A DNA stretch of 64,000 nt from assembly GCA_965368975.1 (NCBI GenBank), contig CBDUPA010000001.1, forward strand, positions 320,001 through 384,000. Reading direction: 5' to 3'. A program made the position numbers and the translations under genes. Positions 1 to 64,000 of the stretch are shown here, in pieces. How positions within the stretch are numbered: position 1 is the first letter of the stretch; each line of letters opens with the position of its first letter. The notes below the pieces were generated by a model. The model was not told where the DNA came from. It did not search any database and saw nothing but the letters and a program-made list of their open reading frames with translations. Source of the DNA: an uncultured bacterium (lineage in GTDB: Bacteria; Acidobacteriota; Thermoanaerobaculia; Multivoradales; JAHZIX01).

Positions 1-609
1 GCCGAAGTCTTGCACGCCGATCTGGCGGCGCGCCCCCTCGGGCACCTGACTCTGCCCGGCATGGCTGAAGCCGAAGGCCAGGAACTCTACGCCCACGCCG
101 TGCGTCCCGACGACTACTACCTCGCCGTCTTCGAACAGGCTCTGAATCTGCAACCCCGCGTCGCTGCGCTGTACCTTCCCGGTCTCGACATCATCGCCGC
201 CGAGTGGCGCCAGGGTGGAAACGATCAAGGCTCCCTCGCCTACGGTGATCTCGTGCGTCGAACGCTGAGCCAGGTCGACGACCTGCTGAACCGGCACGCG
301 GAGAGTTTCGAAACGGTCGTCCTGGTGCTCGACCCCGGCCGTCGCGAGAGCGCGGAGGGGCGGATCCTCGTGCACCGCCACGACGAGGCGTGCGCCGCCG
401 CCGCGATCAACCCCGAATCCGCCGCCGCCGCCGTCGTGCGCGCGTCCGGTTTGCCGCAGAGTCGCGAGCTGCCCGATCCACCGTCGCTGTGCCCGTGGCC
501 GGATGCGTCGGATGTGCTGGAGAGCTTCGGGGCACGGGAAGCGGAGACCGGGAGGGATACGGAAGACGCGGAGTACCTGGAGAATCTGCGGTCTTTGGGG
601 TATTTGTGA
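1..609 (+). CDS. C-terminal part of an alkaline-phosphatase/sulfatase-superfamily protein (5' end outside the window)
   Basis: Frame is open from base 1. LYLPGLDI and VVLVLDPG resemble AlkP-superfamily core motifs. Ends in ENLRSLGYL, the LxxLGY tail typical of this group. Confidence 0.6.
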   Translation, partial: AEVLHADLAARPLGHLTLPGMAEAEGQELYAHAVRPDDYYLAVFEQALNLQPRVAALYLPGLDIIAAEWRQGGNDQGSLAYGDLVRRTLSQVDDLLNRHAESFETVVLVLDPGRRESAEGRILVHRHDEACAAAAINPESAAAAVVRASGLPQSRELPDPPSLCPWPDASDVLESFGAREAETGRDTEDAEYLENLRSLGYL

Positions 610-623
610 GGTGGATCGGACCG

Positions 624-798
624 CCAGCCACCCTCAGAGGGCGCAGACCCCTGCGCCCCTACAGACCCTCGCCCCCGCCCGAACGTTACGCATGGCACGA
701 GTGTTTTCACTGTTGCGTACGTTTCCGCCTGCGTACCGTTCGGGGGTTTGGGTGGGGCCGTAGGGGCGCAAGGCATTGCGCCCTCCGGGGTGGGTGGT
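624..798. repeat. REPIN-like inverted pair of GTAG-type REP hairpins (left of RAYT)
   Basis: Minus-strand REP 637-662 (reverse complement GTAGGGGCGCAGGGGTCTGCGCCCTC) and plus-strand REP 760-785 (GTAGGGGCGCAAGGCATTGCGCCCTC). Bases 624-700 are identical to 1354-1430. Confidence 0.85.
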
Positions 799-809
799 AA
801 ATTCCAGGC

Positions 810-1322
810 ATGTATCCTCGACCTGGGCGCCATTCCACCAGGCTGCGTGGTTATGACTATGCTGCTGTAGGTGGTTACTTCGTGACGATCTGCACCTTCG
901 AGCGCCAGTGCGTCCTTGGCAACATCACTGAGGCCGGAGTTGCCCTGTCGTTGTTCGGCAAGATCGTTCAGGAAGAATGGTTCGCTTCTGCACGTCTGCG
1001 GCGGGAGATCGAACTGGATGCGTTCGTCATCATGCCCAACCATGTTCATGGAGTTCTGTTCTTGTTGGGACAGCCACCGCTTCCCCCTGAAGGACCCCAG
1101 CGTAGACCTCGGTCCTTGAGCACGTTTGTCAGTGGATTCAAGAGTGCCTGCTCTCGCCGAATCAACGCCCTGCGTGGCACGCCGGCTGGCCCAGTCTGGC
1201 AGCGCAACTTTCACGATCGGATCGTACGAAACCAGGATGAACTCCAGGCAATCCGGAGATACATCGAGGAGAATCCGCTCCGTTGGGCCGTCGATTCGGA
1301 GAACCCGGCATTGAATCCTTGA
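810..1322 (+). mobile_element. REP-associated tyrosine transposase (RAYT, Y1 HUH family)
   Basis: RLRGYDY...YFVTICT N-terminus, HUH motif MPNHVH, WQRNFHDRIVR and YIEENP (catalytic Tyr). Flanked by REP pairs. Confidence 0.92.
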
Positions 1323-1353
1323 ATTTGCGCGGATGTTCCGCGTAGGGACCGTC

Positions 1354-1570
1354 CCAGCCACCCTCAGAGGGCGCAGACCCCTGCGCCCCTACAGACCCTC
1401 GCCCCCGCCCGAACGTTACGCATGGCACGAATGTTCCTGTGCATCTAACGTTGTCAGGGTCGGGCACAGACGAGATTCACGCCCGAACGTTCCGCATGGC
1501 ACGACCGTTTCTGCTCACGTATCGTTCGGGGGTTGGGTGGGGCCGTAGGGGCGCAAGGCATTGCGCCCTC
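1354..1570. repeat. REPIN-like inverted REP pair (right of RAYT)
   Basis: Minus-strand REP 1367-1392 and plus-strand REP 1545-1570. An extra partial internal copy GCCCGAACGTTCCGCATGGCACGA lies at 1481-1504. Confidence 0.85.
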
Positions 1571-1596
1571 TGGGGATGGGCGGGTGTTTGGTCTGC

Positions 1597-3144
1597 TCAC
1601 CGCCACCAAACCGACCGCAACCCCAACAACTCCCCGCTCGGATAGTTGACATACCCCTCGACGTCGGCCGGCATGACCGCGAAGTTCACGCGCGTATACA
1701 GGCTGATGTAGGGCAGGTCCTCTTTCAGGATCTCCTGCACCTCCAGGTAGATCGGCATCCTTTCTTCCGGCAACGTCAACCGTGCCCCTTCTTCGACCAG
1801 CGCGTCGAAGCGTGCATTCCGGTAGTGGCCGCGATTCTGCCCATTCGGTGGTAGTGCGTCCGAGTGCAGCACCAGGCGGTAGATGTTGGGGTCGATGATG
1901 CCGGTGCGGATTAGGGAGAAGAGCTGGAAGTTGCCCTTGCGTACGTCGTCGTAGAAGGTGGCGAATTCGTAGGAACGGATCTCGATGCCGATCCCGGCTT
2001 GCGCGGCCATGGACTGCAGGATCTGCGCTTGCAGCACATAGGGCTCGCTGGTCGACGTCTTGTAGGTCACCGTGAAGCGCATCTCGGGCCCGTCGCCGTC
2101 CGGGTCGGGATAGCCGGCTTGGTCGAGCAGGCGCTTGGCGGTCTCGACGTCGTAGGGGATGGGTTCGAGGTCCGGGTGCCGTGCCCACAGGCCGGGGGGG
2201 ATCATCGTCTCGCCGACCACGCCGAGGCCGTTCCACAGCGTGTCGACGAGCTTCTGCCGGTCCAGGCTGAGCGCCAAGGCGTGCCGCACTCGAGGGTCGC
2301 CGAGAATCGGGTCTTCGAGGTTGACGCCGAGATAGGCGTAGTTGGCGCCCGGGCTCTCGACGACCTGGAAGTGTGGGTTGCGGCGGAAGAGCGGCACGGC
2401 GTCAGTGGAGAGGTCGTTGACCACCAGGTGGACGGAGCCTTTGAGCAGTTCGAGCGCGCGCACAGTGGCGTCGGGGACTTCGCGCAGGAGGACGCGGTCT
2501 AGATGCGGGCGGCCTTGCCAGGCGGCGTCGAAGGCGGCGAGTTCGACTGTCTCGGGGGTGCGCGAGACGAAGCGGAAAGGGCCGGTACCGATGGGGTGAT
2601 CGTTGAGCTGTCCGGAAGTGCTGCCGGCGGGGATGATGCCTTGACCCGGGGTGAATTCCGGCAGCAGGGCGCCGAAGGGTTCGCGCAGGAAGACATCAAC
2701 CGTCAGCTCGTCCACGGCTTCCAGGCGCTCGACCGTTTCGAAGCTGGCGCGCTTGGTGGTGGCGACGGTGTCGTCGAGGATGGAGCCGTAGGTCCACACG
2801 ACGTCCGCAGCGCTGAACGGGCGCCCGTCATGGAAGGTGACACCGGGACGCAAGTAGAAGCGGTAGCGGCGACCGTCGTCGAGGATCTCCCAGGCGGTGG
2901 CGAGGTCGGGGACCAGGTTGCCGGCGGGATCCTTGGTGACCAGGCCGTTGTAGATCAGCTGGAATACTCGTGCGGACGCCTGGTCGGCACCGACGCGCGG
3001 GTCGAGATGCAGGGGAGCGGAGGACTGGGCGACGACGAGACGGTTGTCGATCGGGGGCGCGGGACGGCGATCGTCGAGGCAGGCGGTGGTCAGGAGGGTG
3101 AGGAGGACGAGGGAGGCAGCGACGAGGGACGTTGAGGTGCGCAT
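1597..3144 (-). CDS. ABC transporter substrate-binding lipoprotein, DppA/OppA (SBP family 5)
   Basis: Lipobox-like LTTAC, LVPDLATAWE, LRPGVTFHDG, IGTGPF and DPRVRHAL. Start placed at ATG 3144 (MRTST); the ORF-track extension overlaps the next gene. Confidence 0.92.
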   Translation of the reverse strand: MRTSTSLVAASLVLLTLLTTACLDDRRPAPPIDNRLVVAQSSAPLHLDPRVGADQASARVFQLIYNGLVTKDPAGNLVPDLATAWEILDDGRRYRFYLRPGVTFHDGRPFSAADVVWTYGSILDDTVATTKRASFETVERLEAVDELTVDVFLREPFGALLPEFTPGQGIIPAGSTSGQLNDHPIGTGPFRFVSRTPETVELAAFDAAWQGRPHLDRVLLREVPDATVRALELLKGSVHLVVNDLSTDAVPLFRRNPHFQVVESPGANYAYLGVNLEDPILGDPRVRHALALSLDRQKLVDTLWNGLGVVGETMIPPGLWARHPDLEPIPYDVETAKRLLDQAGYPDPDGDGPEMRFTVTYKTSTSEPYVLQAQILQSMAAQAGIGIEIRSYEFATFYDDVRKGNFQLFSLIRTGIIDPNIYRLVLHSDALPPNGQNRGHYRNARFDALVEEGARLTLPEERMPIYLEVQEILKEDLPYISLYTRVNFAVMPADVEGYVNYPSGELLGLRSVWWR

Positions 3145-3246
3145 GACGTGGCGGGATGCTAGCACTCCAGCAAATCCACCTAGCCCCCGCCGCCGTACCC
3201 AGATAGGATCAGCCACACGTATCCCGCAATCCGATTCTGGAACCCG

Positions 3247-3987
3247 ATGACGCACGCTTTCGACTCCGCTCCTGCTCGCCACCGCCCCGCCCGCCGGGCC
3301 GTGCTGCTCTTTGCCCGCCGGCCGGGTGAGGAGGCGCGCCGCAAGCACTTGACGCGGGGCAAGCGGCTGTTCGAGCTGGGACGCGACCGGGTCTTGACGG
3401 CGGCGGCGCAGCTACCGGACGTGACACCGGTGTTGCTCGGCGATCCGGGGGACGCGACATTGCCCGCCGGGACGCTCGTGCTGGCGCAGCGAGGCCGTGG
3501 CTTCGGGGCGCGGCTCGGCAACGGGCTCGAGGATGCCTTCGCGCTCGGCTTCGACGAGGTCGTGGCCGTCGGTCTCGACGCGCCGTCGCTGTCGGACGAG
3601 CATCTCGACGCGGCGTTCCGTGCGCTGCGCGAGGCGCCGGTGGTGCTCGGGCCTGCCGCGGACGGTGGCGTCTATCTGCTCGGCCTCCGTGCCGAAGCGG
3701 ATCGGGTCGCGCTCTGGCGTGGCGTGCGCTGGCAGACGCGTTTCGTCCTGCGGCAACTGCAGCTCAACGCGCCAGCTCGAGTGCTGCCGCAAGTCTTGAC
3801 CGATGTCGACCAGCGCGCCGACGCCCAGCGTCTCGCCCGTTTCCTGGTGCGCGACTTCGAGTTGCGTGTGGTCTTGGAAGCGCTCTTGGCGCGGCCGTGG
3901 ACCCCGGCTCTCTCTTTCCTGCCGGCGCCGCTCTGGTGCCCCCACCTGCCGCTCTCGCGACGCGGACCTCCCGCGCGGGTTGCCTGA
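3247..3987 (+). CDS. DUF2064 / TIGR04282-like glycosyltransferase-fold (CofC-like) protein
   Basis: LLFARRP, QRGRGFGARL, VGLDAPSL, VLGPAADGGVYLLG and LTDVD match the family pattern. Confidence 0.8.
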   Translation: MTHAFDSAPARHRPARRAVLLFARRPGEEARRKHLTRGKRLFELGRDRVLTAAAQLPDVTPVLLGDPGDATLPAGTLVLAQRGRGFGARLGNGLEDAFALGFDEVVAVGLDAPSLSDEHLDAAFRALREAPVVLGPAADGGVYLLGLRAEADRVALWRGVRWQTRFVLRQLQLNAPARVLPQVLTDVDQRADAQRLARFLVRDFELRVVLEALLARPWTPALSFLPAPLWCPHLPLSRRGPPARVA

Positions 3988-4054
3988 ATCCGCGCTGTTT
4001 CGACCGTCTGACGCATTCCCTCTTTCCGCTATCCGTCGACCTGGAGGTCTTCCC

Positions 4055-7042
4055 ATGCTCGCATCCGTGGGCCGTCCGGCCCTTCGTCTCGCCCTGTCGT
4101 CTCTCCTGACTCTCGCCGCTATCCTGCTGCTCAGTGTGCCAGCCATGGCGCAAGCTAATCTCGAAGTCACCGTGGTCGACGCCGCCGACGGCGCACCGCT
4201 GCCCGGCGTTGCGGTCGCCCTGTTCAACGATGCCACCGGTTACCGCGTCGAGCAGGTGTCTAATGTGCAGGGCAAGACGCGGTTCTCGGCCTTGACCACC
4301 GGTGATGGCTACCAGCTGGTGACGCAGCCGTTCGACGGCTATCGCGAGGCGCGCGCGGAGGCGATCACGTTGCGCACGAACTTTGACAGCGCGGTGACGT
4401 TGCGGCTGCCGCGGGTCGAGACCTTCAGCGACGACGTGCTGGTGACCGCCGAGCGCCAGCTGGTGGCGATGAACACGGTCAACGCGGAGGTGTCGTCGAC
4501 GCTGGTGTCGGAAGAGCTGGAGCTGCTGCCCATCGAGGGCCGGGACTTGACGCGCTCGCTCTACCGGCTGCCCAACGTGACGCAGGCGACCGGCTTCTAT
4601 CCGGAGGCGCCGAACGTGTCGATCAACGGCGCCAACTCGTTGTTCACCAACTACCTGATCGACGGTCTGGACAACAACGAGAACTTCCTCGGCGGTCAGA
4701 AGTTCGCGCTGCCGCTGGGTGCGGTGCAGGACGTGACGGTGCTGACCAGCACTTACAGCGCCGAGTTCGGGCGCACCGGCAATGGTGTCTTCAACGTCAC
4801 CAGCCGTTCGGGCAGCAACGATCTGCGCGGTGAGGCGTTCTACCTCAGCCGGCCCGGTGCCAAGTGGGATTCGTCGTCACCGTTCGCCGGGCGCGACCTG
4901 AGCGGCAATGCGGTGAAGGACGGTTTCCGTCGTGATCAGCTGGGCTTCTCGCTCGGTGGTGCGCTGACCCAGGACCGCACCTTCTTTCATCTCAACGTGG
5001 AAGGCACGCGCGACGAGAAGGACAACCTGCTCAACGTGCCGGCGCTGGGTGTCAACGAGACGGTGCCGGGCGAGAACGAGTTCCTCTACGCCTCGGCACG
5101 CTTCGACCACCGTCTCACCGAGTCGTTGCAGACGTCGCTGCGCGTCAACTGGGGTGATGTCGACATCGAGCGCCAGGGGGGCGGGCTCGACGGCGGCGTG
5201 ACGTTCCCGTCGGCCGGCAACTTCCAGGACCGCGACTCACTGCTCGCCGCCTTTCGCACCAGCTGGGTGGGTCGTGACTTCGTCAATGAGGCGAATGTGC
5301 AGTTCAGCCGCTTTCGCTGGAACTATGGCCGGCCGATCGACGAGGGACCGCAGGTGACGGTGCTCGGGGCCGATGGCCAGACGGTGGCGGTGCTCGGGCA
5401 TCCGGGCTACATCTTCGACGACATCGAGGAGACCTTCCAGGTACAGGAGAAGGCGTCGTTCCTGCTCGGCAATCACACGCTGAAGCTGGGGGCGGAGCTG
5501 ATCTCGTCGGACTTCGAGCTGACCGGTGGTGGCAACGTCAACGGCAACTACCTGGTGCAGCTGAGCGCCGCGCAGGAGGCGGCGCTGCGGGCGCGGAACC
5601 TGGGCTCGTCGCTGAACGTCAACGACATCCCGTCGAACGTCGACGTGCTGCGCTACGACGTCGAGCTGCAGCCGAAGGCGTTCGGCGAGCGGCAGGACTA
5701 CTGGAGCGCCTACGTCGAGGACCTGTGGTCGGTGTCGCCGCGCCTGAATGTGACGCTCGGCCTGCGCTACGACTACGACAGCCTGAGCGAGGGCGGTGGT
5801 GCCAGTGGCGATTCCGACAACTTCGCGCCGCGGCTGGCGCTCAACTACCAACTCGATGACCGCTCGACGCTGCGCGCCGGCTTTGGCGTTTTCTACGAGA
5901 AGGTTGCCTATGCGATCTACAGCGATGCGCTGCAGCAGAACTCGACGTCGGCGGGCTTCCAGTGGCAGGTGCAGCAACTGATCGACCTCGGCTTGCTGCC
6001 GGCGGGCACGAATCTGGGCGACGTGCTGTTCAACGGCAACCTGGTGGCCAGCTTCGACGACGTGCCCTACCTCGGTGGTCCGACACCGGCCGAGGTGCAG
6101 GCGCAGCGCGAGGCCGTGTTCAGCAATGAGCGGCGTATCCTCAACCCGAACGGCTACGACAACCCGGTGACCGAGCAGTACTCGCTCGGCTACCAGCGGC
6201 GGTTGCGTTCGGACATGCTGTTCTATGTCGACCTGATTCACACGCGTTCCTACAACCTGCTACGCCTGCGCAATCTGAACGCGGCGGCGCCGTATCCGCT
6301 CGACGATCCGAACAATGTGGTGGTGCGCACGCCGGCCGAGGCGGACGCGACGCGACCGGTGCCGCTGGTGGACGGTGGTGCACGCAACATCGTGATGACG
6401 GAGTCGGAAGGCGAGGCGCGCTACAAGGCAGCGACGTTCAGCTTCCTGAAGGACCGCACGTCGAAGAGCCCGTTCAGCGTCCGCTTGTCGTACACCTGGT
6501 CGCAGCTGGAGAACGACACGGACGACATCAACTTCCGGGCCCAGGACGCCAACAATTACGCCGCCGAGTGGGGGCCGTCGGTGAATGACCGCGAGCACGT
6601 GGTCAGCGGTTTGTTGCAGTACTACGTGACGCCGGATCTGTCGGTGTCGTTGGCGGGGCTGTGGCAGAGCGGTCAGCCGATCAACCGCATTCCGGACGCG
6701 CGTCTGTACGGCACGACGGACTTGAACGGCGATGGTCGCTCGTTCGGTGACGCCTATGTGGGCAACAGCGACCGCTACCCGGGAGCGTCACGCAATGTCG
6801 ACCGGCTACCGTCGTCGGAAGTGTGGGACCTGGGTATCCAGTACCGGCTGCCGATGGCCGGCAAGCGGATCGAGCTGCGGCTGGATGTGTTCAATCTGTT
6901 CAACGAGACGAATCTCTCGGGCTTCAGCAACAATGCGACGCAGAGCAACCAGATCCAGATCGGGCCGCCGGGGTCGGGGATCGAGTTCAAGAATGCGGGG
7001 CCGCCGCGGCAGTTCCAGATTGGGGTGTCGTATGCGTTCTGA
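4055..7042 (+). CDS. TonB-dependent outer-membrane receptor (Oar-like, N-terminal carboxypeptidase-regulatory-like domain)
   Basis: GGAGG at 4043-4047 before ATG 4055. Signal peptide AMA-QA, plug motifs NYLIDGLDNN and YSAEFGRTGNGV, NFAPRL, C-terminal PRQFQIGVSYAF. Confidence 0.92.
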   Translation: MLASVGRPALRLALSSLLTLAAILLLSVPAMAQANLEVTVVDAADGAPLPGVAVALFNDATGYRVEQVSNVQGKTRFSALTTGDGYQLVTQPFDGYREARAEAITLRTNFDSAVTLRLPRVETFSDDVLVTAERQLVAMNTVNAEVSSTLVSEELELLPIEGRDLTRSLYRLPNVTQATGFYPEAPNVSINGANSLFTNYLIDGLDNNENFLGGQKFALPLGAVQDVTVLTSTYSAEFGRTGNGVFNVTSRSGSNDLRGEAFYLSRPGAKWDSSSPFAGRDLSGNAVKDGFRRDQLGFSLGGALTQDRTFFHLNVEGTRDEKDNLLNVPALGVNETVPGENEFLYASARFDHRLTESLQTSLRVNWGDVDIERQGGGLDGGVTFPSAGNFQDRDSLLAAFRTSWVGRDFVNEANVQFSRFRWNYGRPIDEGPQVTVLGADGQTVAVLGHPGYIFDDIEETFQVQEKASFLLGNHTLKLGAELISSDFELTGGGNVNGNYLVQLSAAQEAALRARNLGSSLNVNDIPSNVDVLRYDVELQPKAFGERQDYWSAYVEDLWSVSPRLNVTLGLRYDYDSLSEGGGASGDSDNFAPRLALNYQLDDRSTLRAGFGVFYEKVAYAIYSDALQQNSTSAGFQWQVQQLIDLGLLPAGTNLGDVLFNGNLVASFDDVPYLGGPTPAEVQAQREAVFSNERRILNPNGYDNPVTEQYSLGYQRRLRSDMLFYVDLIHTRSYNLLRLRNLNAAAPYPLDDPNNVVVRTPAEADATRPVPLVDGGARNIVMTESEGEARYKAATFSFLKDRTSKSPFSVRLSYTWSQLENDTDDINFRAQDANNYAAEWGPSVNDREHVVSGLLQYYVTPDLSVSLAGLWQSGQPINRIPDARLYGTTDLNGDGRSFGDAYVGNSDRYPGASRNVDRLPSSEVWDLGIQYRLPMAGKRIELRLDVFNLFNETNLSGFSNNATQSNQIQIGPPGSGIEFKNAGPPRQFQIGVSYAF

Positions 7043-8375
7043 GATCTTGCTGGGCCGCCGGAGGGGGAGTGCTGCGGGCGGTGCTCCAACTCACGGCGCT
7101 GCGCGCCGCTCAAACAGAAGCGCTCCGTCCTCACACTCCCTCTCCGGCTCCTCACTTCTTGGGGTGATCACTGGGATTCTGCTGTCGACTCTCGTGCTGG
7201 CTTGCGGCCCAGCTCAGGATGAGGGGTTGACGGGGGAGGACGTCTTGGGGCTGCCTTGGGAGCAGGTGGTGGAGGAGGCGCGGGGGGCTTCGCTGACGCT
7301 GGGGATGTGGACGGGGGATCCGTACATCAACGCCTACATCCAGGACTACGTCACACCGGCGCTGCGCGCGCGCTATGACATCGAGCTGGACGTGGTGAGT
7401 GCGCAGGGCAACGAGGTCGTCAACCTGCTGTTGACCGAGATCGAGGCGGGCAAGGCGACGAGTGAGCTCGACTTCGTGTGGATCAACGGCGAGACCTTCT
7501 ACCAGCTGCGCCAGATCGATGCGCTGCTCGGGCCGTTCACGGACAAACTGCCGTCGGCCCAGTACATCGACTACGACAACCCGTTCATCGGCACCGACTT
7601 CCAGCAGCCGATCGAGGGCTACGAGGCGCCGTGGGGCAATGTGCAGCTGGCCTTGATCTACGACGCTGAACGCGTCGAGACGCCGCCGCGCGACGCCGAG
7701 GAACTGGCCGCGTGGGTGCAGGCGAATCCAGGACGCTTCACCTTCGATACCTCCTTCACCGGCATGACCTTCCTGAAGTCGCTGCTGATCGACTTCGCCG
7801 GTGGCCCCGGGTCGATGGACGGGCCGTTCGACGAGGCCACCTACCAGCGGGCGAGTGCACAGTTGTTCGCCTACCTGAAGGAGCTGCAACCGTTCCTGTG
7901 GCGCGAAGGCTCGACCTTCCCGGCGCAGGTGGCGGAGCTGCACCAGCTGTTCGCCCATGGCGAAGTCGACTTCACGATGAGCAACAACGACGGCGAGGTG
8001 GACAACAAGGTGCTGCAGGGACTGCTGCCGCTGTCGTCGCAGGCGTACGTGCTCGACTCCGGGACGATCCAGAACAGTCACTACTTCGGCCTGGTGCGTC
8101 GTGGTGGCAGTACGGCGGCGGCGTTGGTGGCGATCGACTTCCTGCAGTCCCCGGAGGCCCAGTACGAGAAGCTGAAGCCGGCGGTGTGGGGGGACGGCAC
8201 GGTGCTGGACGTCGAGCGCTTGCCGCCAGAGTGGCAGGAGAAGTTCCGCAACGTACCGCAGCGCGAGCGCGCACCGCGGCGCGAAGAGATCCGCGAGAGG
8301 GCACTCGAGGAACCGGCGGCGGAGGTGATGATCCGACTCTACGACGACTTCCGCCGCGAGCTACTGGGGGCCTGA
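7032..8375 (+). CDS. ABC transporter substrate-binding lipoprotein, YnjB-like
   Basis: Lipobox VLAC, DFVWINGETF, EAPWGNVQ, ANPGRFTF, FTGMTFLK and WGDGTVLD. Start uncertain: ATG 7032 overlapping the upstream stop, or GTG 7164. Confidence 0.82.
   Translation: MRSEILLGRRRGSAAGGAPTHGAARRSNRSAPSSHSLSGSSLLGVITGILLSTLVLACGPAQDEGLTGEDVLGLPWEQVVEEARGASLTLGMWTGDPYINAYIQDYVTPALRARYDIELDVVSAQGNEVVNLLLTEIEAGKATSELDFVWINGETFYQLRQIDALLGPFTDKLPSAQYIDYDNPFIGTDFQQPIEGYEAPWGNVQLALIYDAERVETPPRDAEELAAWVQANPGRFTFDTSFTGMTFLKSLLIDFAGGPGSMDGPFDEATYQRASAQLFAYLKELQPFLWREGSTFPAQVAELHQLFAHGEVDFTMSNNDGEVDNKVLQGLLPLSSQAYVLDSGTIQNSHYFGLVRRGGSTAAALVAIDFLQSPEAQYEKLKPAVWGDGTVLDVERLPPEWQEKFRNVPQRERAPRREEIRERALEEPAAEVMIRLYDDFRRELLGA
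7057..7148. repeat. About 92-bp palindromic element (terminal inverted repeats plus inner hairpin)
   Basis: GCCGGAGGGGGAGTG (7057-7071) matches the reverse complement of CACTCCCTCTCCGGC (7134-7148) at 14/15 positions. Inner hairpin CGGCGCTGCGCGCCG. Confidence 0.55.
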
Positions 8376-8380
8376 CTCCG

Positions 8381-9274
8381 TTGGCGTCGCGCACTCAATC
8401 TCGCAACGGGTCGCGCAATAGGGCTCGAGCGCTCGCCGTCCCGGATGTCGTGGGACTTGGGCTGCTCGGGGTCGTGGTGGCGGCGCCGGTGGTGTTCAGT
8501 CTGGTCTACGCAGCGCTGTACAGCCTGGGTTTGACGGGACTGCTGAGTCAGGGCTTTACCCTGGAGCATTGGCGGGCAGTGCTGGGCAGCGGCGAGATCT
8601 GGGCGGCGTTCGGCCTGTCGCTCTACGTGGCGGTGAGCACGATGGTGCTGACGTTCGGCCTGGCGCTGGCGTTGGCGCTCGGTTTGCGCGAGCCGCTGCG
8701 CCACGGGCCGTTGTCGACCTTGATCTACCTGCCGCTGGCGTTGCCCGGGGCGGTGGCGGCGTTCTTCACGCTGCAGATGCTGTCGGGTGGTGGCTTGCTG
8801 GCGCGGTTGCTGGCGGCGGTCGGGGTGGTGGAGGAACCCTCGGCGATGGTGTCCCTGGTGCACGATCGGTTGGCGGTCGGCATCGTGGTGGCGCACGTGA
8901 TCGCGGCGGTGCCGTTCTTCACGCTGCTCTTCGTGCAGCTCTACGATACCGAGCGGGTGGGGGAGTTGCGACGCCTGGCGGTGTCGCTGGGAGCCAGTCG
9001 CTGGCAAACGGTGCTACGCGTCGCGATGCCGGTATTGCTCTATCGAGCGTCGACCAACCTGGTGCTCTACTTCATTTGGGTCTTGGGGTCGTTCGAGATT
9101 CCGTTGCTCTTGGGTCGTCAAGCACCGCAGATGCTGTCGGTCGTCACCTACCGCAAGTTCTCGATGTTCGACCTGATGGAGAAGCCACAGGCCTACGTCG
9201 TGGCTCTGCTCTACACCCTGCTGGTGTTCGTGATCCTGGGAACAGTGTTCGGCCGCCAGGAAGCCCGTTCGTGA
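8381..9274 (+). CDS. ABC transporter permease (YnjC/PotB-like)
   Basis: Multiple hydrophobic segments, EAA-like loop LAVSLGASRWQTVLRVAMP and SFEIPLLLG. TTG start inferred. Confidence 0.85.
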   Translation: MASRTQSRNGSRNRARALAVPDVVGLGLLGVVVAAPVVFSLVYAALYSLGLTGLLSQGFTLEHWRAVLGSGEIWAAFGLSLYVAVSTMVLTFGLALALALGLREPLRHGPLSTLIYLPLALPGAVAAFFTLQMLSGGGLLARLLAAVGVVEEPSAMVSLVHDRLAVGIVVAHVIAAVPFFTLLFVQLYDTERVGELRRLAVSLGASRWQTVLRVAMPVLLYRASTNLVLYFIWVLGSFEIPLLLGRQAPQMLSVVTYRKFSMFDLMEKPQAYVVALLYTLLVFVILGTVFGRQEARS

Positions 9275-9339
9275 GGCAGAACCCCGCTGGCGGCGCCGCG
9301 ATGGTAGGAGCGGGTCATCGTGGCAGATGTTGCAGATAT

Positions 9340-9379
9340 TGCCATGTTGGCTTGGGCGTGCCATGATTTGTTGGGCGTG
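9340..9379. promoter_or_regulatory. Imperfect 19-bp tandem repeat, possible antitoxin operator
   Basis: TGCCATGTTGGCTTGGGCG then TGCCATGATTTGTTGGGCG, about 45 bp upstream of the AbrB-type antitoxin gene. Confidence 0.35.
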
Positions 9380-9422
9380 GATTTTGCTCGCAAAGAAGGA
9401 TCACTTGAGAATGGAGGCCAGT

Positions 9423-9689
9423 ATGATCGGCGCAACATCCCACCAAGTTCGTCTGAGCGGCCAGGGCCGAATTGTCATTCCCTCGGAGCTGCGGCGTCAG
9501 CTCGACCTGGAAAAAGGAGAGACGCTCGTCGCCCGTGCCGAGAGCGGCAGGTTGATCCTGGAGAAGCGTGGCAGTATCCTGCAGCGTCTCAAGGCACGCT
9601 TCAGGGCTGTGCCGGCGGATATCCGTCTCTCCGAAGAACTCATCGCCGATCGACGGCAGGACGCCGCACGGGAGCGTGAGGATGGTTGA
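9423..9689 (+). CDS. vapB: AbrB/MazE/SpoVT-family antitoxin (VapB-like)
   Basis: QGRIVIPSELRRQLDLEKGETL swapped-hairpin signature. GGAGG at 9413-9417. Overlaps the PIN gene. Confidence 0.85.
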   Translation: MIGATSHQVRLSGQGRIVIPSELRRQLDLEKGETLVARAESGRLILEKRGSILQRLKARFRAVPADIRLSEELIADRRQDAAREREDG

Positions 9690-10089
9690 AGTCGCTGCGG
9701 ATCGTGAGCGCGTCTACGTCCTCGATGCATCCGCGCTTCTAGCCATGCTGCGGGAAGAACCCGGAGGCGAGATCGTCGAGGCCGTTATCGAGAACTCCTT
9801 GCTCTGCGCCGTCAATTGGTCCGAGGTCGTCCAGAAGGCGATCGCCTACGATCTCGATGCGGAGGCAATCCGGGCCGACCTCGAAGCGCTTGGGTTGCAG
9901 ATCGTTCCTTTTACCGCAGAAGACGCCGAGACCGCCGCCGAGCTTTGGCGGGTGACGCATACCCACGGCCTGTCGCTCGGTGATCGGGCTTGTCTCGCGC
10001 TCGCCGGGCGTCAGAAGCTGCCCGCGTTGACGGCCGACCGAGCGTGGGGCGGCCTGCCGATCGATCTGTCGATCGAGTGCTTGCGTTGA
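9682..10089 (+). CDS. vapC: VapC PIN-domain toxin
   Basis: VLDASALLA, NWSEV, LSLGDRACLA and LTADRAW PIN motifs. Confidence 0.9.
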   Translation: MVEVAADRERVYVLDASALLAMLREEPGGEIVEAVIENSLLCAVNWSEVVQKAIAYDLDAEAIRADLEALGLQIVPFTAEDAETAAELWRVTHTHGLSLGDRACLALAGRQKLPALTADRAWGGLPIDLSIECLR

Positions 10090-10931
10090 CCTCGACCTCC
10101 GACGGTGGGGGTCACAGAGGACGGAGTAGCAAGAAGTTTCTTCCCATCCGTTCCGCCTCTTCGTGGCTTGTAGGTGCACTGTGCATCTTCCCCCTCCTCT
10201 TCCTGGCCGCCCTCTCCCTGTCCCATCGCTGGCAAGTCCCCCACATCCTGCCCACCGGCTTCGATCCCAGCCGCTGGCAAGAAGTCCTCACCGGCCAAGG
10301 CCAGCTGGGTGAAAGCTTGGCGCTCTCCCTGACCCTCTCCCTCAGCGTCGCGACCCTGAGCACCGTCGCCGGCTACCTGACCTCGCGCGCCATCGCCTAC
10401 TCCCCGCACCGGCGTCAGCTCTTGTTGCTGGCCTACATCCCCTTCGCCTTCTCCCCGGTCATCCTCGGCACCTGCCTGCTCTTCCTGTTCATCAAGCTCA
10501 ACCTCGCCGGCACCGTCCCCGGCGTCATCCTGGCGCAGACCCTCTTCTCCTACGGCTTCGCCATCGTCTTCTTCATGAGCTTCTGGACGCCGCAGAAGAA
10601 GGCCTACGAAGACCTCGTGCATACCCTCGGCGGCAGCACCTGGGACGCCTACCGCCACGCGCTGTTACCCTTGTCCACCGGTATGCTCCTCGTCTGCTTC
10701 TTCCAATGCTTCCTGATCTCCTGGTTCCACTACGGCATCACCCTGCTCGTCGGTTCCGGCAAGATCAAGACCCTGCCGCTCAAAGTCTTCGACAGCATCC
10801 GCGAAGCCAACCCGTACTACGCCGCCCTCGCCGCCTGCCTGCTCGTCCTGCCGCCCTTCCTCCTGCTGCTGGTCAACAAACACTTCCTGCCCGAACCTCT
10901 GCGTGACCCTGGGGAAGGGGCCCGAGTATGA
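10086..10931 (+). CDS. ABC transporter permease (second membrane subunit)
   Basis: Hydrophobic segments, YEDLVHTLGGS EAA-like loop, LLVGSGKIKTLPL. TTG start overlaps the vapC stop (TTGA). Confidence 0.82.
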   Translation: MTSTSDGGGHRGRSSKKFLPIRSASSWLVGALCIFPLLFLAALSLSHRWQVPHILPTGFDPSRWQEVLTGQGQLGESLALSLTLSLSVATLSTVAGYLTSRAIAYSPHRRQLLLLAYIPFAFSPVILGTCLLFLFIKLNLAGTVPGVILAQTLFSYGFAIVFFMSFWTPQKKAYEDLVHTLGGSTWDAYRHALLPLSTGMLLVCFFQCFLISWFHYGITLLVGSGKIKTLPLKVFDSIREANPYYAALAACLLVLPPFLLLLVNKHFLPEPLRDPGEGARV

Positions 10932-11701
10932 GCGAGCGCGTCCTGCTGTGCGTCGACGGCCTGCGCAAGGCCTTCGCCGGCCAAGGTAGCAACGCGAGTG
11001 AAGCTGTGTTGCACGACGTCACCTTCGACCTGCACCAGCACGAGACCCTCGCCGTCGTCGGTCGCTCGGGCAGCGGCAAGACCACCCTGCTCAGAATCCT
11101 CGCCGGCCTCGAAGCTCCCGACGCCGGCAGGTGTGTCCTGGGAGGGCGCGACCTGGCAGGGGTAGCACCTCAGCAGCGTGGCGTGCTCTATCTCTACCAA
11201 GAGCCCCTGCTCTTCCCCCACCTCGACGTGCGCGCCAACCTCGCCTTCGGCCTGCGCTTGCGCAAGGTGCCCGCTGCCGAGGCACGCCAGAGAGTCGACG
11301 CCATGCTGCGCGAGCTCGACCTCAGCGAGCATGCGGCCAAAGCCCCGCACCAGCTCTCCGGCGGTCAGCGCCAGCGCGTCTCCTTCGGTCGCGCGCTGCT
11401 CGTCGAGCCGCGCCTGCTGCTGCTCGACGAGCCCTTCGGTGCCCTCGACGCCGACACCCGCACCCGCATGCAAGACCTCTTCCGCCGCATCGCCGAGCGG
11501 TACCGCATCTCGGCCCTCTTCGTCACCCACGACCTCAAAGAAGCGATCCTCATGGGCGACCGCGTCGCGCACCTGCAAGCCGGCCGCCTGCGCCTCTTCG
11601 AACACCTCGAAGAGATGGTCGCCGACCCCGACCTCGGTGTGCGCCAAGAACTCGACTTCTGGACATCCCTACCTCGACCGACGCAAGGAGACGCACCATG
11701 A
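10928..11701 (+). CDS. ABC transporter ATP-binding protein (PotA/YnjD-like)
   Basis: Walker A GRSGSGKT, signature LSGGQ, Walker B LLLLDEPF, FVTHD. Confidence 0.95.
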   Translation: MSERVLLCVDGLRKAFAGQGSNASEAVLHDVTFDLHQHETLAVVGRSGSGKTTLLRILAGLEAPDAGRCVLGGRDLAGVAPQQRGVLYLYQEPLLFPHLDVRANLAFGLRLRKVPAAEARQRVDAMLRELDLSEHAAKAPHQLSGGQRQRVSFGRALLVEPRLLLLDEPFGALDADTRTRMQDLFRRIAERYRISALFVTHDLKEAILMGDRVAHLQAGRLRLFEHLEEMVADPDLGVRQELDFWTSLPRPTQGDAP

Positions 11702-13110
11702 CCGCTGCCCTCGAGTCCTCGTCCGCAACTCGGCTGACCGCTGTCGTCGTCGCCAACGGTCTCGAGGGGCTGCGGGAGTGCTTTCCCTGTTACGGGATTC
11801 CGGCTGCGGCGGGCGGGCAGACTCTGCAGGTGGACTACCGCTTCCAAGAAGTCGAGGCCGGCTTCCGTCTCGACCTCACCGGTGCTGATCTGCTGATCGT
11901 GCCCAACGGTAGCGACCACGTCGCGATGCTCGGTGTACGCGACCAAGTGCGCGCTTTCCTCGACGCTGGCGGTGCCGTCTTCTGCTTCGACGGCTGGTTC
12001 ACCGACTGGGTCCCCGGCCACCGCTGGCGTCACGACAACAGCAAGGCCACCCGCGACATCCGCTACCGCGTTGCCACCGACCGTCACGGCCTGTTCGATG
12101 GCATCGACCTCGACCCCTTCATCTTCCACCACGGCATCAGCGGCTGGTGGGCCTGTGGCGCCATCGAGCCGGCCGGAGGCGCCGACGTGCTGCTCGAAGA
12201 CACCTGGGGCCGCGCCATGGTCGTGCTCGACGAGACCACCACCCCCGGCTTGCTCGCGCTCACCGCCAGCGGTCCCCTGGCCGGCGCCCTGACCGACGAC
12301 GTGGGCGGTCCGGCTTTGGTGCCGCTGTATCACCGACTGTTGCACCGGGTCGCCGCGCACCGCGCCCGGCTCGATCACTGTCCGGGGGACCAGGTGCCCT
12401 CGCGGCCGGCGCGCGATGGTGCTTCCGACACCGACCCGTCCGCCAGGATCAACCACGACGCTCGTATCGGCGTGCTGTTCAACGGCGTCTGGTCGCAATA
12501 CGCCTTCGCCACCGCGCCCAAGTATCGCGGCCTCTACGACCTCGTCTACGTCCACGACCTGAGCTACGAACGCATTCGCCACCTCGACGCCCTCGTGGTC
12601 CCCTTCCAGAGCCACCAGCCGGCCATCACCGCGCGTCGAGAGGCGATCTACCGCTTCCTCGCCGACGGCAAGAAAGTCGCCGTCTTTGGTGATTCCGATA
12701 GCGACTGGATCGACGCCACCTGGGAGAGCCGCCCCGTCGACAACTACTGGTGGGTCACAGACCCGACGTCGCCGCCGATCAGCGATACCGACTACAGCCA
12801 CCCCGTCTATACCGGCCTGATCCCGCGCCATGCCTGCTGGCACGTGCACGGCGTCTACACGCAGGTGCCCGCCGAAGCCCGCGTCATCCAGCGCAACGAA
12901 GAAGGCGAATCGATCACCTGGCAGACCGAGGCCCACGGTGGCGTCCTCTTTGCCTCCACCCTCGACCCGATCGTCGAGCACGGCATCCAGCAGATCCGCC
13001 ACCTCGACAACTACTGCGACCGTCTCACCGCCTGGCTGTGCGGCACGACGCCTGGCGGTGCCTTCGCGCTCGACCCGGCCGTCTATGGCGTCGATCGCTT
13101 GGCCCTCTGA
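11698..13110 (+). CDS. Uncharacterised two-domain protein; tandem class I glutamine-amidotransferase-like folds (inferred)
   Basis: ATGA overlap with the ATPase. The halves are similar (DLLIVP...VRAFLDAGGAVF vs DALVVP...IYRFLADGKKVAVF) and joined by a linker. His-rich motifs FHHG and HACWHVHG. Confidence 0.6.
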   Translation: MTAALESSSATRLTAVVVANGLEGLRECFPCYGIPAAAGGQTLQVDYRFQEVEAGFRLDLTGADLLIVPNGSDHVAMLGVRDQVRAFLDAGGAVFCFDGWFTDWVPGHRWRHDNSKATRDIRYRVATDRHGLFDGIDLDPFIFHHGISGWWACGAIEPAGGADVLLEDTWGRAMVVLDETTTPGLLALTASGPLAGALTDDVGGPALVPLYHRLLHRVAAHRARLDHCPGDQVPSRPARDGASDTDPSARINHDARIGVLFNGVWSQYAFATAPKYRGLYDLVYVHDLSYERIRHLDALVVPFQSHQPAITARREAIYRFLADGKKVAVFGDSDSDWIDATWESRPVDNYWWVTDPTSPPISDTDYSHPVYTGLIPRHACWHVHGVYTQVPAEARVIQRNEEGESITWQTEAHGGVLFASTLDPIVEHGIQQIRHLDNYCDRLTAWLCGTTPGGAFALDPAVYGVDRLAL

Positions 13111-13165
13111 TCTGGCCCTCTGCTCTGGCCCTCTGACTAGGCCCTCTGACTAGGCCCTCTGACCT
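13101..13165. repeat. 5 x 13-bp tandem repeat
   Basis: GGCCCTCTG(A/C)xxx units start at 13101, 13114, 13127, 13140 and 13153, spanning the upstream stop codon. Confidence 0.9.
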
Positions 13166-13184
13166 GGTACGCTGAGACCCAACC

Positions 13185-14234
13185 ATGAACGATCCCTTGG
13201 CAGTCCACCTAGCAGTCCAAACCGGCCCCTCCAAACTCGAACAGGCTGACTACGACCACTGCGAGTCGGTCTACTGGGTGTTCACCCAACTGTGCAACGA
13301 CGAGTGCGATCACTGCTACAACCTCAGCGGCCCGCGCGGCGCGACCCTCACGCTGGAGGAATGCCTGGCCATCGTCGCCAACCTGCCGTCGCGCATCGAC
13401 CGCCTGATCCTCTCCGGCGGCGAGCCACTGGCCGAGCGCAAGAAGCTCTACGCCATCCTCGACGCTGTGCGCGAGCGCTACGGCGACGCCACCCAGGTCA
13501 TGTTGCAGACCAACGGCGACCTGCTCAACGAGCAGCGCCTAGACGAGATCCTAGAGCGCGGCGTCACGCGCATCGACATCGCCTCCATCGACCGCTACCA
13601 CAAGAAGCAAGGCGAGCGAAGAGCGGACCTCGAAGCCCTCTTTCGCTCGCGCGGCATGGTCGACGACAACCCCGATCCGCTGATCACCAAGGACGACTAC
13701 CTCAAGCCCGACGCCGCCAGCTTCGGCTTCTGGGGCGCCACCGAAGACATGTGGCTGGGTGGCAACTGGGCGCGTGGCCGCGCGATGGAGACGGGGATCT
13801 GGAAGCGCGACGGCAGTCACAACTTCTGCGCCATCCTCAGCGGCGGCCGCGGCTTCCTCGGCGGCACCGACCTGCCGCAGGAGATCTCGATCCAGCTCTG
13901 GCGCATCAACCCGTGCTGCCCCGGCACCAAAGAGCCGATGGGCGATGCGCGCGTCGAGAAAGTGAGTGACGTGCTGCGCCGGGTGGCCCAGTCGCCGGTG
14001 TTCCAGAAGCTCAACACAGGCGATGCGTACGCACTCGGAGAAGCGCTCGAGAAGAGCGATGGCGTCGATCGTGCCTACGGCCTGCGCCGCGCGCTCGAAC
14101 TTGGCAACGTCTGCCTGTGGTGCGACGAGTTCTTCGACCGTCACTTCGACATGGCGACGCTCGCCGAGAAACCCGCCGCACCGATCCCGGAGGGGCAAGT
14201 GGTGGCGAAGCCGGTGCTACCCGTCCTCCGCTGA
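13185..14234 (+). CDS. Radical SAM protein with Cys-rich C-terminal extension
   Basis: CNDECDHC (CxxxCxxC), SGGEP and QTNG. Extra Cys in NFC, NPCC and CLWC. Confidence 0.9.
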   Translation: MNDPLAVHLAVQTGPSKLEQADYDHCESVYWVFTQLCNDECDHCYNLSGPRGATLTLEECLAIVANLPSRIDRLILSGGEPLAERKKLYAILDAVRERYGDATQVMLQTNGDLLNEQRLDEILERGVTRIDIASIDRYHKKQGERRADLEALFRSRGMVDDNPDPLITKDDYLKPDAASFGFWGATEDMWLGGNWARGRAMETGIWKRDGSHNFCAILSGGRGFLGGTDLPQEISIQLWRINPCCPGTKEPMGDARVEKVSDVLRRVAQSPVFQKLNTGDAYALGEALEKSDGVDRAYGLRRALELGNVCLWCDEFFDRHFDMATLAEKPAAPIPEGQVVAKPVLPVLR

Positions 14235-15737
14235 AGCGTCCTCCGCTGAAGCGTCACCGGCTTCCTTGGCCGGACCCACGCGCTCCAGGATCCACGCCGT
14301 CACCGTGTCCAGGACTTGCGGCGCGATCGTCGTCTCGATCTCGGCGTACTCCTGGGCGCTTCCGGTCTTGGCCGGTTGCATCAAGTGATTGATTCCGGCG
14401 ACGGTCAGGATCGTCGCGTCGTCGTTGCCGGCGGCTTCGAGCGCGGCCTGAATCGCGGTCAAGTTCTGTTCGGCGTCGACCTGTGAGTCGAGATTGCCGT
14501 TGACGGCGAGCACAGGCGACTTGACCTGGCGTAGGGCAGGGGCCGGATCGTAGGCGATGAAGTGGCGGTACCAGGGAGTGAGCAGGGGCTGGATCTGGGC
14601 CGCCGCGGCCTCGGCGCCGATGAAGGGCGTCAGCTTGTCGATCAGCTTCTGCCGCAGCACGGCTTCGTCGGCCTCGCTCTCCATCAGGTCGAAGATCTGC
14701 CGCTGCAGCGCGGCGTTCTGCGACGCGACCTGCGGCGGCAAGCCGGCGGCCAGGTTGAGGCGCTCGACCTGGCGCACGATCAGGTCGTCGCCGGGCACGC
14801 CAGGAGCACCGAAGAAGACGTAGAAGGCGACCGAGACGCCGTACTTCTCGTGGAAGCGCTGAGCGGCGAGAGGGGCGATCAGGCCGCCTTCGCTGTGGCC
14901 CAGGATGCCGATCCGGGAAGTGTCGATCTCGAGCCGGCTCATGAGCGCATGCAAGCTGAGCGCGGCGTCGTCGGCGAAGTCGAGAATGGTGGCGTTGTCG
15001 AGCGGTCCCTCGGACTCACCGACGCCCCTGTCGTCGACGCGCAGGACGGCGATGCCGGCGCGAGCGAAGTGGTCGGCGAGCACCAGGAACGGCTTGTGTC
15101 CGAACAGAGTCTCGTCGCGATCTTGCTGGCCGCTGCCCGAAAGTAGCAGGATAGCGGGGTAGGGACCTTTGCCGTGGGTCTCCTCGTCGGGCAGCGTCAG
15201 CGTGGCGGCGAGGGTGACGGGGCCGTTGCTGGTGTCGTGGCCGTAGACGAGATCCTGGCTGCGATACGGGAAGGGTGGCTCGGGCGTCTGTGGACGCACG
15301 GGTGCGGCCGGTGCGGGCGCTGCGGGATCGGGACGCTGGAAGGTCAAGGGCAAGCTGGCGCCGCCCTGGTGAAAGGTGCCGACGATCTCGCCTTCCTGCA
15401 GGCTGCCTTCGAAGCGTGGCTCGCCCATGCCGGGCAGGGTGAAGCGCAGTTGGTCGCCCTCGACCTGGACGCTCGGCAGCGCCACGCCCTGGGCGCCTTG
15501 CTGCGGTACGTCGACGGTGCCGCTCCAGCTGCCGTCCTGCGCATCGAGGTGGATGTGGAAAACCAGGCTGCCGCCGGGAATCTCCAGCGTGCCCTTCCAG
15601 GAACCGTTCGCCCAGGTATCGTTGGTCTCCTGGCTTGCGGTGGGTGGTTCGTCTGTCGCAGGCCAGGGTGCGGCGATCAGCGGCACGCTCAGCAGAGCGA
15701 GGAGCAGGGGAGCGAGCAAGGCGATACGGGTTTTCAT
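14217..15737 (-). CDS. Secreted alpha/beta hydrolase (esterase/peptidase)
   Basis: Signal peptide, LSGSGQQDRDE, DDRGVGES, nucleophile GHSEGG, GNLDSQV and INHL triad motifs. Confidence 0.88.
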   Translation of the reverse strand: MKTRIALLAPLLLALLSVPLIAAPWPATDEPPTASQETNDTWANGSWKGTLEIPGGSLVFHIHLDAQDGSWSGTVDVPQQGAQGVALPSVQVEGDQLRFTLPGMGEPRFEGSLQEGEIVGTFHQGGASLPLTFQRPDPAAPAPAAPVRPQTPEPPFPYRSQDLVYGHDTSNGPVTLAATLTLPDEETHGKGPYPAILLLSGSGQQDRDETLFGHKPFLVLADHFARAGIAVLRVDDRGVGESEGPLDNATILDFADDAALSLHALMSRLEIDTSRIGILGHSEGGLIAPLAAQRFHEKYGVSVAFYVFFGAPGVPGDDLIVRQVERLNLAAGLPPQVASQNAALQRQIFDLMESEADEAVLRQKLIDKLTPFIGAEAAAAQIQPLLTPWYRHFIAYDPAPALRQVKSPVLAVNGNLDSQVDAEQNLTAIQAALEAAGNDDATILTVAGINHLMQPAKTGSAQEYAEIETTIAPQVLDTVTAWILERVGPAKEAGDASAEDASAEDG

Positions 15738-15768
15738 AGGTTTTCCATTCTACGGTGGGTGGCGCGTC

Positions 15769-16089
15769 TCAGGCGTCTTCGACCACGACCGCGGTGCCGT
15801 AGACCATCAGCTCGGCGGCGCCCTGGGCCACCATGGAGGTGGAGAAGCGGACTTCGAGGATGGCGTTGGCGCGCAGGCCGCGAGCTTCATCGACCATGCG
15901 GTCGAGAGCCTGTTCACGCGATTCGGCGAACAGCTTGGTGTACTCGCTGACTTCGCCACCGACCAGGTTGCGCAGTCCAGCCAGGATGTCGCGGCCGACG
16001 TGGCGGGCCCGGATGGTGTTGCCGCGCACCAGGCCGAGGGTGCGGGTGATGCGTTTGCCTTCGATGTGATTCGTGGTGACGATGATCAT
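15769..16089 (-). CDS. YbjQ / UPF0145 family protein
   Basis: MIIVTT...LGLVRG...GLRNLVGGE...SREQALDRM...YGTAV. Confidence 0.9.
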   Translation of the reverse strand: MIIVTTNHIEGKRITRTLGLVRGNTIRARHVGRDILAGLRNLVGGEVSEYTKLFAESREQALDRMVDEARGLRANAILEVRFSTSMVAQGAAELMVYGTAVVVEDA

Positions 16090-16580
16090 TTCTGAACCTC
16101 CCGGTAGCGATCGTGCTTCAAGGTGCGGATGCGGTCGAGGATGACGGAGAGCAGCAGTAGGACGCCGCCGGTGAGGCCACTGACGATCAGCAGCTTGGGC
16201 AGCAGCGGTCCCGGCTCGTGCAGCAGTTGCCACAGGCCGAAGCCGGTACTGATGAAGAACCAGAGGGCGACGAGCCACCAGCCGAGGTGACGGGACAGGT
16301 GGCTGAGTCTGCCGCGCGGTGCCTCGTCCCACTGATCGTCGGGCGGAAGGTCGAAGTGTGTGCTCATGGTGGTTTCTCGCAAGTGGGTCAGATCGTGGAG
16401 CAGGGTGCGGCAGGCGGCGCAATCTTCGAGATGAAGGCGCACGCGTTGCTCGTCCTGCTGGGTGAGAACACCATCGAGATAGCCGGACAGCAGGGCTTCG
16501 TCGAAGCCGCGCCGGCAGCTGGAGGTTGCCGTGGATGCTGCGCGCGTCGGAACTGGGGGCGGTGTCGAGGTCTCACGCAT
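16086..16580 (-). CDS. Zinc-finger (zf-HC2) anti-sigma factor, two TM helices
   Basis: LLSGYLDG and HLEDCAAC (HxxxCxxC). Lies directly downstream of the ECF sigma gene. Confidence 0.88.
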   Translation of the reverse strand: MRETSTPPPVPTRAASTATSSCRRGFDEALLSGYLDGVLTQQDEQRVRLHLEDCAACRTLLHDLTHLRETTMSTHFDLPPDDQWDEAPRGRLSHLSRHLGWWLVALWFFISTGFGLWQLLHEPGPLLPKLLIVSGLTGGVLLLLSVILDRIRTLKHDRYREVQK

Positions 16581-17199
16581 GGTCGTCTCCTTGCAGCTCC
16601 TGGCGCAGGCACTGCCGCGCGGCGTGCAGTCGCGACATGACGGTGCCCATCGGAATGCCCAGGACGCGCGCGATCTCGGCGTAGCTGAGGTCGTGGAAGT
16701 CCCGCAGTACCAGGATCTCGCGCTTGGCTTCGGGCAGCCTGGCCAGCGCTCGCCACAGCTGGCGGCGCAGTTCTGCCCGCTGCGCCGCGGCCTCGGGGTC
16801 TTCGGTGCCCGCGACGGGCTCGAGCAGCTGGCTGCTCAGTGCGTCGTCGAGCGACTCGGCGCGCCGCCGCTGCCGGCGCCGCCACAGGTCGTGGACGCGG
16901 TTGCGCACGATGCGCAGCAGCCAGGGACGCACCGGCCGTGCGGCGTCGAAGCGGTGCAGGGTGTGGAAGAAACGCAGCATGGCGTCCTGCGCCACGTCGA
17001 GCGCGTCGTCGCGGTTGCCGAGCAGCTGCAGGGCCAGCAGGTAGGCGTCGCGGCGATGATGCTCGGCCAGGGTCTCGCATGCCTGGGCCTGGCCCGCGCG
17101 TGCCTGCTCGACGAGCTGACGTTCGGTAGTCTCCCGCTCGCAGGGTTCGAGCTGCGCGGCAAGGCGTGGAGGAGTGGCCAGGGCCATCTCGGTGTTCAT
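16573..17199 (-). CDS. ECF RNA polymerase sigma factor
   Basis: DALDVAQDA and WLLRIVRN (region 2). LSYAEIARVLGIPMGTVMSRLHAAR (region 4). Confidence 0.93.
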   Translation of the reverse strand: MNTEMALATPPRLAAQLEPCERETTERQLVEQARAGQAQACETLAEHHRRDAYLLALQLLGNRDDALDVAQDAMLRFFHTLHRFDAARPVRPWLLRIVRNRVHDLWRRRQRRRAESLDDALSSQLLEPVAGTEDPEAAAQRAELRRQLWRALARLPEAKREILVLRDFHDLSYAEIARVLGIPMGTVMSRLHAARQCLRQELQGDDHA

Positions 17200-17359
17200 A
17201 TCTCAGCCTACGCACCAGGGCCGGAGTTTATTCGTGCGAAGTGTTGGAGGAGTGGTCGAATCGTAGCACTTCTGCCGCTGCCGCTTCGGACCGCGGGTAG
17301 GGGAGCGCGTGATATCGTCGCTGGGTTCAGTGAGTTGCAACCCACGAAGCGAAGGCGGT

Positions 17360-20300
17360 ATGGCGTCAACAGCAAGAGGCGCATCGACATCCGGGAATGT
17401 GGTCGCGGCCGAGCGTGAGCCGGTGGCGGAGCTGCGGGAGCACGAAGCTCGTGAGGAGCCTGCCGAGGGCGAGCAGCGATTTGACGACGACCCGCACGCC
17501 GATCCTCGCAGTGCCAGCTTGCCGACCTCGGCGCCGACTTTCCTAGAGGTCCCGCCGGCGAGTGCTGGCTCGCGAGCTGCCAACCCCGGAGCCTTTCGAG
17601 CCGGGCGCCGCGAGCGCGTGCCGGCGCTGGCGTACGGTGACAGCCTCGCCGACGACCTTCCGGACCCGTACGATCAGGAACCCGACGCGCGTGCTGACAG
17701 AGCCCGTCCGGGTGCGCGACCACCAGCTGCCGCACCTGTGGCTAGTGCACCGATGGCTAGTGCACCGACGGAATCTTTGGCGGCGGCTCCGGAAGATCTG
17801 GTACCAGGAGCGACACTTGGCCAGTATCGCTTGATCGAGCAGCTCGGCGCTGGCGGTATGGGCGAGGTCTACCGGGCGCACGATACCGAGCTGCAGCGCG
17901 ACGTGGCGCTAAAAGTGGTGCAGGCGTCGCTGGCCAGCAACAGCGCGGCCATGACCCGCTTCCGCCGCGAGGCACGGCTGCTGGCGAGCGTCAACCACCC
18001 GAACATCGCCACCATTCACGGCTTCGAAGAGACGTCCGCAGGCGTGCGCTTCCTGGTCATGGAACTCGTCGAGGGCGAGACGCTGGACGCCCGCTTGCGC
18101 GGCGGTGGTCCGCTGCCGGCCGGCGACGCGATCCGCATCGGCGGTCAGATCGCCTCGGCGCTGGCGGCGGCGCACCGACGCGGCGTCATCCATCGGGATC
18201 TCAAGCCGGGCAACGTCATGCAGTCGCCGGAAGGCTGGGTCAAGGTTCTCGACTTCGGTCTCGCCAAGGCCCTCGGTGCCAATGTACGGGGTGCTGACGT
18301 GCGCGGCACCGACGTGCGCGGCGAGGCGCTGAGTTCGCTCACCGAAACCACCGACTCGCTACTGGTCACCGTCGAAGAATCGCTCACCGTCGGCCAGATG
18401 GGCACAGCGCCCTACATGAGCCCGGAGCAGATCCGCCAGGAAACCATCGACTCGCGCAGCGACATCTGGGCCTTCGGCTGCGTCCTGTTCGAGATGCTCA
18501 CCGGCCGCCGTCTGTTCACCGGTCGCAACCGCTTCGACACCTTCACCTCCATCCTGACGCAGGAACCGCTCTGGGAACTGCTGCCGCCGCGGACCCCCGA
18601 GCCGCTCAAAGAGCTTCTGCAGGCGTGCCTGCAGAAGGACCCGGCGGACCGCCCAGCGTCGATGAACGCGGTGCGCGACAAGCTGCACGAGATGGCCCAG
18701 CTGACGCCGCCGTCCGGCCTGGTGGTCACCGACGCCCCCTGGCAGTCGGCCGATGGCGTGGTCACCGGCCTCGGTGCCTCGGCCAGCTTCGTGCCCCCGA
18801 CCCCGATCCCGCGACGTCGTTGGTTCGCCGCTGCCCTCGTTGCCGCCATCGTGCTGACCGCCCTCGTCGTGGTCGCCGTGCTGCGCGGCTGGTTCGATGG
18901 CGGCAGCACTGGTGCCGGCTTCACGAACGTCGACTCGGTGGTGGTCATGCCCAGCCGCCTGCTCAACATCACGGAAGCTCCCTACCTGGCCGACGCCATC
19001 CCGCACACCATCTCCGGCCACCTGAGCCGCGTCCAGGGGCTCGAAGCCAAGCTGCCGCCCACCGCCTACGACATCGAACGCCTGGGCGGCGACGTCTCAC
19101 GCGTGGCGCGGGCCTACGAAGCCGAGACCATGGTGCTGTCGACCACCAGCATCCAGCAAGGACGCCTGGTCCTGGATCTGCAGCTGGTCGAGACCGGTAC
19201 CCGCAACCTGCTGTGGAGCCAGGTCTACCAGGGGGACCAGGAGGCCTTCCTCGACCTCGCCCGGCGCGCTGCCGAGGGCTTGCAGCAAGCTCTGCGTCCC
19301 GGCGCCGGCGGCCTGCGCTTCGATGCGCCGGTCGATCCAGGCGTCGAGATGCAGCTGCAACAGGGCCGCTACTACGCCAACCTCTACCGCAACCTGGGAC
19401 GCGAGAGCGACATGGCGCAGGCGCTGGCCGCCTACGAGCGGGCGCTCGAACTCGACCCCCGGCGTGCCGACACCGCCGGTGAGATCGCCGTCTTGCACAC
19501 CTTCAGCCTCGACCGTGGCGTCGCCATCGCCGAGGTGCAGGCGGAAGTCGAACGCTGGGCGCGCAAGGCCCTCGATCTCGACCCCAACTGCTCGAAGGCC
19601 TGGGCTGCCCTCGGTGAGATCGAGCCCGGCATTGATGACGAAAGCATGCGTCGCAAGCTCGAATACCTGCTGCGCGCCGCCACCTACGCCCCCTCGGACG
19701 GCTACGCCGCCAACCGACTGTCGGCGCCGCTCGCCTACCTCTCCTTCACTCTCGCCCTGGCTTCCAGTCGCGAAGCCTCGTCCGTCGACCCGCTGGTGCT
19801 GACCGCCCAGGTCTTCGAGGCCATGTGCCTGAGTGCCCTGGGCAACCAGCAAGGCGCCCTGGCGCGCGTCGAGCACGCGCTGAGCATCGAACCCGGTCTG
19901 CCGCTCGGCCTGCTCATCCGAGGCATGCTGCTCAGCTTCAACCGCCGCGACCAGGATGCCCTCGACTTCGTCGGTAGCGAACTCGAACCGCTGGTGGCGC
20001 AAGGCACGCTGAGCAAGGAATGGGTCGACTTGACTCGCGACCTCGCTCTCTTCGGCCAGGCTTCCGCCAACGGCGCCACCGCCACCGCCGACGCCGCCGC
20101 CGCGCGCCTGATCGCCATGGCCCGAGGCGAGGTGCCGTTCGCCCGCTGGCAGGGCGGCACCATGCAGGTCGCGGCGCACCTGGCGCGCTGGGGCCGTCAC
20201 GAAGACGCCGCCGAACTGCTGCGCTACCGCAGTCGCATGGACATCTTCCAGCCCTACGACTACCTGCTGCTGCTGCCCGAATTCGAACCCATCCGCGACA

Positions 20301-20461
20301 ACCTCATCTTCCGCGAAGCCCTCGCCGAGTCCCAAGCGCGCTTTGAGGACGCGTTGGCGATCCTCGAAGCAGCGCGCGCGCAGGGCGAGATGCCGGCCTA
20401 CCTGGAAGTACCGCTGTCCGACCTGATGCAGCGTATCGACGAGGCGGAGGTCGGCGTCTAG
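17360..20461 (+). CDS. Membrane Ser/Thr protein kinase with TolB-N-like and TPR extracellular region
   Basis: GAGGMGEV, VALK, HRDLKPGN, DFG and YMSPEQ. TM helix after RRRW, then TPR-like repeats. Start uncertain. Confidence 0.92.
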   Translation: MASTARGASTSGNVVAAEREPVAELREHEAREEPAEGEQRFDDDPHADPRSASLPTSAPTFLEVPPASAGSRAANPGAFRAGRRERVPALAYGDSLADDLPDPYDQEPDARADRARPGARPPAAAPVASAPMASAPTESLAAAPEDLVPGATLGQYRLIEQLGAGGMGEVYRAHDTELQRDVALKVVQASLASNSAAMTRFRREARLLASVNHPNIATIHGFEETSAGVRFLVMELVEGETLDARLRGGGPLPAGDAIRIGGQIASALAAAHRRGVIHRDLKPGNVMQSPEGWVKVLDFGLAKALGANVRGADVRGTDVRGEALSSLTETTDSLLVTVEESLTVGQMGTAPYMSPEQIRQETIDSRSDIWAFGCVLFEMLTGRRLFTGRNRFDTFTSILTQEPLWELLPPRTPEPLKELLQACLQKDPADRPASMNAVRDKLHEMAQLTPPSGLVVTDAPWQSADGVVTGLGASASFVPPTPIPRRRWFAAALVAAIVLTALVVVAVLRGWFDGGSTGAGFTNVDSVVVMPSRLLNITEAPYLADAIPHTISGHLSRVQGLEAKLPPTAYDIERLGGDVSRVARAYEAETMVLSTTSIQQGRLVLDLQLVETGTRNLLWSQVYQGDQEAFLDLARRAAEGLQQALRPGAGGLRFDAPVDPGVEMQLQQGRYYANLYRNLGRESDMAQALAAYERALELDPRRADTAGEIAVLHTFSLDRGVAIAEVQAEVERWARKALDLDPNCSKAWAALGEIEPGIDDESMRRKLEYLLRAATYAPSDGYAANRLSAPLAYLSFTLALASSREASSVDPLVLTAQVFEAMCLSALGNQQGALARVEHALSIEPGLPLGLLIRGMLLSFNRRDQDALDFVGSELEPLVAQGTLSKEWVDLTRDLALFGQASANGATATADAAAARLIAMARGEVPFARWQGGTMQVAAHLARWGRHEDAAELLRYRSRMDIFQPYDYLLLLPEFEPIRDNLIFREALAESQARFEDALAILEAARAQGEMPAYLEVPLSDLMQRIDEAEVGV

Positions 20462-20463
20462 CG

Positions 20464-21006
20464 CTAGTTCGTGCTCAGCCGCACGCTCTTGGGCTTGAAC
20501 GGTGCGGTGGGCTTGAACGGTGTGGGCTCGACGGTCGCGCTCGGGCTCGAGGGCCCGCCGCGACCAGGCTGCTGCGCCGCGGTGGGCTCCGCAGCCTGTT
20601 GACCGCGACGGTAGAGGAACTTGACGGCGCGGACTTCCTTGCCCGTGCTCGTCGTCTTCACTTCGACACGGTCCATGAGCCCGAAGAGCAAATTCTTCTG
20701 GCCGCACGGGCGCGTGAGCGGGCTTCCCGGTCCCTGTCGGTCACTGCGGATGGTGACTTCCAGGCGGTCGACGTAGAGGTGGACGCGCACTTCGGCGTCG
20801 CCGTTGACGTCCGTGCTGCGACGACCGGGGCGTAGCGTGTAGTGGAGGGCCTCGCGCAGGAACACTTCGAAAGTGTGGCGCTGCGTGCGGCTCAGTTGCA
20901 GGGTCTTGTGGATCCTGTGCATGGCGGCTACGGGCAGCGCTCGTTGCGGGGCGTAGCCGTCCACCTGGACTGTGACGTGAGGGGTCGGGAGGGGTGGGTA
21001 CGACAT
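20464..21006 (-). CDS. Degenerate RsbW/HATPase_c_2-like ATP-binding protein
   Basis: LREAL..., VRVHLYVDRLEVTIRSD...G and GLMDRVEV...GKEVRAVK follow the anti-sigma kinase layout. The N-box Asn and the GxG motif are not conserved. Confidence 0.5.
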   Translation of the reverse strand: MSYPPLPTPHVTVQVDGYAPQRALPVAAMHRIHKTLQLSRTQRHTFEVFLREALHYTLRPGRRSTDVNGDAEVRVHLYVDRLEVTIRSDRQGPGSPLTRPCGQKNLLFGLMDRVEVKTTSTGKEVRAVKFLYRRGQQAAEPTAAQQPGRGGPSSPSATVEPTPFKPTAPFKPKSVRLSTN

Positions 21007-21278
21007 ACTGCTACTTATAGCTGCTTGTGAATATCTTTGCAAGCCATGCGCGAATCGAATCGAGGGCAGGAGTGGAGAGGCGCGGCTATGCGCCCTTCAG
21101 AGCAAGAATGCGCCTCCAGGAGGGGGCCAGCTTGTCGAGTTCGTCGGTGTGCACCTGCACGCTGATCCGGTGCACCCTGCCTACGATCTTTGGGCGGAGG
21201 GCGGAGCGCCACGGCAAGCGGGCATGGGGTGGCGATGGTCGAAGTCCGGCAGTGGCGGCAAAGTACGCGATGGAGGAT

Positions 21279-21755
21279 CTAGTGGCTGAAGTCCCCTTGC
21301 AGCAACCTGCGCAATAGCTGGGGTGCCACGCGGAAGTTTGTTTGCCGCAATCGCTCTACCACGGTTGGCAGGTCTACCCATCCTCCCATCGCTGCCTGCC
21401 CGAGAATGCCCACCAGACCTACCATCTGCAAGCCCAGTGCACGAGCTGCCCGGCGTGCTGCCTTTTCGTCAAGCGCCGCCGTCGCCGATAGCACGGCAGC
21501 TAACTCGATCACCGCCCGCTCACCGTCGTGCAAGTTCTCCAATCCCGGTAGCTGAGACTCGGGGTTTGGGTAGATCTCCAGCCACGGAGGCGGAGCAGCG
21601 ATCCACTTGGCCGTCGCGGCCGGGGCATGTGGGTGCAGCAGCTCTAGGTGGACAGCTTCCGGGATCAAGACGCGGGAGAAGAGCCGAGGCAGGATTTCGA
21701 TCGTGTCGATCGCACAGAGATTGGAAATCACCGAGGTGTCGAAGACACCGATCAT
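21279..21755 (-). CDS. DUF3368-type PIN-domain protein (putative toxin)
   Basis: VFDTSVISNL, IPEAVHLEL, LHDGERAVI and LDEKAARRAA. Confidence 0.85.
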   Translation of the reverse strand: MIGVFDTSVISNLCAIDTIEILPRLFSRVLIPEAVHLELLHPHAPAATAKWIAAPPPWLEIYPNPESQLPGLENLHDGERAVIELAAVLSATAALDEKAARRAARALGLQMVGLVGILGQAAMGGWVDLPTVVERLRQTNFRVAPQLLRRLLQGDFSH

Positions 21756-22018
21756 GCCGACGCGGCGGCCCGGAAGGTCGCCAAGTCGGCTTGTAGGTCG
21801 TCCTCGGTGTAGTCGAGATGGGCTCCGGCCTCCTTCAGAAAGGCTTCCAACTCGAAGCGCGACGCCAACCCTAGTGCCCGCTGGACCTGGGCAGCGGTGA
21901 TCACCCCACGGCGGTACGCGTCGACGGTCAGAGCCTCTAGAGCGTGACGAGCGAGGTCACGCCACTGGTCAGCGAGCTGGTGGGCGATGTCGTCGGGTAG
22001 GGAGATGGAAACGTTCAT
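21752..22018 (-). CDS. UPF0175-family protein (putative antitoxin)
   Basis: ALEALTVDAYRRGVITAAQV...LDYTEDDLQADL. 4-bp overlap with the PIN gene. Confidence 0.85.
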   Translation of the reverse strand: MNVSISLPDDIAHQLADQWRDLARHALEALTVDAYRRGVITAAQVQRALGLASRFELEAFLKEAGAHLDYTEDDLQADLATFRAAASA

Positions 22019-22217
22019 GGGACCTCCTGTTGCAGGTTAGTGTACCAGTGGCCAGGCGCAGGAGGCCCCTACATGCAGAAGTCAGCTCCCTGTCACCGGG
22101 TACGGTGTTGCAGCTGCAAGCCGTCATCTCCTCTCCCATCCCTCAGCCTCTGCTAGCATGCTCGCACTTCGATCTCGGACTCAACGCCTGATCACAGGCG
22201 ACAGGGAGGAACGCGCG

Positions 22218-23327
22218 GTGCCGAAGAAGACTCCACCTCAGCCGGAAGCGCAGCAGATGCCGAATCAAGTTCCCGGGCAGATGCCCGGCATGCCTCAGAT
22301 GCAACCGGGTATGCAGCCCGGTATGGGTGGCAACCCGATGATGCAGATGATGCAAATGATGCAGATGATGATGGGGGGCGGCGGCATGCCCTCGATGGCG
22401 GTGGATCCGTCGTCCTTGCCCTTCGCGGGGGGTGGTCAGCAGGCGGTCGATGATAGGGACCCGGGGCTGGAAGCGGAGATCATCCGGCCGGCGACGCTGA
22501 CCGAGCGGATCCGCACCCAGCAGGCGCTGACGCTCGGCTCGGTGCTTGATCGATTGTGCCTGACCGAGGACGGCTCGACGTCGCTCGGCGGCGTGCCGAT
22601 GGGCTGCACGATGGCGTTCGCGGGACCGCCGGGCAAGGGCAAGACGCGCAGCGCGCTGGCGGCGCTGGTCAACGTGGCGCTGGCGGGGCACAAGGTGGCC
22701 TTCGTGGTGGCCGAGGAGGGCTTCCACAGCGACGAAGACTTCGGCCGCGACGACCTCTGCTCGCGGCTGGTCAAGCTGGGCATGCAGGTCTCGGGGCTGA
22801 AGGAGAAAGCCTTCGCGGACAAGGTACTGGCCAACATGTACGTGCTCGAGAGCCAGTACCACAAGAGCCAGACCTGGGACGACTTCATCCACCGCTACCG
22901 CTACCTGGTGGAAAAGGAAGAAATCGACTTCGTGGTCATCGACTCGCTCAACATGCTCGACCCGAGCAAACAGCGCACGGCCGACAATCTGGCGGCGCTC
23001 AAGACCTACAACCACGACCACGGTGTGACCTGCATCTGCATCGGCCAGATCCGTGACACCGGCTCGCCGGTGGGGGGCGAGGCGTTGCAGCACACGGCGG
23101 ACGCGGTGTTCCTGATCGAGGAGCTGAGCCTGACGTCGAAGGACATGGCGGAGCAGTGGGGCGGCAAGTACCGCGAGAAGATCGAGGTGATCCGCGCGGT
23201 CAAGAGCGTCACGACGCCGATTTTCCCGCACCCGCTGCGCGTGGCGCAGGATCCGGCGAACGGCGTGCTGCAGCCGCACGAGGCGCAGCCGGAAGAGTAC
23301 GCGCTACCGCCGGTCGCCAAGGGCTGA
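22218..23327 (+). CDS. Single-domain KaiC/RadA/RAD55-like ATPase with Met/Gln/Pro-rich N-terminal tail
   Basis: GGAGG at 22205-22209 before GTG 22218. Walker A GPPGKGKT, Walker B FVVIDS, GQ and GGEALQHTADAV RecA-fold motifs. Confidence 0.85.
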   Translation: MPKKTPPQPEAQQMPNQVPGQMPGMPQMQPGMQPGMGGNPMMQMMQMMQMMMGGGGMPSMAVDPSSLPFAGGGQQAVDDRDPGLEAEIIRPATLTERIRTQQALTLGSVLDRLCLTEDGSTSLGGVPMGCTMAFAGPPGKGKTRSALAALVNVALAGHKVAFVVAEEGFHSDEDFGRDDLCSRLVKLGMQVSGLKEKAFADKVLANMYVLESQYHKSQTWDDFIHRYRYLVEKEEIDFVVIDSLNMLDPSKQRTADNLAALKTYNHDHGVTCICIGQIRDTGSPVGGEALQHTADAVFLIEELSLTSKDMAEQWGGKYREKIEVIRAVKSVTTPIFPHPLRVAQDPANGVLQPHEAQPEEYALPPVAKG

Positions 23328-23343
23328 AGGGCAGCGGGTAGCA

Positions 23344-25311
23344 ATGGCGCCAACGGCGACAAGCCCACGGCTGCAACAGGTCGGCCTGGAGCAGATCCGG
23401 GGCTGGTACCGGGGTCTCGATGGCCTGGAACGGCTGCGCCGTGGCGGTGTGGGGCGACGCGTGCCCGACGAGCACTTCCTGGCCGACGAGCTCAAGGTGC
23501 CGCCGCACGTGGCGTTCCTGGTGCAGCAGGCGCCTGAACTCGACCTCGAGACGCTGGCGTCGATCCCGTTCTACAGCCTCTGCCGTGGCCTGCTGCTGCC
23601 GCTCTCTGGCCTGACACTGGAGCGCAGCGCCGCCTTCTTCGGCTTGCAGGCGCCGGCACCGCCGAGCACGTCCGAGCGCGAGGAAGTGCTGCGACGCTTC
23701 CTGCAGCGCGACCTCGGCTTGACGCAGCTGCAGAAGCTGGCCTGCCTGCTGGGCGATCCGTTCGAGGGCAAGCCGCCACGTCTGCGCCGCGACAGCCTGC
23801 TGCGCTTGTTGCAGTCCGAGGGGCTGGTGACGCGGCGCGAGTTGCTCGATCAGCTGACCCTGGTCGGCGACGTCGCGGTGCTGTTCGCACGCAGCCGTCC
23901 CGCGCTCCGGGCCGACCCCCAGCTGACGGCGGCGGAAGTGCTCGAGACTCTGCGCTGCCTGCCGGACGCTCGCCGCACGGTTCAGTTCGAGTTGCTGCGC
24001 TCGTTGCTCGAACGCTGCGGCAAGCTGGAGGCGTATTTCTTGGCACGGCTGATGGAGCGCCGCGCCGGGCTGCGCTACGAGAGCGAGCTGTTGGCGCGCC
24101 TGGTGGGCGAGCAGTTCGGCGTCGAGCCGGAAGCCGTCAGTCACGCGATGGCGCTTACCGACGCCTTCCACGTTGTGCGCCTGCTGCAACAGGACGGCGT
24201 CGAGGGCCTGCGGTCGATCCAGCTCCAGCCGCTGGTGCCGGTGCGGCCCGCCCTCGCCGGAGGCGAAGTCAAAGGAAGCGGCGCTAGTGGTGGCACCGAG
24301 TCGATCAAGCGCTTCCCCGTGTGGGTCGAGCGCAAGTACGACGGCATTCGCATGATGCTGCACAAGACCACCGACGCGCTCGGCTCAGTGCTGTGCGGCG
24401 CCTACAGCCGCAACCGGCGGGACTACCTGGAGCTGGTGCGCGGCCTCGACGCGGTGATCAAGATGCTGCCGGTGCGCTCGGCGATCGTCGACGGCGAACT
24501 CTACGGCACTATCGTCGACCTGCACGGTGCGCGACCGGCGCAGGTCTACGAGCTGTTCAGCGTCATTCAGGGCGACCTCAGCAGACCCGTGCAGCTGCGC
24601 TATGCGGCTTTCGACCTGCTCTACCTCGACGGCCACGACCTCACGGGGCTGCCGCTGTCCGAGCGTCGGCAGTACCTGTCCAACCTGATCGCGCCACTGG
24701 CGGTGTCGAGCTGGTTGCCGGTGCCGGTGACGCTGGCCGAAGGACAGATGGTGTCCGGCGGTGACGACGTCAAGCGTCTCTACCAGCACTTCCGCGCCCA
24801 GGGCTACGAGGGCATCATCAGCAAAGACCTCGACGCCCCCTATCGCCTGGCCAGTCGCGACCCGTCGTGGCTCAAGAAGAAACCCGAGATCACGCTCGAC
24901 CTGGTCTTGCTGGGCGCCGTGCTGGCGGTCACCACCAAAGAGAAGACCGGCATGTTCGGCTCCTACATCATCGCCGCACGCAGCGCTGAAGTCGGCTTTC
25001 TCGACGTCGGTGACGTCGCCGGTGTCGATTGCGAGCGCGACGCCCAGATCCAGCAGCTGATCATGAGTGAGGGCCTGCTCACCGGCCAACGCATCGAGCG
25101 CAAGGGCGCCGGCGGCGTGCGGCCGGGATTCGAGCTGATGCCGCACATCGTCGTTACCGTGCGCTTCGACGGCATCGTCAAGGATTCCACCACCGGAGTC
25201 CTCAGTCTGCGCGATCCCAAGCTGGTAGTGATCCGCCCGGACAAGACCGCCTTCGAAGCCGACACCGTCGAGTCGATCGAGCAGCTCTTCCTGCGCGAAC
25301 GGATGGGGTAG
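23344..25311 (+). CDS. ATP-dependent DNA ligase
   Basis: Motif I ERKYDGIR, IVDGEL, AAFDLLY, EGIISK and WLKKK. OB domain ending LSLRDPK...IRPDK. Helical N-terminal region. Confidence 0.9.
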   Translation: MAPTATSPRLQQVGLEQIRGWYRGLDGLERLRRGGVGRRVPDEHFLADELKVPPHVAFLVQQAPELDLETLASIPFYSLCRGLLLPLSGLTLERSAAFFGLQAPAPPSTSEREEVLRRFLQRDLGLTQLQKLACLLGDPFEGKPPRLRRDSLLRLLQSEGLVTRRELLDQLTLVGDVAVLFARSRPALRADPQLTAAEVLETLRCLPDARRTVQFELLRSLLERCGKLEAYFLARLMERRAGLRYESELLARLVGEQFGVEPEAVSHAMALTDAFHVVRLLQQDGVEGLRSIQLQPLVPVRPALAGGEVKGSGASGGTESIKRFPVWVERKYDGIRMMLHKTTDALGSVLCGAYSRNRRDYLELVRGLDAVIKMLPVRSAIVDGELYGTIVDLHGARPAQVYELFSVIQGDLSRPVQLRYAAFDLLYLDGHDLTGLPLSERRQYLSNLIAPLAVSSWLPVPVTLAEGQMVSGGDDVKRLYQHFRAQGYEGIISKDLDAPYRLASRDPSWLKKKPEITLDLVLLGAVLAVTTKEKTGMFGSYIIAARSAEVGFLDVGDVAGVDCERDAQIQQLIMSEGLLTGQRIERKGAGGVRPGFELMPHIVVTVRFDGIVKDSTTGVLSLRDPKLVVIRPDKTAFEADTVESIEQLFLRERMG

Positions 25312-25321
25312 GATCCGAGCG

Positions 25322-25780
25322 ATGCGGCGCAAGACTCAACAACGAACCGCCATCCTGCAAGCCCTGGAAGACGCTGACCGTCCGCTGAGCCCGCAGGAGA
25401 TCCTCGATTCGGCACGCGAAGACACCCCGACGCTCGGCATCGCTACTGTCTATCGCAACATCCGCGTCCTGGTCGACGAAGATCACTTGCACGCCGTCGA
25501 TCTCCCCGGCGCCCCCAGCCGCTACGAACTGGTTGGCAAGGGCCACCACCACCACTTCCACTGCCGCCGCTGCGACCGCGTGTTCGAAGTCGAGGAGTGT
25601 CCCGGTCAGCTGTCCGACCTGCTGCCAGCCGGCTTCGAGCTGGAAGAGCACGAGATCATTCTCTACGGCCGCTGCCCGGACTGCGTGACGGGTGCCAGTG
25701 ATGCGAATGCCAGTGATGCGACTGCCAGTGATGCGAATGCCAGTGATGCGACTGCCAGTGATGCGGCCGCGTCGGCATGA
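25322..25780 (+). CDS. Fur-family transcriptional regulator
   Basis: TQQRTAIL, ATVYRN, HHHHFHCRRC and YGRCPDC. Confidence 0.93.
   Translation: MRRKTQQRTAILQALEDADRPLSPQEILDSAREDTPTLGIATVYRNIRVLVDEDHLHAVDLPGAPSRYELVGKGHHHHFHCRRCDRVFEVEECPGQLSDLLPAGFELEEHEIILYGRCPDCVTGASDANASDATASDANASDATASDAAASA
25693..25767. repeat. 5 x 15-bp in-frame tandem repeat (ASDAN/ASDAT)
   Basis: TGCCAGTGATGCG(AA/AC/GC) units, alternating AA/AC. Confidence 0.9.
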
Positions 25781-27321
25781 GCGTCCCCGAACTGCGCCTG
25801 CGCACCGTCCACGACGCCCCGGCGCGCCCGGACGGAGACTTCGTCCTCTACTGGATGATCGCCCACCGGCGCCTGGGCTGGAATTTCGCCCTGCAGCGGG
25901 CGGTCGACGAGGCGTCACGCTTGGACAAGCCGCTGGTGATCCTGGAAGCGCTGCGCTGTGGCTACCGCTGGGCCAGCGACCGTCTGCATCGTTTCGTTAT
26001 CGACGGCATGGCCGACCACGCACGTCAGCTCGACGGAAGTGAGCGGCAAGGGGTCGTCTATTACCCCTACCTGGAGCCCGAGGCGGACGCCGGCAAGGGA
26101 CTCCTGGAAGCGCTGGCCGAGCGGGCCGCGCTGGTCGTCACGGACGACTTCCCGTGCTTCTTCTTGCCGCGCCTGGTCGAGGCGGCCGGTCGCCAGCTAG
26201 CCCGTCTCGAGCCAGGCGGCTTGGCGGAGGGCACCGGTGTGCGCCTGGAAGCCGTCGACGCCAACGGTCTGCTACCGCTGCGCGCCGCCGACAAGGTCTT
26301 CGCCCGCGCCTTCGACTTCCGTCGCTTCCTGCAGAAGAACCTGCCCAGTCACCTGGGTGACCTGCCGCGTGTGGACCCTCTGTCCCTGCAAGACGGCGGT
26401 CCTGGCCTGCCGCCCCTCGACGCGCACCAGCTGGACGGAATCGAGCAGCGCTGGCCGCCGACGCCGCGCGACGTGCTCGACGCCCCCGCGGACCTGCTCG
26501 CCCGCCTGCCGATCGACCACGATGTGCGTCCCTGGGACGGCCTGCGCGGCGGCGACGGCGAAGCGGCCATGGCGCTGCAGCGCTTCCTCGACGAGCGTCT
26601 CGCCTCCTACGGTGACGGTCGCAACCATCCCGACGACGACGCGGCCAGTGGCTTCTCACCCTACCTCCACTTCGGCCACCTCGGCGCACACCAGGTGTTC
26701 ACCGCCCTCGCCGAGCGCGAAGGCTGGACGCCGCAGCGGCTGAGCGACACCACGCGCGGTCAACGAGAGGGCTGGTGGGGCATGAGTGCGTCTGCCGAGT
26801 CCTTCCTCGACGAGCTCGTCACCTGGCGCGAAGTGGGCTACAACATGTGCTGGCAAGAGCCCGCCTACGACCGCTACGACAGCTTGCCCGACTGGGCGCG
26901 CGCAACTCTCGCCGAGCACCAGGGTGACGAGCGTGAGCATGTCTACACCCTGGAGCAGTTCGAGCGCGCCGAGACCCACGACGAGCTGTGGAACGCCGCC
27001 CAGCGTCAACTGGTCAAAGAAGGTCGCATGCACAACTACCTGCGCATGCTGTGGGGCAAGAAGGTCCTGCACTGGACCGAAGATCCACGCACCGCCGTCG
27101 ACATCCTGGTCGAGCTGAACAACAAGTACGCCCTCGATGGTCGCAACCCGAACTCGTACAGCGGTATCTTCTGGGTCTTCGGCCGCTACGACCGCGCCTG
27201 GGGTCCCGAGCGTCCGATCTTCGGCAAGATCCGTTATATGACCTCCGACAGCACCCGCCGCAAACTGCGCCTGACGCAGTACCTGCAGCGCTACGGCTCG
27301 GCCAACCGGTCGCTCTGGTGA
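25777..27321 (+). CDS. phr: Class II CPD DNA photolyase
   Basis: VLYWM, SGFSPYLHFG, MHNYLRMLWGKK, NNKYALDGRNPNSY and ERPIFGKIRYM. Confidence 0.93.
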   Translation: MSVPELRLRTVHDAPARPDGDFVLYWMIAHRRLGWNFALQRAVDEASRLDKPLVILEALRCGYRWASDRLHRFVIDGMADHARQLDGSERQGVVYYPYLEPEADAGKGLLEALAERAALVVTDDFPCFFLPRLVEAAGRQLARLEPGGLAEGTGVRLEAVDANGLLPLRAADKVFARAFDFRRFLQKNLPSHLGDLPRVDPLSLQDGGPGLPPLDAHQLDGIEQRWPPTPRDVLDAPADLLARLPIDHDVRPWDGLRGGDGEAAMALQRFLDERLASYGDGRNHPDDDAASGFSPYLHFGHLGAHQVFTALAEREGWTPQRLSDTTRGQREGWWGMSASAESFLDELVTWREVGYNMCWQEPAYDRYDSLPDWARATLAEHQGDEREHVYTLEQFERAETHDELWNAAQRQLVKEGRMHNYLRMLWGKKVLHWTEDPRTAVDILVELNNKYALDGRNPNSYSGIFWVFGRYDRAWGPERPIFGKIRYMTSDSTRRKLRLTQYLQRYGSANRSLW

Positions 27322-27710
27322 TGGGCACGAGCCTGGGGCACCACCTGCTGGTCGACGCCAGTGGCTGCGACGCACGAGCCCTCGACGACCCGGACCGCGT
27401 CCGTGCCGCCGTCCAAGCCGCTGTCGACGCCGCCAACGCCACCCTCCTGGACCTCCACGTCCACCGCTTCGCCCCCCACGGCGTCACCGCCACCGCCACC
27501 CTCGCCGAAAGTCACATCGCCGTCCACACCTGGCCCGAACACGCCTACTTCGCCGCCGATATCTTCTTCTGCGGCGACCGTGACCCGCGCCCGGCGGGAG
27601 AAGTGCTGGCGTCGCGGCTGGGGGCCGGGGAGGTGCGGTATCGTCAGGTGGAGCGGGGGATGGGACCGCTCCCGGCGGGATCAGGCTCAGGGCCCCTTGT
27701 CCACCCTTGA
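27321..27710 (+). CDS. speD: S-adenosylmethionine decarboxylase proenzyme (small, pyruvoyl-dependent)
   Basis: HRFAPHGVT, LAE/SHIAVHTWPE cleavage motif and DIFFCG. Overlaps the photolyase stop. Confidence 0.88.
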   Translation: MGTSLGHHLLVDASGCDARALDDPDRVRAAVQAAVDAANATLLDLHVHRFAPHGVTATATLAESHIAVHTWPEHAYFAADIFFCGDRDPRPAGEVLASRLGAGEVRYRQVERGMGPLPAGSGSGPLVHP

Positions 27711-27840
27711 AGCTCCCGACCGCCCCTGGCCAGAAGGTCGTCCTGTCAAGTCCGAAAGTACGTGTGTGGTAACATGTCGATGATCGTACATTTTCTGTGC
27801 CGCAAGATGACTCGAACGTAGTGCTTCCAGGAGATCCCGG

Positions 27841-28971
27841 GTGAATATCAAAGATGGTGCCAGGGTTGTGTGTTGTCTGCTGGTGTCGGCACTGGCGTGG
27901 GTTCTGCCGGCGGCCGGACAGGTGGAGCTGGACGTTCGGATGCCGGACGGCACCGCGGTTCTCGTGCAACTGGCACAGAATCAGGACATCCAGTTGCAAG
28001 ACGAACTGACAGGCACCGTCTACCGCCTGCGTCTCGAAGAGGGAGCGGAGGCCGGATCGCGAGTCGGGCTGTTGCTTCTCGACGGACAAGATCAACTCGT
28101 GCAGCGCGTCGAGCTGGCCGGAGGCGAGCGGACGACTGCGGGACGCGACGGCCAGTTCATCGAGATCGCCCGACCTGAGGCGTCGCAGGCCGTACGGAAC
28201 GAGCGCCCGGATGCGGACTCCGGCATGGTACGTCTGGAAATCGATTGGGGCCTCGGGGACACTCCGGCGGTCGCTCTGGCGATGCCGGGCGAGCCGGTAC
28301 AGCTGAGCCGCGGGGAGGCCGTGCTGCGAGCCACGGTCGCCGGTGGCTTGCCAGGTAGTTTGACTGAGGTGGTGATCGAGCGCGCTGGGCGCTCTGCTCG
28401 GTACGCGCTGCCACTGGGGGCTCGACTGAGCGTGCCGGCGGTCGGTGATGTACCGGCGATGGCTCTGAGTGCGACGGCGCACACGCCGAACCCTGGCCAG
28501 GCTTACACGGTTGCGACCTCCGATGCGCTGATAGGACTTTGCATTACGTTGCAGGACGGCGAGAGCATCAGGGGGGTCGTGCAGGAAGGTGAACTCTTCC
28601 GGCTGAGTACGGGGGAAGAAGGGCCGGTCTTGGGATTGAGCGCACACCACGATGCGCAGGCCGACTCGGTCTCGCTCCAGGTGTTCGAGATTCATTTCCT
28701 GGGGAACGGTCGCGAGGGGCTCGAGCACCTACAAGCGTTCGAGTCGACCGCCGATGCCGGTGTTCGCCTGGACGTGGACGGCGCGGTCGCCGATGTGCGT
28801 GCGACTCGCTTGCAGCCGAATGCGGAGAGCCCGGACAAAGCAAGTATTTGCTGGTTGGGCTGTGGCACCTGGACGGCCTGTGGTTGCGCGGTCTCCTGTA
28901 ACGGCACGTCGTGCTGCGTCGGAGATTGCTGCGACGGCGACGGCAGTGGGCCGTTTCAGCAGTCGCCGTAG
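27841..28971 (+). CDS. Secreted hypothetical protein with Cys-rich C-terminal module
   Basis: Signal-peptide-like N-terminus, roughly three beta-rich segments, and 9 Cys within 28 residues at 28849-28932. Confidence 0.7.
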   Translation: MNIKDGARVVCCLLVSALAWVLPAAGQVELDVRMPDGTAVLVQLAQNQDIQLQDELTGTVYRLRLEEGAEAGSRVGLLLLDGQDQLVQRVELAGGERTTAGRDGQFIEIARPEASQAVRNERPDADSGMVRLEIDWGLGDTPAVALAMPGEPVQLSRGEAVLRATVAGGLPGSLTEVVIERAGRSARYALPLGARLSVPAVGDVPAMALSATAHTPNPGQAYTVATSDALIGLCITLQDGESIRGVVQEGELFRLSTGEEGPVLGLSAHHDAQADSVSLQVFEIHFLGNGREGLEHLQAFESTADAGVRLDVDGAVADVRATRLQPNAESPDKASICWLGCGTWTACGCAVSCNGTSCCVGDCCDGDGSGPFQQSP

Positions 28972-29090
28972 CGGGATTGTCGGAACTCTCGCTGGGTTTT
29001 CGAGCGCCTCTGGAACGAGGTAGGAGCGCCGCGAGGTAGAGTGTTGGCCTGTGCCGCGTCGACCCGCAACCTCCCGCCCGGAGACCCTCC

Positions 29091-30116
29091 ATGTCCCTAC
29101 TCCAAACCCCGCTCACCGACCACCTCGGCATCGACGTCCCCCTGATCTGTGGCGCCATGTATCCGTGCTCCAATCCGGAGCTAGTGGCGGCCGTGTCGGA
29201 AGCGGGGGGTATCGGGGTGATCCAGCCGCTGTCGATGGTCTACGTGCACGGGCACGACTTCCAGGAGGGCATGCGGCTGATGCGTAGCTTGACCTCCAAG
29301 CCGGTGGGCATGAACGTGATCGTCGAGAAGTCGTCCAAGGTGTACCAGGAGCGCATGGAGCGCTACACCGACCAGGCGATTGAAGCGGGGGTGCGGTTCT
29401 TTGTCACGTCGCTGGGCAATCCGCGTTGGGTGGTGGAGAAGGCGCACGCGGTGGGGGGGCACGTGTACCACGACGTCACCGAACGCAAGTGGGCACTCAA
29501 GGGGCTCGAAGGCGGAGTCGACGGGCTGATCGCGGTCAATCGACGCGCCGGTGGCCACGCGGGGGCCAAGAGTGCCCGCGAGCTGCTCGACGAGATGGGC
29601 GATCTCGGGGTGCCGGTGGTGTGTGCGGGTGGCATCGGTGACGAGCAGGACTTCGTCGAGGCACTGCGCATGGGCTACGCGGGGGTGCAAATGGGCACGC
29701 GCTTCATTGCCACCACCGAGTGCAGCACGCACCAGGACTACAAGCAGGCGGTGGTCGATGCGCAGGAGGACGACATCGTGCTGACCGAGCGCATCACGGG
29801 GGTGCCGGTAGCGGTGATCAAGACGCCCTTCGTCGAGAAGCAAGGCACCAAGGCCGGGCCGATCGCACGCTGGATGCTGCAGGGGCGGCGCACCAAGCAC
29901 TGGATGCGCATGATCTACTCGCTGCAGTCGCTGTGGAAGCTCAAGCGCTCGTCGCTGCGTTCGTTCTCCTACAAGGACTACCTGCAGGCGGGCAAGAGTG
30001 TCGCTGGCGTGAAGGCGATCGAGCCGGCGGGGGACATCGTGCGTCGTTTCGCCGCCGCCGCGAAGTCCGCCGACGGTGCCTCCACGAGTGTCTCCAAGAG
30101 TGACGCCGCAGGCTGA
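29091..30116 (+). CDS. Nitronate monooxygenase / FabK-like flavin oxidoreductase
   Basis: LVAAVSEAGGIG, AGGHAG, CAGGIGD and GVQMGTRF. Confidence 0.9.
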   Translation: MSLLQTPLTDHLGIDVPLICGAMYPCSNPELVAAVSEAGGIGVIQPLSMVYVHGHDFQEGMRLMRSLTSKPVGMNVIVEKSSKVYQERMERYTDQAIEAGVRFFVTSLGNPRWVVEKAHAVGGHVYHDVTERKWALKGLEGGVDGLIAVNRRAGGHAGAKSARELLDEMGDLGVPVVCAGGIGDEQDFVEALRMGYAGVQMGTRFIATTECSTHQDYKQAVVDAQEDDIVLTERITGVPVAVIKTPFVEKQGTKAGPIARWMLQGRRTKHWMRMIYSLQSLWKLKRSSLRSFSYKDYLQAGKSVAGVKAIEPAGDIVRRFAAAAKSADGASTSVSKSDAAG

Positions 30117-30394
30117 CGGAGGCGTGGCGAGGAAATTCGAAGGCAAGTCTTGCATCGTTCCTGCGGTGTGTGCTAGCTTCCTCAAACCGGTGACGGTACA
30201 CAACTCGATTCGCAGTCCATGAGTACCGTCGCGGCTTCCTTTCTATCTCATTCCACACACAAAGGGTCCACGGCTTCAACTTAGGTTGTACGTCAGCAGT
30301 ATTTCTATGCTCGTCTACCAGACGCCGGGCGAGCAGATTACTGCCTTTTATAACCATACATTCGGAATCGTAAGTCCGAGAGGAGAGAGAAACT

Positions 30395-32143
30395 ATGCGT
30401 TCGACCCCATTGTACGTGGCCCTGCTGGGCCTGCTGATCCTGGGCCTGGTGGCCCTGCCCGCCACGGCACAGCGTGATGCCCATCAGTCGGCCAACGACA
30501 TCGAGGTCTATGAAGATGGAAGCCTCATGGTCAACGGCCTGTGGTTCGAGGACAACCTCGCCTGGCAGCTGTCTGACGAGTTCAAGCAGGGTGGCCACCG
30601 TTGCGCCACCGAGAACAGCCGTAACAACCGTAGCGAAGCTGCGCTGTGGGGCGAGAAGGCCGCCTCGGATTGCTCGATGAGCTCGACCACCATCCAGTCG
30701 CAGTTCGTGCCGTCCAACGGCTCGGTGCTGACCATCCCGGTGGTGTTCCACATCATCAGCCAGACCGGCGGTACCGGCAACATCTCTGACAGCCTGATCA
30801 ACAGCCAGATCGACATCCTCAACGAGGACTTCCGGGCCCTTTCCGGCACCCCGGGTGCCCCGGGTGTCGACACCCGGATCCAGTTCGTGCTCGCCAGCAC
30901 CGATCCGAACGGCAACGCCACCACCGGTATCAACCGTGTGACCAACAATGCCTACTTCACCGATCCGGGCCCGGGCGCGTACAACGACATGAAGGATGCC
31001 CTCAACTGGGATCCCACGGACTACCTGAACGTCTACACCAACGACGCCGCTGGCAACCTCGGCTACGCCACCTTCCCGGCGCAGGACGCGGGCACCTACC
31101 TGGACGGCGTGGTCCTGCTGCACTCGTCCGTGGGTCGTAACTCCCCGGGCGGCGGCATCTACAACCAGGGTCGTACCGCCACTCACGAGGTCGGTCACTA
31201 CCTGGGCCTGTTCCACACCTTCCAGAGCGGCTGCGGCTCGGCCAGCTCGCCGTACACCACCGGTGACCTGATCTCTGACACCGCCCAGAACTCGGCGCCC
31301 AACTACAACTGCCCGACCAGCGCCACCTCCTGCGGTAGTGCGGACCCGATCCGCAACTACATGAACTACACGCAGGACACCTGCATGAACCAGTACACCG
31401 CCGAGCAGGCCAACCGTGCGCGTTGCTCGCTGGACGCCTACCGTTCGGGTCTGGTCGACGGCACCCACGGCGGCAGCGGTGGCGGCACCGGTGGTCCGAC
31501 CGCGCTGACCAACGGCGTGGCCCAGACCGGTCTCTCCGGTTCCACGGGTTCCGAGCAGTTCTTCACCCTCGACGTGCCCTCCGGCGCCACCAACCTGAGC
31601 TTCGTCATGAGCGGTGGCTCGGGTGATGCCGACCTCTACGTCAAGTTCGGCAGCGCGCCGACCACCTCCAGCTGGGACTGCCGTCCCTACGCTGGTGGCA
31701 ACAGCGAGAGCTGCCCGATCAGCCCGGCGCAGACCGGCACCTACCACGTCATGATCCGTGCCTACAGCACCTTCAGTGGTGTCTCCCTGACCGGCAGCTA
31801 CACCGCTGGCGGCGGTGGCTCCAGCCCCTGCACCGGCGGCGCCAGCTGCGAAGCCTACTCCGGTAGCCTGACCGGCACCGGTGACAGCGACGCGCATCCG
31901 AACGGCACCTACTACCAGTCCACCGTTTCCGGCACCCACCAGGGCTGGCTCGAAGGCCCCGGTTCGGCCGACTTCGATCTGGAACTCTACAAGTGGACCG
32001 GTTCCTGGACCAAGGTTGCGTCCTCGGAGAGCGCCAGCTCTTCGGAGTCGATCAGCTACAGCGGCACTTCCGGCTACTACTACTGGAAGATCCTGTCCTA
32101 CAGCGGCAGCGGTGCCTACGACTTCTGGCTGGTTCGCCCCTGA
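30395..32143 (+). CDS. M43 (pappalysin/ulilysin-like) zinc metalloprotease with two PPC domains
   Basis: HEVGHYLGLFHTF zinc motif, Met-turn NYMNY, GDADLYV and DFDLELY PPC motifs, signal peptide, GAGGAG RBS. Confidence 0.93.
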   Translation: MRSTPLYVALLGLLILGLVALPATAQRDAHQSANDIEVYEDGSLMVNGLWFEDNLAWQLSDEFKQGGHRCATENSRNNRSEAALWGEKAASDCSMSSTTIQSQFVPSNGSVLTIPVVFHIISQTGGTGNISDSLINSQIDILNEDFRALSGTPGAPGVDTRIQFVLASTDPNGNATTGINRVTNNAYFTDPGPGAYNDMKDALNWDPTDYLNVYTNDAAGNLGYATFPAQDAGTYLDGVVLLHSSVGRNSPGGGIYNQGRTATHEVGHYLGLFHTFQSGCGSASSPYTTGDLISDTAQNSAPNYNCPTSATSCGSADPIRNYMNYTQDTCMNQYTAEQANRARCSLDAYRSGLVDGTHGGSGGGTGGPTALTNGVAQTGLSGSTGSEQFFTLDVPSGATNLSFVMSGGSGDADLYVKFGSAPTTSSWDCRPYAGGNSESCPISPAQTGTYHVMIRAYSTFSGVSLTGSYTAGGGGSSPCTGGASCEAYSGSLTGTGDSDAHPNGTYYQSTVSGTHQGWLEGPGSADFDLELYKWTGSWTKVASSESASSSESISYSGTSGYYYWKILSYSGSGAYDFWLVRP

Positions 32144-32200
32144 AGTCGACTTCCTTGACGGAGCGGGTGTCCTGAGTGGCGCTTGACTCCGTGCTGCAAG

Positions 32201-32241
32201 CGCCCGTTCGGCCTTCGTGGTCGGGCGGGCGTTTTGCTTTT
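32201..32241 (+). terminator. Rho-independent terminator
   Basis: CGCCCGTTCGGCC-TTCGT-GGTCGGGCGGGCG stem (G-U pairs) followed by TTTTGCTTTT. Confidence 0.65.
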
Positions 32242-32377
32242 GATGCGCCCTTGTCGCCGGCGGTGCAGAACCGTGGGCGCTTCTTTGCGTACACTACGAC
32301 GAGCCCAGATACGATGGCCCGCGCGCCGGGCCTCCGGAGCCGCTCCGGTCCCGCCGACCTCTCAGGAAGGATCTTCC

Positions 32378-35300
32378 ATGTTCTCGACTCAGACTCTGCG
32401 CCGCACGGTGCTGGCCCTCGCTGCCTGCACGGTGCTACCCATTCTCTCGTTTCCGGCCCTCTCCCAAGAGGGCGACGGCTCGTCCCAAGAGAGTGAACAG
32501 CCCCATGCCGGCATGCTGCGCTTTCCCGACGTCAGTGCCACACACATCGTTTTCACCTACGCCAACGACCTGTGGCTCGTGGCGCGTGAAGGGGGAACCG
32601 CGACGCCGCTGGCCAGTCCGCCGGGGCTCGAACGCTACCCACGCTTCAGCCCGGACGGCACGACGCTCGCCTTCGTCGGCAACTACGACGGTGACAGCGA
32701 CGTTTACACCGTGCCGGTCGCGGGGGGTGTGCCGCGGCGGGTGACCCACCATCCGACCAACGAGAGGCTCGACGGCTGGAGCCCCGATGGGCGTCTGCTG
32801 TTCACCGCCGCACGCATGGGCTCGCACTGGCGCATGCCGGCGCTCTACACGGTGTCGGCAGAGGGCGGATTGCCGGAGCCGTTACCCGTTCCCTATGGTT
32901 CCGCAGGTGCCGTCAGTGACGACGGTCAGTGGTTGGCCTACACGCCCTTCAACCGGGATCAGCGCACCTGGAAGCGCTATCGCGGCGGCCTCGCTTCGGA
33001 TATCTGGCTGCTGGCGCTCGACGGCTCCGGCGCGTCTCGCCGGGTCACTGAGTGGGAGGGTACGGACACGCAGCCGATGTGGCAGGGCGGCATCCTCTAC
33101 TATCTCTCTGACGCCGGGCCCGCCCATCGCCTCAACATCTGGCGCTACGACCCGACGAGCGGCGAGCGCCGGCAGGTGACGCACCATGCCGACTACGACG
33201 TCAAGTGGCCGTCGATCGGTCCCGGTGCCGCCAGCGATCCCGCGAGCGGTGGGGGAGGCGAGATCGTCTTCCAGCTCGGGACCGAGCTACGTCTGCTCGA
33301 CCTGGCGAGCGAGCGCGAGACGACGGTCGAGGTCGTCATTCCTGGCGCCCGGCCCAAGCTGCGACCGCAGAGCCTCGAAGTTGGCGACCAGATCAGCGGC
33401 GGCGGCATCTCGCCGAGCGGCAAGCGAGTGATCGTCGAAGCGCGCGGTGATGTTTGGACCCTGCCCGCCGAGCACGGTAGCCCGCGCAACTTGACGCGCA
33501 CCAGCGGCGTCGCCGAGCGCTCGCCGGCTTGGAGTCCTGATGGTCGCCTCGTCGCCTACTTCGCGGACACCGGCGGTGAGTACCAGCTCTACGTACGGCC
33601 GTCCGACGGCTCCGGCCAGCCTCGGGCGCTGAGCGACTTCGGCTCCGTGGCGTATCCCGAGCATCCAGGCTACTTCTACGCGCCCACCTGGTCGCCCGAC
33701 TCCGAGCACATCGCCTTCTGGGACCGCGCCGGCCGTCTCTACCTGGCTGATGCCACGGCCAGCGAGGCACCGTCCTTCGAGCAAATCGATCACAGCGTGT
33801 GGATGACCTTCGAAGGGCCACGAGTGCACTGGTCGCCCGACTCCGCCTGGCTCGCCTACGCGCGCACTCTCGACGGCCGCGGCCTGACCGCTATTTTCCT
33901 GCACCACGTTGCCAGCGGTGCCACGCACCAGGTGACCAGTGCTCATTTCCGCAACGGCGAACCTACCTTCAGCGACGACAGCAACTTCCTTTTTCACACC
34001 AGTCACCGTGACTTCACCAATCCGTCCACGGCCAGTGGCAGCATGGACTTCGCCTACGCCAACACCGAACGCCTGCTGGCTGTGCCCCTGCGCACCGACG
34101 TCGAGTGGCCGCTGGCCGCCAAGAGCGACGAAGAGACCTGGGATGACACGTCGGGTGATGGGCGGGAGGAGAGCGCCAAGGACTCGAAAGAAGATGGCGC
34201 CAAGGCTGAGGACGGCGCAGACGAGGATGGCAAAGACGAAAATGGCAAGGACGAGGACGAGAAGCCGCTCGAGATCGACCTCGATGGCTTCGAACGCCGC
34301 GCACGTCTGCTCGACACGCCGCAAGGCCTCTACAGCCAGCTCGCAGCCGCCGGTGGCAAGCTCTTCTACCGCTTCCGCACTGCTGAGGAACAGGAATGGG
34401 CGCTCAAGGTCTACGATCTGGCCGAGGGCGAAGAGACGACCCTGCTCGAAGACGTCGCCAGCTACCAGCTGAGCGCCGATGGTAAACGGCTGGGGATCGT
34501 ACAAAGCGGCCCGCGGGGAATGCGCTTCAGTATCCTCGACGCCAAGCCTGGAGCAGAACCCACGCCGGTATCCACCGACGGTATGCTGGCCACCATCGAT
34601 CCTCGTGCCGAGTGGGCCCAGGTCTTCCACGAAGCTTGGCGCCTCTATCGTGACTTCTTCTACGCCGAGAACCTGCACGGTGTCGACTGGCCGGCCATCC
34701 GTGACCAATACGCCGCGCTGCTCGACGACTGCAACTCACGGGAAGACGTCGGTTTCGTCATCGCCGAGATGATCTCCGAACTCAATGTCGGTCACTCCTA
34801 CTATCAGGGTGGGGGCCACGAGGACGTGCCGCGGCGCAATGTCGGCATGCTGGGCGTCGACTTCGATCTGCGCCCCGGTGAGAACGGCTTTCGCATCGAT
34901 CGCATCTACCGTGGTGGTCCTTGGGACGCTGATGTACGCAACCCGCTCGAAGCCCCTGGCGTCGATGTGCACGAAGGGGACTTGCTGCTAGCGGTCAACG
35001 GTGTGCCCGTCGATACCGGCAAGGATCCATGGGCCGCGTTTCTTGGCCTCGCCGGTCGTACGGTCACGCTGACCCTTGCCTCGGGAGAGCACAGCGAAGA
35101 CGCCAACAGCGGCGAAGACACTGAGAATGAGCCTCGCGACGTCGTCGTCGAACTGCTGAATGGCGACTTCATGCACCGCTACTGGGCCTGGGTCGAAGCC
35201 AATCGCGCTCACGTCGAAGAGGCGAGCGGCGGCCGGATCGGCTACATCTATGTGCCCAACACCAGTACCTGGGGGCGCGACAACCTGTTCCGTCAGTTCC

Positions 35301-35863
35301 ACGCCCAGCGTCATCTCGATGCGCTGATCATCGATGACCGCTGGAATGGTGGTGGCTCCATCCCCACCCGCTTCATCGAGCTGCTCAACCGGCCCGTCCA
35401 GTACTTCCTGGCGGGGCGCGACAAGGAGACCATCATGCCGTGGCCTCCGATGTCGCACTCCGGCCCCAAGGCCATGTTGATCAACGGCAACTCGGCCTCC
35501 GGCGGTGACTCCTTCCCCTACTTCTTCCGCGCTGCTGGTCTCGGCAAGCTCATCGGCACGCGCACCTGGGGCGGCGTTGTTGGGCTGTCCGGCGGTCCGC
35601 AACTGATCGACGGTGATGGCGTCACGGTACCGCGTTGGGGTGTCTTCGAACTCGACGGCACGTGGGGCATGGAGGGGCACGGCGTCGATCCCGATATCGA
35701 AGTCGTCGACGATCCAGCTCTGATGCTCGATGGGGGAGATCCGCAGCTCGACGTCGCCGTCGAGCACTTGCTCGAGGAACTCGAGCGCAATCCGCCTCTC
35801 GACGTGCCACGTCCGCCCGAGCCGGATCGCAGCGGCATGGGTCTACCAGACTCGGATCACTGA
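32378..35863 (+). CDS. Tricorn protease homolog (S41, beta-propellers + PDZ)
   Basis: MLRFPDVS, WKRYRGG, ELNVGH, IGYIYVP, DDRWNGGG, SASGGD (catalytic Ser) and GTRTWGG. AGGAAGG before ATG 32378. Confidence 0.94.
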   Translation: MFSTQTLRRTVLALAACTVLPILSFPALSQEGDGSSQESEQPHAGMLRFPDVSATHIVFTYANDLWLVAREGGTATPLASPPGLERYPRFSPDGTTLAFVGNYDGDSDVYTVPVAGGVPRRVTHHPTNERLDGWSPDGRLLFTAARMGSHWRMPALYTVSAEGGLPEPLPVPYGSAGAVSDDGQWLAYTPFNRDQRTWKRYRGGLASDIWLLALDGSGASRRVTEWEGTDTQPMWQGGILYYLSDAGPAHRLNIWRYDPTSGERRQVTHHADYDVKWPSIGPGAASDPASGGGGEIVFQLGTELRLLDLASERETTVEVVIPGARPKLRPQSLEVGDQISGGGISPSGKRVIVEARGDVWTLPAEHGSPRNLTRTSGVAERSPAWSPDGRLVAYFADTGGEYQLYVRPSDGSGQPRALSDFGSVAYPEHPGYFYAPTWSPDSEHIAFWDRAGRLYLADATASEAPSFEQIDHSVWMTFEGPRVHWSPDSAWLAYARTLDGRGLTAIFLHHVASGATHQVTSAHFRNGEPTFSDDSNFLFHTSHRDFTNPSTASGSMDFAYANTERLLAVPLRTDVEWPLAAKSDEETWDDTSGDGREESAKDSKEDGAKAEDGADEDGKDENGKDEDEKPLEIDLDGFERRARLLDTPQGLYSQLAAAGGKLFYRFRTAEEQEWALKVYDLAEGEETTLLEDVASYQLSADGKRLGIVQSGPRGMRFSILDAKPGAEPTPVSTDGMLATIDPRAEWAQVFHEAWRLYRDFFYAENLHGVDWPAIRDQYAALLDDCNSREDVGFVIAEMISELNVGHSYYQGGGHEDVPRRNVGMLGVDFDLRPGENGFRIDRIYRGGPWDADVRNPLEAPGVDVHEGDLLLAVNGVPVDTGKDPWAAFLGLAGRTVTLTLASGEHSEDANSGEDTENEPRDVVVELLNGDFMHRYWAWVEANRAHVEEASGGRIGYIYVPNTSTWGRDNLFRQFHAQRHLDALIIDDRWNGGGSIPTRFIELLNRPVQYFLAGRDKETIMPWPPMSHSGPKAMLINGNSASGGDSFPYFFRAAGLGKLIGTRTWGGVVGLSGGPQLIDGDGVTVPRWGVFELDGTWGMEGHGVDPDIEVVDDPALMLDGGDPQLDVAVEHLLEELERNPPLDVPRPPEPDRSGMGLPDSDH

Positions 35864-35871
35864 GTCCGCTC

Positions 35872-35958
35872 TAGCAAGAGCCGATGGCAAGAGCCAATAG
35901 CAAGAGCCAGTAGCAAGAGCCAATAGCAGGAGCCAATAGCAGGAGCCAATAGCAGGAG
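35872..35958. repeat. About 7 x 13-bp tandem repeat
   Basis: TAGCA(A/G)GAGCCAA-type units start at 35872, 35885, 35898, 35911, 35924, 35937 and 35950. Confidence 0.9.
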
Positions 35959-35986
35959 GGAGTGGCCCGGTGGCCACTCCCTCTTG
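35953..35986. terminator. Strong hairpin, probable terminator
   Basis: CAGGAGGGAGTGGCC-CGGT-GGCCACTCCCTCTTG, 14/15 Watson-Crick pairs. No clean U-tract. Confidence 0.5.
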
Positions 35987-36481
35987 TCCAAGTGCGTTCT
36001 GTACTCTTCCGAGTCCCCGAGGGGACGAATCAGGTAGGGCGGAAAGTGGTGGGTAGGTCGTGGGAAGGACCGACAGCTTCCGCACCATCGTGGTGCAGGC
36101 TCGGTGTACTACGGTGGGATGTCGTGGCGGGAGCGTTCGTCAGGGTCGACGACGCTAGCGATTGACGTGGCGGAAGAGCAGGAGACGGTACCGAAGCACC
36201 GTCACGTGGCCGGAGCCACGCACCCTGCAGGGAGCTGTCCGAACCCATAGTCACGCCGATGCCGGCACGCTTGCGATGCAAGGAAACTGCCGGGAGGTGC
36301 GCGCCGGAGGCGCTCAGGGTGTTTGGTTTCAGCTCCATGATGCAAGCAGTATACAGGTTCGTTCATGTTTTGTCCAGATTTAAGGGGGAATATCTGGACG
36401 GCCACCAGCGGGTGGTGCCCCGAGGCACCGTGGATGGGAGGAGCGAGGAAAGCGAGATATGCGAGAAAAGCGCGTAAAGTC

Positions 36482-37942
36482 TCACGGAGTTTCCTTGCTT
36501 TCCTCGCTTCCCTCGCTTTCCTCGCCGAGTCTCGACATCGCCCGCCAGCGCTCCAGCGGCCGACCGCCGGTCGGCTCCTTCGTGCGCGTCACCAAGTTGT
36601 GTTCGAGCAGCAGAGCCAGGGCGCGCCCGAGCTGCGTCTTGCTGCGGTGGCGGTGGAAGTGGTCGCCGATGTCGCCCTTGGTCAGGCCGTTCGGGTGGTC
36701 GCGCAACAAGCGCAGGATCTCGTCCGCCAGCGGCTCGCCGACGCCGTCGCCGAAAATCCAGCGCGTCGAGCTCTCGCAGTAGCGCCACAGTGCCAGCGCC
36801 GCCGTCAGGTGTACCGCGTCGACCACCGCCGAGCCGTCGAGCAGCGCATAGACACAGGCCAGGCGCATGGTCTGCGCCTCGGCGCGTCCGAGCATGGCGC
36901 CGAGCAGCCCCGGCTTGCCCGCGGACAGCTCGGGATAGACCTCGGCCCACAGTCGCCGCGCCTCGGTGCTGCGCCGCATCTCGCCCGTCTGGCGCCCGAA
37001 GTCCAGGCGCTGGTTCAGCTCGTGCTGTTCGGCGCGGAAGTCCAGCTCGTCCGTCCTGCCGCCCTCAGGCAGGCACTTCGAGCGGCGCACGCAGCACCAC
37101 AGAAAACGGTTGCCGAAGCCGTTGCCGGTCTCCACCGTTTCCAGATAGCGCAGCAGCTCGCCCTTGGTGATGTGGCCGATGATCGAAATGTGCGCGCCGG
37201 TGGCGCGGGCGGGAGAGTTCTTGGTCAGTGAACTGAGCCGGCCGTGGTCCCAGGCATTGCGGATGGTGGCGGACAGCGTGTTACCGTCGCGCTTGAGCAC
37301 GCGCAGCGTGGCGGCGAACTCTGATTCCAGCACCAGCAGCCGCTTGTCCTCGACGCCACCGTCACTCACCACGCTGCGTACTTGTCCCGTCGGCTTGCCC
37401 TTCTCGCGCACCGCCTCGGTCCGCTCGACCGGGTCGCGCACGCTCCAGATCAAGCCCTCGCCCGACGACATCCCCTGCTCGAAACGCTTCTGACTCCAGT
37501 GGGCGTCCGCGACGCGCAGCAGGCGCTTGGCCTGCCCGGCCGAGACGCCCTTGCGCCCTTTCGACGACTTGCCGACCAGGACCGCGAAGAGATTGAAGTA
37601 GTGGCGGTCGGCCTCGACGCGGAAGTGCGCGCCGTGCCCGATCGCGTTGCCGTACATGACCAGGAACTGCACCAGCACCGCCGCTGGGTCCGCTTCCGTG
37701 TGCGGCTCCAGCTTGCGCACATAGCGTCCGGCCAGTCCGTACATCGCGGCGTCGGGCAGCGTCGGCCAGGGTTGTAACTCGGGCAGCAGGAACGGCTCTC
37801 GCTGCTGTCCCCGGGGTTGGGCTCGAGGGTACTGCTGTCCTCGTTCTTGCTGGTGTCCCCGTTCTTGCTGGTGTCGCCGCGCCTGCAGTGCCGCCAGTCG
37901 CTCGACGGAACTCGAAGCTGGGCTCTTCGAAGAGGCCATCAC
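36482..37942 (-). CDS. DUF3987/YfjI-family P-loop protein (putative replicative helicase) with C-terminal wHTH
   Basis: TEADPAA, LVGKSSKGRKG, SSGEGL, ESEF, IRNAWD, HISIIGHIT, NGFGNRFL and C-terminal GGRP. Confidence 0.8.
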   Translation of the reverse strand: MMASSKSPASSSVERLAALQARRHQQERGHQQERGQQYPRAQPRGQQREPFLLPELQPWPTLPDAAMYGLAGRYVRKLEPHTEADPAAVLVQFLVMYGNAIGHGAHFRVEADRHYFNLFAVLVGKSSKGRKGVSAGQAKRLLRVADAHWSQKRFEQGMSSGEGLIWSVRDPVERTEAVREKGKPTGQVRSVVSDGGVEDKRLLVLESEFAATLRVLKRDGNTLSATIRNAWDHGRLSSLTKNSPARATGAHISIIGHITKGELLRYLETVETGNGFGNRFLWCCVRRSKCLPEGGRTDELDFRAEQHELNQRLDFGRQTGEMRRSTEARRLWAEVYPELSAGKPGLLGAMLGRAEAQTMRLACVYALLDGSAVVDAVHLTAALALWRYCESSTRWIFGDGVGEPLADEILRLLRDHPNGLTKGDIGDHFHRHRSKTQLGRALALLLEHNLVTRTKEPTGGRPLERWRAMSRLGEESEGSEESKETP

Positions 37943-38817
37943 CCACCCTCCAGCCGCCGCAGCTCGCGGCCGGCGATCGACTCGATCGTGCGCACCGTCT
38001 CTCGCTCCGGCAGCGGCGGCGTCAGTTTCACCCGTGCCCAGCAGTACGCCAGCTCCGCCGCCGTATCCGCCGGTAGACAGCGAAACAGCAGTCCTGACAC
38101 CTCCGCCAGCGTCTGATTGCGCCGTCCGCGCGGCACCGGTCGCGCCAGCGTCGCCCGCCAGTCGCGCCGCCGGTGTCCACTTTGCGGACCTCCCTGCACC
38201 TCGACCGCGCTCGTCGAATCACCGCTCGTCGAATCGCCACTCGTCGAATCACCGCGCAGCAGCTGCACGAGCCACGTCGGTGCCGGCGCGATCGCCCCGT
38301 GCGTCAACGGCACTTGCCAGCGGTAGCGCGCCCCCGACGGATGTACGCTCGGCGGCGCCAGCACGTAGCCGCCGTCAGCCCGCACGTCGAGCCCGGGCAG
38401 CAGGCCCACGCGATTGCGCGCCCCGTCCGCCAGTCGATACCAGAAGTGTGCCCCGCGCGCCGTGTGCGCCTGCGCCGTCGCCGGCAACTCGTGGTCCAGC
38501 GCCGCCAGCTGCTGCCAGACCTCCGGCGAGTCGAGATCCAAGACCAACAATCCCGGCGGAATCGCCAACCCGATGTTCGCCGTCGGCCAGCGTCGCCACC
38601 ACGCCTCCACCTCGTCCACGCGTGTGCTCGCGTCCTTCACCCCGTGCGCCGTCAAGGGCGCCTTCGCCCGCGGTCGCACCGGCAGCACCGCCCACCCCTG
38701 GCGAGCATAGGCCGCCGCCTGCGCAGCCAGCTCGTCGCGTCGAGGCGGTGTTTCCGCTGTCACCCCGCTAGCTGGCCGAGGGGGATTCCGTGATAGGTGT
38801 GCTGGCATTTGTTTCAT
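37939..38817 (-). CDS. Bifunctional DNA primase/polymerase (Prim-Pol) with PriCT-like C-terminus
   Basis: GWAVLPV...KAP, WPTANIG, LVLDLD, TARGAHFWY, DVRADGGYVLAPPSVHPSG, GRRNQTL and PPLPERE. 4-bp overlap with the DUF3987 gene. Confidence 0.9.
   Translation of the reverse strand: MKQMPAHLSRNPPRPASGVTAETPPRRDELAAQAAAYARQGWAVLPVRPRAKAPLTAHGVKDASTRVDEVEAWWRRWPTANIGLAIPPGLLVLDLDSPEVWQQLAALDHELPATAQAHTARGAHFWYRLADGARNRVGLLPGLDVRADGGYVLAPPSVHPSGARYRWQVPLTHGAIAPAPTWLVQLLRGDSTSGDSTSGDSTSAVEVQGGPQSGHRRRDWRATLARPVPRGRRNQTLAEVSGLLFRCLPADTAAELAYCWARVKLTPPLPERETVRTIESIAGRELRRLEGG
38209..38253. repeat. 3 x 15-bp in-frame repeat (GDSTS) in the Prim-Pol linker
   Basis: GCTCGTCGAATCACC-type units at 38209, 38224 and 38239. 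Confidence 0.85.
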
Positions 38818-39186
38818 TGCATGGGTCTCCAATTTTGCGTGCTCGCTGGCTGATTTCTATCTACAGCTTACATCGTAAAAGGATCTTGTGGCAATTCCTT
38901 AGTTCTCTTTCACGGAAAATTGATCGCTGATGAGCGTAGTCGGAGTATCCTGTGATGGGTTGCGGATGGGATTGCCGTGGCACTCAAGGCTGCCTTGGTG
39001 CAATTGTTTGTAGGGCGGTGTTGCCGCTCGATCCTCGAATCCCACCTCCGCGCTGTGGCACTCTCCGGACGTTCGGCCAGAGTTTCACTCTGCGCTAGAG
39101 GTGTGCGCTGCGTGCCGCGGCCGGGGTAGGGGAGCACCGCACTTGAGCGCCGCCTCGTTGCTGTACACTTTGCACAGAAGGTCGCA

Positions 39187-39414
39187 GTGCCAGCCAAAGC
39201 AACAGCAAGCCACGATTACCAGCCCCAGTTCGTCACCAACGAAGATGGCGAACGGACGGGTGTTCTCTTGTCGCTCGAAGCGTACACGGAGCTGCTCGAA
39301 GATCTGGAAGACTTGGCCGTCATCGCGGAGCGGCGGTCCGAGACGCCCGTGGCTCATGAGGAAGTGGTGGCTCGGCTGAAGGTAGATGGCCTCCTATACC
39401 GGCGGCTGCGCTGA
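39187..39414 (+). CDS. Small antitoxin-like protein (Phd/RelB-like), no adjacent canonical toxin
   Basis: QFVTNEDGERTGVLLSLEAYTELLEDLEDL...HEEV pattern typical of small type II antitoxins. Confidence 0.65.
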   Translation: MPAKATASHDYQPQFVTNEDGERTGVLLSLEAYTELLEDLEDLAVIAERRSETPVAHEEVVARLKVDGLLYRRLR

Positions 39415-39498
39415 GATCCGGCAGGCGGTGGATGCCGGCCAGTTGAAGTGCAGGGCGGCACTGTGGCATTCTCCCGATGTCTTTTCTGTGCGAATACC

Positions 39499-42204
39499 AT
39501 GTCGGATTCTTCCTCCAACGGCGAATCTCCGCCGCGCGTCTTCATCAGCTACAGCTGGGATTCCGACGCGCACAAGGAGCGGGTATTCGAGCTGGCGGAG
39601 CGCTTGCGTGATCAAGGTATCGACGCGCAGCTCGACCAGTACGAGGTAGCACCGCCGGAGAGCTGGCCGAACTGGATGTGGAACCAGGTCGAGGATGCGG
39701 ACTTCGTGCTGGTGGTGTGTACCGAGACGTACCATCGTCGCTTCCGGGGTAAGGAAGGGCCGGGGCGCGGTCAGGGCGCGACCTGGGAAGGCACGATCTT
39801 GACGCAGAGTCTTTATGACGCTGGGAGTCTCAACACCCGCTTCGTGCCGATCGTGCTGTCGGGCGAAGACACGGAGCACATCCCGCTCGTCCTGCGTGGG
39901 GCGACGCGCTACCAACTGGATCGGGACTACGAGAAGTTGTACCGGCATCTCACGGATCAGCCCGAGTTCGTCAAGCGGCCGTTGGGCCCAGTCAAACAGT
40001 TACCAGTCAAGCAGTTACCAGTCAGACAGCTACCGGTCAGGGAGCTGCAACCGGGGAACGCCGCGCCGCCACCGACGACGACCGAGCTACAGGCGGCCTA
40101 TGCCGCGAAGCGGGACGCCGTCGCCCGAGGGGACGACACGAGCGACATCGATACCCGCATCCTGCGGCTCAAGCGTGAGAGCCGAGAGGGTAGTCGTCTC
40201 GACCCTGGTGACTTCCTCGCGGCCGGACGCTACGAGTTACTGGAAGTGGTCGGCAGTGGAGGCTTCGCCAAGGTCTGGCGTGCCTACGACCATCAAGATC
40301 AGCTAGCTGTCGCCGTCAAGGTGCTGCACGGTCAGTACGTCCAGGATCGCACACGCCGCGACCGCTTCTTCCGAGGTGCCAAGCGCATGGCGGCGCTGCG
40401 CCATCCGGGGATCGTGCGCGTGCTGACCGACAGAATGGAGGAGGACGGGCACCACTTCTTCGTCATGGAGTACGTCGCGGGGGGCGACTTGCGGCGCGCC
40501 GTGCTCGCGGGGCGCATCACCGACGAGACCAGCGCCGTCGAACTGATCGTGCAGGTGAGTGATGCGCTGGCCTACGCCCACGAGCAAGGCGTGATCCACC
40601 GCGACGTCAAGCCGGCGAATATCCTCTTGGAGCCGGGTGGTGCTGCGAAGCTGACCGACTTCGACCTGGTGCGAGCCGAGGGCACCACCGGTGGCACACG
40701 CACCGGGTCCATGGGGACCTTCGTCTATGCCGCGCCCGAGCAGTTGGTCGACGCCAAGAAGGCTGGCCCGCAAGCGGATGTCTACGGCTTGGGCATGAGC
40801 CTGGTCTTTGCGCTGCATGGACAGGACCTGCCACCGACCATGATGCGCGAAGGTGAAGTCATCCTGTCGGGCATCACCTGCTCGGAAAGCGTCAAAGAAG
40901 TCGCGTCGCGGGCGATCGGTTGGCAGCCACACGAACGGTGGAAGAACGTGCGGGAGTTCGCGCGAGCCCTGCAGGCGGCGCGTAGCGGGGAGTCCGTGGT
41001 GGCCGCGAGCCAGCCAGAGCGTTCCGGCTCGACCGAGCATCGGGCCTCCATCTCACCGGCCATCGCATCGGCCGTTATCGGTCACCGGCTGGGGGACCGG
41101 CCTGGTGCGACGCTGGTGTGCATCGGCGGCCTGCACGGCAACGAACCCGCTGGGGTCATCGCCCTGGAGAGAGTTTTTCGAGCCCTCGGTGAGGCGCCAG
41201 CGGATCAGCCCACCGGAGATCTGCACGGCGAGTTCATCGGCCTGCGCGGTCATCCCGAAGCTCTCGCCGCTGGCCAGCGCTTCCTGGAAGTCGATCTGCA
41301 GCACCACTGGCAGCCCAGCCGCGTTCACGCTAGCCGCTTTGGCAAGTTGATCGACAGCCCGGTGCCCGAAGACCGTCAGCTCGACGCGTTGCGCCAGCAG
41401 TTGGAGCTGATCTTCGGCCGCGCCCGGGGGCCCGTCTTCGTGATCGACTTGCACACCACAGGTGGCCCCAGTATCCCTTTCAGCACCATTGCGGACTCGC
41501 TGCGCGATCTGGCTTTCGCGCTGTATTTCCCTGCCCCGATCCTGGCCGAGCCGGAAAGGCAGCTACGCGGCACCTTCACCGACTACGTCGGCAGCCTACG
41601 TCACGCGGCCGTCAGCATCCGGGGCGGGCAGCACGACGACCCCGCCTCTGTCGACCTCCTCGAAGCCGTGATCTGGGTCGCGCTCGAAGAGACCGGTATC
41701 CTGCCGAGCCCGGTACCCCGAGCCGAACAAGGTCGACGTCTCCTCGGCGACCTCGTTGAGGGCTTGCCGCGCATCGTCCAGGCCCGCTACCGCCACGCCG
41801 TGAGTCCGGAGGATGCCTTCGTGATGGAGCCCGGGTACACCAACTACTCGCTGGTCCAAGAGGGCCAGGTCCTGGCGCACGACAAGAACGGTCCGGTGTG
41901 CAGCCCCGCGAGCGGTGTCCTCCTGAAGCCTCTTTACCAGACACAGGGCACCGAGGGCTTTCTCGTGGGGCAAGCCTTCCGCCCCTTCTGGCTGAAGTTC
42001 TCCGCCCTGCTGCGCCGGCTTGGCCTGGACCAGATGGCTCCCTGGCTCCCCGGCGTGCGTGCGCATCCGGAGCTACCCGACTCGCTGGTGGTCGATCAAC
42101 GTCTCGCCCGCTGGTACACGGTCGAGTTCTTCTACCTCCTCGGCTACGGCTTGCACGCCGCCGAAGAGAACCAGCTGGTCTTCGCAGCTAGAAACGTCGG
42201 ATAG
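39499..42204 (+). CDS. SEFIR/TIR-like domain - Ser/Thr kinase - AstE/AspA (M14-like) fusion protein
   Basis: VFISYSWDS...ADFVLVVCTETY (SEFIR). GSGGFAKV, VAVK, HRDVKPAN, DFD and APE (kinase). GGLHGNE and DLHTT (succinylglutamate desuccinylase/aspartoacylase). Confidence 0.85.
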   Translation: MSDSSSNGESPPRVFISYSWDSDAHKERVFELAERLRDQGIDAQLDQYEVAPPESWPNWMWNQVEDADFVLVVCTETYHRRFRGKEGPGRGQGATWEGTILTQSLYDAGSLNTRFVPIVLSGEDTEHIPLVLRGATRYQLDRDYEKLYRHLTDQPEFVKRPLGPVKQLPVKQLPVRQLPVRELQPGNAAPPPTTTELQAAYAAKRDAVARGDDTSDIDTRILRLKRESREGSRLDPGDFLAAGRYELLEVVGSGGFAKVWRAYDHQDQLAVAVKVLHGQYVQDRTRRDRFFRGAKRMAALRHPGIVRVLTDRMEEDGHHFFVMEYVAGGDLRRAVLAGRITDETSAVELIVQVSDALAYAHEQGVIHRDVKPANILLEPGGAAKLTDFDLVRAEGTTGGTRTGSMGTFVYAAPEQLVDAKKAGPQADVYGLGMSLVFALHGQDLPPTMMREGEVILSGITCSESVKEVASRAIGWQPHERWKNVREFARALQAARSGESVVAASQPERSGSTEHRASISPAIASAVIGHRLGDRPGATLVCIGGLHGNEPAGVIALERVFRALGEAPADQPTGDLHGEFIGLRGHPEALAAGQRFLEVDLQHHWQPSRVHASRFGKLIDSPVPEDRQLDALRQQLELIFGRARGPVFVIDLHTTGGPSIPFSTIADSLRDLAFALYFPAPILAEPERQLRGTFTDYVGSLRHAAVSIRGGQHDDPASVDLLEAVIWVALEETGILPSPVPRAEQGRRLLGDLVEGLPRIVQARYRHAVSPEDAFVMEPGYTNYSLVQEGQVLAHDKNGPVCSPASGVLLKPLYQTQGTEGFLVGQAFRPFWLKFSALLRRLGLDQMAPWLPGVRAHPELPDSLVVDQRLARWYTVEFFYLLGYGLHAAEENQLVFAARNVG
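39988..40047. repeat. 4 x 15-bp in-frame repeat (PVKQL/PVRQL)
   Basis: CCAGTCAAACAGTTA-type units at 39988, 40003, 40018 and 40033. Confidence 0.85.
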
Positions 42205-42276
42205 CCGACAGGTTGGTCGGTAGTGGCTCCAGATCCATCTGACCCCTGCTACCGACCCCTGCTACAATCCCGGCCC

Positions 42277-43713
42277 ATGGAAACGCCGCAAAATCCGCTG
42301 CACGAGCGCTACGCTTCCCGCGATATGGCGCGCCTGTTCACCGCCTCTCACCGCTTTGGCCAGTGGCGCCGGCTGTGGGTCACCTTGGCGCGCTGCCAGC
42401 AGGAGTTGGGACTGGCGATCACGGATCGGCAGCTCGACGCGTTGGAGAAGGCAGCGCCGCCGGATCTGGAGCGAGTGGCGGAGCTGGAGCGTCAGACGCG
42501 GCACGACGTGGTGGCGCATTTGCGGCACTTCAAGGAGCAGGCGGACGAGGTCGATGCGGAAAGCGGCGCCGGGGGCATCCTGCACTTGGGGGCGACCAGC
42601 GCCTTCATCACCGACAACACCGACATGCTGCTGTTCCGCGACGCCTTGCGCCTGCTGGAGACGCGGCTGGTGGCGACGATCGGCAACCTGGCGACCTTCG
42701 CGCGTTCCCACAAGGACGTCACGTGCCTGGCTTACACGCACTTCCAGCCTGCACAGCTGACCACGGTCGGCAAGCGGGCCTGCCTGTGGATGCAGGACTT
42801 CGTGATGGATCTGGAGGACCTGCGGCACCTGCTCGACGGCCTGCGCTGCCGGGGCGTCAAGGGGACGACGGGGACGCAGGCAAGCTATGTGGCCCTGTTC
42901 GGCGATGGACAGGATGAGAAGGTCCGGCAGCTCGACCGCCGCTTCGCCGAGCGCTTGGGCTTCGCCGGCAGCTTCGCGGTTACCGGCCAGACCTACAGCC
43001 GCAAGCAGGATTCGCGCATCCTGCACGTGCTGGCGGGCCTCGGCGAGAGCGTGCACAAATTTGGCACCGATCTTCGCTTGTTGCAGGGCGTCGGGGAACT
43101 TTCCGAGCCGTTCGACGAGCACCAGGTGGGCTCGTCGGCGATGGCCTACAAGCGCAACCCGGTGCGTGCCGAGCGGCTGTGCGGCCTGTCGCGCCGGCTG
43201 CTGACGGACAGCCTCAACGGTCCGCTCAACACCGCCACCCAGTGGCTGGAGCGCAGTCTCGATGATTCGTCGAACCGGCGGCTGGTGCTGCCGGATGCGT
43301 TGCTCGGTGCTGATGCGGTGCTGGGGCTGGCCAGCCATATCGCGGCTGGGCTGCGACTGCGGCCGGCGACGATCGCGGCACGGGTGGCGCGCGAGTTGCC
43401 GTTCATGGCGACGGAGAAGCTGCTCATGGAAGCGGTCAAGCGTGGCGGTGATCGGCAAGAGCTGCACGAAGCGCTGCGCGTGCACAGCCTGGCGGCCCAG
43501 GAGGCGGTGGAGCGGGGCGACGCCAATCCATTGATCGATGCCATCCTTGCCGATTCGTCGTTCCGTCTCGAACGCGCCGAGGTCGAGGCATGGTTGCGAC
43601 CGGAAGAGTTCCGTGGTCGCTCGCCGCGACAGGTCGAGGAGTTCCTGGACGAAGTGGTGGAGCCGCTGCTGCGCGGGGCGGAGGCTGCCGACGTCGAGGC
43701 GCCGCGTGTTTGA
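42277..43713 (+). CDS. purB: Adenylosuccinate lyase
   Basis: NPLHERYAS, RHDV, HLGATS, THFQPAQLTTVGKR, GSSAMAYKRNP signature and QWLERSLDDS. Confidence 0.95.
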   Translation: METPQNPLHERYASRDMARLFTASHRFGQWRRLWVTLARCQQELGLAITDRQLDALEKAAPPDLERVAELERQTRHDVVAHLRHFKEQADEVDAESGAGGILHLGATSAFITDNTDMLLFRDALRLLETRLVATIGNLATFARSHKDVTCLAYTHFQPAQLTTVGKRACLWMQDFVMDLEDLRHLLDGLRCRGVKGTTGTQASYVALFGDGQDEKVRQLDRRFAERLGFAGSFAVTGQTYSRKQDSRILHVLAGLGESVHKFGTDLRLLQGVGELSEPFDEHQVGSSAMAYKRNPVRAERLCGLSRRLLTDSLNGPLNTATQWLERSLDDSSNRRLVLPDALLGADAVLGLASHIAAGLRLRPATIAARVARELPFMATEKLLMEAVKRGGDRQELHEALRVHSLAAQEAVERGDANPLIDAILADSSFRLERAEVEAWLRPEEFRGRSPRQVEEFLDEVVEPLLRGAEAADVEAPRV

Positions 43714-44383
43714 TCGGGACCAGCGTCTCGGCCTCCTTCGCCTGGCCCTGCTGTTGACCACGACGCTCGTGCTGCTGGCCCCCTTCGGCTGCGGTGCCAA
43801 GCGCGGCCCGTCGACCATCGCCGAGCTGGCCGAGTTCGAGCCAGGGACCAAGATCGAGAGCGGCGTTGCCTCCTGGTACGGTCACCCCTTCCACGGCCGG
43901 CGCACCGCCAACGGCGAGGTCTACGACATGCACCTGCTGACCGCGGCGCACCAGCATCTGCCGTTCGGTACGGTGCTCCAGGTGGTCAACCGCGACAACG
44001 GGCGTAGTGTCGAGGTGCGGGTCAACGATCGCGGGCCGTTCGCCAAGGGGCGCATCTTGGATCTATCGAAGGCCGGTGCCGAAGCCTTGGGCATGATCGG
44101 TCCCGGCACGGCACGTGTCGACCTCTACCTGGTGTCGCCACCACCGCCCGACGACCGCGTCTACCTGGTGCAGGCCGGAGCTTTCCGTAGCCGGGGCAAG
44201 GCCGAGTCCTTGCAGGGCCGCATCCAGGACGAGTTCCCGCAGCTCGATGTGCGCGTGAACAGTGAAGATGGCTGGCACCGCGTCCACATCGGTCGCTACG
44301 ACGTGCGCTCTCAGGCTGCCGAGCTGGTGCGCCAGCTGAAGCGGGCGGGGGTCGAAGCCTGGGTGGTCGCGGTGGCGCCCTAG
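43706..44383 (+). CDS. rlpA: Septal ring lytic transglycosylase RlpA (DPBB + SPOR)
   Basis: Lipobox FGC, GVASWYG, TANGEVYD, TAAH, VNDRGPF and RILDLS. SPOR motif VQAGAF. Confidence 0.92.
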   Translation: MFDRDQRLGLLRLALLLTTTLVLLAPFGCGAKRGPSTIAELAEFEPGTKIESGVASWYGHPFHGRRTANGEVYDMHLLTAAHQHLPFGTVLQVVNRDNGRSVEVRVNDRGPFAKGRILDLSKAGAEALGMIGPGTARVDLYLVSPPPPDDRVYLVQAGAFRSRGKAESLQGRIQDEFPQLDVRVNSEDGWHRVHIGRYDVRSQAAELVRQLKRAGVEAWVVAVAP

Positions 44384-44589
44384 CTCGACGGGGCCAGAGG
44401 ATGGGGGGAGCGTGGCCGTCTTCTTCGCCCGCGCTTTTCGTGAAGAGACGCAAGGCGTGCTGCAGGTTTTCTTCGCTTGATTGGTAACGCTGCGACGCGG
44501 TGTGTGACTAACCTGAGTCATGGTCTGCTCTTCGCATGTCGCCGAGGGTGGGCTCAGGATGTCCAACTGCGTGGCACGGAGGCCAATCA

Positions 44590-46896
44590 ATGATCATGAA
44601 GAGTTTCTTGTATCGATCTCTGCCCGTTCTCTTGTGCTGTATGTTCAGCGCCGTGGTCTCCATTGCGGCGCCGGCAATGGCGCAGCCGGATCCGCGCTGC
44701 GCATGGGTCGCTGGCTTCCATGGCACTGGAATTCCGAGTGGCGTGGTCAACGCTTCCGTGGTTTGGGACGATGGTAATAGCCCGGCTCTGGTCGTTGCCG
44801 GTTCGTTGGGGGCCATCGGAGATGTATCGGCCAGCAACATCGCGCGCTGGAGCGGCTCCATGTGGACGCCCCTTGGCAGTGGGTTGCAGGGGCAGGTTCG
44901 GGCGCTGGCGGTGTACGACGATGGCGCTGGCTCGGCGCTTTACGCTGGTGGCTACTTCACGACCGCGGGCAACGTTCCTGTGAATTACATCGCCAAGTGG
45001 GATGGTTCGTCGTGGTCGGCGCTGGGTACCGGAATGGATGCCAAGGTCGAGGAGCTGGTGGTGTACGACGACGGGAGCGGTGCTGCACTCTACGCTGCAG
45101 GTAGCTTCCAGACGGCCGGCGGTGTCAACGTTGAAGGACTCGCCAAGTGGCAGGGCTCAGCCTGGTCTGCCGTCAGCGGAGGTGGCTCAGTGCATCTCGA
45201 GGCACTGGCGGTGTACGACGACGGCGCTGGGCCTCGGCTCTATGCCTCGGGGCACTTCACCGAGATTGATGGTGTTCCGGCCAATCGAATAGCGGCCTGG
45301 GATGGGAGTTCCTGGGCAGCCCTCGGGACTGGCCTGGATAGGCCGTCGCAGACGCTGACCGTACACGACGATGGAGACGGACCAGCCTTGTATGCCGGCG
45401 GCTACTTTGCCTCGGCAGGCGGCCTCAGTGTCGAGAAGATTGCGCGTTGGGATGGCACGTCTTGGAGTGCTGTTGGGGGTGGTCTGGATTTCATCGTCCA
45501 CGCTTTGACGGTTCATGATGACGGTGGCGGCCCGGCGCTCTATGCCTCGGTCGAAGTTCCGAGTGGGATCCCCAACGGGGGCCGGGTCGCGCGCTGGGAC
45601 GGCGTGACCTGGTCGGACGTCGGTACGGGCATGGACAATCTGGTGAAGACGCTCACCTCTTTCGACACGGGCGCTGCCTCAGTGCTCTACGCAGGGGGGC
45701 AGTTCACGGTCGCAGGTGGAGTCGCTGCCGGTCGCATCGCGGGTTGGGATGGCAGCGTGTGGTCTTCGCCCGACCCGAGCGCCGGCGCCGGTTTGAGTGA
45801 CGAGGTCAGAGCCTTTGCCGTCTTTGACGATGGAGGAGGTCCGAACCTCTACGCCGGTGGTAGCTTTGCCACTGCCGGTGGCACCTTGGTACACGGGGTA
45901 GCACGTTGGGACGGTGGCGTCTGGACGCCGCTGAGTTCGGGCATGAACGGCCGACTTCTGGCTCTGACGGTGTACGACGACGGCACTGGCCCGGCCTTGA
46001 TCGCAGGCGGCGAGTTCACCGAAGCGGGCGGGGTGAGCGCCAACCGAATCGCGAAATGGGACGGCACGGCCTGGAGCCCACTGAGTTCCGGTGCAGATGG
46101 CCCCGTGCGGGCACTGATTGTCCACGACGACGGCACCGGCCCAGCCCTCTACGCGGGTGGTGCCTTCGACCGAATCGGTGGTCACATTTCCCGTGGTATC
46201 GGGCGCTGGGATGGCACGGACTGGGCACACCTGGTGATCAGCGTGCCCGGTTCAGTCTCGGCCTTGGTGGTGTACGACGATGGCACCGGTCCGGCGCTCT
46301 ACGTGGGGGGCGAGTTCGAGTTCAACAACGGCAGCACTATGGTGAACAACATCGCCAGGTGGAACGGCACGAGTTGGCACGCGCTGGGCGCGGGGTTGGA
46401 CAACCGGGTCGACGCGATGGTTGTGTATGACGACGGCGCCAGCGAACAGCTCTATGTCGGGGGACATTTCTTTACCGCCGGAGGCATCTCGGTGCCGGGC
46501 CTGGCGCGTTGGGATGGCGGCGCCTGGAGCACCGCCGGCCCCAACCTCGACAACGGCGGCATCAAGACCTTCGCCATCTACGACGACGGCAACGGTCCCG
46601 TACTCTTCGCTGGTGGTTTCTTCGCCTTCATCGGTGGCGTCAACGCACCACGTATCGCCAGGTGGAACGGGGTGAGTTGGGCGCCTGTGGGCACTGGAAT
46701 GAGCAGTCACGTCTGGGCTCTTGCGGCCTATGACGACGGCCGTAACAGCTCTTTGTTCGCCGGGGGCAACTTCAGCTTCGCCGAAGCTATTCCATCTGCC
46801 ATGATCGCCAACTATCGTTGTCCTACCGCGATTTTCCGTGACGGCTTCGAGAGCGGTGATACAAGCGCATGGTCGGAGCCAGATTCCGAGCCCTGA
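44590..46896 (+). CDS. Secreted beta-propeller repeat protein with C-terminal IFxDGFESGDxSAWS motif
   Basis: Many approximately 55-aa repeats (AL.VYDDG.GPALYAGG.F...IARWDG..WS.LG.G). Signal peptide. Ends IFRDGFESGDTSAWSEPDSEP. Confidence 0.85.
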   Translation: MIMKSFLYRSLPVLLCCMFSAVVSIAAPAMAQPDPRCAWVAGFHGTGIPSGVVNASVVWDDGNSPALVVAGSLGAIGDVSASNIARWSGSMWTPLGSGLQGQVRALAVYDDGAGSALYAGGYFTTAGNVPVNYIAKWDGSSWSALGTGMDAKVEELVVYDDGSGAALYAAGSFQTAGGVNVEGLAKWQGSAWSAVSGGGSVHLEALAVYDDGAGPRLYASGHFTEIDGVPANRIAAWDGSSWAALGTGLDRPSQTLTVHDDGDGPALYAGGYFASAGGLSVEKIARWDGTSWSAVGGGLDFIVHALTVHDDGGGPALYASVEVPSGIPNGGRVARWDGVTWSDVGTGMDNLVKTLTSFDTGAASVLYAGGQFTVAGGVAAGRIAGWDGSVWSSPDPSAGAGLSDEVRAFAVFDDGGGPNLYAGGSFATAGGTLVHGVARWDGGVWTPLSSGMNGRLLALTVYDDGTGPALIAGGEFTEAGGVSANRIAKWDGTAWSPLSSGADGPVRALIVHDDGTGPALYAGGAFDRIGGHISRGIGRWDGTDWAHLVISVPGSVSALVVYDDGTGPALYVGGEFEFNNGSTMVNNIARWNGTSWHALGAGLDNRVDAMVVYDDGASEQLYVGGHFFTAGGISVPGLARWDGGAWSTAGPNLDNGGIKTFAIYDDGNGPVLFAGGFFAFIGGVNAPRIARWNGVSWAPVGTGMSSHVWALAAYDDGRNSSLFAGGNFSFAEAIPSAMIANYRCPTAIFRDGFESGDTSAWSEPDSEP

Positions 46897-47003
46897 ACTA
46901 CCAGACTCACTCTTCTGGTTCCTGCTGCGGGCTTCTTCTGGGCTTGGTCCAACAGAAAGAAGCCCACGCTGGCTCTCGGGTAAGCCTCGGCTATCATCGT
47001 CAC

Positions 47004-47831
47004 ATGTTTCAGATGGATCTGACGACCACGTCTGACTCCAGTTGCTTGCTGCCCCTCTTTGCTGATCACCAGCAGCTACGAGCGATCCGAGACGCTGTTC
47101 TCGAAGGCCGGTTCGGTCGAGCCTGGGTGGATCAAGCGCAGCGGCCAGCCGTGGCGCGACTGGATCTGGGCTGCTATGCGATCTTCGGTGGAGACTCGAC
47201 TGCGGACAGTGCCCAGGTACTCATCGAGAGCGTCGCCGCGCCGAGAGAACTGATCTATCCCGATACCGCGTGGCGACGGCGTCTGCTGCAGGCGTTCGAG
47301 TCGAGGCTGCAGGATCGGCCCATGGAGGCCTTTTCCGGCGCGCGTCTGGCGCCCGCACGGCTGCAGGTGCTCGCCGAGGCGTTGCCAGCCGGATACCGGT
47401 GCGCTGCGCTGAATGCAGACGACGCGACGCAGCTCGATGCCGGTCTGGAGCCACACGGACTGCAGGTTTACAGGGACCCGGAAGTACTGGTTCGAGACGG
47501 CATGGCTTGGGGCCTCTTCACCACCGCTGCTGAGCCTCGCCTGGTCAGTATCGCCAGTTCCTACGCGATGTCGAATCGTAGCGTCGAGGTGGCGATCTCC
47601 ACGCGACCGGAACATCGAGGCCGCGGTCTGGCCGTTGCTGTGGCTGCCCGCTTCTGCCTGGAGGCTCTGCGCCGAGGTTTGGAGCCGTGTTGGAACGCGG
47701 CCAATCCGGTGTCCAAGCGCTTGGCACGTCGTTTGGGGTTCGAACCGGCGGGGGAATGTGAGGTCTTGTTCTTGGAAGGCGGTCGAAGGCGCACCGGCTC
47801 CGCGGGATCTCCCGCAGAGCCGGCGGCGTGA
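47004..47831 (+). CDS. GNAT-family N-acetyltransferase
   Basis: EVAISTRPEHRGRGLA acetyl-CoA motif and WNAANPVSKRLARRLGF. Confidence 0.85.
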   Translation: MFQMDLTTTSDSSCLLPLFADHQQLRAIRDAVLEGRFGRAWVDQAQRPAVARLDLGCYAIFGGDSTADSAQVLIESVAAPRELIYPDTAWRRRLLQAFESRLQDRPMEAFSGARLAPARLQVLAEALPAGYRCAALNADDATQLDAGLEPHGLQVYRDPEVLVRDGMAWGLFTTAAEPRLVSIASSYAMSNRSVEVAISTRPEHRGRGLAVAVAARFCLEALRRGLEPCWNAANPVSKRLARRLGFEPAGECEVLFLEGGRRRTGSAGSPAEPAA

Positions 47832-47835
47832 GCCT

Positions 47836-48900
47836 CTAGTACGTCGATCCGTCGGCAGGCTTCTTCTTGGCGCCTCCCAACAGGAAGCTGAAGTCCGCGC
47901 TCGTGCAGGTCGGCTTCCCTTCAGGATCCGGTGGGCAGTAGGTCGTGGTGGCTCCAGTGTGGCAACCGATACAGGTGTGCGGGAACTTCTGGTAGAAGGT
48001 CTCCATAGTCGTATTGGACACGAACTCTGGTGTGCCCGCTGCCGCGGCGCCGGTTGCCCATTGTGTGCTGACTTGCTCATAGTGCTCCCAGACCGAGCCG
48101 ACGAGTAGCCCTCGGTAGTACGCATTGAGCTGAGCGGCGTTGTCTTCGATCGGTGTTTCGCGCACCACTTGCGCGGGAGTCTGGATCGGTGTGCCGTCGG
48201 GGTTGAGTTCCTTGGCGGCAGTCCAGGGTTGGGGCACGGTCTCGGTGTTCACCGGTGCGCAGTCGCTGCAGTCCGGTTTGAAGAAGGAACTGGTGGTGTT
48301 GTCGACCTGCTCGAACGTCGACCAGACAAAGCCGAAGGTCGGGTCCTTGTGCACGATGTGGAGGCCTACCAGGCCGAGTGTCACCGGCTGCGGCTCGGGA
48401 CTGGCCTCGCCCGCGACGTCGTTGTAGATCACTCCCTGGGTGGTGTAGAAGCGGATGGGTTGATGGTTCTTCTCCTCCTCGCTCAATACCTTCCAGGCTG
48501 CCTTGATCTCGATCGCTCCGGCGGTGCCACAGGGAATCTTGTCGCCTGCAGGGCTCAAGCAGTTTTCTTGACCGGCGTAGGGGAAGTCGATGGTCTTGCC
48601 GACCTGGCCGGAAACCCAGTTGAGATCATTGGTCGTGATGTAGTTGTACTCGTCCTCATTGACGTGGATGGTGTAGCGTACCCAGCGCCCGTTACGGTCG
48701 ACCAGCGGACCGGTGAATGCTTCGAGTACGCCATGAAACTGCCCGCTGTCAGGAATCTTCGACAGGCCGTGGAAGTCCGGAGACTCATTTGCCACCAGGG
48801 CTTGAGAGCACCACGGGGCCGCTCCGTCTTCCGAGAAGATATCGGTGTTGCGCAGGTAGGTCTCCCAGACCCGTTTGCCGGCCGTATCGGATGGGCTACT
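47836..48900 (-). pseudogene. 5'-truncated cytochrome c-like protein (C-terminal CxxCH)
   Basis: CIGCH near the C-terminus, plus IEIKAAWK, LVGLHIVHK and WSTFEQVDN. The frame continues upstream of GTG 48795 through VWETY to a stop at 48919-48921, with no start codon or signal peptide. Confidence 0.6.
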
Positions 48901-48902
48901 AG

Positions 48903-49407
48903 CCGATGCTCGAGCTGATTACCTGCTTGCAGCGCAACGGCTCTCGCATCTACATCGTCTCCGCCGGTGGCGTCGACTTCATGCGGCCCTGGGCGGCGCC
49001 TATCTACGGCATCGCACCGGAGCACGTCGTTGGTACGAGCGTCAAGGCCCAGTTTCGGATGGTAGACGCAGAACCGGTTGACCAGCGTCTATCGGAGATC
49101 TTCTTCTTCGACGACAAGGGCGGCAAGCCGGTGTCGATCCAGCACCACATCGGTCGCCGTCCGATCGCCGCGTTCGGCAACTCGGATGGGGACCTTGCAG
49201 ATGCTGCAGTGGACGACGGCCGGCAGCGGCCGGCGCTTTCGTTTGCTGGTTCACCACACGGACGCGGAGCGCGAGTGGGAGTACGACCGGGATTCGGACG
49301 TGGGCAAATTGGACAAGGCGCTGGATGCGGCACCGTCGCAGGGGTGGACGGTGGTGGATATGAAGAAGGATTGGAAGGTGGTGTTTCCGCCGTCGCCGCG
49401 ACCCTAG
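48903..49407 (+). pseudogene. HAD-family (acid phosphatase-like) fragment, 5'-truncated and frameshifted
   Basis: Begins mid-protein (PMLEL...IVSAGGVDFMRP) and lacks the DxD motif I. GNSDGDL continues as QMLQWT in another frame after an extra T at 49195-49196. Confidence 0.75.
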
Positions 49408-49410
49408 CGC

Positions 49411-49475
49411 GAGCTGGCCGTCGTCGAGTTGGCCGTCGTCGAACTGGTCGTCGTCGAGCTGATAGTCGGCGAGCT
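49411..49475. repeat. About 4 x 15-bp tandem repeat
   Basis: GAGCTGGCCGTCGTC-type units directly after the HAD stop codon. Confidence 0.8.
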
Positions 49476-49601
49476 CGGATCCGGCGGGGATCTTGCTCGT
49501 GCTTCATCCAGAATGGGTGTTTTGGCGTAGGGATACATAGGGATCATCAAATCTCGATTCATTCAAGAATGGCCAATTCGCTCTCAGGGAGATGAATCAA
49601 C

Positions 49602-50186
49602 ATGCATAGAGATTCTGTACTCGAACCGATCTGCACTGCCCTGGCGCTGCTCGGCTGCACTCTGTTGGCGGTCGCCCCCCTGGCTGCTTCGAGTCACCGC
49701 GAAGCTCCGGGCATCCTGTCCATGCCGCAAGTGGACGGCACTGACTTCTACATGTTCCGCAGCTACGAGCCCGGCCGTGCTGGCTTCGTGACGTTGATCG
49801 CCAACTACAACCCGTTGCAGGATCCCTACGGGGGTCCGAACTACTTCCCGCTCGATCCGGACGCCTTCTACGACATCCACATCACCAACAACGGGGACGC
49901 CGAAGAGGATCTGACGTTTCGCTTCCGTTTCCGTCAGAACTCGCCTTTCATCGCGCTCGACATCGGCGCCCATCGAGACCCTGAGGGGACTTTCCGTGCC
50001 GGCGACTATCAGCTCTATCCCGAGGGGTCGACGCACGCGCCGCGTGTCGATCCCGGCAGCCCCGGCTGGGTCGTGGCACGCCTCGGAGGGCGCGTGCGCT
50101 TTACCGGCATCCGAGGCCTGGCGGTGGCACTTTGGCGCCGCACCAGAGCGCTGCGGCGCACGGTAGCTTCGAAGCCTTCGAATTAG
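49602..50186 (+). pseudogene. Chimeric ORF: DUF4331 N-terminus fused to a cupin/ChrR-like C-terminal fragment
   Basis: SSHREAP...DGTDFYMF...IANYNPLQDPYGGPNYF...DLTFRFRF, then an abrupt switch near 49967 to GTFRAGD...GSTHAPRV. Confidence 0.6.
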
Positions 50187-50701
50187 CCGATGCGCCCGGT
50201 TCTCCCGCGCAGGTTCCCGGAGCGCACCCAGAGGCGCGAGAGCAATCTTGGGTAGCTTTCGCTCAGCTTGCCGCGCTGCTCGGCGGTCAGCTCGGCGATG
50301 ACCGCGATCATCATGTCGATCTGCTGCTGCACGGGCGTGCTGGTCGTGGTGGCGATCTCGTCACGGCTCGCGCGAGCAGCCGTGGTGTCGCCGCGGCCCA
50401 GAGCTTCGCCCAGGTTCTTCAGAGCCTCGCGGTGCTTCTTGAGTTCCTCTCCACGCTGCTCGAGGAAGGCCACCAGATGGCCGTCCATGCGCGAACGCTG
50501 AGCGTCGCTCAGACCGAGTTCCTCGACCTTCTGTGGTTGATTCCACCACAGCTTCGACACCAACTTCTGGGTCTGTGTCGCGGCGCGCTCCTCGGCCGGT
50601 GATGCCTGAGCTTGCGCGTTCGTTGCTGTGATTGGGGTGAAAAGCGCCAGGCAGGTACCGGCGAAGAGGAGGTGGCGTAGAGTTTGCCGGGTGCGGGACA
50701 T
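50183..50701 (-). CDS. Spy/CpxP-like periplasmic helical protein
   Basis: Signal peptide, WWNQP...LGLSDAQR and LTAEQR motifs. AGGAG RBS. Confidence 0.7.
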   Translation of the reverse strand: MSRTRQTLRHLLFAGTCLALFTPITATNAQAQASPAEERAATQTQKLVSKLWWNQPQKVEELGLSDAQRSRMDGHLVAFLEQRGEELKKHREALKNLGEALGRGDTTAARASRDEIATTTSTPVQQQIDMMIAVIAELTAEQRGKLSESYPRLLSRLWVRSGNLRGRTGRIG

Positions 50702-50809
50702 GGTGAGCTCCTGAGGAAGTAGTGTTGTATCCGGGGCCGGTATACTATCGGGCCGATCAGGAAGCCTGCAACGTCCTCGCACACGTCCCCCCGGAGATAT
50801 CGTCAGCTC

Positions 50810-53596
50810 ATGCGTACACTGAGACTCCTCGCTCTGGCTCTCTTCGTAGCCGCCGCCGCCATCCTTGTCTTTGTCTTCGTGCGCCAGCCACCATCGGCTT
50901 CCGAGGGGGCGGCACGTGCTGGGCGTGAGCTGCCGCGCGGCGAGCGTTCGGTGTTGGTGGTCACGGTGGACACCACGCGTCCCGATCGACTCGAGCCCTA
51001 TGGTGCCGATAACGTCGAGACACCGGTACTGTCCCGCTTGGCGCAGCGCGGCATCGTGTTCGAGAACGCTTCTGCGGTGGCACCGATCACGCTGGTCGCG
51101 CACACCAGCATTCTGTCCGGTCTCTATCCGTTCGAGCACGGCGTGCGCAACAATGGCCTGCAATACGTCTCGGAGTCGGTGACCACGCTAGCCGAGCGGC
51201 TGCAGGCAGAGGACTACCGAACGGCTGCCTTTGTTTCGGCTGCCGTGCTCGACCAACGCTACGGCCTCGATCAGGGTTTCGAGGTCTACGATGACGATCT
51301 GTCGCAGCGGCGCAACGTCAGCCCGCGCATGGTCGCGGATCGGCCTGCCGAGTACACGGTCGCGGCCGCGGCTGCCTGGCTGGATGGCTTGGACGAGGAC
51401 GAGAACTTCTTCGCCTGGGTCCACTTCTACGACCCGCACGCCAGCTACTCACCGCCACCACCGTATCGCGACGAGTATCGAGAGCGGTTGTATGACGGTG
51501 AAATCGCCTACATGGACGCGCAGCTCGGCGAGCTGCTGAGTCACCCGCGCCTGCTTGGCGGTTGGGGCGCGACGCAGGGAGAGGGCGGTGGCGAACCGCC
51601 GATCGTGATGGTGATTGGCGATCATGGTGAGAGCCTGGGCGAACACGGCGAGCGTACGCACGCCATTCTGGCCTACGACTCGACCCTGCACGTTCCGTGG
51701 GTTCTGCATGTGCCGGGCGGCCCCTCCGGGCTGCGCATCAGCGAGCATGTTGGGCAAGTCGACCTGATGCCGACAGTGCTGTCCCTGCTCGAGCTTGCTC
51801 CCGCGCAGGGACTCGCTGGCCGTGACCTGGTACCGCTCATCGAGGGGCGCGTCGACGAGCCGGAACGTCCCTACTACTCCGAGACCTACCTGCCGTTTTA
51901 CACCTACGGCTGGGCCAAGCTGCGCGTGATGCGTCGCGGTCGCTGGAAACTGATCGACGCCCCCGCTCCCGAGCTCTACGACCTGGTGCGAGACCCCCGT
52001 GAGTTGACCGATCAGCACGGCCAGGAGAGTGGCTTGACGCATGACCTGAAGCGCGATCTCGACGAATGGTTGGAAGCTAGCGGGGATGGTGATCGCGAGG
52101 CCAGCCTGTCGCTCGACAGCGAAGCGCTGGCGCAACTGCGCAGCCTGGGGTATGCCTCGGTGGGCAGCGGGCGGCAGGACGACGGCAGCGAGCGGCCGAA
52201 TCCGATGGAGATGATCGAGCAGCACGTCGGCCTGGAGCGGGCCCGCACCTTCCTTGCCGATCGCTTGTACGACCAGGCGGTGCGACAACTCGAGGGCGTC
52301 TTGCGGCGTGACCCTCAGAATCTGGCGGCCTTGATCGACCTGGTGCGTGCGCACGAGGGGCTGGGCAACATCGAGGAAGCGCTGCGTCTTGCCGAGCGGG
52401 CCCTGACGCTGGATCCCGAGTACACCCAGACGTACATGATGCTGGCGCGCTTGGAAGCCCAGCACGACGACCTGCCCAAGGCGATCGAACTGGTCGATCT
52501 GGCGATCGGGCGTGACCCACAGCATCCAGACCTACGGATTCAGAAAGCCTCGTTCCTGCAGCGCCTGGGTCGCCTGGACGAAGCGCGCGATGTTCTCGCC
52601 GAGAGCCTGACACAGAACCCCGAACATCCGCGAACCAATGCGGTCTACGCTCACATGGTCGAGGCTCGGCTAGGCGAGGTCGAGGCCGCTGAACGCCGTC
52701 TCGTCCAAGCTTTGGAAAACGATCCCTATCTGGATCAAGGATGGCTGTTCCTCGGTCGCATCCAGGAGCGCGGCCAGCGCTTCGACGATGCCTTGACCAG
52801 CTTACGTCGTGGTCTGCAGAGCCGGGCCGACGACGCCGACCTGCACGGTGCCATCGGGCATCTGCAAGCGCGGCTCCGGCAGCACGAGGAAGCCGTGGTG
52901 CACCTGCGCGAGGCGATCCGCCTGAGTCCACAGCCACGCTCTGAACTCTACGTCAGCTTGGGCGGCGTGCTGGCCGAACTGGGGCGTCTGGAAGAAGCGC
53001 GCCTCGAGTACGACAAAGTACTGGCTCTGGAGCCCAAGCATCCGGGAGCCCGCAACAACGCGGCGATCGCTCTCTACCGCTCCGGCCGCACCGAGGATGC
53101 CGAGGCGATGCTGAATCAGGTCGTTGCCGACTTTCCCCGCCTCGCCGATGCCCACAACAACCTGGCCGCCATCGCGGTCGACCAGCAGCAGTGGCAGGAC
53201 GTCATTCGACACAGCCGGCGGACCTTGGAGCTGGCTCCGACGGCGGTCGAGGCTTGGAACAACCTGGGGATCGGGCTGGAGGAAACCGGGCAGGTCGACG
53301 AAGCACGCGAAGCCTACGAGAAGGCGCTGGACATCGACGCCGAATACTGGCCCGGGTTCTTCAACCTTGGTTTGCTGTTGAAGAAGACTGGTGCGACCCG
53401 TGAAGCCGTGACCGCTTTCAACGAGGTACTGACGCGGGTACCCAACCATGCCGAGGCGCACCTGGAACTGGGCGAACTCTACAGCGAAGCGCTGGTCGAC
53501 TTGGCACAAGCGCGCGTGCACTGGAATGCCTTTCTGCGCCACGCACCGGCACACCCGCGCGGTGGGGAGATCCGGCAGCGTCTGGCGGCCCTCTGA
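50810..53596 (+). CDS. Sulfatase-like hydrolase with C-terminal TPR repeats
   Basis: VTVDTTRPD, PITLVAHTSILSG, WVHFYDPH, YDGEIAYMD, GDHGE and LRSLGY, then multiple TPRs (AWNNLG, AHNNL). Confidence 0.9.
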   Translation: MRTLRLLALALFVAAAAILVFVFVRQPPSASEGAARAGRELPRGERSVLVVTVDTTRPDRLEPYGADNVETPVLSRLAQRGIVFENASAVAPITLVAHTSILSGLYPFEHGVRNNGLQYVSESVTTLAERLQAEDYRTAAFVSAAVLDQRYGLDQGFEVYDDDLSQRRNVSPRMVADRPAEYTVAAAAAWLDGLDEDENFFAWVHFYDPHASYSPPPPYRDEYRERLYDGEIAYMDAQLGELLSHPRLLGGWGATQGEGGGEPPIVMVIGDHGESLGEHGERTHAILAYDSTLHVPWVLHVPGGPSGLRISEHVGQVDLMPTVLSLLELAPAQGLAGRDLVPLIEGRVDEPERPYYSETYLPFYTYGWAKLRVMRRGRWKLIDAPAPELYDLVRDPRELTDQHGQESGLTHDLKRDLDEWLEASGDGDREASLSLDSEALAQLRSLGYASVGSGRQDDGSERPNPMEMIEQHVGLERARTFLADRLYDQAVRQLEGVLRRDPQNLAALIDLVRAHEGLGNIEEALRLAERALTLDPEYTQTYMMLARLEAQHDDLPKAIELVDLAIGRDPQHPDLRIQKASFLQRLGRLDEARDVLAESLTQNPEHPRTNAVYAHMVEARLGEVEAAERRLVQALENDPYLDQGWLFLGRIQERGQRFDDALTSLRRGLQSRADDADLHGAIGHLQARLRQHEEAVVHLREAIRLSPQPRSELYVSLGGVLAELGRLEEARLEYDKVLALEPKHPGARNNAAIALYRSGRTEDAEAMLNQVVADFPRLADAHNNLAAIAVDQQQWQDVIRHSRRTLELAPTAVEAWNNLGIGLEETGQVDEAREAYEKALDIDAEYWPGFFNLGLLLKKTGATREAVTAFNEVLTRVPNHAEAHLELGELYSEALVDLAQARVHWNAFLRHAPAHPRGGEIRQRLAAL

Positions 53597-53732
53597 GTGT
53601 CGAGCTTGGGCAGGCGACGATCCGGTGCGCCATCGTCCGAACGGTGCACGCCGGCATTGCACATGAACGCCTTCTAAAGTAGACTCCCAGAGTCCGAAAG
53701 GACACCTCCGCCAAACATCCTGATTGCTTGAA

Positions 53733-53746
53733 AGATCCTAGGATCT
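53733..53746. promoter_or_regulatory. Perfect 14-bp palindrome, possible operator
   Basis: AGATCCTAGGATCT abuts a TTGAAA (-35-like) hexamer, 80 bp upstream of the IPTL-CTERM gene. Confidence 0.35.
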
Positions 53747-53825
53747 AGAGGTTCGAATTTCGGTAGGTCTGGCGCTTCAGGAGTCAGATACTCGGAGTCG
53801 CCCTCTGCCCTCGAAGGAAATCGAT

Positions 53826-54494
53826 ATGTCGAAGTCACTGCTCAAGGCCACACTGCTGCTCGCTGTCGTCTTGGTGCTCGCGCCACTGGCAGCCGAGGCC
53901 AGCCACATTACCGGTATCCGCATCACGCCGACCGGCGTCGCTGGCCTGCAGGTCAACGTCGACGTGACCGCCTTCTACTCCACCGGTTCGACGGAGACAA
54001 CGGCGTATCTTGGCACCTACTACAACCAGGTTCCGGCGATCGATTGGGGTGACGGCAATACGACTCCCCGATATGGCTACGGTTCTTCGACGGGAATTCC
54101 GTTGGTAGCGACCAGCACGGTGGTGAACGGCATTCCCGCACGAGCCTACCGGGGTAGCTTCATGCACACCTACACAGCTCCCGGCAACTACACGATCGCG
54201 GCCAACACGGCCTGCTGTCCGTTGACGACGCCGACGTACACCCTGGTATCTGGCACGATTCTCACCACGACGTTCACCACCTCGACCCCGTTCTCGACCA
54301 TGGCAACGGTCACCACGTCGTTCGTCCAGAACACGCTCGCCGTTGCTGTCGGAGAGCTCAGCAACGCGCTCGACATTCCGACCGCGTCTAACGTCGGCTT
54401 GGTGTTGCTGGCCGGTCTGCTGATGATCGCGGCCTTCTATGTACTACGGCGCAGTCGGGTTCGGGACAGCGTGAGGTCGACGCTCCGGCAGTGA
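53826..54494 (+). CDS. IPTL-CTERM-type surface protein, PKD-like (paralog 1)
   Basis: Signal peptide AEA-SH, DWGDG and HTY..PGNYTI PKD motifs, C-terminal DIPTAS + TM helix + RR. Confidence 0.8.
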   Translation: MSKSLLKATLLLAVVLVLAPLAAEASHITGIRITPTGVAGLQVNVDVTAFYSTGSTETTAYLGTYYNQVPAIDWGDGNTTPRYGYGSSTGIPLVATSTVVNGIPARAYRGSFMHTYTAPGNYTIAANTACCPLTTPTYTLVSGTILTTTFTTSTPFSTMATVTTSFVQNTLAVAVGELSNALDIPTASNVGLVLLAGLLMIAAFYVLRRSRVRDSVRSTLRQ

Positions 54495-56284
54495 TCCAAG
54501 CTTTCGGCAGGATCAGCCTTTCGATGCGGCCAGTTCGGAAGCGCTCGCTTCCGAGTCTGGCCGCGTTCGTTTGTCCTCTTCTCTTGGCCCCAGTTTTGGT
54601 TCCGGCCTTGGGCTGGACGCTTGAGGCTGCGGCGCAGGTCTCGTTCGTAGAGGCCGGTGACAGCAGCGGCTTTGAGCGTTACGTAGGGGCTGACAATCGC
54701 AGCTTCGGCAGTGGCGCCGCTGCGGCGGACTTCGACGATGACGGAGACATCGACCTCTTCGTTCCCAACACCAATGGGTTTCCCGACCAGCTCTACCGCA
54801 ACCACGGCGATGGTACCTTCGAGGAGGTCGCGGCCGTACTCGGCGTGGACAGTCTCGAACGCGCTGGAAGTAGCCTGTTCTTCGACTACGACGCCGACGG
54901 TCGCCTCGACCTGCTGGTGGCCGGCGATTGCTACCTGGACGACGCAGCCTGCACCCGCGGTGTGTCCTTCCAGCGCCTCTACCGTCAGACCGAGAGCGGA
55001 CCCTTCGTCGAGGTGACCGCCGAGGCCGGCTTGTTCGACGCCGAGCACCACAGTGGCGAGCATCGCGGCGGCAGCGCGGCCGGGGATCTCAACGGCGATG
55101 GCTACCTGGACTTCGTGACCGTTTTTTGGGACGGTACCTTCTACCTCTTCTTGAACCAGGGAGATGGCAGCTTCGAGGAGGTCTCGGCCTTGGCTGGTAT
55201 CGACGATGCGGTGCTCGGCTACTGGCAGCCGGTGATTCTCGATGTCGACGGGGACGGCTGGCAGGACATCTACGTGGCGGTCGATTTCACCGAGAATCGT
55301 CTGTGGATGAACCAGGGCTTCGGGTCCGCGGAAGTGCAAGCCAGGGCGGGGAAGCAGGCTCGGGTGCCTGCTTTTGTCGATGCCGGTGCCGACGCTCGCT
55401 GCGACAACGCGATGAACGACATGGGCGTCACGGTCGGAGACTTCGACGCTGACGGCGATCCGGACTTCTACGTCACCAACATCTTCGGCACGGTTGGCAC
55501 CAGTGGGCTCGAGGAGCACAACATCTTGCTGCGCAATGACTCGGCCGTCGCTGGGGTGCTCTTTGCGGAAGTCTCCGGGGACCTTGGCGTGCGGGACGGT
55601 GGCTGGGGTTGGGGTACCACCTTTCTCGACGTCGACAACGACACGGATCTCGATCTGGCCGAAACCAACGGCTGGCGCTTTCAGCGCTGGCGCCAGCCGC
55701 CGCGCTTGTTCCTCAACGAGGAGGACACATCGGCGAGTCCCGTGTTCATCGAGCAGGCCGCGGCGGCGGGTTTGACCGACAATGGTTGGGGCAGCGCGCT
55801 ACTTGCCTTCGATGCCGACCGCGACGGTGATCTAGATCTCTTCCAGACCGTTCGCGACGAGCCGCTCCAGTTGTACCTGAACCAGCTGGATCCTTCGCCG
55901 CTTGGGGAAGGGGAGGTAGATCGTAATTACCTGGTCGTGCGGCCGCGGCAGCGTGGCGAGACGCGCGGTGGGCGCAACGTGCACGCGATCGGTGCCAGGA
56001 TCGTGGTGGAAACTGAGCTGGCTACGATGACGCGCTGGATTACCGCCGGTATCAGCTTCCTCGGCCAGGAACCGGCCGAGGCACACTTCGGTTTGGGGGT
56101 GGCCTCGCTGGCGGAGCGCATCACCGTTTACTGGCCCCAAGGTGGCCGGACGTCCTTCTGCAATGTGCCTACCGGACAGGTTCTGACGGCGACGCCGAGT
56201 GAGTTGCGCGGTGCAACCGATGATTTCGTGATAGGCCCTTGTCCGGAAGCCCAGCGTGAGCTGCGGTCGCTGGTTCTCCCATGA
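54491..56284 (+). CDS. CRTAC1 / ASPIC-UnbV FG-GAP repeat protein 1
   Basis: Repeated DxDxDGxxD motifs, GWGWG, AIGARI and AHFGLG...WP. Start GTG 54491 or ATG 54524. Confidence 0.9.
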   Translation: MIQAFGRISLSMRPVRKRSLPSLAAFVCPLLLAPVLVPALGWTLEAAAQVSFVEAGDSSGFERYVGADNRSFGSGAAAADFDDDGDIDLFVPNTNGFPDQLYRNHGDGTFEEVAAVLGVDSLERAGSSLFFDYDADGRLDLLVAGDCYLDDAACTRGVSFQRLYRQTESGPFVEVTAEAGLFDAEHHSGEHRGGSAAGDLNGDGYLDFVTVFWDGTFYLFLNQGDGSFEEVSALAGIDDAVLGYWQPVILDVDGDGWQDIYVAVDFTENRLWMNQGFGSAEVQARAGKQARVPAFVDAGADARCDNAMNDMGVTVGDFDADGDPDFYVTNIFGTVGTSGLEEHNILLRNDSAVAGVLFAEVSGDLGVRDGGWGWGTTFLDVDNDTDLDLAETNGWRFQRWRQPPRLFLNEEDTSASPVFIEQAAAAGLTDNGWGSALLAFDADRDGDLDLFQTVRDEPLQLYLNQLDPSPLGEGEVDRNYLVVRPRQRGETRGGRNVHAIGARIVVETELATMTRWITAGISFLGQEPAEAHFGLGVASLAERITVYWPQGGRTSFCNVPTGQVLTATPSELRGATDDFVIGPCPEAQRELRSLVLP

Positions 56285-56439
56285 GCCTGGTTCCTTGAAG
56301 GTCGCAGGTGCTTTGCAGTACACTCGGTCGCCACGGAAGTTAAATTCCTAACCCCTTACAGCAAATCCCCAAGTTTGCTTGCCGGTTCGGGCGCAAGAGA
56401 GACTTCTCGGCGCTCAGCTAGCTCGAGAAGGAGACGCCA

Positions 56440-57090
56440 ATGACATCCCATCCAATTCTCCGGGCCGCCTTGCTGGCACTGCTTCTGGTGGTGGTTCCCG
56501 TAACCGCCGACGCCAGCCACATTTCTGGGATTCGTATCACCCAGACGGCTGTAGCTGGTCTCGACGTCGATATCGACGTTACCGCTTTCTACACCACCGG
56601 CTCCACGGAGACCACTGCCAATCTCGGGACCTATTACAACCAGGTTCCCGCCGTCGATTGGGGGGATGGTTCGACTGTACCGCGCTATGGCTACGGATCG
56701 TCGACCGGGATTCCGCTGGTCGCGACCAGCACCGTGGTCAATGGTATTCCCGCGCGCGCGTATCGCGGTAGCTTCAGTCATTCGTACGCTACGGCCGGGA
56801 ACTATACGATCTCGGCGAACACGGGGTGCTGCCCGATCACGACGCCGACCTACACCCTGGTCAGCGGTACGATCTTGACCACGACCGTTACGACGACCGG
56901 GCCGTTCGGCCCGACCACCTTCACGACCTCGTTCGTGCAGAACACGTTGAACGTGGCGACCGGCGTTGTGAGCAGCGCTCTGGACATCCCGACCGCGTCG
57001 AACGTGGCTCTGATTCTCCTCGCCGGCTTGTTGATGATCGCGGCCTTCCAGGTGCTCCGGCGCAGCCGGGCGAGCGCGCCGCTGCGCTGA
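56440..57090 (+). CDS. IPTL-CTERM-type surface protein, PKD-like (paralog 2)
   Basis: Closely similar to 53826-54494 (long identical blocks such as PRYGYGSSTGIPLVATSTVVNGIPARAYRGSF). DIPTAS + TM + RR. AAGGAG RBS. Confidence 0.8.
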   Translation: MTSHPILRAALLALLLVVVPVTADASHISGIRITQTAVAGLDVDIDVTAFYTTGSTETTANLGTYYNQVPAVDWGDGSTVPRYGYGSSTGIPLVATSTVVNGIPARAYRGSFSHSYATAGNYTISANTGCCPITTPTYTLVSGTILTTTVTTTGPFGPTTFTTSFVQNTLNVATGVVSSALDIPTASNVALILLAGLLMIAAFQVLRRSRASAPLR

Positions 57091-57133
57091 CGGGTTCCGC
57101 TGCGAGCCCGAGTTGCTCCCGCTCCCTGTGAGC

Positions 57134-57164
57134 GTATCGAGGTGGCGATTCGCCGCCTCGATAC
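57134..57164. terminator. Hairpin between convergent genes
   Basis: GTATCGAGGTGGCG-ATT-CGCCGCCTCGATAC, 14-bp stem with one G-U pair. Confidence 0.55.
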
Positions 57165-57190
57165 CTGCCAGGGCTCCTTCATGCCGGGCG

Positions 57191-58975
57191 TCAGCGTCCA
57201 GCCGAAGTCGGAAGGCGGGACTCGCGCAGGGGCTCGTTCAACACCAGGAACTGGTCGATAGCGACGCCGCGCAGGATCGTTTCCTGGCCGCTCGGCCAGC
57301 GAACCTTCACCTCGTCGACCACGGCTGCCTCGCCGAGGCCGAAGTGCACCGTCAGGCTGTCCTGTGAATGGGCGCTCGAGCCGCCCTTGACCTGGCGGCG
57401 ATAGGTGGCACCGTCCGGTCCACCCGTGCGGATCTCGACCACAGTGCCGATGGCATCTGGACTGCTGAGGGTGCCTCGCAGTTCCAAGGCCAACCAGTGC
57501 GCCGTGGTCTGAGTGTCATTGCGCAGGACCTGCAGCGGGCCACGCTGATTGACTACCGCGAGGTCCAGGTCGCCGTCTCGATCATAGTCGGCGACCGCGC
57601 TGCCGCGGGTTCCGCCTCGGGGACTGCCGGTGACGATACCGGCTTGTTCGGCGACGTTGGTGAAGTGTACTTGGCCTGCGGTGTCCGTACCCTCGTTGCG
57701 GAAGAGGAACTCTGACTGAGCCGCACTCAGACGGGCCACGAACAGATCTTCCCATCCGTCGTTGTCGGCGTCGAAGAAGTTCACACCCCAGGAATCAGCG
57801 GCAGCGACACCGGCTTGCGGCGCCGAGTTGTCCTCGAGGCCGCCGCTGCCGTCGCCCAAGTACAGCACGTTGCCGCGTGGCAAGGCGTCCAGGGTCGTCG
57901 CGTAGATGTCCGAGATGTACAGATCCCAGTCGCCGTCCCGGTCGACGTCTGCGACGTCGATACCCATGCCGGCCTGCGCATCGTCGCCGAGCGTCAGTTG
58001 CTGGGCCATTTCCTCGCGGAAGGTCACCAGGCCGCTGTCTGGATCTGGGCCCAGGTTGCGGTAGAGGAAGTCGACGTGGAACGGGATGGGATCCCGTTTC
58101 GAAACGTTGACCACGTAGAGGTCGGGCCACAGGTCGTCGTCGAGCTGGAAGCCGCCCGCCATCAAGGCGCCTCGGTAGGTCAAGGCGTCGGTGCCGGGTT
58201 GAAGGCGACTGGTGATCGAGACGTCCTCGAAGGTGCCATCGCAGCGGTTTCGGTAAAGTCGATCTTGATTCGCCGGATCGCCGCCCGCATTGATCACCAT
58301 GTGTCCGACGAACAGGTCGATACAGCCATCGCGGTCGTAGTCCAGCCAGGCAGCGGTCTTGCTGCGGAATGCTGGCAGCTGTCCCAACGCAGGCTCCGCG
58401 AGATCGTCCACGCCGGCTTCTGCTGCCACTTCCTCGAACAACGGTTGTCCCGGCAGCAACGTGGCGCCGTTTTCCACCCACAGGTTCCGCAACAACAAGT
58501 TGGCTGGGCCATCTGGGTCGTTCCTGGTATTGCCCAGCCGGAACCGATCGTTGTCGGTGTAAATGAAAATATCTGGATCACCGTCGCGGTCGTAGTCGGC
58601 AAAGCGTGAACCCGACATCTCTACATCTGGCAGGACCGGCAGTCGAGAGTCGGCACGGCTGAAGGTGCCGTCGGCGTTGTTCAGGAAGAGGTGCGGAGGG
58701 TATCCAGGGCCGCCGCCGACGGCAAAGAGGTCGGGCCAGCCATCGGAGTTGACGTCGAGCCAGTTGACACCCAAGCTGTGGTTGGTGGGGGAGAAGTACT
58801 CGTCCCCCGCGATTCCGGCTTCGCTACTGACGTCTGTGAAGCGAATCTGAGCCTCGACAGTGTTGGTTAGCAGGAAGGGGCCGGTGATTATCCACGAAGT
58901 GATCATCCACCGAGTGATAACCCGCGGAGTGGTGCCTCGCAGAGCGGCAAGAAGGGTTCGCAAGATGGTTGGCAT
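57191..58975 (-). CDS. CRTAC1 / ASPIC-UnbV FG-GAP repeat protein 2 (divergent)
   Basis: DYDRDGDxD repeats, DAIGTVV, QDSLTVHFGLG and VRWPSG. Confidence 0.9.
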   Translation of the reverse strand: MPTILRTLLAALRGTTPRVITRWMITSWIITGPFLLTNTVEAQIRFTDVSSEAGIAGDEYFSPTNHSLGVNWLDVNSDGWPDLFAVGGGPGYPPHLFLNNADGTFSRADSRLPVLPDVEMSGSRFADYDRDGDPDIFIYTDNDRFRLGNTRNDPDGPANLLLRNLWVENGATLLPGQPLFEEVAAEAGVDDLAEPALGQLPAFRSKTAAWLDYDRDGCIDLFVGHMVINAGGDPANQDRLYRNRCDGTFEDVSITSRLQPGTDALTYRGALMAGGFQLDDDLWPDLYVVNVSKRDPIPFHVDFLYRNLGPDPDSGLVTFREEMAQQLTLGDDAQAGMGIDVADVDRDGDWDLYISDIYATTLDALPRGNVLYLGDGSGGLEDNSAPQAGVAAADSWGVNFFDADNDGWEDLFVARLSAAQSEFLFRNEGTDTAGQVHFTNVAEQAGIVTGSPRGGTRGSAVADYDRDGDLDLAVVNQRGPLQVLRNDTQTTAHWLALELRGTLSSPDAIGTVVEIRTGGPDGATYRRQVKGGSSAHSQDSLTVHFGLGEAAVVDEVKVRWPSGQETILRGVAIDQFLVLNEPLRESRLPTSAGR

Positions 58976-59035
58976 AGCCAGCTATACTATGGCGCTCTCT
59001 GTCGAGCGGCAAGCCGCCCAAAACCAGGAGAATCG

Positions 59036-60685
59036 ATGATCGCCACCCGCCAGCCGTTGCACTTCACAACCACTTCCCTGCTCTTCGCTGTCTGCGTCCT
59101 GGCAGCGTCTTCGGCACTACAGGCGCAGATCAACTTCGTCGAGATCGGCGCCCAGCGCGGTATCGCGCCCTATCAAATGGCCGACGGTCAAGGCGGCGGC
59201 GTCGCGGCTGCCGACTTCGACGACGACGGTGATGTCGACTTCTTCGTGCCCACCGCCGAAGGTACACCGCACCAGCTGTACCGCAACCTGGGCAACGGTG
59301 TGTTCCAGGAGATCGCGGCCGCTCGGGGCCTGGCGCTGACCGAGCGCGGTCGTGGTGCCTTGTGGTTCGACTACGACGGCGACAACCGTCTCGACCTGCT
59401 GGTGACGCGCGACTGCTTCGAGACTTCCTGCAACGGCTCGATGCTGCGCCTCTACCGCCAGAGCCCCAACGGTACCTTCAGCGACGTCACCACACCGGCC
59501 GGCCTGACCGAGACCGGCCTCACCACGATCATGCATCGGGGTGGTGCCGCGGCGGCCGACCTCAACGGTGACGGCTGGCTCGACCTGGTGACCGCCGTCT
59601 GGCAGGGCCCGATGCGGCTGTGGCTCAACCAAGGCAACGGTCGCTTCAGTGACGTCACCGCTGCCAGCGGTCTCAGCCTCGGCTTCCGTGGACACTGGCA
59701 GCCGGTGATCGCCGACCTCGACGGCGACGGCCGTCTCGACATCTACGTGGCGGTCGATTTCGCCGAGAACCGCCTGTGGCGGGGAACCGGTGCCAGCGGC
59801 GGCGTGCCGCGTTTCACCGACGTCGCCGCGGCGGCGAACTGCGACAACGCGATGAACGACATGGGGGTGGCCCTCGGCGACTACGACGAGGACGGCGATC
59901 CCGACCTCTACGTCACCAACATCTTCACCAATCTCTTCTACAACATCCTGCTGCGCAACGATTCCAGCGCCGGTAACGCGGCCTTCGCCGAGCGCTCGAT
60001 GCAAGCCGCCGTGCGCAACGGTGGCTGGGGCTGGGGCACCACCTTCTTCGATATCAACAACGACACCTTTCTCGATCTGGTCGAGACCAACGGCTGGGAG
60101 CAGCCCCAATGGCTGCAGCCACCACGCCTGTACGTCAACAACAGCCAGTCGCCGCCCAAGTTCCTCGACCTCGCGTCCACCGCCGGCTTCACGCAGGAAG
60201 CCTGGGGTAGCTCGATCGTCGCTGTCGACGCCGATCGCGACGGCGCCCTCGACCTGCTGCACACAGTCTCGGGTGGCAACCTCGAGCTGTTCCAGAGCCA
60301 GCTCAGCGCTGGCACCGGCAGCCGTCATTACCTGGTGATTCGACCGCGGCAGACGACCGCTCCGGCGAGCCGCAACGCTCGTGCCATCGGAGCGCGCGTC
60401 ACCGTCGAGTTCAGTGGGCGCACTTTGACGCGCTGGATCACCGCTGGGATCAGCTTTCTGGGGCAAGAACCGGCGGAAGCTCACTTTGGCCTGGGTGGCG
60501 CCACCAGCATCGACAAGGTCACCGTCTTCTGGCCGGACGGCTCGGAGACCGCCTTCTGCGACGTTCCCGGCGACGACGTGCTGACTCTCACGCCGACCAG
60601 TCTGACCGATCCGGGTGCGCGTGCCGTTGGCACCCTGTGCTCGGCCCCGCCGCCGTCCGGGCGTGAGCTGCGCATTCCCAAGTAG
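59036..60685 (+). CDS. CRTAC1 / ASPIC-UnbV FG-GAP repeat protein 3
   Basis: Same architecture as protein 1, with WITAGISFLGQEPAEAHFGLG. AGGAG RBS. Confidence 0.9.
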   Translation: MIATRQPLHFTTTSLLFAVCVLAASSALQAQINFVEIGAQRGIAPYQMADGQGGGVAAADFDDDGDVDFFVPTAEGTPHQLYRNLGNGVFQEIAAARGLALTERGRGALWFDYDGDNRLDLLVTRDCFETSCNGSMLRLYRQSPNGTFSDVTTPAGLTETGLTTIMHRGGAAAADLNGDGWLDLVTAVWQGPMRLWLNQGNGRFSDVTAASGLSLGFRGHWQPVIADLDGDGRLDIYVAVDFAENRLWRGTGASGGVPRFTDVAAAANCDNAMNDMGVALGDYDEDGDPDLYVTNIFTNLFYNILLRNDSSAGNAAFAERSMQAAVRNGGWGWGTTFFDINNDTFLDLVETNGWEQPQWLQPPRLYVNNSQSPPKFLDLASTAGFTQEAWGSSIVAVDADRDGALDLLHTVSGGNLELFQSQLSAGTGSRHYLVIRPRQTTAPASRNARAIGARVTVEFSGRTLTRWITAGISFLGQEPAEAHFGLGGATSIDKVTVFWPDGSETAFCDVPGDDVLTLTPTSLTDPGARAVGTLCSAPPPSGRELRIPK

Positions 60686-60765
60686 CAGCACAAGGTCGGC
60701 GGCAGTCGGCATTGCCTTCTTTGCGGGAACTCCGCTACACTTCCAATATTCCATTGGAGGTTCTC

Positions 60766-62484
60766 ATGAAGCAGCGTTCCCGCTCGGGGATTTGTCGTGC
60801 CCGCCTTGTGTCCGCGGTTCTCCTTGGCAGCCTGGTTCTCGTGTCAGGGCTCCCCACTGCAGCACAAATTCGTTTCATAGATATTACCGATCAAAGCGGT
60901 TTGCAATATTTCGAGATGGCGCGACAGGGCTACGGAGCTGGCCTGGCTGCCGCCGATTTCGATGACGACGGGGATGTCGACCTCTTCGTGCCGACCGCGG
61001 CCGACACGCCCGACCAGCTCTACCGCAACCTGGGTGGTGGGCAGTTCGAAGAGGTCGGCGCGGCGCTCGGCGTTGCCGGGACGCAGCGCTCGCGCGCAGG
61101 GCTGTGGTTCGACTACGACGGCGACGGCCGGCTCGACTTGCTGGTCAGCGGCGATTGCTACCAGGTCGACTGTGCGTCCGCCGGCTCGCTCCTGCGCCTC
61201 TTCCGTCAGCAGCCCAACGGCCGCTTCCTCGACGTCACGGCCGCTGCCGGTCTCACCGAGCAGGGACAATCGCCGAATGAGCACCGCTCCGGCGCCGCGG
61301 CGGCCGATCTGAACGGGGATGGCTACCTGGACCTGGTCACCGGCTTCTGGATGGGCCGGCTGCACCTGTACCTCAACCAGGGCAACGGGCGCTTCCGGGA
61401 CGTCTCCGTCGCCGCCGGTATCGGCACCGCCTCCGTCGGCCACCTGCAGCCGGTGATTCTGGACTTCGACGGCGACGGCAGACTCGACATCTACACTTCC
61501 GTCGACTTCGAGAAAAACCGTCTGTGGCAGCACCAAGGCACGCAGAGCGGCATGCCCAAGTTCAAGGAAGTTGCCGTCGCTGCCGGCTGTGCCAACTCCA
61601 TGAACGACATGGGTGTGGCCATCGGGGACTATGACGAAGACGGCGATCCCGATGTCTACGTGAGCAACATCTACACCAACATCCTCTACAACGTGCTGCA
61701 GCGCAATGACTCGACCCCGGGTACGGCCAGCTTCCGCGAGGTGTCGCGCCAGGCCGGCGTGCGCGACGGCGGCTGGGGCTGGGGTACCACCTTCTTCGAC
61801 GCCGACAACGACACCTACCTCGATCTGGCCGAGACCAACGGTTGGACGAGCACCAAGTGGGAGCAGCCGCCGCGGCTGTTCGTGCACCGACGCACTGCGC
61901 CCGTCACCTACCTGGAGCTCGCCGGCCCGTCCGGACTGCAAGACCCCGCTTGGGGCAGCTCCCTGATCGCCTTCGACGTCGATCGCGACGGCGACCTCGA
62001 CCTGCTGCAGAACCTGCGCGACGGGGGCTTCCAGCTCTACCAGAATCAGCTCAACGCCGGCGGCGCGAACAGCCATTACCTGGTCGTGCGCCCGCGCCAG
62101 GAGCACAGCGCTGCCGCGCAACGCAATCGGCGTGCTCTCGGTGCCAAGGTGAGCGTCGAGGTGGCTGGTCGCACGCTGGTGCGCTGGATCACCGCCGGCA
62201 TCAGCTTCTTTGGCCAGGAGCCGGCGGAGGCCTTTTTCGGCCTCGGTTCCGCGACCAGGGTCGACAAGGTCACCGTCACCTGGCCGGATGGCAACCAGAC
62301 CTCGTTCTGTAACGTCCCTGCCGACCAGGTCGTGACCCTGACCACCGGTGGCGGGTCCGCGTCCGGCCAGGGCCGAGCCCGCCTGGCGTCGCAGGCTCGG
62401 GCCACCGGGGCGACGGCGGAGAAGAACGTCGGCGTGGCGTGCGGCGACACGACGTCGGGGCGGCAGATGAGGGTTGTCGAGTGA
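60766..62484 (+). CDS. CRTAC1 / ASPIC-UnbV FG-GAP repeat protein 4
   Basis: GGAGG before ATG 60766. Same architecture, with WITAGISFFGQEPAEAFFGLG. Confidence 0.9.
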   Translation: MKQRSRSGICRARLVSAVLLGSLVLVSGLPTAAQIRFIDITDQSGLQYFEMARQGYGAGLAAADFDDDGDVDLFVPTAADTPDQLYRNLGGGQFEEVGAALGVAGTQRSRAGLWFDYDGDGRLDLLVSGDCYQVDCASAGSLLRLFRQQPNGRFLDVTAAAGLTEQGQSPNEHRSGAAAADLNGDGYLDLVTGFWMGRLHLYLNQGNGRFRDVSVAAGIGTASVGHLQPVILDFDGDGRLDIYTSVDFEKNRLWQHQGTQSGMPKFKEVAVAAGCANSMNDMGVAIGDYDEDGDPDVYVSNIYTNILYNVLQRNDSTPGTASFREVSRQAGVRDGGWGWGTTFFDADNDTYLDLAETNGWTSTKWEQPPRLFVHRRTAPVTYLELAGPSGLQDPAWGSSLIAFDVDRDGDLDLLQNLRDGGFQLYQNQLNAGGANSHYLVVRPRQEHSAAAQRNRRALGAKVSVEVAGRTLVRWITAGISFFGQEPAEAFFGLGSATRVDKVTVTWPDGNQTSFCNVPADQVVTLTTGGGSASGQGRARLASQARATGATAEKNVGVACGDTTSGRQMRVVE

Positions 62485-62561
62485 GTTTCTGAGTTCGGAG
62501 CAAGTTTCTTGGCAGGGTTCTCCGCTCGTTTCCGTGAGTAGAGGGTGAAAGGAGATCTATC

Positions 62562-64000
62562 ATGATCCATACGTCCTCTTTCCGGACACGCAGTCAAAAT
62601 CCGAAGCCCTTCATCTCCCACCGTCTCGGCAGCGTTCTCGTCTGCGCCACGCTCGTGGCGGGCAGTCTCGTTACCGGTAACGCGCTGGCCCAGTCGTCGA
62701 TCGTCGGTGACGCCGACGGCAGCGGTTCGGTGAACCATTCCGATGTCGCCTTCGTGCAGGCGGCGATCGATAGCGAGACGGCGCAGACGCAGCCCTACGC
62801 CCTCACCGACGTTGCCGTGCCGTGCGATGGCTATGTCGACGGTGCCGACCTGGCGTTGATCGATCGAGCCGCTCGCACGGGACCACGCGAGGCGCCGGTC
62901 GTTTCCGTCTGCCACGGCGTGGCGATCGGAACACCTCTACCGCAGCCGGAGCCCCCGAGTGACCCGGTGACGCTCGACGACATCTTCTGGGACATCGGCG
63001 AGCAGGTACCGGAGTTCGGCGGCCTGTACTTCGATAGCCAGGGCGCGGCGACGATCGTGCTCACCAAGGACGACGAAGAGGTCGTGCAGGTGGCCTCCGA
63101 AGTCGTGTTCCAGTACTTCGACCAGGAACGCCTGGGCACCGAGACACTGCGCGTCGTTCCCGGCGACTACGGTTTCAACGAGCTGCACGGCTGGCGCGTC
63201 GAGACGCGCGACGTGCTGACTCTTCCCGGCGTGGTGGCGGTGGATACCGACGAGGTGGCCAATCGCTACTGGATCGGTCTCGAGAGCTGGGACTATCGCG
63301 AGTCCGTCGAGCTGTACCTGCAGAATGCGGGCGTACCGCTGGCGCTGGTGCAGTTCGAAGAGACCGGCCTCGATGTCGAGACGCAGGCTACCGGATTCAT
63401 CGAGCAGATGCGTCCGATCATGGGTGGCATCGGGGTGCAGAACTGCACCATCGGTGTCGTGCTCAACATGCTGGGGCAGCGCGGTTTCCTGATCAACTCG
63501 CACTGTACCGCCACCAGTGGCATGGTCGACGGCTTCCAGTTCTTCCAGCCCGGTGGCATTCCAGGCGACGGCGTGGGTACGGAGATCTTCGACCCACCGT
63601 TGTTCACCAGTGCCACGAACTCAGCGTGCCCGAGCGGCGAGGTCTGCCGCTTCAGCGATGCTGCTTTTGTGCGAACCAACTTCCTGGCCACCAGCGTTCG
63701 GGGTCGTGTGCGTCGTTCGGCGAGCGCTGGCGTGCATGGCTTCCGCTGGATCGAGAACGTCGAGATGAACCCGCTGTGCGGCGATCCGGTGACCAAGTCC
63801 GGGCAGACCACGGGCGCGGAACTGGGTGAGATCACCAAGACTTGCACCGATCGCAACGTGGGTTTCATGAAGCTGTGCCAGCTGAAGGCATCCGCGCAGT
63901 CCGACTTCGGCGACAGTGGCGGGCCGGTCTACCAGGACGGACCCACCGGTCCCTACTTCCACGATGACGAAGCCACTTTCATCGGCCTCAACTGGGGCAA
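62562..64000 (+). CDS. Secreted chymotrypsin-like (S1) serine protease with N-terminal dockerin-like repeats and pro-region; 3' end outside the window (absent from the ORF track)
   Basis: Translated by hand from ATG 62562 (AAGGAG RBS), open to the window end. Signal ALA-Q, GDADGSGSVNHSD and DGYVDGADL, triad motifs NSHC / SDAA / GDSGGP, KSGQTTG. Confidence 0.85.
   Translation, partial: MIHTSSFRTRSQNPKPFISHRLGSVLVCATLVAGSLVTGNALAQSSIVGDADGSGSVNHSDVAFVQAAIDSETAQTQPYALTDVAVPCDGYVDGADLALIDRAARTGPREAPVVSVCHGVAIGTPLPQPEPPSDPVTLDDIFWDIGEQVPEFGGLYFDSQGAATIVLTKDDEEVVQVASEVVFQYFDQERLGTETLRVVPGDYGFNELHGWRVETRDVLTLPGVVAVDTDEVANRYWIGLESWDYRESVELYLQNAGVPLALVQFEETGLDVETQATGFIEQMRPIMGGIGVQNCTIGVVLNMLGQRGFLINSHCTATSGMVDGFQFFQPGGIPGDGVGTEIFDPPLFTSATNSACPSGEVCRFSDAAFVRTNFLATSVRGRVRRSASAGVHGFRWIENVEMNPLCGDPVTKSGQTTGAELGEITKTCTDRNVGFMKLCQLKASAQSDFGDSGGPVYQDGPTGPYFHDDEATFIGLNWG

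Follow-up and report, generated by a model that had tools for sequence, protein, structure and literature searches.

A conserved bacterial operon combines a complete route from the outer membrane to the cytoplasm (receptor, YnjB-type lipoprotein, permeases and ATPase), linked across phyla to a radical SAM enzyme (hereafter rSAM) of an unnamed family and to a divergent DUF2064 protein. The operon occupies positions 3247-14234 of the window, that is, the whole stretch of 64,000 nucleotides analysed here. An initial annotation had described eight co-directional genes in this region, a vapBC insert being set aside, with overlapping start and stop codons at 10928/10931 and 11698/11701; all eight genes were found where it had placed them on the + strand, and both overlaps are real. 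Pfam and NCBIfam profile searches identify the products as a DUF2064 protein, a TonB-dependent receptor, a YnjB-like lipoprotein, a pair of permeases, an ATPase and the rSAM; the remaining product, which matches no profile, is ThuA/GATase1-like with two domains, judging by its predicted fold. Both flanking genes lie on the - strand. The operon is real and widely conserved in bacteria, and no paper describing it was found, as judged by titles and abstract openings. The features are as follows.

1597-3348, - strand, flanking SBP_bac_5 gene
3247-3987, + strand, operon-type DUF2064 protein (PF09837, 80 bits, cut-off 25.8)
4055-7042, + strand, Oar-like TonB-dependent receptor (CarboxypepD_reg at the N-terminus, Plug, OMP_b-brl_4, TonB_dep_Rec_b-barrel)
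about 7032-8375, + strand, YnjB-like substrate-binding lipoprotein, SBP (NF008633/PRK11622; lipobox LVLAC)
8381-9274, + strand, ABC permease 1, PermN (BPD_transp_1; aligns with YnjC residues 18-235, the N-terminal half)
9339-9367, + strand, sigma-70-like promoter match before vapB
9411-9689, + strand, vapB antitoxin of AbrB/MazE type (PF04014, 36 bits; TIGR01439, 33 bits; ATG at 9411)
9682-10089, + strand, vapC toxin with PIN domain (PF01850, 59 bits)
10086-10931, + strand, ABC permease 2, PermC (BPD_transp_1; aligns with YnjC residues 303-489, the C-terminal half)
10928-11701, + strand, ABC ATPase, YnjD-like short form (PF00005, 118 bits)
11698-13110, + strand, two-domain ThuA/class-I-glutamine-amidotransferase-like protein of 470 aa (Foldseek fold match)
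13185-14234, + strand, radical SAM enzyme, rSAM (PF04055, 54 bits, cut-off 29.5; Fer4_12)
14217-15737, - strand, flanking hydrolase gene

The receptor translation shows a readable signal peptide and a terminal Phe, and the plug (35 bits) and C-terminal beta-barrel (OMP_b-brl_4, 235 bits; TonB_dep_Rec_b-barrel, 53 bits) complete the hallmarks of a TonB-dependent receptor. The SBP, which may start at 7032 or at 7047, scores 379.9 bits on NF008633/PRK11622 (cut-off 203) and shares 36% of 327 aligned residues with E. coli YnjB (E 2e-65). The two permease genes correspond to the two halves of YnjC, and the ATPase, whose start forms an ATGA overlap with the permease stop, is 32% identical to E. coli YnjD. 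The proposed YnjBCD-like ABC transporter is thus confirmed by an SBP of the YnjB family above cut-off and two YnjC-homologous permease domains. In their profile matches the permeases and the ATPase resemble the Mod/Cys/Pot/Thi/Phn group. The E. coli YnjBCD annotation states no transported substrate, no title or abstract opening among the papers listed dealt with characterising YnjBCD, and PDB sequence searches with the SBP and the receptor gave nothing useful.

To judge from its sequence, the rSAM represents an unnamed and highly conserved twitch-type family and is the conserved anchor of the operon. Its PF04055 match lies above cut-off, its cluster motif C37-x3-C41-x2-C44, the CX3CX2C signature of the superfamily, is invariant in 30 sequences and an SGGEP motif is present. 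The Cys residues C215, C244, C245, C310 and C313, also invariant in the 30 sequences, are placed as in twitch domains, and the AF2 model (pLDDT 84) predicts a BtrN/EpeE-like fold, which together argue for a Twitch/SPASM enzyme with no match to the Pfam SPASM profile itself. Searches with profiles (no NCBIfam family near its cut-off), with the predicted structure (nearest EpeE, BtrN, SkfB, viperin and SuiB) and in the ESM Atlas (unnamed rSAM clusters only) fit it to no characterised family, in agreement with its initial description as unassigned. The rSAM is no ArsS (TIGR04167), for which more than 300 bits and a C-terminal DUF3641 are the threshold: it is not within the matches of the source genome at E 0.001 and has no DUF3641; the best TIGR04167 match of that genome, at another gene, reaches 40.6 bits. 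Only 105 N-terminal columns of the rSAM and ArsS align by hhalign.

Among known structures the peptide epimerase EpeE matches the modelled rSAM best, by a clear margin (Z 18.6 over 256 aligned residues); BtrN reaches Z 14.4, and the peptide maturases SkfB, SuiB and CteB follow. The enzyme might be a peptide or protein maturase, such as an EpeE-like epimerase or cross-linker, acting on an imported peptide or on a protein of the cluster. A candidate target would be the C-terminal extension with an R-G-P-P tail that recurs in operon-type DUF2064 proteins and is absent from the TIGR04282 profile. We regard such an activity as highly improbable. In score, enzymes acting on small molecules (BtrN, viperin, BlsE and SpeY) come close to the other peptide enzymes, no conserved small ORF accompanies the rSAM among ORFs of at least 90 aa, and peptides are not what an SBP of the anion/thiamine-type cluster binds. 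The rSAM is moreover 60-77% identical across phyla, which is unusual for RiPP maturases.

The same enzyme could instead belong to a salvage route for some ordinary nutrient or cofactor in short supply (thiamine-like, metal chelate or tetrapyrrole), outside any ArsS/TIGR04282 pathway, where it would open the compound taken up or remodel it, as ChuW/HutW act on heme or queuine lyase on queuine. Scavenging is the typical use of TonB receptors and of importers that depend on an SBP, the kinship of the permeases and ATPase noted above fits such a role, and operons coupling heme uptake to an rSAM are known (PMC10114669, PMC10035031, PMC10404700). In NCBIfam the top matches of the rSAM, all weak, are with the tetrapyrrole-modifying NirJ, AhbC and AhbD; however, the NirJ-type matches span the generic core alone (residues 29-140), at 44 bits where the cut-off is 515. 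HemN itself (1olt) gives Z 8.6 in the structural comparison and queuine lyase Z 6.8, and an Rfam search of window positions 1-16000 at E up to 1 gave zero riboswitch or other RNA matches; on seven related loci it found one tRNA only and no riboswitch. We therefore consider plain salvage unlikely, the more so as it gives no reason for the presence of a DUF2064 paralog, which outside the transport genes is the rSAM's most constant companion.

Citing the association of DUF2064/TIGR04282 proteins with arsenosugar-biosynthesis loci, the initial annotation had suggested an unusual glycoside or nucleoside as the cargo, possibly an organoarsenical such as an arsenosugar. The arsenosugar lead is supported by the paralogy and by the genomic context reported below, but the operon's own copy does not belong to TIGR04282, a family named for an arsenosugar biosynthesis glycosyltransferase: it is a member of Pfam DUF2064 that reaches 84.4 bits with the TIGR04282 profile (cut-off 134), covering profile positions 71-188 of 189 only, and hence a below-cut-off paralog. 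All 18 of the 18 operon-linked copies scanned fall below that cut-off as well (49-106 bits). The C-terminal extension ends RRGPPARVA in this copy and conserved motifs are visible in the alignment. A PDB sequence search with the DUF2064 protein matched solely the unannotated entry 3cgx, and a complex prediction for the rSAM and DUF2064 gave a score of 0.00 and returned no verdict.

We surveyed 80 of 361 loci with an rSAM ortholog. By tblastn, the ATPase was detected in 71 of the 80, PermC in 65, PermN in 63, the SBP in 61, the receptor in 59 and DUF2064 in 34. Among the 55 loci with at least 8 kb of upstream sequence, the receptor was found in 50, and 45 keep the order receptor-SBP-permease-permease-ATPase-rSAM on one strand. 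These canonical-order loci span Acidobacteriota, Bacteroidota and allied lineages, and in 34 of the 49 loci with sufficient flank a DUF2064 ortholog precedes the receptor by at most 600 bp. Cultured carriers include Sulfidibacter corallicola M133, Acanthopleuribacter pedis KCTC 12899, Pontibacter oryzae KIRAN, Hymenobacter antarcticus JCM 17217 and Marinigracilibium pacificum KN852. The synteny far exceeds chance, and the initially suspected dedicated series from outer membrane through periplasm and inner membrane to a cytoplasmic enzyme is borne out across phyla, the homologs of the rSAM being syntenic elsewhere. A minimal form, DUF2064-receptor-rSAM, recurs (loci L024 and L039), and a subfamily at 50% identity has the order rSAM-DUF2064-receptor with overlapping genes. 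Clustering of all ORFs of at least 90 aa in the 80 loci gave no additional family in more than 9 loci, and of the 214 ORFs in the flanks, the 137 compared with Pfam (77 stayed outside the scan, 13 of them dropped for length) proved to be mainly unrelated housekeeping genes.

Two parts of the region are accessory. The vapBC cassette sits between the two permease genes and is a VapBC type II toxin-antitoxin pair, the vapC start overlapping the vapB stop by 8 nt (9682-9689); G+C dips locally to 0.61-0.64 at vapC. It occurs in 0 of the 80 related loci, is absent in both close relatives and is accessory, not core. The vapC stop forms a TTGA junction (10086-10089) with the start of permease 2, for which TTG 10086 is the sole usable start, there being no alternative in-frame start between 10089 and the conserved region; vapBC may be a selfish insert that was incorporated into the transcript. 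The promoter match before vapB is the only one in 2900-14600, at a shuffled expectation of 0.9 sites, and is weak evidence. Among the sequencing runs listed for the region none was of RNA, and the DNA shares were small (0.05-0.07). The second accessory part is the 470-aa protein, for which the initial annotation had proposed a tandem of GATase-like domains. Foldseek with its AF2 model (pLDDT 81) indeed points to two GATase1/ThuA-like domains, the matches being STM3548 (2gk3), the ThuA-like 1t0b and 4pxy and the GATase 2a9v (E about 1e-5, target TM 0.45-0.58). The protein matches no Pfam or NCBIfam family, a PDB sequence search gave nothing useful, and a search of 5.8 billion proteins returned only 11 relatives, one homolog carrying PF06283. 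Its place as a regular part of the operon did not hold up: counterparts exist in 17 of the 80 loci, at variable positions, and are split in two frames in 14 of the 17. The present form appears from its sequence to be a fusion of two genes that are separate in most loci having it.

Gene content beyond the operon bears on its pathway. The initial annotation had noted that neither arsM nor a canonical arsS is in the window; the whole source genome (G000) likewise holds no ArsM, ArsS or TIGR04169 above cut-off. Its TIGR04282 and TIGR04283 genes are single and lie among housekeeping genes, with no second cluster. A canonical TIGR04282 gene is present elsewhere in the genome in 44 of 46 operon carriers (43 of 45 others plus the source genome), against a background of 53/151 Acidobacteriota and 82/151 Bacteroidota (35-54%), TIGR04283 is present in 27 of the 46, and ArsS occurs in 8/46 (8 of the 45 others, none in the source genome) as compared with 33/56 and 49/79 (~60%) of TIGR04282-positive genomes without the new rSAM; the carriers are mutually related, so that these figures overstate independence. 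The eight carriers with both ArsS and the operon show that the two are not mutually exclusive, and ArsM is not enriched in carriers (23/45 against 63/151 in the Bacteroidota background). Plain salvage would leave both the near-universal TIGR04282 and the depletion of ArsS unexplained.

The local gene context of a few genomes bears on the pathway as well. The same sub-cutoff DUF2064 type directly adjoins ArsS in two of them (G072 and G197). In a third (G134) a DUF2064 protein of this type, 45% identical, precedes another importer, made of a different SBP, a fused permease and an ATPase, and then an rSAM whose alignment with ArsS spans 260 columns, C-terminal Cys motif included. True TIGR04283/TIGR04282 genes adjoin the operon in loci L021 and L031, ArsM does so in L031/G200 and G212, and DUF547, which is also part of the ArsS cluster of G072, adjoins it in L021, L078, L082 and L086. 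In most loci no arsenic-type gene is adjacent, which fits salvage of an ordinary compound.

We consider it quite possible, if somewhat short of probable, that the operon feeds the DUF2064/TIGR04282 pathway by import, the rSAM taking the slot of ArsS. By analogy of gene context, the rSAM apparently does the job that ArsS does in other genomes. We propose this because: (i), the synteny is conserved, a minimal form exists, the ABC transporter is of YnjBCD type and the rSAM of twitch type. (ii), the sub-cutoff DUF2064 type lies beside ArsS in two genomes, and the G134 arrangement combines it with an importer and an ArsS-like rSAM. (iii), carriers nearly always have TIGR04282 and seldom ArsS and, (iv), TIGR04282/TIGR04283, ArsM and DUF547 adjoin the operon in few genomes. 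Since the 105-column core is all that the rSAM and ArsS have in common, the argument for equal chemistry comes from gene context alone. Several observations count against the proposal: the nearest rSAM structure is a peptide epimerase; eight carriers have both systems, TIGR04282 is common in the phyla concerned and ArsM is not enriched; the source genome has neither ArsM nor ArsS nor TIGR04169, arsenic-type neighbours are mostly absent and no regulatory clue was found; finally, taking up a toxic metalloid with high affinity would be physiologically odd.

Under the proposed entry by import, the transporter would deliver a scarce, probably small and anionic compound, which the rSAM would commit to the pathway by a first radical reaction, most likely as the counterpart of ArsS, an enzyme that couples its substrate to the 5'-deoxyadenosyl moiety of SAM. 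The operon DUF2064 protein and the canonical TIGR04282/TIGR04283 enzymes of the genome might then turn the product into a ribosyl-type conjugate, and import would substitute for the preparation of the substrate inside the cell, the part that ArsM plays for ArsS. Candidates for the cargo are methylated arsenicals and other metalloid or oxyanion-like species; the ThuA-like two-domain protein would be an optional helper. It is tempting to speculate further that several phyla use the receptor and the YnjBCD-type importer to scavenge a metalloid or organo-metalloid (methylated arsenic or a chemical relative), to which the rSAM, unrelated to ArsS in its substrate domain, convergently attaches the 5'-deoxyadenosyl group of SAM, feeding the DUF2064/TIGR04282 and TIGR04283 ribosyl-conjugate enzymes, a more specific idea that we hold to be rather doubtful.

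The initial annotation had preferred scavenging or catabolism over biosynthesis. In that case the operon would take up an environmental organoarsenical, for example an arsenosugar, or a related 5'-modified riboside, and the rSAM would degrade it. The DUF2064/TIGR04282 paralogy and the occasional ArsM, TIGR04282 and TIGR04283 neighbours are compatible with this, as is the PNP/UDP-type phosphorylase beside locus L028; a bulky glycoside would justify the TonB receptor, and the source genome, having neither ArsM nor ArsS, cannot enter the pathway from arsenite by the canonical enzymes. While degradation would account for these features, no hydrolase, lyase or arsenic-resistance gene was found to recur beside the operon, the carriers keep the presumably biosynthetic downstream TIGR04282 and often TIGR04283, and the operon occupies the slot of the biosynthetic ArsS. 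On these points catabolism is not favoured over biosynthesis, and it seems to us quite unlikely.

The operon links three orphans, the YnjBCD transporter family, DUF2064 and an unnamed radical SAM family, and makes them testable together. If the rSAM replaces ArsS, the TIGR04282/TIGR04283 enzymes, which 35-54% of the Acidobacteriota and Bacteroidota sampled possess, would serve a chemistry broader than arsenosugar synthesis from arsenite, and some bacteria would import the starting material rather than make it. Were the convergent use of metalloids to prove true, it would provide the first substrate class for the orphan YnjBCD family and show DUF2064 enzymes to act as general partners for three or more types of radical SAM enzyme. 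Even without a replacement of ArsS, the operon is still a conserved and undescribed coupling of uptake to radical chemistry.

The components can be compared with several known systems. Each half of the 470-aa protein has the predicted fold of ThuA/GATase1-like proteins, whereas here two form a tandem, found only with this operon (17/80 loci). E. coli YnjC is one fused 511-aa protein and here two separate genes, and the E. coli ynj operon holds DedA proteins, a ferredoxin-like protein and the AhpD-like YnjA, without receptor, DUF2064 or rSAM. A tie between the ynj operon and the ArsS set, with YnjA as a TIGR04169 member, was rejected, since the E. coli control does not match that family. EpeE (YydG), BtrN and SpeY share with the modelled rSAM the overall fold and the C-terminal Cys placement for a second Fe-S cluster; however, identity is 15-18%, the scores are below the NCBIfam cut-offs and no precursor peptide or aminoglycoside cluster lies nearby. 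The heme loci with ChuW/HutW/HmuW follow the same logic of TonB receptor, importer and cytoplasmic rSAM acting on the cargo, but these enzymes are class C, HemN-like methyltransferases, whereas the rSAM of the operon is of twitch type with a DUF2064 partner. Among the best 25 of its 42 NCBIfam matches there is no HemN-type model, and the HemN score lies far below that of EpeE. A parallel in pathway terms is the ArsS-centred set (ArsM, ArsS/TIGR04167, TIGR04169, TIGR04282 and TIGR04283), in which ArsS cleaves the adenosyl C-S bond of SAM during arsenosugar biosynthesis, according to a preprint (bioRxiv 10.1101/2024.02.01.577332). Both systems pair an rSAM with a DUF2064-family transferase; in the operon, the rSAM belongs to a different family, with a twitch-type C-terminus instead of DUF3641, and a receptor and ABC importer stand where ArsM would provide the substrate.

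The operon encodes a real and complete import route. Family scans and inspection of start codons gave the following genes, in which an uninterrupted + strand run is bracketed by two - strand genes:

1597-3348, - strand, SBP_bac_5 protein (flank)
3247-3987, + strand, DUF2064 protein (PF09837, 80 bits)
4055-7042, + strand, TonB-dependent receptor (CarboxypepD_reg, Plug, OMP_b-brl_4)
about 7032-8375, + strand, YnjB-family lipoprotein, the substrate-binding protein or SBP (NF008633, 380 bits, cut-off 203)
8381-9274, + strand, permease 1, PermN (BPD_transp_1)
9411-9689, + strand, vapB (AbrB/MazE type)
9682-10089, + strand, vapC (PIN domain)
10086-10931, + strand, permease 2, PermC (BPD_transp_1)
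10928-11701, + strand, ATPase (PF00005)
11698-13110, + strand, 470-aa protein (no family match)
13185-14234, + strand, radical SAM enzyme (PF04055, 54 bits)
14217-15737, - strand, alpha/beta hydrolase (flank)

The start/stop overlaps at 10928/10931 and 11698/11701, proposed in the initial annotation, are present in the sequence. The source genome comprises 7.1 Mb in 59 contigs (G+C about 66%), and close relatives of the window's proteins are labelled Acidobacteriota or Thermoanaerobaculia by their sources. Elsewhere, the window encodes a KaiC-like ATPase directly 5' of a 706-aa protein with an ATP-dependent DNA ligase domain (22041-25308), a 929-aa protein in which an N-terminal SEFIR/TIR domain is fused to a Ser/Thr protein kinase domain (39415-42201), and a sulfatase-TPR fusion (50723-53593) ahead of four tandem paralogous FG-GAP / ASPIC-UnbV repeat proteins, one on the - strand (54392-62481).

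Of the two nearest genomes with an ortholog of the radical SAM enzyme, G002 belongs to the same family (enzyme 76% identical) and G030 to another family of the order (75%). Both have the gene series receptor-SBP-PermN-PermC-ATPase-radical SAM, with DUF2064 also upstream in G002; neither has the 470-aa gene. With each species represented by one genome, a survey gave 393 matching stretches, 361 of which encode a relative. The best 80 of these 361 loci come from Acidobacteriota, many Bacteroidota (Saprospiraceae, Lewinellaceae, Hymenobacter, Pontibacter, Cytophagales, Flavobacteriales), Kapaibacteria, Ignavibacteria and Chlorobiota. Since many of the 80 end at a contig edge, the 55 full-flank loci (at least 8 kb upstream) are the better measure.

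Operon genes at the best 80 of 361 loci (tblastn) and at the 55 full-flank loci
ATPase: 71/80; 51/55
PermC: 65/80; 50/55
PermN: 63/80; 50/55
SBP: 61/80; 50/55
Receptor: 59/80; 50/55
DUF2064: 34/80; 32/55
470-aa protein: 17/80; 14/55
vapB/vapC: 0/80; 0/55

The canonical order on one strand is found at 45 of the 55 full-flank loci; at four the receptor lies immediately 5' of the radical SAM gene and the ABC genes are absent, and six have other arrangements. DUF2064 lies within 600 bp upstream of the receptor at 34 of the 49 loci with at least 1 kb upstream of that gene, and a radical SAM subfamily at 50% identity (G324) occurs in a three-gene unit, radical SAM-DUF2064-receptor. The persistent core is therefore the radical SAM enzyme, DUF2064 and the receptor, usually joined by the ABC importer. 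Carriers of the operon are rare (2/151 sampled Acidobacteriota, 4/151 sampled Bacteroidota), and the titles and abstract openings that made up most of our literature searches hold no description of it.

The vapBC cassette (9275-10089) sits exactly between the PermN and PermC genes, with its own promoter-like site (9339-9367) and a lower G+C; it is also missing from G002 and G030. The sole usable start of PermC is TTG 10086, overlapping the vapC stop codon; through this overlap the toxin-antitoxin cassette has become part of the operon's translation, and the translation of PermC now seems to be tied to that of the toxin gene. That the cassette split a fused permease gene is ruled out, because PermN and PermC are also two genes in G002.

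The radical SAM enzyme, left unassigned in the initial annotation, indeed approaches the cut-off of no NCBIfam model (best NirJ, 44 bits against 515, over the generic core only). Between phyla its homologs keep 60-77% identity, and the names they carry go no further than 'radical SAM protein' or 'organic radical activating enzyme'. A search of 1.84 billion cluster representatives gave just 31 at E 1e-30 or better. Thirty aligned sequences have in common C37-x3-C41-x2-C44 and the further invariant cysteines C215, C244, C245, C310 and C313. In one Bacteroidota ortholog (63% identity; G333:C51:81510-82421) the matching stretch contains an in-frame TGA, which may encode selenocysteine, mark a pseudogene or come from a sequencing error. 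The solved structure nearest to the AF2 model (pLDDT 84) is the peptide epimerase EpeE (Z 18.6, 256 residues aligned), followed by BtrN (Z 14.4), SkfB, viperin and SuiB (about Z 14), MoaA (Z 11.3), HemN (Z 8.6) and queuine lyase (Z 6.8). The enzyme is of the twitch type and belongs to a new family; its substrate is not readable from the predicted fold.

The 470-aa protein is an operon-specific accessory. Its predicted structure (pLDDT 81) has two GATase1/ThuA-like domains, in agreement with its description as a tandem GATase-like protein, and a search of 5.8 billion proteins returned 11 relatives, one with PF06283 (ThuA). The window and Sulfidibacter (L014) have the fused form; its counterpart occupies two frames at 14 loci and survives as remnants at two. 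The gene lies variably after the radical SAM gene, before SBP or before the ATPase.

The window's DUF2064 falls below the TIGR04282 cut-off, with 84 bits against 134 and a match to profile positions 71-188 only; the 18 operon-linked copies that were scanned reach 49-106 bits. Aligned operon-type proteins (window 3247-3987 with L020, L024, L033, L043, L053, L075 and L111) extend C-terminally past the 189-position profile, with a recurrent terminal R/K-G/A-P-P motif (RRGPPARVA in the window). True family members do adjoin the operon elsewhere, as a TIGR04283-TIGR04282 fusion (L021) and as TIGR04282 (L031). Of true members, the source genome holds a single TIGR04282 (145 bits) and a single TIGR04283 (226 bits), both standing alone amid housekeeping genes and outside any dedicated cluster: the former adjoins a fusion gene for NAD(P)HX repair (L103), and the latter, the only true copy, is divergent from an adjoining moaC (L104, G000:C4:338500-355100). 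The lack of arsM and canonical arsS, first remarked for the window, extends to the whole genome (ArsS, the arsenosugar radical SAM enzyme, no higher than 40.6 bits; ArsM never above its cut-off), which also has no TIGR04169.

Among the 45 other carriers of the new radical SAM family, 43 have TIGR04282 over cut-off, 26 TIGR04283 and eight ArsS. TIGR04282 passes its cut-off in 53 of 151 Acidobacteriota (58 hits; ArsS in 33) and 82 of 151 Bacteroidota (83 hits; ArsS in 49), G063 and G088 being counted in these background tallies only. Every ArsS-positive genome also matches TIGR04282 (33/33 and 49/49, tables read by eye). ArsS is present in 8/46 carriers, against 33/56 Acidobacteriota and 49/79 Bacteroidota that are TIGR04282-positive and devoid of the new enzyme, a contrast that is suggestive and not a statistic, since the sampled genomes are related to one another.

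Gene order provides further links. The canonical Bacteroidota ArsS operon reads TIGR04169-ArsS-TIGR04282-TIGR04283, and G072 has DUF547-oxidoreductase-DUF2064 (sub-cutoff type)-ArsS-methyltransferase; ArsS is likewise preceded by a sub-cutoff-type DUF2064 in G197. DUF547 adjoins the new operon at L021, L078, L082 and L086, and ArsM does so in G200 (L031) and, from coordinates, in G212. G134, of the same class as the source genome, has a DUF2064 that shares 45% identity with that of the window; the next four genes encode a different SBP (SBP_bac_6), a fused permease, an ATPase and a radical SAM enzyme (L123, G134:C138:1-9000). The latter aligns with the ArsS profile over 260 columns, C-terminal Cys motif included (probability 96.7), and with the new family over a 105-column core only. 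This is a second, non-orthologous importer-radical SAM-DUF2064 operon with a divergent ArsS-like enzyme, and an ABC importer can thus feed such an enzyme, in a form seen in G134 only. Homologs of the G134-type enzyme occur in seven of ten genomes tried (TIGR04282 present, ArsS and the new enzyme absent), near DUF2064/TIGR04282 matches in G014, G109, G048 and G059. The DUF2064 family is thus a partner of at least three radical SAM types.

The data show an import route welded to a new radical SAM enzyme and a DUF2064 paralog, within genomes that hold TIGR04282. The new enzyme may fill the slot of ArsS, where it would act on an imported substrate. Against this, (i) ArsS and the new enzyme align over the core only, (ii) among solved structures the new enzyme most resembles a peptide epimerase and (iii) both enzymes occur together in eight genomes. 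These points, with the absence of ArsM enrichment in carriers (23/45 against 63/151 Bacteroidota), hold our belief in the ArsS-slot reading slightly short of even and make arsenic an unlikely cargo.

The 'YnjBCD-like' label of the importer proved correct. E. coli YnjB is 36% identical to SBP over 327 residues, YnjD is 32% identical to the ATPase, and residues 18-235 and 303-489 of the 511-aa YnjC match PermN and PermC, respectively. KEGG gives YnjBCD the label 'thiamine'. While YnjC is one fused protein in E. coli, its equivalent in the window operon is split into PermN and PermC.

Follow-up and report, generated by a model that had tools for sequence, protein, structure and literature searches.

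For most bacterial defense systems, the way in which infection is sensed is an open question, and in bacteria the integrated-decoy model has so far been largely hypothetical (PMC11702601; PMC7159879). The former raises the model for a bacterial NLR and cites plant NLRs with integrated decoys (RRS1-WRKY), in which a receptor is fused to a host-protein copy. For the MoxR-vWA ternary systems, Kaur et al. (2020; PMC7159879) predicted that host-enzyme copies without activity serve as decoys. A related account describes effector-switch-FGS proteins, namely NTPase-FGS and kinase/TIR-lectin systems (Kaur et al., 2021; PMC8195603). Phage protection by a SEFIR gene has been described (Millman et al., bioRxiv 10.1101/2022.05.11.491447), and SEFIR is listed as NAD+-cleaving in the literature.

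The gene described here lies in a 64,000-nucleotide stretch of DNA from an uncultured bacterium (the window; G000:C1:320001-384000), and its closest named homologues belong to Acidobacteriota/Thermoanaerobaculia. Like the VMAP/MoxR-vWA ternary system, it includes an apparently inactivated version of an enzyme that also occurs in active form in the same cell. However, the constant part of that system is a MoxR-vWA-VMAP operon with mostly inactive kinases, whereas the window gene encodes a single chain with an N-terminal effector and the catalytic residues of the kinase kept; no MoxR or vWA gene adjoins it, and hence it is not a member. With the systems of PMC8195603, it has in common the grammar of effector, switch, and C-terminal lectin-fold sensor and the presence of several paralogues per genome, but their switch is a STAND, KAP, or AP NTPase, while here it is a DFD kinase, and a host-enzyme copy takes the place of the lectin. 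bSEFIR (Millman et al.) is likewise a single gene with an N-terminal SEFIR domain, while the remainder of the window protein is a kinase plus a putative pseudo-hydrolase. The protein has neither NB-ARC nor LRR, and the likeness to plant NLRs is one of analogy, not homology. The AstE/AspA family (ASPA, AstE, EutE, CphZ) shares the fold and Zn ligands with the window copy, which is fused and lacks the Asn/Arg pair and the putative catalytic Glu. The defense kinases PD-T4-6 and MAD6 have a Hanks kinase domain in common with it (PADLOC E to 1e-58), which is a generic fold match only (for MAD6, NCBIfam 131 bits vs. a cut-off of 460).

Neither this architecture nor the hairpin-DFD chassis was found described in the literature searched, in agreement with the original prediction, which had not recognized the architecture either; architecture lists in the Kaur supplements, outside the scope of the search, may contain such proteins. 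While decoy copies had already been predicted for other systems (Kaur et al., 2020), the lectin slot of a DFD kinase holding the genome's own inactivated AstE-like copy is new.

Gene layout and occurrence of the fusion

The ORF encodes 901 aa with zero internal stops, and an alternative in-frame GTG lies 5' of it at 39448. Because the highest 19-residue hydropathy is only 1.24, we see no transmembrane helix, as had been supposed. Pfam identified SEFIR (residues 13-151, E 9.8e-19), Pkinase (245-446, E 5.4e-41), and AstE_AspA_cat (535-655, E 2.4e-7, above cut-off), which together with the repeat bears out the single chain of SEFIR, PVKQL repeat, kinase, and AstE/AspA domain read from the sequence earlier. 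The features are as follows:

39499..42204, plus strand: whole ORF, SEFIR - hairpin - DFD kinase - AstE/AspA-like domain, predicted inactivated (ORF and Pfam)
39535..39951, plus strand: SEFIR domain, aa 13-151 (Pfam, PADLOC, PDB match, conservation)
39988..40046, plus strand: 15-bp tandem repeat (PVKQL), 3.5-3.9 copies (repeat analysis and a relative's sequence)
40078..40227, plus strand: pre-kinase helical hairpin, aa ~194-243 (conserved in family representatives)
40231..40989, plus strand: Hanks-type Ser/Thr kinase (Pfam, motifs, conservation)
40375-40377, plus strand: G293 in place of the αC Glu (alignment)
40657-40665, plus strand: DFD motif of the kinase (motif read from the sequence)
41041..42201, plus strand: captured AstE/AspA-like (M14-fold) copy (trees, alignments, model)
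41620..41622, plus strand: R708, column of the putative catalytic base (alignment)
39130..39414, plus strand, just 5' of the gene: RelB-like antitoxin remnant, no toxin alongside (weak match below cut-off)
36482..38832, minus strand: Prim-Pol gene and 486-aa partner (inserted separately, missing from the sludge relative, and outside the system)

The neighbors are the Prim-Pol cassette, a tricorn protease gene, purB, and an RlpA-like gene. GC3 is uniform across the domains (0.74-0.82) and similar to that of housekeeping neighbors, and a promoter scan 5' of the gene found nothing. The N-terminus scored 68.5 bits as SEFIR vs. 52.6 as TIR_2 and matched PDB 5y8e (E 5e-15). PADLOC bSEFIR matched aa 7-168 (E 1e-52), with the profile covered only at positions 37-197 of 412, so that the match is not full length. 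D46 is conserved in 100% and E97 (WEG) in 88% of 77 family SEFIRs; E97 is likely the TIR-type catalytic Glu.

Five sequence runs share a small part of the window, and four were compared. In runs X2 and X4, the end of the tricorn gene and, after it, 39490-42182 stand on a single 25.5-kb contig, where the piece 40067-42182 runs uninterrupted through the kinase/AstE junction at ~8% difference (172-173 differences in ~2115 nt); X1 has the same gene in pieces. These three runs come from one study and apparently one organism. Because single contigs in two sludge runs span the junction, the fusion is not an assembly artefact, and the objection to that effect, for which a check against reads had been proposed, fails. 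Elsewhere this relative differs at 46/371 positions in the tricorn gene and at 237/2129 in the purB region, which is on a different contig. In its copy, 2 bases are lost at 39582, 1 base is gained at 39750, and 1 base is lost at 41169; because these indels (-2, +1, -1) shift the frame, the gene is broken, indicating that the fusion can be lost.

In the relative, too, the gene follows the tricorn gene, with the Prim-Pol cassette missing (joint 36419 to 39490), and therefore the fusion predates the Prim-Pol insertion or is independent of it. This position, together with the grouping of both kinase and hydrolase with the genome's own paralogues (below), speaks against the proposal that the gene is defense cargo of the cassette. 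The PVKQL repeat region is 33 nt shorter in the sludge relative, and the repeat is a strain-level expansion. It sits where the protein of a relative, P0179, changes over to another C-terminal half: the P0179 SEFIR is 92% identical to that of the window gene over residues 1-169 and is followed by a transmembrane helix and FGE, indicating that loci of this type exchange modules within a short time. Behind the gene, the sludge relative has an opposite-strand joint (41144/42182) back to the HGNE region, which suggests that an inverted homologue, perhaps the native AstE-like gene, follows the fusion.

Region 515-901, compared with proteins of 495-1577 aa (5.8 billion clustered; 8000 candidates scored), found only this protein and one frameshifted artefact. 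A whole-protein HMMER search of 1.84 billion representatives, where relatives >50% identical would be hidden in the protein's own cluster, gave no M14 domain among the best 149 matches. A scan of JGI metagenomes for the junction region matched 80 loci, the best at 51%; 0 of them were fused to a kinase or SEFIR, and one had a separate kinase ORF nearby. Within these searches, the SEFIR-kinase-AstE fusion is lineage-restricted, with the intact copy found here only. The worry that it is a one-off is thus half borne out, in that no other intact SEFIR/kinase-AstE protein was found.

The hairpin-DFD kinase family

The kinase keeps K274, H367-R368-D369, K371, N374, D387, APE 412-414, D427, and R480, while it is without the αC Glu (G293) and the Gly of DFG (D389). 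G293, like R708 at the catalytic-Glu position of the hydrolase domain, had gone unmentioned in the original prediction. DFD, located where that prediction had placed it, was regarded there as a variant of this gene; it is a family signature, found in 133 of the 149 best representatives (DFG 5, DLG 1, unparsed 10). Gly also takes the place of the αC Glu in 291 of the 292 further DFD domains, a partly redundant set. The same 149 best representatives have the hairpin in 131, SEFIR in 65, FGE in 47, and M14 in none; in a second set, FGE was found in 95/154 sequences. The segment before the kinase, earlier called a helical linker, is helical but no mere linker, being the hairpin conserved in the family. 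T397 is conserved in 95% and T400 in 98%, and members that stop directly after the kinase are common. DFD, the hairpin, and the αC Glu-to-Gly change mark one large kinase family.

This genome has seven intact DFD kinases among ~84 kinase ORFs, plus one broken SEFIR-hairpin remnant. In the other six, the C-terminal domain is always FGE-sulfatase (C-type-lectin fold), and the N-terminal one is SEFIR (three), TIR (one), or DUF4365 (one), the sixth having its TIR in a separate upstream ORF; the window kinase groups with these paralogues (FastTree 0.83-0.95). Across the family, the N-terminal slot holds SEFIR, TIR, Mrr nuclease, DUF4062, DUF4365, EAD1, SIR2, PNP, or CHAT. The family is present in myxobacteria, Thermoanaerobaculia, and Chromatiales, among others, and is patchy (0/5 same-family genomes and 5/251 class genomes including this one; one distribution survey scored 9 candidates per genome). 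The PADLOC context of homologs, proposed earlier as a check, yielded matches for 8/139 neighbors of family genes vs. 3/89 controls (E 1e-20; 37/48 family and 28/28 control long loci used), several of them generic. In Mnk2, DFD adopts an "out" state with the Phe in the ATP site (PMC1821047), which makes a default-off window kinase plausible. DFD with the αC Glu missing, nearly invariant in this family, would be an unexamined mode of Hanks kinase regulation.

The C-terminal slots were surveyed by Pfam (50/51 non-FGE representatives, 23/24 non-FGE locus tails, and 10 other stretches) and by precomputed domains, and captures were picked from the Pfam matches, not blind. The slots contain FtsZ, tubulin-like, FtsI, DnaJ, PhoH, TssM, MFS, EAL, PP2C, FHA, LuxR, caspase, PNP, WD40, TPR, DUF4388, cold-shock, CHAT, and Clp-D2-like domains. 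DnaA was captured as the whole ATPase plus domain IV or as domain IV alone (twice), the captured DnaJ is missing its J-domain, and two MglA captures were spotted by eye and confirmed by alignment. Catalytic motifs were altered in 8 of the 12 captured enzyme domains aligned to a reference, which leave out Clp-D2-like, TssM, and cold-shock: SxxK, SxN, and KSG are all changed in FtsI (vs. PDB 25hr), and the FtsZ T7 loop, the MglA P-loop (twice), PhoH Walker B, the DnaA arginine finger, one EAL, and a weakly aligned HsdR-like domain are also affected. Except for that of ASPA, the roles of these motifs are those that we presume. The other four (EAL P0213 and three PP2C) look intact, and the slot thus also accepts active modules. 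Because they are scattered over the kinase tree, the captures are independent in origin. Most of them were compared with genes of the window genome, not of the donor genome. In 3/3 tests, the genome with the capture also had a native copy (DnaA 51%, DnaJ 52%, MFS 63%); DnaA and DnaJ are near-universal, and their native copies are therefore expected anyway, while the preference for the own-genome copy is slight (49 vs. 47% and 52 vs. 45%).

Origin and state of the AstE-like domain

A native stand-alone AstE-like gene with all motifs kept is located elsewhere in the genome (G000:C1:69857-71179), where it follows clpS-clpA and converges with the DUF4365-DFD kinase-FGE gene. Identity of the fused domain to this native gene is 57%, vs. 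37-52% to the copies of relatives, and the two are sisters in our trees (support 1.00 with 21 rows; SH-aLRT 99 with 121 rows). Because the kinase also falls beside its own paralogues, both halves were joined within this lineage.

The fused domain has HGNE (546-549), DLH (650-652), and DLQHHW (599-604), as read earlier. It keeps the Zn ligands H546, E549, and H652 as well as R594 and Y813, and has the changes N601Q, R602H, S655G, G684E, E687R, and E708R. Among stand-alone relatives, N601 is found in 119/120 and 98/98, and R602 and the Glu of column 708 in 120/120 and 98/98; N601, R602, S655, G684, and E708 are invariant in the 98 further loci. H546/E549/H652 align with H21/E24/H116 of ASPA, R594 with R63, and N601/R602 with N70/R71, which are catalytic-site residues according to PMC5412892. 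Judging from motif position, E708 would correspond to ASPA E178, the putative catalytic base; the PDB alignment stopped short of it. Over 66 columns at least 95% conserved among 120 stand-alone proteins, the fused copy lost 16, vs. 0-5 in each of the 120; in a stand-alone pair with more change elsewhere, 1/66 was lost (Fisher p 1e-4). N585H, considered as a diagnostic inactivating change, was dropped since it also occurs in two stand-alone proteins; it is still among the 16.

The loss of catalytic-site residues is accompanied by signs of maintenance. Conserved columns changed less than others in the fused copy (24% vs. 44%, p 0.002). With ~0.5 substitutions/site on the fused branch, the 387 codons have no stop or frameshift, and neutral simulations at distance 0.45 left 0/2000 stop-free under a crude model. 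Fused vs. native, dN/dS is 0.37 at a dS of 0.89 (near saturation), and orthologue pairs gave 0.16-0.38. These values argue for purifying selection on the captured domain. An alignment-based model has a confident M14 fold (pLDDT 91.9; 34.5 for a single-sequence AlphaFold model), and Foldseek with the model matched EutE (E 3e-14), AstE, and ASPA. Thus, from alignment and model, the captured domain appears to be a maintained pseudo-enzyme with fold and metal site kept and catalytic-site residues lost. Complex prediction with the native enzyme scored 0.00, which is evidence in neither direction.

A candidate integrated decoy

We propose, with a probability of about one half, that the protein is a single-chain integrated-decoy immune receptor, in which the bait triggers the kinase and NAD+ depletion by SEFIR. 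Its chassis would consist of an N-terminal effector, a helical hairpin, a DFD kinase, and a C-terminal sensor slot, usually FGE/C-type-lectin, which in this lineage gave way to a duplicated AstE-like enzyme of the cell itself. The kinase, with its DFD and missing αC Glu, would be off at rest. An invader protein aimed at the native enzyme or its pathway would bind the bait and thereby cluster the receptor; the clustered kinase may then trans-autophosphorylate, with T397/T400 as conserved candidates, and the hairpin would bring the SEFIR domains together, which would deplete NAD+ and arrest the infected cell. The basis of this reading is the architecture, the in-house origin of both parts, the catalytic-site loss, the purifying selection, and the recurrent capture of host proteins. 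The earlier idea of a sensor-kinase-effector with the altered hydrolase as decoy or sensor is thus the best-supported reading and is strengthened by the family data, once separated from the Prim-Pol cassette. Since members ending after the kinase are common, a functionless tail could have been shed. The decoy reading is weakened because the intact fusion was found only here and the relative's copy is frameshifted, because family neighbors show no clear PADLOC enrichment, and because there is no phage homologue of the AstE-like domain; in the phage collection we found generic kinases only (≤35%) and zero AstE-like matches. We know of no invader protein that targets such an AstE-like enzyme.

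The same data can be read as a physiological sensor kinase, which we consider rather unlikely: the ligand of the pseudo-enzyme would be a metabolite or else the GCS2-CBS ligase-like partner of the native enzyme, the signal would pass through the kinase, with SEFIR as an assembly domain, and the protein would guard a host pathway rather than act as bait. The retained Zn ligands, R594, and Y813 fit this, as does the GCS2-CBS gene that adjoins the stand-alone enzyme in 42/99 loci and is present once, elsewhere, in this genome (49%); native enzyme and GCS2-CBS may form a γ-glutamyl ligase/hydrolase pair. The bacterium is also kinase-rich (~84 kinase ORFs), the family also has FHA, PP2C, EAL, LuxR, and DUF4388 signaling modules, and PADLOC neighbor matches are not clearly enriched (8/139 vs. 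3/89). However, the carboxylate-binding Asn/Arg pair is gone and acidic pocket residues are now basic, so that binding of the native substrate as before is unlikely; moreover, the N-terminal slot holds destructive effectors (TIR, SEFIR, Mrr, DUF4062, SIR2, PNP, CHAT) and the family is patchy (0/5 family and 5/251 class genomes). A metal site and confident fold could also belong to an active effector with new specificity, such as a kinase-activated peptidase or amidase, and some family members have an active-looking C-terminal caspase, CHAT, or PNP. With Arg at the general-base column (Glu in 120/120 and 98/98) and the Asn/Arg pair lost, this is highly improbable.

Chance is the remaining explanation. 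Recombination-prone kinases may fuse to duplicated neighbor genes, leaving a functionless tail in which catalysis decays and selection acts on folding only, against aggregation or misfiring. A singleton among 8000 scored candidates (5.8 billion clustered proteins) that is broken in the sludge relative is what such passenger capture would leave; the DFD kinase convergent with the native astE-like gene and the relative's opposite-strand joint fit a local inverted duplication, and the domains captured are of widely differing kinds (MFS, cold-shock, TssM). Yet 387 codons are still open after ~0.5 substitutions/site in a family that tolerates truncation after the kinase, and conserved columns changed less than others (24% vs. 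44%, p 0.002), and we regard this account as doubtful. Returning to the decoy reading, bait and active original in one genome, with the bait within one polypeptide, make a clean test case of one chassis with many baits, and if the reading holds, exchanging the bait should exchange the trigger.

More tentatively, hairpin-DFD kinases as a whole may be a widespread undescribed family of immune receptors in which host proteins (FtsZ, FtsI, DnaA, DnaJ, MglA, PhoH, TssM, AstE-like) have time and again been duplicated, fused, and inactivated to serve as integrated baits. If so, they would be a bacterial counterpart of plant NLR integrated domains, and the catalogue of captured domains would show which host proteins of myxobacteria and acidobacteria come under attack from phages or predators, with the AstE-like/GCS2 pathway named as a new target. 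The AstE-like subfamily to which the native gene belongs has an extra C-terminal part.

Tandem repeats and module exchange

The window is rich in small tandem expansions with units of 9-18 bp, both intragenic and intergenic, and lying at

35872-35958
36442-36525
37832-37879
38208-38255
39988-40046

Because these expansions are numerous and at least two of them are shorter in the sludge relative, a slippage tendency across the whole source genome (G000) is suggested. The SEFIR domain of protein P0179 is 92% identical to that of the SEFIR-kinase-AstE-like gene and is followed by TM+FGE, with the kinase absent; this is a recent exchange of modules at the 39988-40046 repeat.

Neighboring cassette and toxin-antitoxin genes

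The following features lie in the window or, for the last, elsewhere in the source genome:

36482-38832 (-), Prim-Pol gene with its 486-aa partner
39130-39414 (+), orphan RelB-like antitoxin remnant (weak match below the cut-off)
G000:C1:66370-67226 (= L021:6370-7226), MNT-HEPN toxin-antitoxin pair

A further copy of the Prim-Pol cassette was found at G000:C52:1284-3408 (DNA identity ~73%), and the cassette is not present at the corresponding site of the sludge relative when its contigs are compared with the window. The RelB-like remnant, for which no adjoining toxin gene was found, is located immediately 5' of the SEFIR-kinase-AstE-like gene, which is echoed by the MNT-HEPN pair located directly 5' of the DUF4365-DFD kinase gene of the same genome.

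Related families and architectures

In the uncharacterized stand-alone AstE-like subfamily, for no member of which a solved structure was found, a GCS2-CBS protein is the partner in 42 of 99 loci (L002-L020, L028-L107). Other DFD kinase loci are:

L181:5868-8066, DFD kinase-FGE, then an HMUDK helical domain (Pfam, E 4e-99 for HMUDK)
L167:1470-5948, open frame with HsdM/N6-methylase and SMC-like domains, then SEFIR-DFD kinase
G000:C12:220575-234299 (L022), cluster of three DFD kinase-FGE genes

The HMUDK Pfam family is related to phage DNA hypermodification, and a ThsB-like gene adjoins the L167 frame. The L022 cluster is flanked on both sides by large NRPS-like genes, and the FGE tails are near-identical in two of its three genes. 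The lectin-sensor repertoire of the source genome is large, with ~26 ORFs carrying FGE/C-type-lectin domains (many 1000-1250 aa long); one FGE ORF is a metallophosphoesterase-NACHT-FGE protein.
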